This document shows, piece after piece, positions 1 to 17,878 of a stretch of DNA of 17,878 bases. The translations under genes were made by a program, and so were the position numbers. Every line of letters starts with the position of its first letter. Within the stretch, counting starts at the first letter, position 1. The notes under the pieces are model-generated. The model searched no databases, had not been told where the DNA came from, and saw only the letters and a list, made by a program, of their open reading frames with translations. Origin of the DNA: Promethearchaeota archaeon (GTDB lineage Archaea; Asgardarchaeota; Lokiarchaeia; Sigyniarchaeales; SOKP01); NCBI GenBank assembly GCA_048938025.1, contig JBHLMP010000063.1, forward strand, positions 1 through 17,878. Reading direction: 5' to 3'.

Positions 1-525
1 GAGATGCTGGAGATATTCCATGAAAGTGAAATTGATATTAAGATGAAAAAAGCATCAGTTCTTAGAAGGATGCGAGATATAGAAAGTGGTTTAGATATCA
101 TCAATGAATTACTTGAGCAATATCCTAAAAATTATGATCTCCTTAATTATAAAGTTTATTGGTTGCAATATTTAAATAGAAAAAAAGAAGCATTAAAATT
201 AATTCAAGAACTCGTCGATGAAGCTCCTTATAATGGAACTTATCATGATACTTACGGAGAACTCCTAATGTATAATGAAGACTATGAAAAAGCTATAGAA
301 AAATTCTTAAAGGCAATTGAAATAGTCGGTGATGATTGGTTTATTAATCAAACTTATATTAAGCTAGGAATCTGCTATAAGGAACTTAAACAGTTCGATT
401 TAGCATTTGAAAGTCTTAAAAAGGGAAAATCCTTGACAAATGAAAGCATAGCAGATTCAGAAACCAAACAAAAATGGCTTACAATAGCAGATCTTTTCCT
501 AACTGAAATAAAAAAATTTCTCTAG
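1..525 (+). CDS. Tetratricopeptide-repeat (TPR) protein, C-terminal part (probably 5'-truncated by the window edge)
   Basis: Frame is open from base 1 (GAG ATG ...). Repeated TPR-like helical motifs: 'YHDTYGELLMYNEDYEKAIEKFLKAIE', 'TYIKLGICYKELKQFDLAFESLKKG', 'PKNYDLLNYKVYWL..LNRKKEAL'. Confidence 0.85.
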   Translation, partial: EMLEIFHESEIDIKMKKASVLRRMRDIESGLDIINELLEQYPKNYDLLNYKVYWLQYLNRKKEALKLIQELVDEAPYNGTYHDTYGELLMYNEDYEKAIEKFLKAIEIVGDDWFINQTYIKLGICYKELKQFDLAFESLKKGKSLTNESIADSETKQKWLTIADLFLTEIKKFL

Positions 526-562
526 GTCTCTATTTAAAATTTTTCTAAGAATTATCTTTATA

Positions 563-1786
563 TTATACCATTTCAACCAAAATCGATATTATATTGTTCC
601 CAAATCCTCCAAAGTTGCATGTAATCCCTGTTTTAGCCCCTTGAACTTGTCTTTTTCCTGCCTCTCCTCTTAGTTGCCATACTAATTCTACAACTTGTGC
701 AATACCGGTAGCTCCTAAGGGATGTCCTCGAGCCTTTAAGCCTCCTGAAGGATTTATAGGAATTTTCCCACCAATTTCCGTTAGGCCCTTATGCGCGGCT
801 CTTGCACCTTCACCTTTTCTGAAAAAGCCCAAATCTTCACTCTGGATTGCTTCAAGAATAGAAAATGCATCATGAGCTTCACAAACATCAATATCTTCTG
901 GATTCTTTTTTGCCATTCTATATGCTTGAGAGGATGCAATCTTCAGCGCTTTGAGTTCAGTCATCTCTTCTCGTTCATAGACTATATGAGTATCAGTTGC
1001 TTGGCCTATTCCTGAAATCAAAACAGGATCATTACAAAAATCTTTTGCAACCTCAGCATTACATAAAACTAAAGCAGCAGCTCCATCTGATATTGGACAA
1101 ATATGAAACAATCTTAAAGGGTCAGAAATTATAGGATTGGTCGTATCATCATTAAGAAAATCATAAACATTATCCCAATTTCCTTTTCTTTTTTGAATAG
1201 CGCTCTTCATAAAATCTTCAATAGTTTTTTGATAATGCGCATTCGGGTTTAATGCACCATTTCGATGATTTTTAATTGCAATATCTGAAATCCAGTCAAG
1301 TTTAGCATTATATTTTTCAAGATAAATTCGTGTTAATAACCCGGCAAAAGAGGGAAGAGAAACTCCATGAGGTCTTTCTGCTTGATGATGTGTTAATGTA
1401 GCAACATTAGAAGTGATATATCCCGGCTGAGTGATATGTGTCATCTTCTCTCCTCCAACAACTAAAACTAAATCACTAATTCCTGAAGCGATTGCTTGAA
1501 ACCCATTTTTTACTGCTGAACCTCCACTAGCAGGTCCATTTTTAATATGATCAGCAGCAGCAGGTATTAGACTTATTCTATCTACTAAAGCACTAGCAAT
1601 TCCAGAAAGATGATTATATACTTCAGGACTCATAGCTCCGACATATACAGAATCAAAATCTTTATCATTTGTATTTGAATCCTCAATAGCTTCTAATGAA
1701 GCTTCGCATAATATATCTAATAAGTCTTTCCCTTCTAATCTTCCAAATTTGGTATGACCTACTCCTATTATAGCTACTTTTTCCAT
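563..1786 (-). CDS. Thiolase-like protein (SCP2/archaeal acetyl-CoA acetyltransferase-type fold), nucleophilic Cys replaced
   Basis: N-terminal VAIIGVGHTKFG, VLVVGGEKM, CPISDGAAA, EAHDAF, INPSGGLKARGHPLGATG motifs. The usual ENACASG motif reads KNGPASG. Confidence 0.9.
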   Translation of the reverse strand: MEKVAIIGVGHTKFGRLEGKDLLDILCEASLEAIEDSNTNDKDFDSVYVGAMSPEVYNHLSGIASALVDRISLIPAAADHIKNGPASGGSAVKNGFQAIASGISDLVLVVGGEKMTHITQPGYITSNVATLTHHQAERPHGVSLPSFAGLLTRIYLEKYNAKLDWISDIAIKNHRNGALNPNAHYQKTIEDFMKSAIQKRKGNWDNVYDFLNDDTTNPIISDPLRLFHICPISDGAAALVLCNAEVAKDFCNDPVLISGIGQATDTHIVYEREEMTELKALKIASSQAYRMAKKNPEDIDVCEAHDAFSILEAIQSEDLGFFRKGEGARAAHKGLTEIGGKIPINPSGGLKARGHPLGATGIAQVVELVWQLRGEAGKRQVQGAKTGITCNFGGFGNNIISILVEMV

Positions 1787-1854
1787 ATCTTTAAACTTTA
1801 TACTTTTAGTTCTATTTTAAATATGGATGAATAATAAAATCAAGAGTGTTTCTA

Positions 1855-3048
1855 TTAATCTTCACTTAACTTTTTCTTTAAAGCTTCGGTTAATAAAGGT
1901 ACAATCTCGCATAAATCACCTACAATGCCATAGTTTGCTACGTTAAATATTGAGGCATTAGGATCTTTATTTATTGCGATTATTATATCGCTACTTTTCA
2001 TACCTACTAAGTGTTGGATCGTTCCTGATATTCCACATGCGATATAAATTTTCGGAGAAACTGTATTTCCACTTTGTCCCACTTGCTGTGACTTTGGAAT
2101 CCACCCCAAGTCAACAGCAGCTCTACTTGCTCCGACAGCAGCATTTAAAACATTCGCTAAATCCTCAATCAATTTAAAATTTTCCTTACTTCCAACGCCT
2201 CTTCCACCAGATACAATAGTATCTGCCTCACAAACTGGAATACCGCATTCAGCGCTAGTTCCACTGATTACTTCTTTTGTTTTTACCTTTAAACCTTGAA
2301 GATCAACTAATACAGAGATTTCAATGATTTCTGTATTACTACTACCTTGGATTGATGCTTTTTCCATGACATTAGGTCTAACTGTTGCCATTTGAGGACG
2401 TGTTGCAGGACAAATTATATCAGCCATAACATTTCCACCAAAAGCAGGTCTTGTCTGTAATAATAATCCATCTCTTATAGACAACCCAGTACAATCAGCA
2501 GTAAGACCCAGCTCGAGAGTAGCGGCAACTCTTGGGGCTAGATCCCTTCCTTTTATAGTGGCGGGATACAATACAATATTGGGGTTATATTTTGAAATTA
2601 TACCAGTGATTACAGAGGAATAAGTTTCAGTGTGATAATCCTTAAGAGCCTCATGTTCAGCAATGTATATTTTATGCGCACCACGACTTGAGAAATCTTC
2701 GGTGAATTTTTTTACTTTGTCTCCTATAAGTAAGACACATACTTTTTGCTTTAGTTCATCAGCAAGCTCAATAGCTTTCCCTAACAATTCAAATGATACA
2801 TTTCTGACTTTTCCATCTTTTATCTCAGCAACAATCCACACATCTTGATATTTTGACAGATCAACTTCTTCCATCCTTTTCCGTTGTATAGTAATTGCCC
2901 CTACATTACATTGATCGACACATGCACCACAAAGAGTACACTCGTCTCCTATAACTGCGATTTTCTCTATAATTGTAATTGCTCCAAATGGACATCCTTT
3001 TTCACATATTCCACATCCCGTACACTTCTCCTTATCTACATTTATCAG
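1855..3048 (-). CDS. etfA: Electron transfer flavoprotein alpha subunit with N-terminal 2x[4Fe-4S] ferredoxin domain (397 aa, probable CTG start)
   Basis: The track ORF (1855..2874) has EtfA motifs GLTADCT, TRPAFGGN, SGGRG, QVGQSG, GISGTIQH, AINKD. I read the same frame 58 codons further upstream with no stop: (L)INVDKEKCTGCGICEKGCPFGAITIIEKIAVIGDECTLCGACVDQCNVGAITIQRKR-MEE. CTG at 3048..3046 lies 6 nt after AGGTGA (3060..3055). Confidence 0.9.
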   Translation of the reverse strand: MINVDKEKCTGCGICEKGCPFGAITIIEKIAVIGDECTLCGACVDQCNVGAITIQRKRMEEVDLSKYQDVWIVAEIKDGKVRNVSFELLGKAIELADELKQKVCVLLIGDKVKKFTEDFSSRGAHKIYIAEHEALKDYHTETYSSVITGIISKYNPNIVLYPATIKGRDLAPRVAATLELGLTADCTGLSIRDGLLLQTRPAFGGNVMADIICPATRPQMATVRPNVMEKASIQGSSNTEIIEISVLVDLQGLKVKTKEVISGTSAECGIPVCEADTIVSGGRGVGSKENFKLIEDLANVLNAAVGASRAAVDLGWIPKSQQVGQSGNTVSPKIYIACGISGTIQHLVGMKSSDIIIAINKDPNASIFNVANYGIVGDLCEIVPLLTEALKKKLSED

Positions 3049-3049
3049 A

Positions 3050-3838
3050 TTAAATCACCTTATCTTTAGATAATAATTCGACTAATTTTTGAACTGAAGC
3101 TTCAGGTGTCTCCTCCTCAATAATGACACCCTTTTGTCTCGCTGGTGGGGAATAAACCTTAATAACTTCAGTTAATGACCCATTCAACCCATAATTATCC
3201 TTACTACCCCCAAGTTCTTCTGCATCCCAAGTAGAAAAAGGTTTCTTATTTGCTTTCATTATGCTCATCATTGGAGGGTTAGTTGGCTCAAATGAAGAGG
3301 GAGTCATTCCAGTTATAAGTACTGGGAGCCTTGCATCGACAATCTTATACCCATCATCTGTTTGAACTTTTGCAGTCAATTTTTTCCCTTCCAATTTTTC
3401 AATACTCTCGACATAGGTAATTTGTGGAATGCCCAATTGAGCAGCAATTTCAGGTCCAACTTGGGCTGTGTCTCCATCAATGGCTTGTAATCCGCAGAAA
3501 ACTATATTGAAATCACCTATTTTCTTGATGCACTGAACAAGAGTATAAGAAGTTGCCCAAGTATCAGCACCAGCAAAAGCTTTATCACTGAGCAAGATTG
3601 CCTTATCTGCTCCCAATGCTAGACACTTCAATAAAGCCTTTTTAGCCTGAGGAGGTCCCATAGAGATTACAATAATCTCATCACCTTCTTGTCTAATTTT
3701 AATAGCCTCTTCAAGCGCAAATTGGTCAAAAGGATTTAATATGCTAGGTACGCCCTCTCTTATTAAGGTATTTGTTTCAGGATCAATTTTTACTTCAGTT
3801 GTATCAGGAACTTGCTTTACACATACAATAAATCTCAT
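3050..3838 (-). CDS. etfB: Electron transfer flavoprotein beta subunit (bifurcating/FixA-like group)
   Basis: VCVKQVPDT, REGVPSILNPFDQFALEEA, SMGPP, FAGADTWATS, QAIDGDTAQVGP motifs. Confidence 0.95.
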   Translation of the reverse strand: MRFIVCVKQVPDTTEVKIDPETNTLIREGVPSILNPFDQFALEEAIKIRQEGDEIIVISMGPPQAKKALLKCLALGADKAILLSDKAFAGADTWATSYTLVQCIKKIGDFNIVFCGLQAIDGDTAQVGPEIAAQLGIPQITYVESIEKLEGKKLTAKVQTDDGYKIVDARLPVLITGMTPSSFEPTNPPMMSIMKANKKPFSTWDAEELGGSKDNYGLNGSLTEVIKVYSPPARQKGVIIEEETPEASVQKLVELLSKDKVI

Positions 3839-3927
3839 AATTTTATCAAAATTAAATTAAAACTATAATCTTAATCTCAATCTTTTAAGATTTAAATATA
3901 GATATTAAAAATATAAAAAAAAGTTAA

Positions 3928-5112
3928 TTAATATTGTTTCTTACCAAGTAATTCTCTTGCAACAATCATCTTCATAACTTCAGAACTCCCTTCTGCAAGT
4001 GAGAATGATCTAACTGCACGCCAAGCGGCTTGGTCAGGGCATTCTCGTGAATATCCAAAAGCACCTTGCCACTGCATAACATCATTTATTGCACTACAAG
4101 CCCATTCGGAACAGACCATTTTTCCCATAGCAACAGTTTTACTGGTCTCAAATCTGCTTGCTTTCCCTTTTTGTTCTAAATCAATAGTCATTAATGCTCG
4201 ATAACCCCAATCTCTTAACATATTTAATTTGGTATAATGTTCAGAAAGTTTAAAATTAATTCCTTGATATTGGGATAATGGCTTTCCAAAAGATATTCTT
4301 TCCTTAATATAATTTATTCCATTTTCTAACGATTTTAAACCTGCAGAAGCACAAATAACTGTAATTAGTGCTCTTGCATATTCGTATCCTTCATGTAAAA
4401 TGTAGAACCCTCTGTTTTCTTCACCGATTATGTAATGTTTAGGAATTTTTACATTATCAATTGTAAAACCCCCACATGAGATTCCTTCTCTTCCTAAATC
4501 ATCAATATAAGTTGGAGTAATCCCTTCTGCCGTTAAAGGTAAATAGAAACATGTCATTCCTCTAGTTCCTCGTTCTGGCGTTTGATGAGCAATTGTAACA
4601 TGACCACCACCATGGGTTACAGCCTCTCGTACTCCACTGATATACATTTTTTCACCATTAACCACAAACCCATCACCATCAGGTTTAATTGTTGTCTTAG
4701 TGCTACCTACATCTGAACCAGCGTCGCTTTCGGTTGTAGCAATTCCTAAGAACCATTCTCCAGAGAGCGTTTTTGGAAAAATTTCTTGTTTTGCTTCTTC
4801 CGTTCCATATTTATTTAAAAGAAATCCCCAAGATGCCGGAACCAAGTAGTACACACAAGTAGATCCCGTACAATCTGCTCGGGCTAATTCTTCAGCAATT
4901 ATTCCAGCACTTACAGCACTCAATCCAGGTCCACCATATTTCTCATCAGCCGTGCATGTCATAAGCCCCAATTCTGCCATTCCTTTGACAACATCTTTAG
5001 GAATTTCTTTTGTATTTTCCATTTCAAGAGCAATGGGTGCAATTTTACTTTGAGCAAATTCTCGCACACTTTCCCGAATCATTTCCTGTTCTTCTGTAAA
5101 ATCAATACTCAT
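3928..5112 (-). CDS. Acyl-CoA dehydrogenase
   Basis: FTEEQEMIRESVREFA, ATTESDAGSD, VNGEKMYISG, RISFGKPLSQYQG, GAFGY, and SLAEGSSEVMK with the catalytic-Glu position. AAAGGT ribosome-binding site upstream. Confidence 0.95.
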   Translation of the reverse strand: MSIDFTEEQEMIRESVREFAQSKIAPIALEMENTKEIPKDVVKGMAELGLMTCTADEKYGGPGLSAVSAGIIAEELARADCTGSTCVYYLVPASWGFLLNKYGTEEAKQEIFPKTLSGEWFLGIATTESDAGSDVGSTKTTIKPDGDGFVVNGEKMYISGVREAVTHGGGHVTIAHQTPERGTRGMTCFYLPLTAEGITPTYIDDLGREGISCGGFTIDNVKIPKHYIIGEENRGFYILHEGYEYARALITVICASAGLKSLENGINYIKERISFGKPLSQYQGINFKLSEHYTKLNMLRDWGYRALMTIDLEQKGKASRFETSKTVAMGKMVCSEWACSAINDVMQWQGAFGYSRECPDQAAWRAVRSFSLAEGSSEVMKMIVARELLGKKQY

Positions 5113-5265
5113 ATTTATTACCTTTTTAATTTTATGTAATATAATTTTATAAATATAATTTTTATAAAATCAAGCAATTCTTAAGTTTTATTAAATTAAA
5201 ATTGTCTTAGAATGTCATTTTTTTAAAATTTATGAATTGGATTCTAATAAGATATAAAGAAAAAT

Positions 5266-5280
5266 TAAAAAAAAAAATAA
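5266..5280 (-). terminator. Oligo-T tract, probable archaeal-type terminator of the small ORF 5285..5437
   Basis: A run of about 11 A on + (T on -) a few nt after the tandem TAA TAA stops of the small ORF. Confidence 0.4.
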
Positions 5281-5284
5281 ATTA

Positions 5285-5437
5285 TTATTCTTCTGGAAAT
5301 AATACCGTCGTTATTGATCGATCTTCTTCTGTTATAATCCAAAAGATTTTCTTTGTATTTTCATAAATTTTTACTTCTAATTCTGCAGATCGAATATTTT
5401 TTAATTTAGAAACTATATTTAATACTTCTCTAATCAT
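5285..5437 (-). CDS. Small hypothetical protein (50 aa) not in the ORF track
   Basis: Manual translation: MIREVLNIVSKLKNIRSAELEVKIYENTKKIFWIITEEDRSITTVLFPEE*, followed by a second TAA and a T-tract. The frame stays open 18 codons further upstream (TNIKLLTLIYSGRIGSPA). Confidence 0.6.
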   Translation of the reverse strand: MIREVLNIVSKLKNIRSAELEVKIYENTKKIFWIITEEDRSITTVLFPEE

Positions 5438-5559
5438 TGCTGGAGAGCCAATTCTCCCTGAATAAATTAGTGTAAGTAACTTAATATTTGTTCATTAACC
5501 TGTAGTGTATATAATATATAAAAAGGAATGATAATTCATGTCTATTAGGTGTAAAAATT

Positions 5560-6009
5560 ATGGCTAAAACAGAAGATAAAATGATAGGTTATTGTGGTTA
5601 TAATTGCTATTTATGTGCTGCTCGATCAGATGATGTCAATATTCGCCAGAAATTGGTAGATACATGGCGAAAATATCTTGGTCATGAAATCTATACTGCT
5701 GAGAATGTTAAATGTGAAGGCTGTAAGAGTATAGGAGATAATATTGCTGATAAGCAATGCCAAGCACGACCATGTGCACGAGAGAAAGGCTTAGAAAGTT
5801 GTGCTCAATGTAGTGATTTTCCATGTGATAAAGTAAAGCATCTTATAGGAAGTTCAATAGGAATGTTAACTTATAGAGCTCCCCAGTTTAAAGATATTAC
5901 AGAAGAAGAATATAACTTTTGTGTTCAACAATGGAATAGCATGCCCAATTTAATCAAAATTTTAGTGGATGAAGGTAAATTACCATCCTTTATTATTAAT
6001 AGAATTTAG
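5560..6009 (+). CDS. DUF3795-like Cys-rich (metal/Fe-S binding) protein
   Basis: GYCGYNCYLC ... CEGC ... CQARPCA..KG..SCAQCSDFPC pattern. AGGTG ribosome-binding site upstream. Confidence 0.8.
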   Translation: MAKTEDKMIGYCGYNCYLCAARSDDVNIRQKLVDTWRKYLGHEIYTAENVKCEGCKSIGDNIADKQCQARPCAREKGLESCAQCSDFPCDKVKHLIGSSIGMLTYRAPQFKDITEEEYNFCVQQWNSMPNLIKILVDEGKLPSFIINRI

Positions 6010-6039
6010 TATTTTTAAAAAAAATATTAAGTTGAAATT

Positions 6040-7383
6040 TTATTTTGGGTTCTCATTTTTTATGATTGTAGCTGCGCCCATACCCAGACCTACACACATG
6101 CTAGATATAGCATATTCCTTCCCGGATTGTTCTAGTTGATGTAAATTGGTCCCTATTAATCTCGTACCTGTTGCTCCAGTTGGATGTCCTAAAGCTATCG
6201 CTCCTCCCCATACATTAAAACGGGGATCTTCCCAATCTAGACCAAGTTCATAACAACTTGCATACACTACAGGGCTGAACGCCTCATTAATTTCTATAAA
6301 AGCCATATCATCTAGTGTCATATCTGCTCTCTCTAAAGCCATAGGGATTGATTCAATGGGGCCTGTGAGCATTAAAATAGGGTCCGTACCAACTACTGCA
6401 TAATTCACTATTGTTGCTCTTGGTTTAAGACCATATTCTTCAGCAAGTTCGCGGGTCATCCACAATTGTGCTGCAGCTCCATCACTTGTTGGGCAACTAT
6501 TACCTGCAGTAAGGAAAGCTTGACTTTTCCTGCCTGTTATCGTTCTCAAAGTAGCTAATTTCTCCATTGACGTAGTTGGTCGAGGTGTTTCATCTTTTTC
6601 TGTTAGCACAGAAAGACTTGGATCTTTAGCAACTTGGTTATTTTCTAACATCGGCTTTCCATTCTCATCCAGTTTTGGACACCATATTGATTCAATTTCT
6701 TTTCCTCTTTCATCCCAAGTTGAACAGGCTTTTTGGTGGGAATGAAATGAGAGTCCATCCATTTCGTGTCTAAATTCTTCGAGGGTTTTTCCAGATTTCT
6801 GCATCCAATGCACACCCATAACATGGGCAGAATTAATTTGTCCTGCAAATGATGTCTTATGTTCTTTTAATTTCTGAGCCACATAAGGATGCGTCATTAT
6901 TTTACTATTTGGGGCAATCATAACTTGTTTATTCTGTTCTTTGTCAAAAATATAGGAATCAGCCATTATCGGGTATCTGTTTTGTACTTCAACACCACCA
7001 CAAATTACACAATCGTGTATCCCTGAGGCTATAGCTTGCCATGCACTCATAGTTGTTTGAGCTCCACTAGCACATTGGCGATTTATTGACATACCAGGCA
7101 CACTTACAGGCAAATGGGCTGCCAATGCTGCAGTTCTTCCTATATCCAAAGCACAATCGCCAATTTGACTATTACAAGACACAATAGAATCCCCAATTAT
7201 GTTAGGATCAATTTTTATTCGATTCATAATAGTCTCATAACAATGCACTACTAGATCATCTCCTCTATGAAGTCCTACCGTTCCATTTCTTTTTCCTACA
7301 GGTGTTCTTACGTAATCAACCATAACAGGTTCTCGTTTAGGATCTTTAAAATATTTTTCATACATATTTACTGGTTCTGCCAT
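6040..7383 (-). CDS. Acetyl-CoA C-acyltransferase (3-ketoacyl-CoA thiolase), canonical catalytic residues
   Basis: YVRTPVGK, INRQCASG (nucleophile Cys), DETPRP, TAGNSCPTSDGAAA, EINEAF, GGAIALGHPTGATG, MCVGLGMG. Confidence 0.95.
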   Translation of the reverse strand: MAEPVNMYEKYFKDPKREPVMVDYVRTPVGKRNGTVGLHRGDDLVVHCYETIMNRIKIDPNIIGDSIVSCNSQIGDCALDIGRTAALAAHLPVSVPGMSINRQCASGAQTTMSAWQAIASGIHDCVICGGVEVQNRYPIMADSYIFDKEQNKQVMIAPNSKIMTHPYVAQKLKEHKTSFAGQINSAHVMGVHWMQKSGKTLEEFRHEMDGLSFHSHQKACSTWDERGKEIESIWCPKLDENGKPMLENNQVAKDPSLSVLTEKDETPRPTTSMEKLATLRTITGRKSQAFLTAGNSCPTSDGAAAQLWMTRELAEEYGLKPRATIVNYAVVGTDPILMLTGPIESIPMALERADMTLDDMAFIEINEAFSPVVYASCYELGLDWEDPRFNVWGGAIALGHPTGATGTRLIGTNLHQLEQSGKEYAISSMCVGLGMGAATIIKNENPK

Positions 7384-7563
7384 ATATATTCACTTCTTTC
7401 GAGATTTTATAGAATCAAATGAATTTTGATTAATTAATTTTATTTTAGACGCTATATTTTGAATATTTACTCAAAATATTCTTATTTTCAAAAAAGTAAA
7501 AAGAATAAATGTTTTTCTAAATTTTTTTAATAAAATAGAAATTCTTAATTTATGAGGATTATT

Positions 7564-8469
7564 ATGTTAAAAGGTATTCATTTTCTTCTAACCTATGCTT
7601 GTAATTATACGTGTGATCATTGTTTCTTGTATTGCAGCCCTAATTCAAAAGGAACATTTACATTAAAACAGATTAAACAAGTTCTTGATGAGGCAGTCAA
7701 GATTGGAACTGTAGAATGGATATATTGGGAAGGGGGTGAGCCATTTCTTTTTTATCCCATCATGCTTGAAGGAATGAGACTTGCTAAGGAAAGAGGGTTT
7801 AAAAATGGAATTGTTACTAATTCATATTGGGCTACGAGTACAGAGGATGCTGAGCTCTGGCTTAAACCTATTACTGAATTAGGTGTAGCAGATTTTAGCA
7901 TAAGTGATGATACATTTCATTTTGAAAACGAATCAGAAAATTTAGCAAAAATAGCAAGAAGAGCAGCAAATAATTTGAAGTTGCCTGCTGATTCTATTAC
8001 TATTAATGAGCCTACGATTAAAGAGGGTATTGATAAAGATCAAGAAAAAGGAGAGCCTGTGATTGGAGGAGGAGCAATGTTTAGAGGAAGGGCTGTTGAG
8101 AAATTAATCGAGGGATTACCCCAAAGACCTTGGACAGAAATGACCGAATGCCCTTATGAAGACTTAGAAGGACTTGGAAGAATTCATGTAGATCCTTTTG
8201 GTAATGCTCACATATGCCAGGGTTTAAGTATTGGAAACTTTTGGGATACTCCACTTTCAGAATTAATCAAGAATTATAAACCAAAAGCCCACCCTATTTG
8301 TGGACCATTAATCAAAGGAGGTCCTGCTGAACTAGTAAGAAAATATAATATTAACCATGAAAATACATATGTAGATGAGTGCCATCTCTGTTATATGGCA
8401 CGATTAGCATTAATAGATAAATTCCCCCAGTATATTGGACCAAAGCAAGTCTTTGGATTAGAAGAATAG
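7564..8469 (+). CDS. Radical SAM protein with C-terminal SPASM/twitch-like Cys cluster
   Basis: CxxxCxxC (CNYTCDHC), EGGEPFL, VTNSYWA, then C...IHVDPFGNAHICQG.SIGN...DECHLC. Start placed at the ATG at 7564 (GAGGA upstream); 7552 is the alternative. Confidence 0.9.
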   Translation: MLKGIHFLLTYACNYTCDHCFLYCSPNSKGTFTLKQIKQVLDEAVKIGTVEWIYWEGGEPFLFYPIMLEGMRLAKERGFKNGIVTNSYWATSTEDAELWLKPITELGVADFSISDDTFHFENESENLAKIARRAANNLKLPADSITINEPTIKEGIDKDQEKGEPVIGGGAMFRGRAVEKLIEGLPQRPWTEMTECPYEDLEGLGRIHVDPFGNAHICQGLSIGNFWDTPLSELIKNYKPKAHPICGPLIKGGPAELVRKYNINHENTYVDECHLCYMARLALIDKFPQYIGPKQVFGLEE

Positions 8470-8479
8470 AGGCTAACAA

Positions 8480-9031
8480 TTGAAAGAGTTTTACATTAAA
8501 ATCTCAAAATTTTTAGCTTACATTTTGAGACATGATCCAGAAAAATTCCATTTACAGCTAGATTTAGAAGGATATGCTGAATTAAATGCTGTTCTTAAAA
8601 TACTAAATACTAGATACCAAGATCAAGAAATTACAAGAGATTTAATTGAAAAAATTATCCTCGAATCAGATAAGAGAAGGTTTGAAATAGTCGAAAATAA
8701 GATTAGAGCATTCTATGGTCATAGTCTAAAGCAGAAAATTAAAATGAAGGAAGCAGAGATTTTACCTCCTTTTTTATTTCATGGGACTACAAAACGAGCA
8801 TATGAAAGGATAATTAAAGAAGGCTTAAAGAGTGAGAATCGCCAATATGTGCATTTATCAGGAAATGTAGAAGATGCTATGTTAGTAGGAAAGCGTAGGA
8901 CGAATAATCCGATAATCCTTAAAATAAATACTAAGACTGCTAAAGAGAAGGGAATAATTTTTTATGAATCTGGAGATTTATATTTAACAGAATTTATCCT
9001 TCCAAATTTTATAAGCAAGTTAGAAGAATGA
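8480..9031 (+). CDS. kptA: RNA 2'-phosphotransferase (KptA/Tpt1 family)
   Basis: SKFLAYILRH, DKRRF, IRAFYGHS, LFHGT, EGL...RQYVHLS, VGKRR motifs. TTG start with GAGG upstream, 10 nt after the radical SAM stop. Confidence 0.93.
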   Translation: MKEFYIKISKFLAYILRHDPEKFHLQLDLEGYAELNAVLKILNTRYQDQEITRDLIEKIILESDKRRFEIVENKIRAFYGHSLKQKIKMKEAEILPPFLFHGTTKRAYERIIKEGLKSENRQYVHLSGNVEDAMLVGKRRTNNPIILKINTKTAKEKGIIFYESGDLYLTEFILPNFISKLEE

Positions 9032-9063
9032 GATAGATAAAAATTTGAAATAAAATTTTTAAT

Positions 9064-11952
9064 TTAAGTTTTTATATAAATTGCTGGTTTATAGGGTATA
9101 GCTTTTATGACGCGATTATTTGGATCATATTCTGAATTGATAATTATTGGATTATTGACTCTTTTTTCAATGTGGTTCTTATATTCTTCTAGTATTTCAT
9201 TCTCATAAAAAGTAAATAATTCTTTTTCCCATATCCTATTTTTAATTTGACTCTTAATATAAGAAATTAAATCTTTATTTTTTATAAGCTCTTTATTTTT
9301 TTTACATTCAGCTAAAATTTCATTAAAGTTCCCTTTTTGTGAAACAATTATTTTTGAAACCTTATTTTTCCAGTTAGGAGCTGTATATAAGTAAATATCA
9401 TTTGAATCTACAGATTTTACTATTTTTTTAATATTTAAGATATCATCTATAACAGTTGCTATGTAGTCATACTCTTTTTCCAGTTTTTCATTAATAAGAT
9501 CCATGTGAAAATCACCCCAAATCGTCTCTGAGATAAAACCTTTATTTCCCATTAATTGCCATAGTTCTTCACATAAATGGGGCATAGTTAAAGAGAGAAT
9601 TTGAATCCAATCAGGAAAAATAATTTTAAATACAATTTTAATATCATCTCGATCCTCACAATATCTAATATAATCTTGTATTAGGTTAAAAACCTCGTAG
9701 AATGATAATTGCAGATATTTCCTTTGATTTAATTCCTCCAATCCTCTTTCTGCCTTAATTAAGATTCTGAGACATTTTGATAAGATAACCTTTGAATACT
9801 TAGATTGAATATTCCCTATTTTTGCTTCAATATCTTTTATCTTTTCTATATTTTCGACCGCAAACATATAAAATCGGTTAATATGATTTTTAACTATTTG
9901 AATCTGTTTCTCTCTCCAATCCATATTTATTCCAAAATCAGCGCTATGAGAGATATAGAGCCTAAATAAATCTGCAGAATAATTTGATTGAATCGAGCCC
10001 ATTTGAATGATATTTCCTTTTGACTTTCCCATTTTTTGACCTTCTATAATTACAGGTTCGATTAACGAAACAATTTTTGGCCAATGCTTTTCCGGAAAAA
10101 TGGCAACATGATGGAAAATATAAAAGCTCAAATGATTTGAGATATGCATTATAGCAGTATGACGATGATCTACTGGATACCAGTAAAGAAATTCATCTTG
10201 CATTTGTTTCAATAACTTAGAATTGATATTCGTCTTATTCGATACGACAGAGAGTTCACCTTTTTCCAGGAAAACAAAATCAAAAAATTCGGGGATTAAT
10301 TGCTCAGGTGTAATATTGTATTTTTTTAGCAAATGAGATATTGTATAGAAACTCATATATATCGTAGAATCACTTAAAGATTCTATAATCCACTCTTTAT
10401 CAAATGGAAGTTTTGTGCCCAAACCTCTCTTTCTAGCACAAGGTCTTTTCTCTAGCCAATGAAAAACGTTTTCGAAATTCGTTCTATATTTTTTAGGGAT
10501 AATAACCATCTTGTTTAAACAATCAAATGCTTTTTGCTTCCAATCCCCTGCATTGAAATTTATAAACCATTGATCCTTCAAAATTGAAACAATTATCTGT
10601 TCTCCACATCTGCATTTAAGACCTTTAGTAATTGGAATGTACAATTTTCCTGCCTTATTATCTTCAATTAGATCATTAATTACTTCGGTGACCACTTCAT
10701 ATACTTTTTTTCCTTCATATTTTTCGCATTTATCGTTTAAAATACCATTATAGAATTCATTTTTGTAATTCTCTGAAGTTGCATTATCTAATTTCTCTAT
10801 GTCTTTTTGTGAGTGAACTTTAAATTTTTCACAATAGATTTTTGCTGGAATATCATCAAATCCATCTAGATCGATAATTTGAATTGGCTCTATATTGTCG
10901 ATTTCTTCCTTATTTAGATTAAATGCTTTAATTATTTTTTCATCTTTTTGTATATCGATTAATGCAATATAGTCATACGGCGCATGAGCCGGTACTGAGT
11001 AAACTACTCCTGTAGCTACCGAAGTATCTACAAAGTTTCCTGGCAAAACTATAAGATCCTTCTTTCCATATACCTCTCTTACTCTTTTGCCAATTAGCTC
11101 CCGTCCTTTTACTTTCTTCAAAATCGTTACATTTTTATTTTGATTTTTCAATAGATCTGTTGCCTCTTCAGATATTATCCATTTCTCTCCATTTACATTT
11201 GCATAAACATAGGTTCCATTTGGATTTAACCATAGATTAGTTGCACCATAAATTGTTTCTGGTCTTAAAGTTGCAGGAACTAAATAAGCATCCTCAAAGG
11301 GAAATTTGATACATATATATTCATTAATATCTAAATTGAGTTCATCTCCTCCTGATATATCATCTTCACCGACTGCATTTTCACATCTGGGACAATACAG
11401 AATTGGGTATTCACCTTTTTCCAAATATCCTAGTTCAGATAAGTGATAGTATTGCCATTCAATAAATTTATTATATAATTCATCTCCAGTAGTAAAATCT
11501 CTTCTCCAATCGATACTCATTCCAAATGATTTAAAATCAATTTCTATTGTATTAGAGAAATATTTTACAACATTCCAAGGATCTATAAAATTATATACAA
11601 TTTCCTCAATTGTTTTTTGATCTTTAGTGTGTAATGACACATAATCTTTCATTCTTTCAATTGTTTCTTGATCGTTCCTTTCAATAGAGGAAGAGATTGC
11701 TAAAACGGGAGTTCCTGTAATATGAAAAGCCATTGGATATAAAACATTATACCCTTTTGCTCGATAATATCTTGCAAAAATATCACCATTTACAAAACTT
11801 CTACCATTCCCGATATGCATTGTACCAGAAGCATATGGATATGGTGATGTAATAAATATCTTTTTCTTATCTGGATCTGGATTAGCTTCAAAAATTTTTG
11901 CTTCTTCCCATTTACCTTGCCATTTCTTTTCTAGTTGTCTTGGATTATACAC
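9064..11952 (-). CDS. leuS: Leucine--tRNA ligase, archaeal type
   Basis: PYPYASGTMHIGN (HIGH), CP1 editing motifs ATLRPETIYG and GVVYSVPAHAPYDY, IESLSDSTIY, KMGKSKGN (KMSKS), C-terminal KAIPYKPAIYI. GTG start 5 nt after GGTGGT. Confidence 0.97.
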   Translation of the reverse strand: MYNPRQLEKKWQGKWEEAKIFEANPDPDKKKIFITSPYPYASGTMHIGNGRSFVNGDIFARYYRAKGYNVLYPMAFHITGTPVLAISSSIERNDQETIERMKDYVSLHTKDQKTIEEIVYNFIDPWNVVKYFSNTIEIDFKSFGMSIDWRRDFTTGDELYNKFIEWQYYHLSELGYLEKGEYPILYCPRCENAVGEDDISGGDELNLDINEYICIKFPFEDAYLVPATLRPETIYGATNLWLNPNGTYVYANVNGEKWIISEEATDLLKNQNKNVTILKKVKGRELIGKRVREVYGKKDLIVLPGNFVDTSVATGVVYSVPAHAPYDYIALIDIQKDEKIIKAFNLNKEEIDNIEPIQIIDLDGFDDIPAKIYCEKFKVHSQKDIEKLDNATSENYKNEFYNGILNDKCEKYEGKKVYEVVTEVINDLIEDNKAGKLYIPITKGLKCRCGEQIIVSILKDQWFINFNAGDWKQKAFDCLNKMVIIPKKYRTNFENVFHWLEKRPCARKRGLGTKLPFDKEWIIESLSDSTIYMSFYTISHLLKKYNITPEQLIPEFFDFVFLEKGELSVVSNKTNINSKLLKQMQDEFLYWYPVDHRHTAIMHISNHLSFYIFHHVAIFPEKHWPKIVSLIEPVIIEGQKMGKSKGNIIQMGSIQSNYSADLFRLYISHSADFGINMDWREKQIQIVKNHINRFYMFAVENIEKIKDIEAKIGNIQSKYSKVILSKCLRILIKAERGLEELNQRKYLQLSFYEVFNLIQDYIRYCEDRDDIKIVFKIIFPDWIQILSLTMPHLCEELWQLMGNKGFISETIWGDFHMDLINEKLEKEYDYIATVIDDILNIKKIVKSVDSNDIYLYTAPNWKNKVSKIIVSQKGNFNEILAECKKNKELIKNKDLISYIKSQIKNRIWEKELFTFYENEILEEYKNHIEKRVNNPIIINSEYDPNNRVIKAIPYKPAIYIKT

Positions 11953-12091
11953 TTTCTACCACCAATTTTTTTATGAGCTCAATAGGGCAATCACCCATCC
12001 TTAATCTTTTTCAAATAAATAAGCACACCAAGCAAACAAATCCGTGGAAAATTTATAAGAAAAAGGTTGAGTGGATTTGTTTCGCTCATAA
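11953..12091 (-). promoter_or_regulatory. Structured leuS leader region (candidate attenuator)
   Basis: Perfect 10-bp helix 12082..12073 with 12043..12034; 8-bp helix 12091..12084 with 11978..11971; U-tracts in the loop; SD GGUGGU at 11963..11958. Confidence 0.6.
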
Positions 12092-12166
12092 TAATAAAAC
12101 TGCTAAGAGTAAATTATCTAAGGATAATCTTGACAATCTTCTTAAAGCAATCTTATTTGAACTCAT
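12086..12166 (-). CDS. Leucine-rich leader peptide (26 aa) upstream of leuS
   Basis: ATG AGT TCA AAT AAG ATT GCT TTA AGA AGA TTG TCA AGA TTA TCC TTA GAT AAT TTA CTC TTA GCA GTT TTA TTA TTA TGA = MSSNKIALRRLSRLSLDNLLLAVLLL*. 10 of 26 residues are Leu; same strand as leuS. Confidence 0.75.
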   Translation of the reverse strand: MSSNKIALRRLSRLSLDNLLLAVLLL

Positions 12167-12190
12167 TGTTATAATAATCTTATCTTTTCT

Positions 12191-12208
12191 TTTATATAAA
12201 TTTTTACT
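12191..12208 (-). promoter_or_regulatory. BRE + TATA box of the leader peptide-leuS transcript
   Basis: Minus strand reads AGTAAAAA-TTTATATAAA. The TATA box begins 34 nt before the leader ATG (12166), which puts the transcription start within a few nt of that ATG. Confidence 0.6.
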
Positions 12209-12248
12209 TGAAAGATTTGAGTAAAAAGACCGAAATATTCAAGAGATT

Positions 12249-13295
12249 CTATTTCACTATAACCATTTCATGCAATGTCTTTCCTTCTTCTTTATATACT
12301 GTTCCGTTATAGAGAATATCAATATTGAATTTCGTATTAAATCTAAAATATCCTGGTTTAAGTCTAAGCAAATATTTAGCAATAAAGCGTAGAACTGGGC
12401 TTAATTCAAATAATAAATTATTACCATCAATAATATCTTGCACTTCAAGTGATACCTGCTGTTGATCGGTTATTTTAAATATTAAAGATTTTGGATAAGA
12501 ATTATTAACTTTTTCATGGTATTGAAAGTTTTCTTGTATTACTTCATATTCACCAGTACTGAGTATTATATTTTCATCTTTAGCTAGCATTAACACTTTT
12601 ATTGGATAATTATCCATCTTTTTATTACATTTAATGTAAGCAAAAATCATCGTAAATGTATCAGAATAGAGACGTCCCCAATACCAATAATCTACAACAC
12701 GAACCATGTTAAAATTAAGCCAATTATGATCGTGATAACCAATACCCTTTACGGACATTTGTTCATTATTTATTTTTATTGTTCCCTCTACATCGGCTCT
12801 CGGAAGAGCTACACACCATCCAAAATGACCTAATTTTCCAAATTGCGTATAACCCTTCCCGGGCATCCACCCATGAACTTTAGCTTTATACATTAAATGA
12901 AAACCAATATCATTTTCATCTAAAAAAACCTCATAGATAGGCAATTTTTCATTTGAATAGTCAGCTTTCACAAAGTTCTTTCCAATTCTTATATCTGCTT
13001 TATCATCTGAAATGACAAAATCAGAATGCTGATAATCAACAATTTTTTGAATTTTTTCACCATCAGGTTTATAAATTACTATTTCTACGCCTGTCTTACC
13101 AGTCCGCTCATGTTTTGCACGAAAAAACCCAACTACTACATATCCATTATCAAGACGAGCATCAAAATACCACCATTCTGTATTACCTTTCTTCTTCATA
13201 TCAATATGTAGAGCATCATACTCTGGTTTAAATTCTGTTATTTCCCCATCTTTTCTTCCAGGACCAGACCACGCTTCTTTAATAATATTTGTCAT
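12249..13295 (-). CDS. CrtC/AttH-like (hydroxyneurosporene synthase / tocopherol cyclase / Diels-Alderase-like) double beta-barrel protein
   Basis: EWWYFDARLDNG and GIGYHDHNW, WYWGR motifs; beta-rich. GAGGAGA ribosome-binding site upstream. Confidence 0.7.
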   Translation of the reverse strand: MTNIIKEAWSGPGRKDGEITEFKPEYDALHIDMKKKGNTEWWYFDARLDNGYVVVGFFRAKHERTGKTGVEIVIYKPDGEKIQKIVDYQHSDFVISDDKADIRIGKNFVKADYSNEKLPIYEVFLDENDIGFHLMYKAKVHGWMPGKGYTQFGKLGHFGWCVALPRADVEGTIKINNEQMSVKGIGYHDHNWLNFNMVRVVDYWYWGRLYSDTFTMIFAYIKCNKKMDNYPIKVLMLAKDENIILSTGEYEVIQENFQYHEKVNNSYPKSLIFKITDQQQVSLEVQDIIDGNNLLFELSPVLRFIAKYLLRLKPGYFRFNTKFNIDILYNGTVYKEEGKTLHEMVIVK

Positions 13296-13620
13296 ATTAT
13301 TTTATCTCCTCTTAATTTTGATTAATCTAATGAAAAAATATATTTGTAGTATTATTTAGTATTGGAATAATAATTAATTTAATTACTATTGTAATTTTGA
13401 AGGCAGTGATTATCATTTAAGTCAATTTGATAGTATTAGATTTGTTAAAATGATAATAATAACGTTAAATGTGAAAAACCTAAGAGAATAAATTATAAAA
13501 AATTTTTGACCTTTTATAAAATAAATTGATATATATTACAATATCTACAATTAGAATAATATTCTTAGCAAATAAGAATCTCAAAAAAATTAATTTTAAA
13601 AAAAATTAAGGCTAAAGAAA

Positions 13621-14163
13621 ATGGGAGAAAATGTGATATTCATTCAAGGAGAGCAAATAGATTTATTAGTAAAAAATATAGATCATAGTAAAGTATATCA
13701 TAAATGGGTGAATAATCCAATTGTTCGGAAATATCTATCTGTAGAGATTCCAGAATCTCTAGAAGCAATAAAAAAGGAGTGGTTTCCAGACGATAAAGAT
13801 TACCAGAATATATGGTTTGAAATTTGGTATAAAGAAGATCAGATAGCAATAGGAATGGTAGGTTTAATTAGAATAAATTACATCTATCGAAATGCAGAAA
13901 TTGGTATTTTTATAGGCGAGATTGAATATTGGGGAAAAGGATTAGGCACTGAAGCTGTTAATTTAATGCTTGATTATGCGTTTAACACGTTGAACTTATA
14001 TAAGATTGTGGTGGGTGTTAATGAGAATAATACTCAATCATTAAAAATGTTTAAAAAAATTGGGTTTGCCGAAGAAGGGCATCTAAAAGAAATGGAGTTT
14101 ATTAATGGAAAATGGTCAGATTTAAAATGGTTAGGTATATTTAAGAAAGATAGAAAAGATTAG
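13621..14163 (+). CDS. GNAT family N-acetyltransferase (RimJ/RimL-like)
   Basis: AEIGIFIGE..YWGKGLGTEA..LMLDYAF..LNL.KI...V...N..S...FKKIGF.EEG.LK. Confidence 0.92.
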   Translation: MGENVIFIQGEQIDLLVKNIDHSKVYHKWVNNPIVRKYLSVEIPESLEAIKKEWFPDDKDYQNIWFEIWYKEDQIAIGMVGLIRINYIYRNAEIGIFIGEIEYWGKGLGTEAVNLMLDYAFNTLNLYKIVVGVNENNTQSLKMFKKIGFAEEGHLKEMEFINGKWSDLKWLGIFKKDRKD

Positions 14164-14261
14164 GAAAACGAGAAAAAAAGACAAGAAATTAGATATCATT
14201 ATTTTTATAATTATCGCTATATAACCAAACAATTATTAAAAAATTATTTAATTTGATTTTT

Positions 14262-14693
14262 ATGGAAGAAATTGAAAAAGAAATTGAAGAAATTGTAAAT
14301 CGAGAGACAAAAGCATGGGATACCCAAGATGTTGATTTATTAATGACTATTTTTCATCCAGATATGGTTTGGCCATTCCCAAAAACATCTCACTCTCACG
14401 ATCCAATGGAATGGTATTTTAAATTAGGGAGATATAATTATGAGAGATGGAAAAATGGGTGGCAGACTCTATTTGATACCCATAGGTTAGTTCACAATAA
14501 AAGAAAAATTATGAAAATTGAAATGACTAAGGAAAGGGATGGCGCATTTGCAGTTGTTGATATTGATTCACTCTGGATGGATTCTGAAGGAAACAAAAAC
14601 CATTGGAAAGGTCGTGTGTGCAAGGTTTATACAAGAATGTCTAATAATGAGTGGAAACTAATTATGCATACTGGAGCTTTAGATTATTTTTAA
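14262..14693 (+). CDS. SnoaL-like / NTF2-fold protein
   Basis: EIEEIVNRETKAWDTQDVDLLMTIFHPDMVW at the N-terminus and EWKLIMHTG at the C-terminus. ATG at 14262 preferred over TTG at 14253. Confidence 0.75.
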   Translation: MEEIEKEIEEIVNRETKAWDTQDVDLLMTIFHPDMVWPFPKTSHSHDPMEWYFKLGRYNYERWKNGWQTLFDTHRLVHNKRKIMKIEMTKERDGAFAVVDIDSLWMDSEGNKNHWKGRVCKVYTRMSNNEWKLIMHTGALDYF

Positions 14694-14805
14694 CAACTCT
14701 TTTTTCCCATAACATCAAAAAAGTCAAAAGTTTATTATACTTGGATTCTTTTATTTATTAGTTCTTTTAGAGTTAAACCTTAAAGAATTAATTTCAAAAA
14801 AAAAT

Positions 14806-15066
14806 TTGGTTATAATATTGGTAAAAGGAACAGTAAAATGGTTTAATAGCCGTAAAGGTTATGGATTTATAAATTCTGAAGAAGGAAATGATGTGTTTGT
14901 TCATTACTCTGCTTTAGCTGGAGGAGAAGATGAGTATTTAACTTTGAATGAAATGGATAAGGTTGAATTCGATGTTGTTCAAGGTCAAAAAGGACCTCAG
15001 GCGAGTAATGTTGTTGTTATCGAAAAAGCACCTCAAAGTCCATATAAAAGTGGATTTCGAATTTAA
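14806..15066 (+). CDS. Cold-shock domain protein (CspA family)
   Basis: [16 protein letters not shown] (RNP1), DVFVHYS (RNP2), [17 protein letters not shown]. Only TTG starts are available (14806 or 14818). Confidence 0.93.
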
Positions 15067-15258
15067 TTTTAGGAATTACTATAAATCTAAAAAAGAAATA
15101 ATTTGGTATAAGTATTAAATAATAATTAGTAAAAATCTATTTTTGCTATTGTTATCGAATCTTATCTTTTTTTTTAATATTTTAATCCATGTTCAGTATA
15201 AGTAAGTTTAAAAATATAATAATTTATTAATTTATAAAATAAGGAATAGATAAAAGGA

Positions 15259-16107
15259 ATGAATGATATTTTATTTCTTTGCCTTATATTTTTTTTATGT
15301 GTAAGAATTTTTGGTTTTGGGGTATCTATCGATTTTCTTTTGGATAAAAAAGATTCAAAGTTTATTCTATTTTCTCTGGGTTGGGGTTTATGGATAGTAG
15401 CTAACTCATTTGCCCTCTTATATATTATTTTTAAAGAAGATAATTCTAATTTATTACTTGTTCTTAATGTTCTCTTTGCAGCAATCGGGGCTATATTATA
15501 TGCTTGGGGTTTTTTCATATATTTCACTTCAATACCTTATAAATTGATGAATTTATTAATCCTTATTACAATAATTCTTACAATTTTTCTTTACTTTCTT
15601 GATTATACATCGATAGCTGTTATTTTTTGTAATGGAATGATTAATGTTCTAATCACTAGTGCTTTTATTATTCCCTTATTGAAAAAAAAGAAGCTTAAAA
15701 ATTATATAGGAAGAAGTATAAAATGGTATTATGCAACTATACTGCTCTTTTTGTCATATTTACCTGTAACTATTATTGGTTTCGTGCAAGGTTACGGTTA
15801 TGGATTGTATAATCAAGAGAATCCTGTAATAATTTTATTTAATTATGTTCCTAGTATATCTGCTTCTCTTTTATTAATAATCTTACTTGTACATGTTGAA
15901 TATAATAGTTCTGCCAGTCAAAAGTTTGAATTAAAAGATAAATATTCTCATAATTTGGGGAATATTTTGCAGACAATTTCAAGTACCTTTGAACTTATTA
16001 TAAAAGAAGCATTTTCAGAAACAGAATTAAACAAAATGAATAAATTAATAATGGATAAAGTAAAAGAAGCTTCAAAATTATTAAAAGAAATTCGTGAAAT
16101 TAAGTAA
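15259..16107 (+). CDS. Multi-pass membrane protein (about 7 TM) with C-terminal HisKA-like helical hairpin, no ATPase domain
   Basis: About seven hydrophobic stretches, then DKYSHNLGNILQTI (H-box-like) and a second helix ending at the stop. Confidence 0.7.
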   Translation: MNDILFLCLIFFLCVRIFGFGVSIDFLLDKKDSKFILFSLGWGLWIVANSFALLYIIFKEDNSNLLLVLNVLFAAIGAILYAWGFFIYFTSIPYKLMNLLILITIILTIFLYFLDYTSIAVIFCNGMINVLITSAFIIPLLKKKKLKNYIGRSIKWYYATILLFLSYLPVTIIGFVQGYGYGLYNQENPVIILFNYVPSISASLLLIILLVHVEYNSSASQKFELKDKYSHNLGNILQTISSTFELIIKEAFSETELNKMNKLIMDKVKEASKLLKEIREIK

Positions 16108-16113
16108 GGTTAT

Positions 16114-16686
16114 TTAAGTCTCTATCATCGGATTATATTCATCCTCTTCTAATCCAAAAGTCCAAGCAATTGCTTCTTTGCAAGTTTTAACTATTGGGGG
16201 AACTCGTAATATATAGTATTTATTAGTGGTACTATCTTTTACTTTAACTACTCTAATGGGTTCTGTAAAAGTACCCAAATTCAGATTAATTAGTTGAGAT
16301 TCTCCATCTTGATGGATAATTTCTCCCTTTAACTCATTAATTAATCTTACATGACCAAATTGATTTAACAATAAACTTCTAATTTCCACATTTCGACAAC
16401 TCAAAACTTCACGAGCAGTTAAATCCCCACCTTTTAAAAAAAGTAAGTAATCTTGAAGTTTATTTAAGATTAAACTATCTTTCCATCTCTTCTTTGATTT
16501 CCTAAAAAAGTTTTGCCAATTTCCTTCATGTTTACCTGATCTATCACGCCAAATAAATCGTCTATCTCTAGAAATGCCTAAAGATTCATCGTCTTGGAGC
16601 CATAGAATATCTCTCCAAATTCTTCTTGGTATTAGATGTTCATTATCTAATATGCTCTTGATTAACTCTTTTGTCTTCTTTTCCAT
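16114..16686 (-). CDS. DUF6745-like domain protein
   Basis: NVEIRSLLL..FG..RL, VKVKDSTT..YYILRVPP...TCKEAIAWTFGL....YNP..ET C-terminal pattern, recognised from memory of the family. Confidence 0.75.
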   Translation of the reverse strand: MEKKTKELIKSILDNEHLIPRRIWRDILWLQDDESLGISRDRRFIWRDRSGKHEGNWQNFFRKSKKRWKDSLILNKLQDYLLFLKGGDLTAREVLSCRNVEIRSLLLNQFGHVRLINELKGEIIHQDGESQLINLNLGTFTEPIRVVKVKDSTTNKYYILRVPPIVKTCKEAIAWTFGLEEDEYNPMIET

Positions 16687-16994
16687 TAATCTTCAACCCA
16701 TGGATCAACTGGAGCATTAGGATCATGCTCTCGCTGTCTTATAACCTCATATATTCCAGGTTCCAACTCGATAATTTCATGCTCTTCATGTATAATTTTA
16801 GTATTTTTATTTGCTTTTATGAATTGATGAGGTCCTCTATCCCAACTTGAAAATAATATTCCATTTTGTATTCTGTGAGCATGTCCTGTAGCTTCTCCCA
16901 TAACAATTATGTCGGTATCTAACTTGCGTTTCTTTTTTGGAAGTTCATCCACTTTTTTAAACAACACATCTCCTTGTCTGAATAGCTTACTCAT
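16686..16994 (-). CDS. Conserved His-rich 'RQGDV...GExTGHxH...HEEH' small beta protein, partner of DUF6745
   Basis: FRQGDV, GEATGHAH, HEEH..I.L.PG.YEV.RQRE motifs. Its stop overlaps the next start (TAATG at 16688..16684). Confidence 0.8.
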   Translation of the reverse strand: MSKLFRQGDVLFKKVDELPKKKRKLDTDIIVMGEATGHAHRIQNGILFSSWDRGPHQFIKANKNTKIIHEEHEIIELEPGIYEVIRQREHDPNAPVDPWVED

Positions 16995-17054
16995 ATTAAC
17001 ACTAAAAAATAATTTATTAAATATAATTAAAAAGAAGTTAAAAATAAGTATTAT

Positions 17055-17666
17055 CTATCTCATACTTTTCTGCTTTTCAACATTTTTCTTTAAAAGAATA
17101 ATGGATTCTTCTCTTGCTTTTAATAGACTTCTTTCTTTTATTCCTTCCATTTCTTCCGATGGTAGAACATATTCTTTTAATACTCTTTTTAAAAGTAAAT
17201 ATTCGTCTTTTCTGGAGATGTGTGGATCTACTTTTTCTTCATGAATAAAATTTTCAATAGTTGTATTTTTCCCATTACAATTACCTTCTGTTAGATCAAA
17301 CCTATAATTATTGTATACTAAAAAACAGTGAGCCATAGGTGCATAAGGTATATTGTATTTTTTTAAAATTTCATTGGCACCAGTAGAGATTTCTTCTGTA
17401 AATTTATAAATTCCTACATGTTTATAGAGGGGGATGTTGAGCTCTTCAGCAAGACCAGCGATCGTGGCATGTTTAGTTACACATGTACCCATATTCTCTT
17501 TAAAAAAAATCATTTTTATATCAGCATTAGAATTATATCCATATTCACTATTGTGTACATAATCACAGGCTTCCTTGAAGGATTTAATTCCTAAATCTAA
17601 AAAAACTTTTGATATTTCTCCAACAGGTTTAATCTCAGCATCAGGTAATTTATCATATGAATCCAT
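17055..17666 (-). CDS. Hypothetical protein with transglutaminase/papain-like Cys-His-Asp motifs
   Basis: GTCVTKHA..A.LAEEL, AHCFL, RFDLT. ATG at 17666 preferred over GTG at 17684. Confidence 0.65.
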   Translation of the reverse strand: MDSYDKLPDAEIKPVGEISKVFLDLGIKSFKEACDYVHNSEYGYNSNADIKMIFFKENMGTCVTKHATIAGLAEELNIPLYKHVGIYKFTEEISTGANEILKKYNIPYAPMAHCFLVYNNYRFDLTEGNCNGKNTTIENFIHEEKVDPHISRKDEYLLLKRVLKEYVLPSEEMEGIKERSLLKAREESIILLKKNVEKQKSMR

Positions 17667-17771
17667 AATAAATCTTATTATCACAATGTTAAAAGTGTTG
17701 CCCTAATAAAATATAGAGAATATATTGAGATTTGAGTAAATTTATTTTTATTTTTTAATTAAAGGTAAATT

Positions 17772-17878
17772 ATGAATTTTGAAAATTTAATATATGAAGA
17801 GAAGGATAAAACAGCGTTTATAACGCTTAATCGTCCTGAGGTTAAAAATGCTTTAAGCATAAAACTCTCTGATGAGAT
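17772..17878 (+). CDS. Enoyl-CoA hydratase/isomerase (crotonase) family, 5' fragment running off the window
   Basis: Manual translation MNFENLIYEEKDKTAFITLNRPEVKNALSIKLSDE..., which has the ITLNRP..KNAL crotonase signature. AAAGGT upstream. Not in the ORF track. Confidence 0.88.
   Translation, partial: MNFENLIYEEKDKTAFITLNRPEVKNALSIKLSDE

What the first reader, a model, noticed from the sequence alone, without database searches (positions are those of the whole stretch)
12086..12166. Leucine-rich leader peptide upstream of archaeal leuS: candidate amino-acid-sensing attenuator in an Asgard-like archaeon
Seen: an unannotated minus-strand 26-codon ORF, MSSNKIALRRLSRLSLDNLLLAVLLL*, ending 133 nt before the leuS GTG. 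10 of 26 codons are Leu (8 TTA, 1 TTG, 1 CTC), 6 of the last 8 are Leu, and it ends TTA-TTA-TTA-TGA. The enriched amino acid matches the substrate of the downstream synthetase. Established: this is the design of bacterial ribosome-mediated attenuators (leuL, trpL, and pheM in front of the synthetase operon pheST). Archaea couple transcription and translation, but to my knowledge neither T-boxes nor leader-peptide control of aminoacyl-tRNA synthetases is established in them. Inference: ribosome stalling at the Leu codons when Leu-tRNA is scarce up-regulates LeuRS. This would be an archaeal uORF/attenuation system, notable in the lineage closest to eukaryotes. Caveat: TTA is common in AT-rich DNA.
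Basis: partly seen in the sequence, partly recalled or inferred. Interest (0 to 1): 0.92.

Follow-up and report, generated by a model that had tools for sequence, protein, structure and literature searches.

The report
Leucine-sensing leader before archaeal leuS
A tiny leucine-rich reading frame and a conserved switch-like RNA fold sit in front of the leucyl-tRNA synthetase gene across one family of Asgard archaea, which looks like the first archaeal counterpart of the bacterial leader-peptide attenuators that sense amino-acid supply.

Summary

- **The ORF.** The 26-codon ORF (window 12166..12086, minus strand; 10 Leu; stop 133 nt before the leuS GTG) is the front of a ~175-nt element.
- **Distribution.** A covariance model finds the element in 106 of 131 sampled genomes of one Promethearchaeota (Asgard) family. 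It finds none in 19 genomes of three sister families, and none in 125 genomes of 26 other families of the phylum.
- **Conserved features.** These are a start codon about 30 nt after a TATA-like box with no Shine-Dalgarno motif (so leaderless), an open frame of 20-32 codons, and a run of regulatory codons at the very end. The stop codon lies in the base of a hairpin (A:A') whose loop carries U-tracts. A second helix (B:B') competes with A:A'. All helices covary.
- **Link to the downstream gene.** Copies of the same scaffold carry Leu runs before three unrelated LeuRS types. They carry Ile/Val runs before an FrhB-like/HTH gene and Val runs before small ORFs.
- **Independent case.** A genome-wide scan for amino-acid-enriched short ORFs ranked first a Trp-rich one upstream of a TrpB-like gene. 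It is conserved in 23 of 23 relatives.

Best reading (about 0.6): a translated leader that senses Leu-tRNA and controls leuS in cis. The exact mechanism and the direction of control are inferred only; I had no expression data.

The parts
12193..12200 (-). TATA-like box of the leader's promoter
   Evidence: Read. Its centre lies about 30.5 nt upstream of the leader ATG. Across 97 elements the best TATA-like octamer is centred at -30.5 in 31 and at -25.5 to -29.5 in 32 more. None of the 97 has a Shine-Dalgarno-like motif in the 15 nt before the ATG. That archaeal TATA boxes centre about 26-27 nt before the transcript start is recalled; it puts the start about 3-4 nt before the ATG, so the mRNA would be leaderless.
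12086..12166 (-). Leader ORF: 26 codons plus TGA, 10 Leu, ending in three TTA
   Evidence: An ORF starting within the first 20 nt of the model match is present in 95 of 100 matches. Over the same span frame +1 is open in 0 of 95 and frame +2 in 9 of 95. In the 31-sequence alignment, gaps inside the ORF are 6, 3 and 3 nt, while gaps outside it are single nucleotides.
12146..12157 (-). P1, 5' arm (leader codons 4-7)
   Evidence: Pairs with 12093-12104 in the minimum-energy fold. RNAalifold also finds P1. All 6 pairs of its core helix show changes on both sides among 99 sequences.
12093..12104 (-). P1, 3' arm, which is the start of the terminal Leu-codon run
   Evidence: Across classes the N-terminal codons change together with the run codons, so P1 is kept.
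12108..12142 (-). P2 hairpin inside the ORF
   Evidence: G-C to U-A exchanges occur at its apical pairs. The window copy is 6 nt shorter than most.
12073..12088 (-). A arm: begins with the TGA stop codon
   Evidence: The stop codon forms the three lowest pairs of A:A'. The stop codon ends 5-10 nt before the upper A stem in 92 of 95 elements.
12047..12072 (-). B segment and U-tracts (a U5 and a U4), lying in the loop of A:A'
   Evidence: Read and conserved. U-tracts are the archaeal termination signal and the binding site of aCPSF1 (PMC8716108, abstract and passages).
12029..12043 (-). A' arm
   Evidence: A:A' is 92-98% paired, and 11 of its 12 pairs outside one isolated basal pair show changes on both sides in the 99-sequence set.
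11999..12012 (-). B' arm, which pairs with B as an alternative to A:A'
   Evidence: I proposed this helix by eye. Tested: 14 pairs, 6 with changes on both sides, 88-89% paired. In the window's own copy it is weak (-3.5 kcal/mol).
11958..11963 (-). Shine-Dalgarno-like motif of leuS
   Evidence: Read; it lies 5 nt before the GTG at 11952.
9064..11952 (-). leuS, archaeal-type leucine--tRNA ligase, 962 aa
   Evidence: ORF; TIGR00395 and NF008957, both above cut-off.

Best explanation
The ORF is the translated sensor of a cis-acting, ribosome-dependent leader that adjusts leuS expression to the supply of charged tRNA-Leu.

Proposed course (steps marked shown or inferred):
1. Transcription starts a few nt before the ATG, giving a leaderless mRNA (inferred from promoter geometry).
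2. A ribosome translates 20-32 codons and meets a run of Leu codons in the last 3-8 positions (the run is shown; translation is inferred).
3. The stop codon is part of the base of hairpin A:A'. The loop of A:A' displays two or more U-tracts, the archaeal termination and aCPSF1-binding signal (anatomy shown).
4. A second helix, B:B', pairs those U-tracts with a downstream segment. In folding predictions it excludes A:A' (covariation shown for both helices; exclusivity predicted).
5. When Leu-tRNA is plentiful, the ribosome terminates and leaves. A is then free, and A:A' forms first because A' is made before B'. The U-tracts stay exposed and most transcripts end before leuS.
6. When Leu-tRNA is scarce, a ribosome stalled on the last Leu codons covers the base of A. 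A:A' fails, B:B' forms and hides the U-tracts, and transcription reads through into leuS.

Steps 5 and 6, including the direction of control, are inferred. A translational output is not excluded. My odds are about 0.6 for a 'Leu-sensing translated leader' and about 0.3 for this particular U-tract/aCPSF1 mechanism.
For: **Conservation with leuS.** The leader is present in 20 of 20 same-genus leuS loci and 11 of 11 further loci. Covariance-model matches occur in 106 of 131 family genomes.

**Signs of translation.**
- The ATG is invariant in the 31-sequence alignment.
- It sits at a fixed distance from the TATA-like box, and 0 of 97 elements have a Shine-Dalgarno motif.
- The frame is open in 95 of 100 matches, while frame +1 is open in 0 of 95 and frame +2 in 9 of 95.
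- Only in-frame gaps occur inside the ORF.
- All six Leu codons are used in the terminal run (TTA 220, TTG 26, CTT 21, CTC 15, CTA 10, CTG 7). That makes 299 of 448 codons Leu, against 9.9% genome-wide.

**Amino-acid identity follows the gene**.
- 56 LeuRS-linked leaders average 5.3 Leu, 0.04 Ile and 0.8 Val in their last 8 codons.
- 16 FrhB/HTH-linked leaders average 3.5 Ile and 2.0 Val.
- 27 others average 3.5-5 Val.
- 46 of 56 LeuRS-linked leaders are 'Leu-type', against 0 of 43 of the rest.
- The LeuRS genes are of three types: two archaeal types only 33% identical to each other, and a bacterial type.
- In a tree of the 3' non-coding part, the leaders of the bacterial-type LeuRS group with Val-class copies of the same genomes (support 86), yet they carry Leu runs.

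**RNA switch anatomy.**
- 91.9% of cells are paired, against 38-53% when the partners are slid; 14 pairs show changes on both sides (31 sequences).
- 38 of 43 pairs covary among 99 sequences.
- The stop codon ends 5-10 nt before the upper A stem in 92 of 95 elements.
- The nascent RNA folds into A:A' in 29 of 31 sequences. Once B' is added, B:B' wins in 23 of 31. With the first 12 nt masked, as by a ribosome, A:A' forms in 0 of 31 and B:B' in 26 of 31.

**Context.**
- The genome has an aCPSF1-family gene (TIGR03675, 883 bits).
- Lokiarchaeota aCPSF1 orthologues cooperate with U-tracts (PMC8716108 abstract).
- Independent parallel: the top hit of 881 upstream short ORFs ranked by amino-acid enrichment is Trp-rich and precedes a TrpB-like gene. 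It is conserved in 23 of 23 relatives.
Against: - No expression, transcript-end or ribosome data: no RNA run was listed.
- There is no G+C-rich hairpin followed by a U run as in bacterial attenuators. Intrinsic termination at the U-tracts would happen before A' exists, so the model needs factor-dependent, delayed termination.
- A ribosome sitting on the stop codon would also mask A, so the sign of regulation cannot be read from the sequence.
- Part of the peptide's composition is dictated by RNA pairing: the N-terminal codons covary with the run.
- TTA is the commonest Leu codon.
- The Ile/Val and Val classes precede genes with no evident link to those amino acids: an FrhB-like/Fer4/TrmB-HTH protein and small ORFs without family matches.
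- The window genome's second, bacterial-type LeuRS and two other class-I synthetase paralogues have no such leader.
- B:B' is weak in the window's own copy, and its outer pairs are only 45-65% paired in the broad alignment.
- The class/gene association rests on related sequences, so the Fisher value overstates independence.
- The distance from the ATG to the A-arm anchor is a multiple of three in only 71 of 93 rows of the model-fitted alignment. That test of frame conservation is therefore inconclusive.
Confidence: 0.6

Rival explanations
1. The element is a structured cis-regulatory RNA that works without translation. It would bind a protein (for instance LeuRS itself, as in synthetase autoregulation), a tRNA or a small ligand. 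On this view the ORF is a by-product of A/U-rich helices.
For: All helices covary strongly. The N-terminal and C-terminal codons covary to keep P1, so RNA pairing constrains the 'peptide'. The whole leader folds better than shuffled sequence (z = -3.0).
Against: - The ATG is invariant and sits at leaderless distance from the promoter.
- The frame is kept open through length changes from 20 to 32 codons.
- Gaps inside the ORF are in-frame.
- Six synonymous Leu codons are used.
- The stop codon is fixed at the base of A.
- No Rfam family, T-box included, matches the window or five representative loci at E up to 1, apart from one chance viral hit.
- A UGGN-type motif between A' and B' is not conserved (read).
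Confidence: 0.15
2. The ORF is translated and regulates in cis, but it does not sense leucine specifically. It would report general translation capacity or transcription-translation coupling, or act through a nascent-peptide arrest by its hydrophobic tail.
For: All classes end in aliphatic residues (Leu, Ile, Val). The genes behind the Val and Ile/Val classes have no evident tie to those amino acids. Many Val-class leaders also end in one to three Leu.
Against: LeuRS-linked leaders are almost purely Leu (0.04 Ile and 0.8 Val on average in the last 8 codons). They stay so before three different LeuRS types, and even where the non-coding part resembles Val-class copies. The separate Trp-rich leader before a TrpB-like gene argues for amino-acid-specific design in this lineage.
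Confidence: 0.12
3. The ORF encodes a small protein with a function of its own, or the transcript is a dual-function small RNA. It would merely be kept next to leuS.
For: The ORF has its own promoter and is followed by U-tracts that could end a short transcript of about 110-120 nt.
Against: The peptide's middle is poorly conserved while the RNA helices are kept. B:B' covaries beyond the U-tracts, which shows that read-through RNA matters. The element keeps its place before LeuRS genes of three different origins. At 20-32 residues with an 8-10-residue aliphatic tail, the peptide is too short for a membrane span (inference).
Confidence: 0.08
4. It is a chance ORF in A+T-rich intergenic DNA.
For: TTA-rich strings are favoured at 29% GC. 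9 of 2387 intergenic short ORFs end in three Leu. Outside the family, 2 of 40 leuS upstream regions hold some Leu-rich short ORF, which is about the chance level.
Against: The element is conserved family-wide together with covarying structure.
Confidence: 0.01

Closest known systems
Bacterial leader-peptide transcription attenuators (E. coli leu operon leader leuL, trpL, and pheM before pheST; recalled, not read here)
   Same: A short ORF just upstream on the same strand. A run of codons for the amino acid that the downstream gene handles; pheM likewise precedes a synthetase operon. The end of the ORF overlaps the first arm of alternative RNA helices. U-rich termination signal.
   Different: - Archaeal host.
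- Leaderless start instead of a Shine-Dalgarno-led one.
- No G+C-rich terminator hairpin abutting the U run: the U-tracts lie in a hairpin loop and are alternatively paired with a downstream arm.
- The regulatory codons are themselves locked in a helix with the 5' end of the ORF.
- No sequence or structure match to any Rfam leader family.
Leaderless polycysteine short ORFs of mycobacteria, the 'Cys ribulon' (bioRxiv 10.1101/834739; outline and abstract read)
   Same: Leaderless short ORFs with runs of one amino acid's codons act as amino-acid-responsive attenuators. Several loci share one design and so form a ribosome-directed regulon.
   Different: The mycobacterial elements are bacterial. 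[quoted passage not shown] Here one conserved RNA scaffold is reused with different codon runs, and U-tracts suggest control of termination.
T-box leaders of Gram-positive bacteria (recalled)
   Same: Cis control of aminoacyl-tRNA synthetase genes according to tRNA charging.
   Different: T-box leaders have no ORF and bind tRNA directly. No T-box match was found, and no conserved UGGN bulge.
Archaeal U-tract terminators read by aCPSF1 (PMC8716108; abstract and passages read)
   Same: Two or more U4-or-longer tracts without an obligatory preceding hairpin. The factor binds the U-tract RNA. Lokiarchaeota orthologues behave alike. An aCPSF1-family gene is present in this genome.
   Different: Those are constitutive gene-end terminators. 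Here the U-tracts lie inside a 5' leader, between two competing helices.

Membership tests
Ribosome-mediated leader-peptide attenuators (functional class) | Short ORF upstream of the regulated gene, on the same strand and in the same transcript | tested here: met
   The ORF is 133 nt upstream and conserved. Co-transcription is inferred from covariation of B:B' across the U-tracts; it is not shown by RNA data.
Ribosome-mediated leader-peptide attenuators (functional class) | Run or enrichment of codons for the cognate amino acid | tested here: met
   299 of 448 terminal codons in 56 LeuRS-linked leaders are Leu. The class tracks the downstream gene.
Ribosome-mediated leader-peptide attenuators (functional class) | Mutually exclusive RNA helices, the first overlapping the end of the ORF | tested here: met
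   A:A' includes the stop codon. A:A' and B:B' both covary and exclude each other in nested-fold predictions. A strained pseudoknot holding both is not excluded.
Ribosome-mediated leader-peptide attenuators (functional class) | One alternative is an intrinsic terminator: a stable hairpin directly followed by a U run | tested here: not met
   No such hairpin-plus-U arrangement exists. The U-tracts lie in the A:A' loop. Archaeal terminators do not need a hairpin (PMC8716108), so this failure bears on membership in the bacterial type, not on the mode of action.
Ribosome-mediated leader-peptide attenuators (functional class) | Expression responds to the charged-tRNA level through ribosome stalling | not testable with these tools
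   No RNA run was listed. No cultured member was at hand.
Rfam leader families (Leu, Trp, His, Thr leaders) and T-box | Match to the family covariance model | tested here: not met
   No match at E up to 1 in the window. In five representative loci the only match is one chance viral hit at E 0.66.
Leaderless sensory short ORFs ('ribulon' type, mycobacteria) | Transcript begins at or next to the start codon, with no Shine-Dalgarno motif | tested here: inconclusive
   The promoter geometry and 0 of 97 Shine-Dalgarno-like motifs fit, but no 5' ends were mapped.
Leaderless sensory short ORFs ('ribulon' type, mycobacteria) | Several loci in one genome share the design and the sensed amino acid | tested here: not met
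   The window genome has one copy. Other genomes have 2-4 matches, but with different codon runs.

The most novel reading that the evidence does not exclude
One family of Asgard archaea runs a modular set of leaderless, ribosome-read attenuators. A single RNA scaffold has its terminal codon run re-written (Leu, Ile/Val, Val) to suit the gene behind it, and an unrelated Trp leader stands before a TrpB-like gene. Ribosome stalling decides whether U-tracts are shown to, or hidden from, the archaeal termination factor aCPSF1. This would be the first ribosome-mediated attenuation in Archaea. [quoted passage not shown]
Probability: 0.4. Interest if true: 0.93.

Novelty: new variant of a known kind. 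Interest (0 to 1): 0.88.

Why it matters
Leader-peptide attenuation is a textbook mechanism, but it is known from Bacteria.

**What I found in print.** Five full-text searches turned up no paper describing an amino-acid-sensing leader peptide in any archaeon.
- A review of archaeal transcription-translation coupling contains neither 'attenuat' nor 'leader peptide' (PMC8116511, term search).
- Two archaeal Ribo-seq papers mention upstream ORFs only as possibilities (PMC11456600 and PMC10117724, passages). I could not see their supplementary tables, which may list such ORFs.

**What it would show if the reading holds.**
- Archaea, which have a eukaryote-like RNA polymerase and a CPSF-like termination factor, evolved the same regulatory logic with different parts.
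- Ribosomes follow RNA polymerase closely enough in Asgard archaea to steer RNA folding.
- Synthetase levels there are set by tRNA charging.

**Practical value.** The element gives a compact, mutable handle of about 175 nt for testing coupling and factor-dependent termination. The re-written codon runs are a natural experiment in how sensor specificity evolves.

Tried and rejected
- **T-box or tRNA-binding leader.** No Rfam match. A UGGU motif between A' and B' is present in some copies but not conserved.
- **Opposite-strand ORF** (window 11898..12224, +, 108 aa). Its stop-free stretch is 99 codons in the window but only 40-79 in 19 relatives. I treat it as spurious.
- **Second upstream ORF** (window 11945..11998, -, 17 codons, overlapping the leuS start). 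Relatives have nothing conserved there, so I dropped it as a coupling device.
- **Internal leuS promoter.** An A/T-rich block between A' and B' could be a TATA box. This is not excluded, but B:B' covariation shows the region also works as RNA.
- **Frame test by anchor distance.** 71 of 93 rows are in frame. The result is inconclusive because the spacing from stop codon to A arm varies by 1-4 nt in the Val and bacterial-LeuRS classes.
- **Leaders before other class-I synthetases of the window genome.** None was seen at three loci.
- **Element before the window genome's FrhB-like homologue.** None.
- **Leu-rich short ORFs before leuS in 40 genomes of 18 other Asgard families.** 2 of 40, about the chance level. 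Two further other-family loci had none.
- **RNA evidence.** No RNA holder was listed by the look-up of sequencing runs.
- **Tree of the 3' non-coding part.** Only 90 columns and many unresolved forks; I use it only as a hint.
Full report
**1. The observation**

On the minus strand an ATG at window 12166 opens a 26-codon frame that ends with TGA at 12086.
- It has 10 Leu codons: 8 TTA, 1 TTG, 1 CTC. Six of the last eight codons are Leu, and the last three are TTA.
- The next ORF, 9064..11952, starts with GTG 133 nt downstream. It matches archaeal leucine--tRNA ligase above the curated cut-off.
- A TATA-like octamer lies at 12193-12200. No Shine-Dalgarno motif precedes the ATG.

**2. Chance**

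The genome (3.52 Mb, 88 contigs, 29.3% GC) holds 2387 intergenic ATG ORFs of 15-45 codons by my crude gene mask.
- 8 reach the Leu fraction of this ORF.
- 2 have 6 Leu in the last 8 codons.
- 9 end in three Leu.

TTA is 52% of Leu codons. Composition alone is therefore unusual but not decisive.

**3. Conservation**

- LeuRS was found in 22 of 41 related genomes.
- All 20 same-genus loci that include the 5' end of the gene carry a 26-29-codon ORF in the same place, with the same ending: two Leu, two other residues, then three or four Leu. Two loci from another family of the order do not.
- A DNA pattern drawn from the conserved stretches hit 28 contigs among 185,579 species genomes. Of these, 24 carry the whole element. 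Their records are titled Promethearchaeota, Promethearchaeia, Hermod- or Thorarchaeota, or uncultured archaeon. The other four (two Neobacillus, a Sediminicola and one record labelled Woesearchaeota) lack the element.
- The 11 loci that were new all have LeuRS downstream.
- A covariance model built from 31 sequences matched 106 of 131 genomes of the window's family (11 of its 13 sampled genera). It matched 0 of 19 genomes of three sister families and 0 of 125 genomes of 26 other families of the phylum.
- Outside the family, 2 of 40 leuS upstream regions hold any short ORF with 5 or more Leu in its last 8 codons, about what chance gives.

The element is real and old within one family. It is not a general Asgard trait.

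**4. Anatomy**

RNAalifold and my own reading give four helices.
- **P1** pairs leader codons 4-7 with the beginning of the terminal codon run.
- **P2** is a hairpin in the variable middle of the ORF.
- **A:A'** is a 13-bp interrupted hairpin. Its three lowest pairs are the stop codon itself, and its roughly 30-nt loop holds two or three U4-U6 tracts.
- **B:B'** pairs the first part of that loop, including the first U-tract, with a segment about 50 nt downstream.

Pair counts:
- On 31 sequences, 91.9% of cells are paired, against 38-53% when the 3' partners are slid. 14 pairs show changes on both sides, and no shuffle of 500 reaches the observed values.
- B:B', which was not used to build any alignment, has 6 of 14 pairs with changes on both sides.
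- On 99 distinct model matches, 38 of 43 pairs covary. That alignment was fitted to P1, P2 and A:A', so it leans towards them. The outer B:B' pairs are only 45-65% paired there.

Other checks:
- The window's leader folds better than shuffles (z = -3.0).
- No Rfam family matches.

**5. Is the ORF read?**

For:
- The ATG is invariant.
- The TATA-like box is centred 25.5-30.5 nt upstream in 63 of 97 elements. None of the 97 has a Shine-Dalgarno-like motif. With the recalled archaeal promoter geometry, this fits a leaderless mRNA.
- ORF length ranges from 20 to 32 codons, yet the frame stays open in 95 of 100 matches. Frame +1 is never open and frame +2 is open in 9 of 95.
- In the close alignment, gaps inside the ORF are 6, 3 and 3 nt, while those outside are single nucleotides.
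- The stop codon ends 5-10 nt before the upper A stem in 92 of 95 elements.
- All six Leu codons occur in the run.

Against:
- The N-terminal codons covary with the run to keep P1, so RNA pairing shapes part of the peptide.
- My anchor-distance frame test was inconclusive.

**6. The amino acid follows the gene**

Many genomes have two to four copies of the element. I fetched 80 further copies and sorted them by the gene behind them, using tblastn with five reference proteins taken from these loci.
- **Leu class.** 56 copies precede LeuRS, and their last eight codons average 5.3 Leu, 0.04 Ile and 0.8 Val. The LeuRS genes are of three kinds: the window's archaeal type, a second archaeal type 33% identical to it, and a bacterial type (family assignments; identity).
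- **Ile/Val class.** 17 copies precede a roughly 480-aa protein with FrhB/FdhB, ferredoxin and TrmB-like HTH domains. The 16 with an ORF average 3.5 Ile and 2.0 Val.
- **Val class and others.** 27 copies precede small ORFs without family matches, or, once, a longer ORF. Most carry runs of 3-7 Val.
- By a fixed rule (at least 5 Leu, at most 1 Val, no Ile), 46 of 56 LeuRS-linked leaders are Leu-type, against 0 of 43 others. These rows are related, so the test value overstates independence.
- A tree of the 3' non-coding part (90 columns, weakly resolved) does not group the classes: it needs 16 label changes where 5 is the minimum. It puts the three bacterial-LeuRS leaders (support 97) next to Val-class copies of the same genomes (support 86). 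The run therefore differs where the rest is alike. That is what selection on codon identity predicts; gene conversion of the 3' part would give the same picture.

**7. An independent second case**

I ranked 881 short ORFs lying within 350 nt upstream of a long ORF by enrichment of any amino acid. The top one has 5 Trp in 23 codons (Trp is 1% of codons) and lies 154 nt before a TrpB-like PLP enzyme.
- A Trp-rich ORF of 13-23 codons with 3-5 Trp is present at that place in 23 of 23 same-genus loci.
- It has a hairpin around its stop codon and U-tracts after it.
- Its RNA is unrelated to the leuS scaffold.

**8. Mechanism**

In archaea, U-tracts terminate transcription without a hairpin. They are bound as RNA by aCPSF1, and efficiency rises with the number of U4 tracts. 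Lokiarchaeota orthologues behave alike (PMC8716108, abstract and passages). The window genome has an aCPSF1-family gene.

Folding predictions on 31 leaders:

| RNA folded | A:A' forms | B:B' forms |
|---|---|---|
| Stop codon to just past A' (nascent) | 29 of 31 | B' not yet made |
| Same, with B' included | 4 of 31 | 23 of 31 |
| Same, with the first 12 nt masked, as by a ribosome | 0 of 31 | 26 of 31 |

The two helices alone are about equally stable (means -9.5 and -8.1 kcal/mol).

I therefore propose a kinetic switch. A free A arm gives A:A', with the U-tracts displayed and the transcript ended. An A arm held by a ribosome stalled on the last Leu codons gives B:B', with the U-tracts hidden and read-through into leuS.

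Weak points:
- Intrinsic termination would precede synthesis of A'.
- A terminating ribosome also covers A.
- B:B' is weak in the window's own copy.
- A translational output, as in the mycobacterial leaderless Cys ORFs (10.1101/834739, abstract), is equally possible.
- Ribosome footprint sizes are recalled.

**9. What is known**

- The logic matches bacterial leu, trp and pheM leaders (recalled) and the mycobacterial 'ribulon'.
- The parts differ: leaderless start, regulatory codons locked in P1, no hairpin-plus-U terminator, and an archaeal termination system.
- Five searches of the paper library found nothing on such leaders in archaea. A sixth search brought the termination papers.

**10. 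Verdict**

It is a new variant of a known kind, of high interest, and it needs transcript-end and ribosome data or a reporter test.

Noticed in passing
L024:1565-1636 (-), which is G000:C84:26077-26148; relatives L035-L056: A Trp-rich short ORF (5 Trp in 23 codons; 3-5 Trp in 13-23 codons in relatives) lies about 150 nt upstream of a TrpB-like PLP enzyme gene. It is conserved in 23 of 23 same-genus loci, with a hairpin around the stop codon and U-tracts after it. It was the top hit of an unbiased enrichment scan.
   Followed up: partly
L039:1400-1470 and the aligned stretch in L034-L056 (alignment A4, columns 170-215): A strongly conserved block of about 45 nt with an inner inverted repeat lies between the Trp leader and the TrpB-like gene. 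It could be a protein operator, a promoter or a further RNA motif.
   Followed up: no
L115:308-485 (+) and 16 other loci (for example L116, L117, L119, L121, L146, L149): Copies of the same RNA scaffold whose leader ends in Ile/Val/Leu runs precede a protein of about 480 aa with FrhB/FdhB, ferredoxin and C-terminal TrmB-like HTH domains. Its function is unknown.
   Followed up: partly
L131:307-477 (+), L128, L143-L145, L169, L171, L174, L175, L181-L188 and others: Copies whose leader ends in Val runs precede two conserved small ORFs, of about 45 aa and about 60-70 aa with an acidic-then-aromatic C-terminal motif. The one submitted to Pfam and NCBIfam (68 aa, L131) had no match. A convergent class I/II aminotransferase gene follows in at least four of these loci (L128, L129, L131, L134; family-checked only in L131). 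One copy (L183) precedes a longer ORF that looked like an acyl-CoA dehydrogenase by eye only.
   Followed up: partly
L129, L134, L189, L191, L194: A fourth, more divergent class of the scaffold has a leader without a clear aliphatic run in two members. It stands before a further small ORF of about 65-80 aa.
   Followed up: no
G000:C48:88736-91699 (-): The window's genome holds a second LeuRS of bacterial type, 78% identical to the bacterial-type LeuRS of L132. tblastn returns it in two pieces about 100 nt apart, so it may carry an insert or a break. No leader is seen upstream.
   Followed up: partly
L199:323-359 (+), another Asgard family: An 11-codon ATG ORF with 6 Leu ends 62 nt before the leuS match in one genome of a different family. 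Taken alone it is within chance expectation.
   Followed up: no
window 11945-11998 (-): A 17-codon ORF starts at the end of B' and stops 8 nt inside leuS. It is not conserved in relatives.
   Followed up: partly
window 11898-12224 (+): A 108-aa TTG ORF lies antisense to the leader. The stop-free stretch on that strand is only 40-79 codons in 19 relatives, so it is probably not a gene.
   Followed up: yes
window 12249-13295 (-): The 348-aa ORF just upstream of the leader's promoter has no NCBIfam match at E up to 1e-5.
   Followed up: no
G000:C73, about 19330-19500 (+): A tRNA-like sequence, apparently with an insert, lies directly upstream of a class-I synthetase paralogue. I saw it by eye and did not run it through ARAGORN.
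   Followed up: no

Follow-up and report, generated by a model that had tools for sequence, protein, structure and literature searches.

Introduction

Leader-peptide attenuation is a textbook bacterial mechanism that needs coupled transcription and translation together with hairpin terminators, and the leuL-leuABCD and pheM-pheST systems of E. coli are its classical transcription attenuators. In the Rho-dependent attenuation of E. coli tnaC, a ribosome at the end of the leader ORF gates a factor-loading site located after the stop codon. The T-box leaders of leuS in Firmicutes couple synthetase expression to tRNA charging. In archaea, the factor aCPSF1/FttA is a homologue of the eukaryotic nuclease CPSF73.

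Passages of PMC1262725 present predicted leuS and trpS attenuators of Streptomyces, and passages of a preprint (bioRxiv 10.1101/834739) describe leaderless short ORFs of mycobacteria that encode polycysteine and control downstream genes at several loci, termed a 'ribulon'. As regards archaeal termination, passages of PMC8716108 state that aCPSF1 of Methanococcus binds RNA having two U4 tracts, which constitute the minimum element, and that a Lokiarchaeum ortholog behaves alike and uses U-tracts. In passages of PMC11616081 it is hypothesised that FttA and a coupled ribosome are mutually exclusive on the polymerase. A full-text search, with most subscription journals outside its reach, revealed only bacterial or general work on leader-peptide attenuation and no paper on this mechanism in archaea.

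Here we describe a sequence upstream of the leucyl-tRNA synthetase gene leuS of a Promethearchaeota archaeon, located in a window of 17,878 nt (contig JBHLMP010000063.1, positions 1 to 17,878). Comparison of related genomes indicates that the leader is real, conserved, and cis-regulatory, and it most likely acts as a ribosome-gated sensor of leucine, built in a way that has not been described for archaea.

Genomic context and predicted promoter of the leader

The leuS gene (9064..11952, minus strand) encodes a 962-aa archaeal-type leucyl-tRNA synthetase (LeuRS) with a GTG start codon at 11952 and a TIGR00395 score of 955 bits, the cut-off being 648.5. The source genome (3.5 Mb, 96.7% completeness) carries two LeuRS genes, the second of which is of the bacterial type (contig C48:88733-91699; TIGR00396, 952 bits). 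On the minus strand, a TATA-like box is followed by a 26-codon ORF, a 133-nt spacer, and leuS.

The predicted TATA-like box of the leader promoter (12193..12200, minus strand) begins 34 nt upstream of the leader ATG; it was scored using the TATA consensus and the usual spacing between the TATA box and the transcription start. A TATA-like 8-mer beginning at the same distance from the ATG was found in 39 of the 60 distinct leaders, the set that remained after identical copies had been dropped. Given this distance, the transcript is therefore predicted to start within a few bases of the ATG, and the mRNA of the mini-ORF is probably leaderless or nearly so. Matches to sigma-70 promoters in the region 11700..12500 occurred at chance level only. 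An Rfam search of positions 11500..12600 at E-values up to 10 returned five weak, irrelevant matches, among them no leader family and no T-box. Immediately before the leuS GTG lies an A-rich spacer with a Shine-Dalgarno-like site (11953..11970, minus strand), outside the conserved switch described below, and in the 60-leader alignment this ribosome-binding region is A-rich and poorly conserved.

A conserved leucine-rich mini-ORF

The leader mini-ORF (12086..12166, minus strand) consists of 26 codons and a TGA stop. It contains 10 Leu codons, six of them within the last eight, and the last Leu adjoins the stop; a run of codons for the amino acid handled by the target gene, leucine before leuS, is thereby present. 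The mini-ORF was found upstream of the orthologous leuS at 26 of 26 loci of the same genus, with a length of 26-29 codons and an end reading Leu-Leu-Ala-Val-Leu-Leu-Leu or similar, and it is absent before four more distant leuS orthologs of the same order. Named genome records were searched as well and supplied 80 additional loci, 57 of which had a LeuRS N-terminus at least 63% identical. The mini-ORF is present at 55 of these 57 further Promethearchaeota loci, the other two having no upstream DNA. No ORF of such layout was detected at the 23 remoter loci of DPANN, Thor- and Eury-type (49-60% identity); five of the 23 passed a crude Leu filter, but with dissimilar ORFs.

All 60 distinct leaders contain the ORF, with a length of 26-32 codons. 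Leucine makes up 30% of the ORF overall and 67% of its last eight codons, and 373 of the 517 Leu codons are TTA. The last Leu is directly followed by the stop codon in 37 leaders, separated from it by one codon in 22, and by three codons in one. Gaps within the ORF are multiples of three, one-base gaps being found solely downstream of the stop, and the residues between the leucines vary among leaders with the leucines kept. This pattern indicates that the mini-ORF is conserved as a reading frame and that the position of its stop is fixed; the in-frame gaps and the fixed stop position argue for translation of the mini-ORF.

A predicted hairpin within the coding region, P1 (12093..12157, minus strand), comprises an outer helix, in which 12157..12146 pairs with 12104..12093, and an inner one, in which 12142..12129 pairs with 12122..12108. 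The outer helix, which is recovered by RNAalifold, joins codons 4-7 to the Ala-Val-Leu-Leu codons, and among the 60 leaders 85.6-92.1% of its cells are paired, with five of the six inner-part pairs changing on both sides.

Two mutually exclusive folds

Five segments of the minus-strand RNA take part in the folds downstream of P1. R1 (12073..12091) covers the last Leu codon together with the stop codon and the 13 nt that follow; R2 (12048..12066), a pyrimidine tract, includes two U-runs, U5 at 12064..12060 and U4 at 12051..12048; R3 spans 12030..12043; R4 (11997..12020) consists of an AU stretch and a purine block; and the R5 region (11971..11996) includes a small hairpin (11996..11985) and a closing strand (11978..11971). 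In State I, the 5' arm in R1 (12087..12073) pairs with R3 as the 3' arm, and R2 with its U-runs is left exposed in the 29-nt loop. In State II, R2 and R4 form the 5' and 3' strands of a long hairpin, whose base is the top of R1 (12091..12084) paired with the closing strand of R5 and whose apical loop contains R3, and the U-runs are paired with the purine block. In the window, the State II pairs are 12065..12059/12012..12006, 12056..12051/12020..12015, 12076..12073/12000..11997, and 12091..12084/11978..11971.

Part of this architecture had been proposed in a sequence-only reading of the same DNA, which listed pairings numbered (i) to (v); all of them exist letter for letter, and the first two are perfect complements. 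Helix (i), corresponding to State I, withstood both energy and conservation analyses. The 68 nt from 12091 to 12024 fold into it with -14.0 kcal/mol (z = -2.63), only 2 of 200 shuffled sequences being as good, and it is conserved with compensatory changes. The expectation that the region would be more stable than shuffled controls thus held for the helix (i) stretch but not for the whole 139 nt, which has no exceptional stability: its -28.3 kcal/mol (z = -1.16) was matched by 28 of 200 shuffles. By these measures, it is conservation rather than folding energy that supports the switch.

Applied to MAFFT alignments, RNAalifold yields P1 and State I alone; for 26 leaders, it gave P1 and helix (i), the latter reaching into the stop codon. 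State II was obtained by scoring every pair of columns in the alignment of 60 leaders, where the top rank was taken by the U5 run with a purine block about 50 nt downstream, and by per-sequence folds, which showed this helix to be the core of the long hairpin with R3 at its tip. The U-run/purine-block helix had been missed in the sequence-only reading, and it joins helix (ii) and hairpin (v) into one long hairpin. Helix (ii), the pairing of the last Leu codon and stop codon with R5, is as an 8-bp match over 106 nt unremarkable alone, but 54 of 60 leaders have an R1:R5 pairing of at least 4 bp in their minimum-energy fold, with letters that differ between lineages. Hairpin (v) likewise forms in the window's own fold but is no conserved unit, with 62% of cells paired in relatives; the separate 'P4 hairpin' initially assigned to 11996..11985 and its relatives was dropped and re-read as the State II 3' strand.

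Compensatory changes among homologous leaders, for which the sequence-only reading had proposed a check, were found for both states. In the 60-leader alignment, which is sequence-only for both folds and has no separate slid control for State I, 91.9% of State I cells are paired and 8 of its 15 pairs have changed on both sides, while for State II 77.2% of cells are paired, against 41-56% in the slid control, with compensatory changes in 19 of 33 pairs. For 88 leaders, State I gave 90.1% paired cells, compared to 27-46% with a slid partner, and compensatory changes in 10 of 15 pairs, the alignment used in this test not being fitted to State I. State II gave 79.4% against 43-58% in the slid control and compensatory changes in 22 of 24 pairs on an alignment that was fitted to State II. 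In each of the State I and State II tests, the covariation score was reached by 0 of 500 shuffles, a figure that is not a probability since the leader sequences are related and shuffle controls overstate significance. States I and II share nucleotides at the top of R1, and their nesting is incompatible; the 8-bp R2:R4 core alone could coexist with State I, as a pseudoknot. Altogether, the alignments indicate that two mutually exclusive folds are conserved with compensatory changes.

A conserved structured RNA before a synthetase gene could also be a protein- or tRNA-binding element, contacted by LeuRS acting on its own leader or by tRNA-Leu in a T-box-like manner, with the mini-ORF being incidental, and the pseudoknot that the State I stem and the R2:R4 core could make would suit such a role. 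We consider this very improbable: the Rfam search at E-values up to 10 gave no match, T-box included, the in-frame gaps and the fixed stop position favour translation, and the same scaffold also occurs before non-synthetase genes (see below). A UGG-type stretch after R3 was considered as the site of a T-box-like contact and dropped, as it was found by eye not to be conserved, which likewise speaks against a binding element.

Ribosome position and folding order

In modelled folds of RNA ending before R4, State I is formed in 60 of 60 leaders, and in RNA extending through R5, State II is formed in 58 of 60. The mean energy of State II is -27.7 kcal/mol, compared with about -20.0 kcal/mol when State I is combined with the remaining structure. 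To model the influence of a ribosome, the nucleotides from -15 to +12 relative to the A site were blocked, a footprint size assumed from bacteria and eukaryotes. Without a ribosome, 58 of 59 leaders folded into State I with 10 bp or more. In the same model, it still formed with at least 10 bp in 55 of 59 leaders when the A site was placed at the first Leu of the terminal cluster; a ribosome stalled at upstream Leu codons would leave State I formed, a point against the sensor proposed below. Moving the A site to the last Leu left 0 of 59 leaders with at least 10 bp of State I and 31 with at least 6 bp; when it was moved on to the stop codon, not even 6 bp were retained in any of the 59. In the footprint-constrained folding proposed in the sequence-only reading, a ribosome at the stop codon thus abolished State I and one at the first Leu of the terminal cluster left it in place. 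According to the model, State I would be prevented only when the ribosome occupies the final codons or the stop, and mutually exclusive structures are thus chosen by ribosome position insofar as the modelled ribosome effect holds.

These properties suggest, with a moderate degree of confidence on our part, that the leader is a leader-peptide (ribosome-mediated), leucine-sensing attenuator of archaeal leuS. A probably leaderless transcript would begin at the 26-codon mini-ORF, whose final codons are nearly all Leu. R1, starting at the stop codon, would pair either with nearby R3 (State I) or with distant R5 (State II); R3 is transcribed before R4 and R5, and State I would therefore form first unless a ribosome covers R1. 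A ribosome held at the last Leu codons by scarce charged tRNA-Leu, or standing at the stop, would block State I, and State II would then form once R4 emerges. The exposed double U-run would serve as a termination signal of the aCPSF1/FttA type. State I, which hinders pairing of the U-runs, would lead to premature termination (off), and State II, which masks them, to read-through into leuS (on). The outcome would be more LeuRS under Leu-tRNA shortage, in keeping with the usual homeostatic logic.

In this scheme, we infer that the ORF is translated and that ribosomes stall at its Leu codons, and we also infer that termination is the output and that the switch has the direction given. The model would equally allow the opposite sign, with leuS 'on' at plentiful leucine, because a ribosome quickly reaching the stop codon in leucine-rich cells would also block State I. 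Likewise, if a ribosome following the polymerase in close coupling were enough to suppress termination at the U-runs, leuS would be 'on' at plentiful leucine.

Output of the proposed switch

A scan for terminators in 11700..12500 found 0 sites with a GC-rich hairpin directly followed by a U run, in line with the earlier remark that no classic GC hairpin with a U-tail is present. The U5 and U4 tracts that had been noted in the loop of State I are present there, and at least two U4 runs were found within 50 nt after the stop codon in 47 of 60 leaders, with one run in 11 and none in two. With U5 at 12064..12060 and U4 at 12051..12048, the leader has the two U4 runs in a stretch of about 18 nt or more that passages of PMC8716108 describe for the aCPSF1 element, and the source genome encodes aCPSF1/FttA (contig C33:73970-75853; TIGR03675, 883.2 bits, cut-off 580.2). 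Conditional termination is favoured because the U-runs fit the aCPSF1 element, the factor is encoded in the genome, and FttA and the ribosome have been proposed to exclude each other. The output is probably masking of a U-tract of the aCPSF1/FttA type in the modelled folds, that is, conditional termination. U-runs are not universal, however: 13 of 60 leaders have fewer than two U4 runs and yet keep the R2:R4 pairing. Judged from these sequences, the helix is clearly under selection, a terminator only perhaps.

The same sensor with the same two states might act instead on mRNA stability or processing, or on leuS translation, for example by making the AU-rich R4/R5 accessible or inaccessible to a nuclease, or through altered ribosome loading on the A-rich spacer. 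Such an output appears unlikely to us, although several observations are in its favour. Apart from the lack of a hairpin-plus-U terminator and the preservation of the helix in the 2 of 60 leaders without any U4 run, the order of the segments implies that State II arises only after the polymerase has passed the U-runs and so could not affect intrinsic termination there. Moreover, the nearest leaderless example, the mycobacterial Cys mini-ORFs, acts on translation according to passages of bioRxiv 10.1101/834739. Against this, both states end about 25-60 nt or more from the start codon, no nuclease site is known that would serve the nuclease version, and the leuS ribosome-binding region is neither conserved nor complementary to the switch. 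Helix (iv), which had been suggested to mask the Shine-Dalgarno site, is not supported: the duplex that the segment concerned forms with the last 22 nt upstream of leuS scores z = -0.74 in the window, z-values of -2 or lower were found in just 2 of 58 leaders, and the pairing is not conserved. Of the earlier idea that ribosome position chooses between exposed and sequestered elements, the part concerning the U-tract is borne out in modelled folds of the 60 leaders, while sequestration of the Shine-Dalgarno site remains at chance level.

In a reading that involves no sensing, a small hydrophobic peptide would be encoded by the mini-ORF as a gene in its own right, ending at a U-run terminator of its own; leuS would have its promoter in R4, and the helices would serve the small transcript, for example by stabilising its 3' end. 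In accordance with this, 41 of 60 leaders have their U-runs 22 nt downstream of the stop codon. The R4 block also looks like the TATA region that precedes the leader itself and may hold an internal leuS promoter, a resemblance that fits an independent gene. However, R4 and R5 covary with R2 and R1, which means that they are read as RNA on the transcript of the mini-ORF, and the conserved N-terminal residues of the peptide are explained by helix P1. The distribution of the leader, considered next, adds evidence on both sides, and as a whole we judge the absence of sensing to be improbable.

Distribution of the leader family

A covariance model built on State II was used to search 135 genomes of the family and matched 108 of them, in 11 of 13 genera. 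Twenty second or weaker matches and 20 further ones were inspected, with Pfam applied to six of the downstream proteins and the rest assessed by eye from their N-termini. Leaders with a Leu tail precede a bacterial-type leuS at loci L152 and L155 and an archaeal LeuRS gene only about 40% identical at loci L163 and L164. Twelve of the first 20 matches, as well as L176 and L183, are followed by a gene whose product, about 480 aa long, carries FrhB_FdhB and TrmB domains. The leaders there have Ile/Val-rich tails: counting by eye in 11 peptides gave 3-5 Ile and 1-3 Val among the eight final residues. Four matches of the first 20 and seven of the second 20 stand before small ORFs (45-65 aa), mostly with a Val/Leu-rich leader tail. 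The second 20 also included nine copies of known loci and two new leuS leaders. In a single genome, G098, a Leu-tailed leader stands before leuS (L155) and a Val-rich one before a small ORF (L180).

The tails thus follow the downstream gene, which speaks for codon-specific sensing. For the reading without sensing, Ile/Val-tailed paralogous leaders before unrelated genes would make a hydrophobic tail the common feature; against it, the link to leuS holds over three LeuRS lineages, and the tails before leuS are Leu-rich and Ile-free, while those of the FrhB type have 3-5 Ile in the last eight residues (11 peptides, by eye). The non-leuS targets show no evident link to Ile or Val. Tentatively, one could imagine a single two-state scaffold family in Loki-type Asgard archaea, in which the terminal codons set the amino acid sensed and masking of a U-tract is the output, although we regard this generalisation as rather doubtful.

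Within the source genome, the covariance model gave one weak second match (contig C62:16229-16358, 36.5 bits), and an nhmmer profile of the leader sequence found the window copy alone. Scans of this genome for other TATA-preceded mini-ORFs with a one-amino-acid tail returned 7 matches under strict and 27 under looser settings, of which only the leuS leader was distinctive; the genes after the other matches seemed unrelated, judged by their first residues. No cognate-rich mini-ORF was found upstream of the bacterial-type leuS, valS, or ileS of the source genome.

A Leu-run mini-ORF precedes leuA in 20 of 20 relatives from the family and order with at least 300 nt upstream, a count that left out one locus with 131 nt upstream and two truncated loci, and in 0 of 7 loci in other families of the class. 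As the hairpin design of the leuA leader differs, its analogy is a weak guide to the direction of the leuS switch. The LeuA regulatory domain is present in 39 of 81 class members and was not found in the source genome at its completeness of 96.7%. With two LeuRS genes and no LeuA regulatory domain, the regulated leuS copy may matter for life on imported leucine.

Comparison with known regulatory systems

The design outlined here would be novel in that it does without a hairpin terminator, has its ribosome sensor located precisely at the stop codon, and works by covering or uncovering a U-rich signal. It bears on the functional coupling of archaeal ribosomes and RNA polymerase, on the gating of FttA access by translation, a hypothesis put forward in passages of PMC11616081, and on the sensing of amino-acid supply in largely uncultured, probably amino-acid-fermenting Loki-type archaea. 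The scaffold family, if true, would be the first amino-acid-responsive class of cis-regulatory RNA known in archaea and would represent attenuation re-invented on a eukaryote-like termination machinery.

The leuS leader shares with archaeal U-tract/aCPSF1 terminators, as characterised in passages of PMC8716108 and PMC11616081, at least two U4 runs within about 20 nt and the presence of the factor in the genome. The terminators treated in those passages are constitutive gene ends, with no conditional masking by an alternative fold and a ribosome described there. With the mycobacterial Cys ORFs, as presented in passages of bioRxiv 10.1101/834739, it has in common a leaderless mini-ORF, a run of codons for one amino acid, RNA structure, and occurrence at several loci; it differs from a translational attenuator of that type in the pairing of the leuS ribosome-binding region, for which neither the window (z = -0.74) nor the relatives (2 of 58 leaders at z = -2 or lower) stand out. 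Like a T-box, it is a cis-acting leader, and sensing here is proposed to proceed via translation of Leu codons and not via direct binding of tRNA.

Like the bacterial attenuators, the leuS leader has a short ORF rich in cognate codons directly upstream, exclusive folds chosen by ribosome position, and a cognate synthetase gene as target. It differs from them in its occurrence in an Asgard archaeon, in the probably leaderless mini-ORF, and in the lack of a GC hairpin with a U tail, and it matches no Rfam leader family. One fold carries the U-runs in its loop, the other pairs them, and the competition is between pairing 1:3 and pairings 2:4 plus 1:5, whereas bacterial attenuators use 1:2, 2:3, and 3:4. 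The system resembles tnaC in that a ribosome at the end of the leader ORF would decide the access to a factor site past the stop codon. The factor is Rho in that case and, as proposed, aCPSF1/FttA in this one, where a conserved RNA helix provides additional masking of the site; the signal for tnaC is free tryptophan acting on the nascent peptide, whereas for the leuS leader charged tRNA-Leu is proposed.

Genes surrounding leuS

In the window, two genes lie on the plus strand beyond the 3' end of leuS, encoding a radical-SAM protein (7552..8469) and a Tpt1/KptA RNA 2'-phosphotransferase (8480..9031), the latter being convergent with leuS. Upstream of leuS, a minus-strand gene (13295..12249) encodes a protein with CrtC/Svf1-type lipocalin domains, and a single U5 run is found between the 3' end of this gene and the leader promoter.

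Leader scaffold upstream of other genes

The scaffold of the leuS leader, including a mini-ORF, was also observed upstream of other genes in relatives. One group of leaders, found at relatives' loci L145-L150, L153, L156-L159, L161, L176, and L183, carries an Ile/Val-rich rather than a Leu-rich tail and precedes a gene of about 480 codons; at L145, for example, the leader occupies positions 150-272 and the gene 332-1780. The product of about 480 aa combines a TrmB-type DNA-binding domain with N- and C-terminal FrhB_FdhB domains and a 4Fe-4S motif.

The bacterial-type leuS of another genus in this family lies downstream of a leader with the same scaffold and a Leu tail (L152:1801-1917 in genome G114 and L155:1801-1928 in genome G098). 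The genome of the window, G000, also encodes a second, bacterial-type LeuRS of 988 aa (G000:C48:88733-91699, locus L031), with no such Leu-tailed leader in the region upstream of its gene on contig C48. A C-terminal extension is assigned to this protein because the leuS_bact model stops near residue 780.

Weaker members of the leader family are located upstream of small ORFs (45-65 aa) of two kinds, both with strong Shine-Dalgarno sites, and in one of which Trp is the last residue. These leaders (L177-L182, L184, L151, L160, and L154, together with G000:C62:16229-16358, equivalent to L162:151-280) have Val/Leu-rich tails in most cases. The G000:C62 copy, the one weak leader of this genome, was scored at 36.5 bits by the covariance model built on the long hairpin, and its mini-ORF tail is non-hydrophobic in the called frame. 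The opposite strand of several leaders was also scored by this model, at 26-45 bits (e.g., L004:2424-2544:+), an effect of the near symmetry of the long hairpin. Any census of the leader family has to discard these antisense matches.

Upstream regions of valS and leuA

Immediately upstream of valS (start at 19541 on G000:C73), inspection by eye revealed a putative tRNA-like sequence with an apparent intron, located about 130-20 nt before the gene.

A search of G000, whose completeness is 96.7%, detected no LeuA_dimer domain; the domain was likewise absent from 14 of the 21 other searched genomes of the same genus. Where leuA is present in the family or order (relatives' loci L122-L144), it is preceded by a mini-ORF whose last four to six codons all specify Leu; this mini-ORF is located 82-99 nt upstream of leuA and is followed by a GC-richer hairpin.
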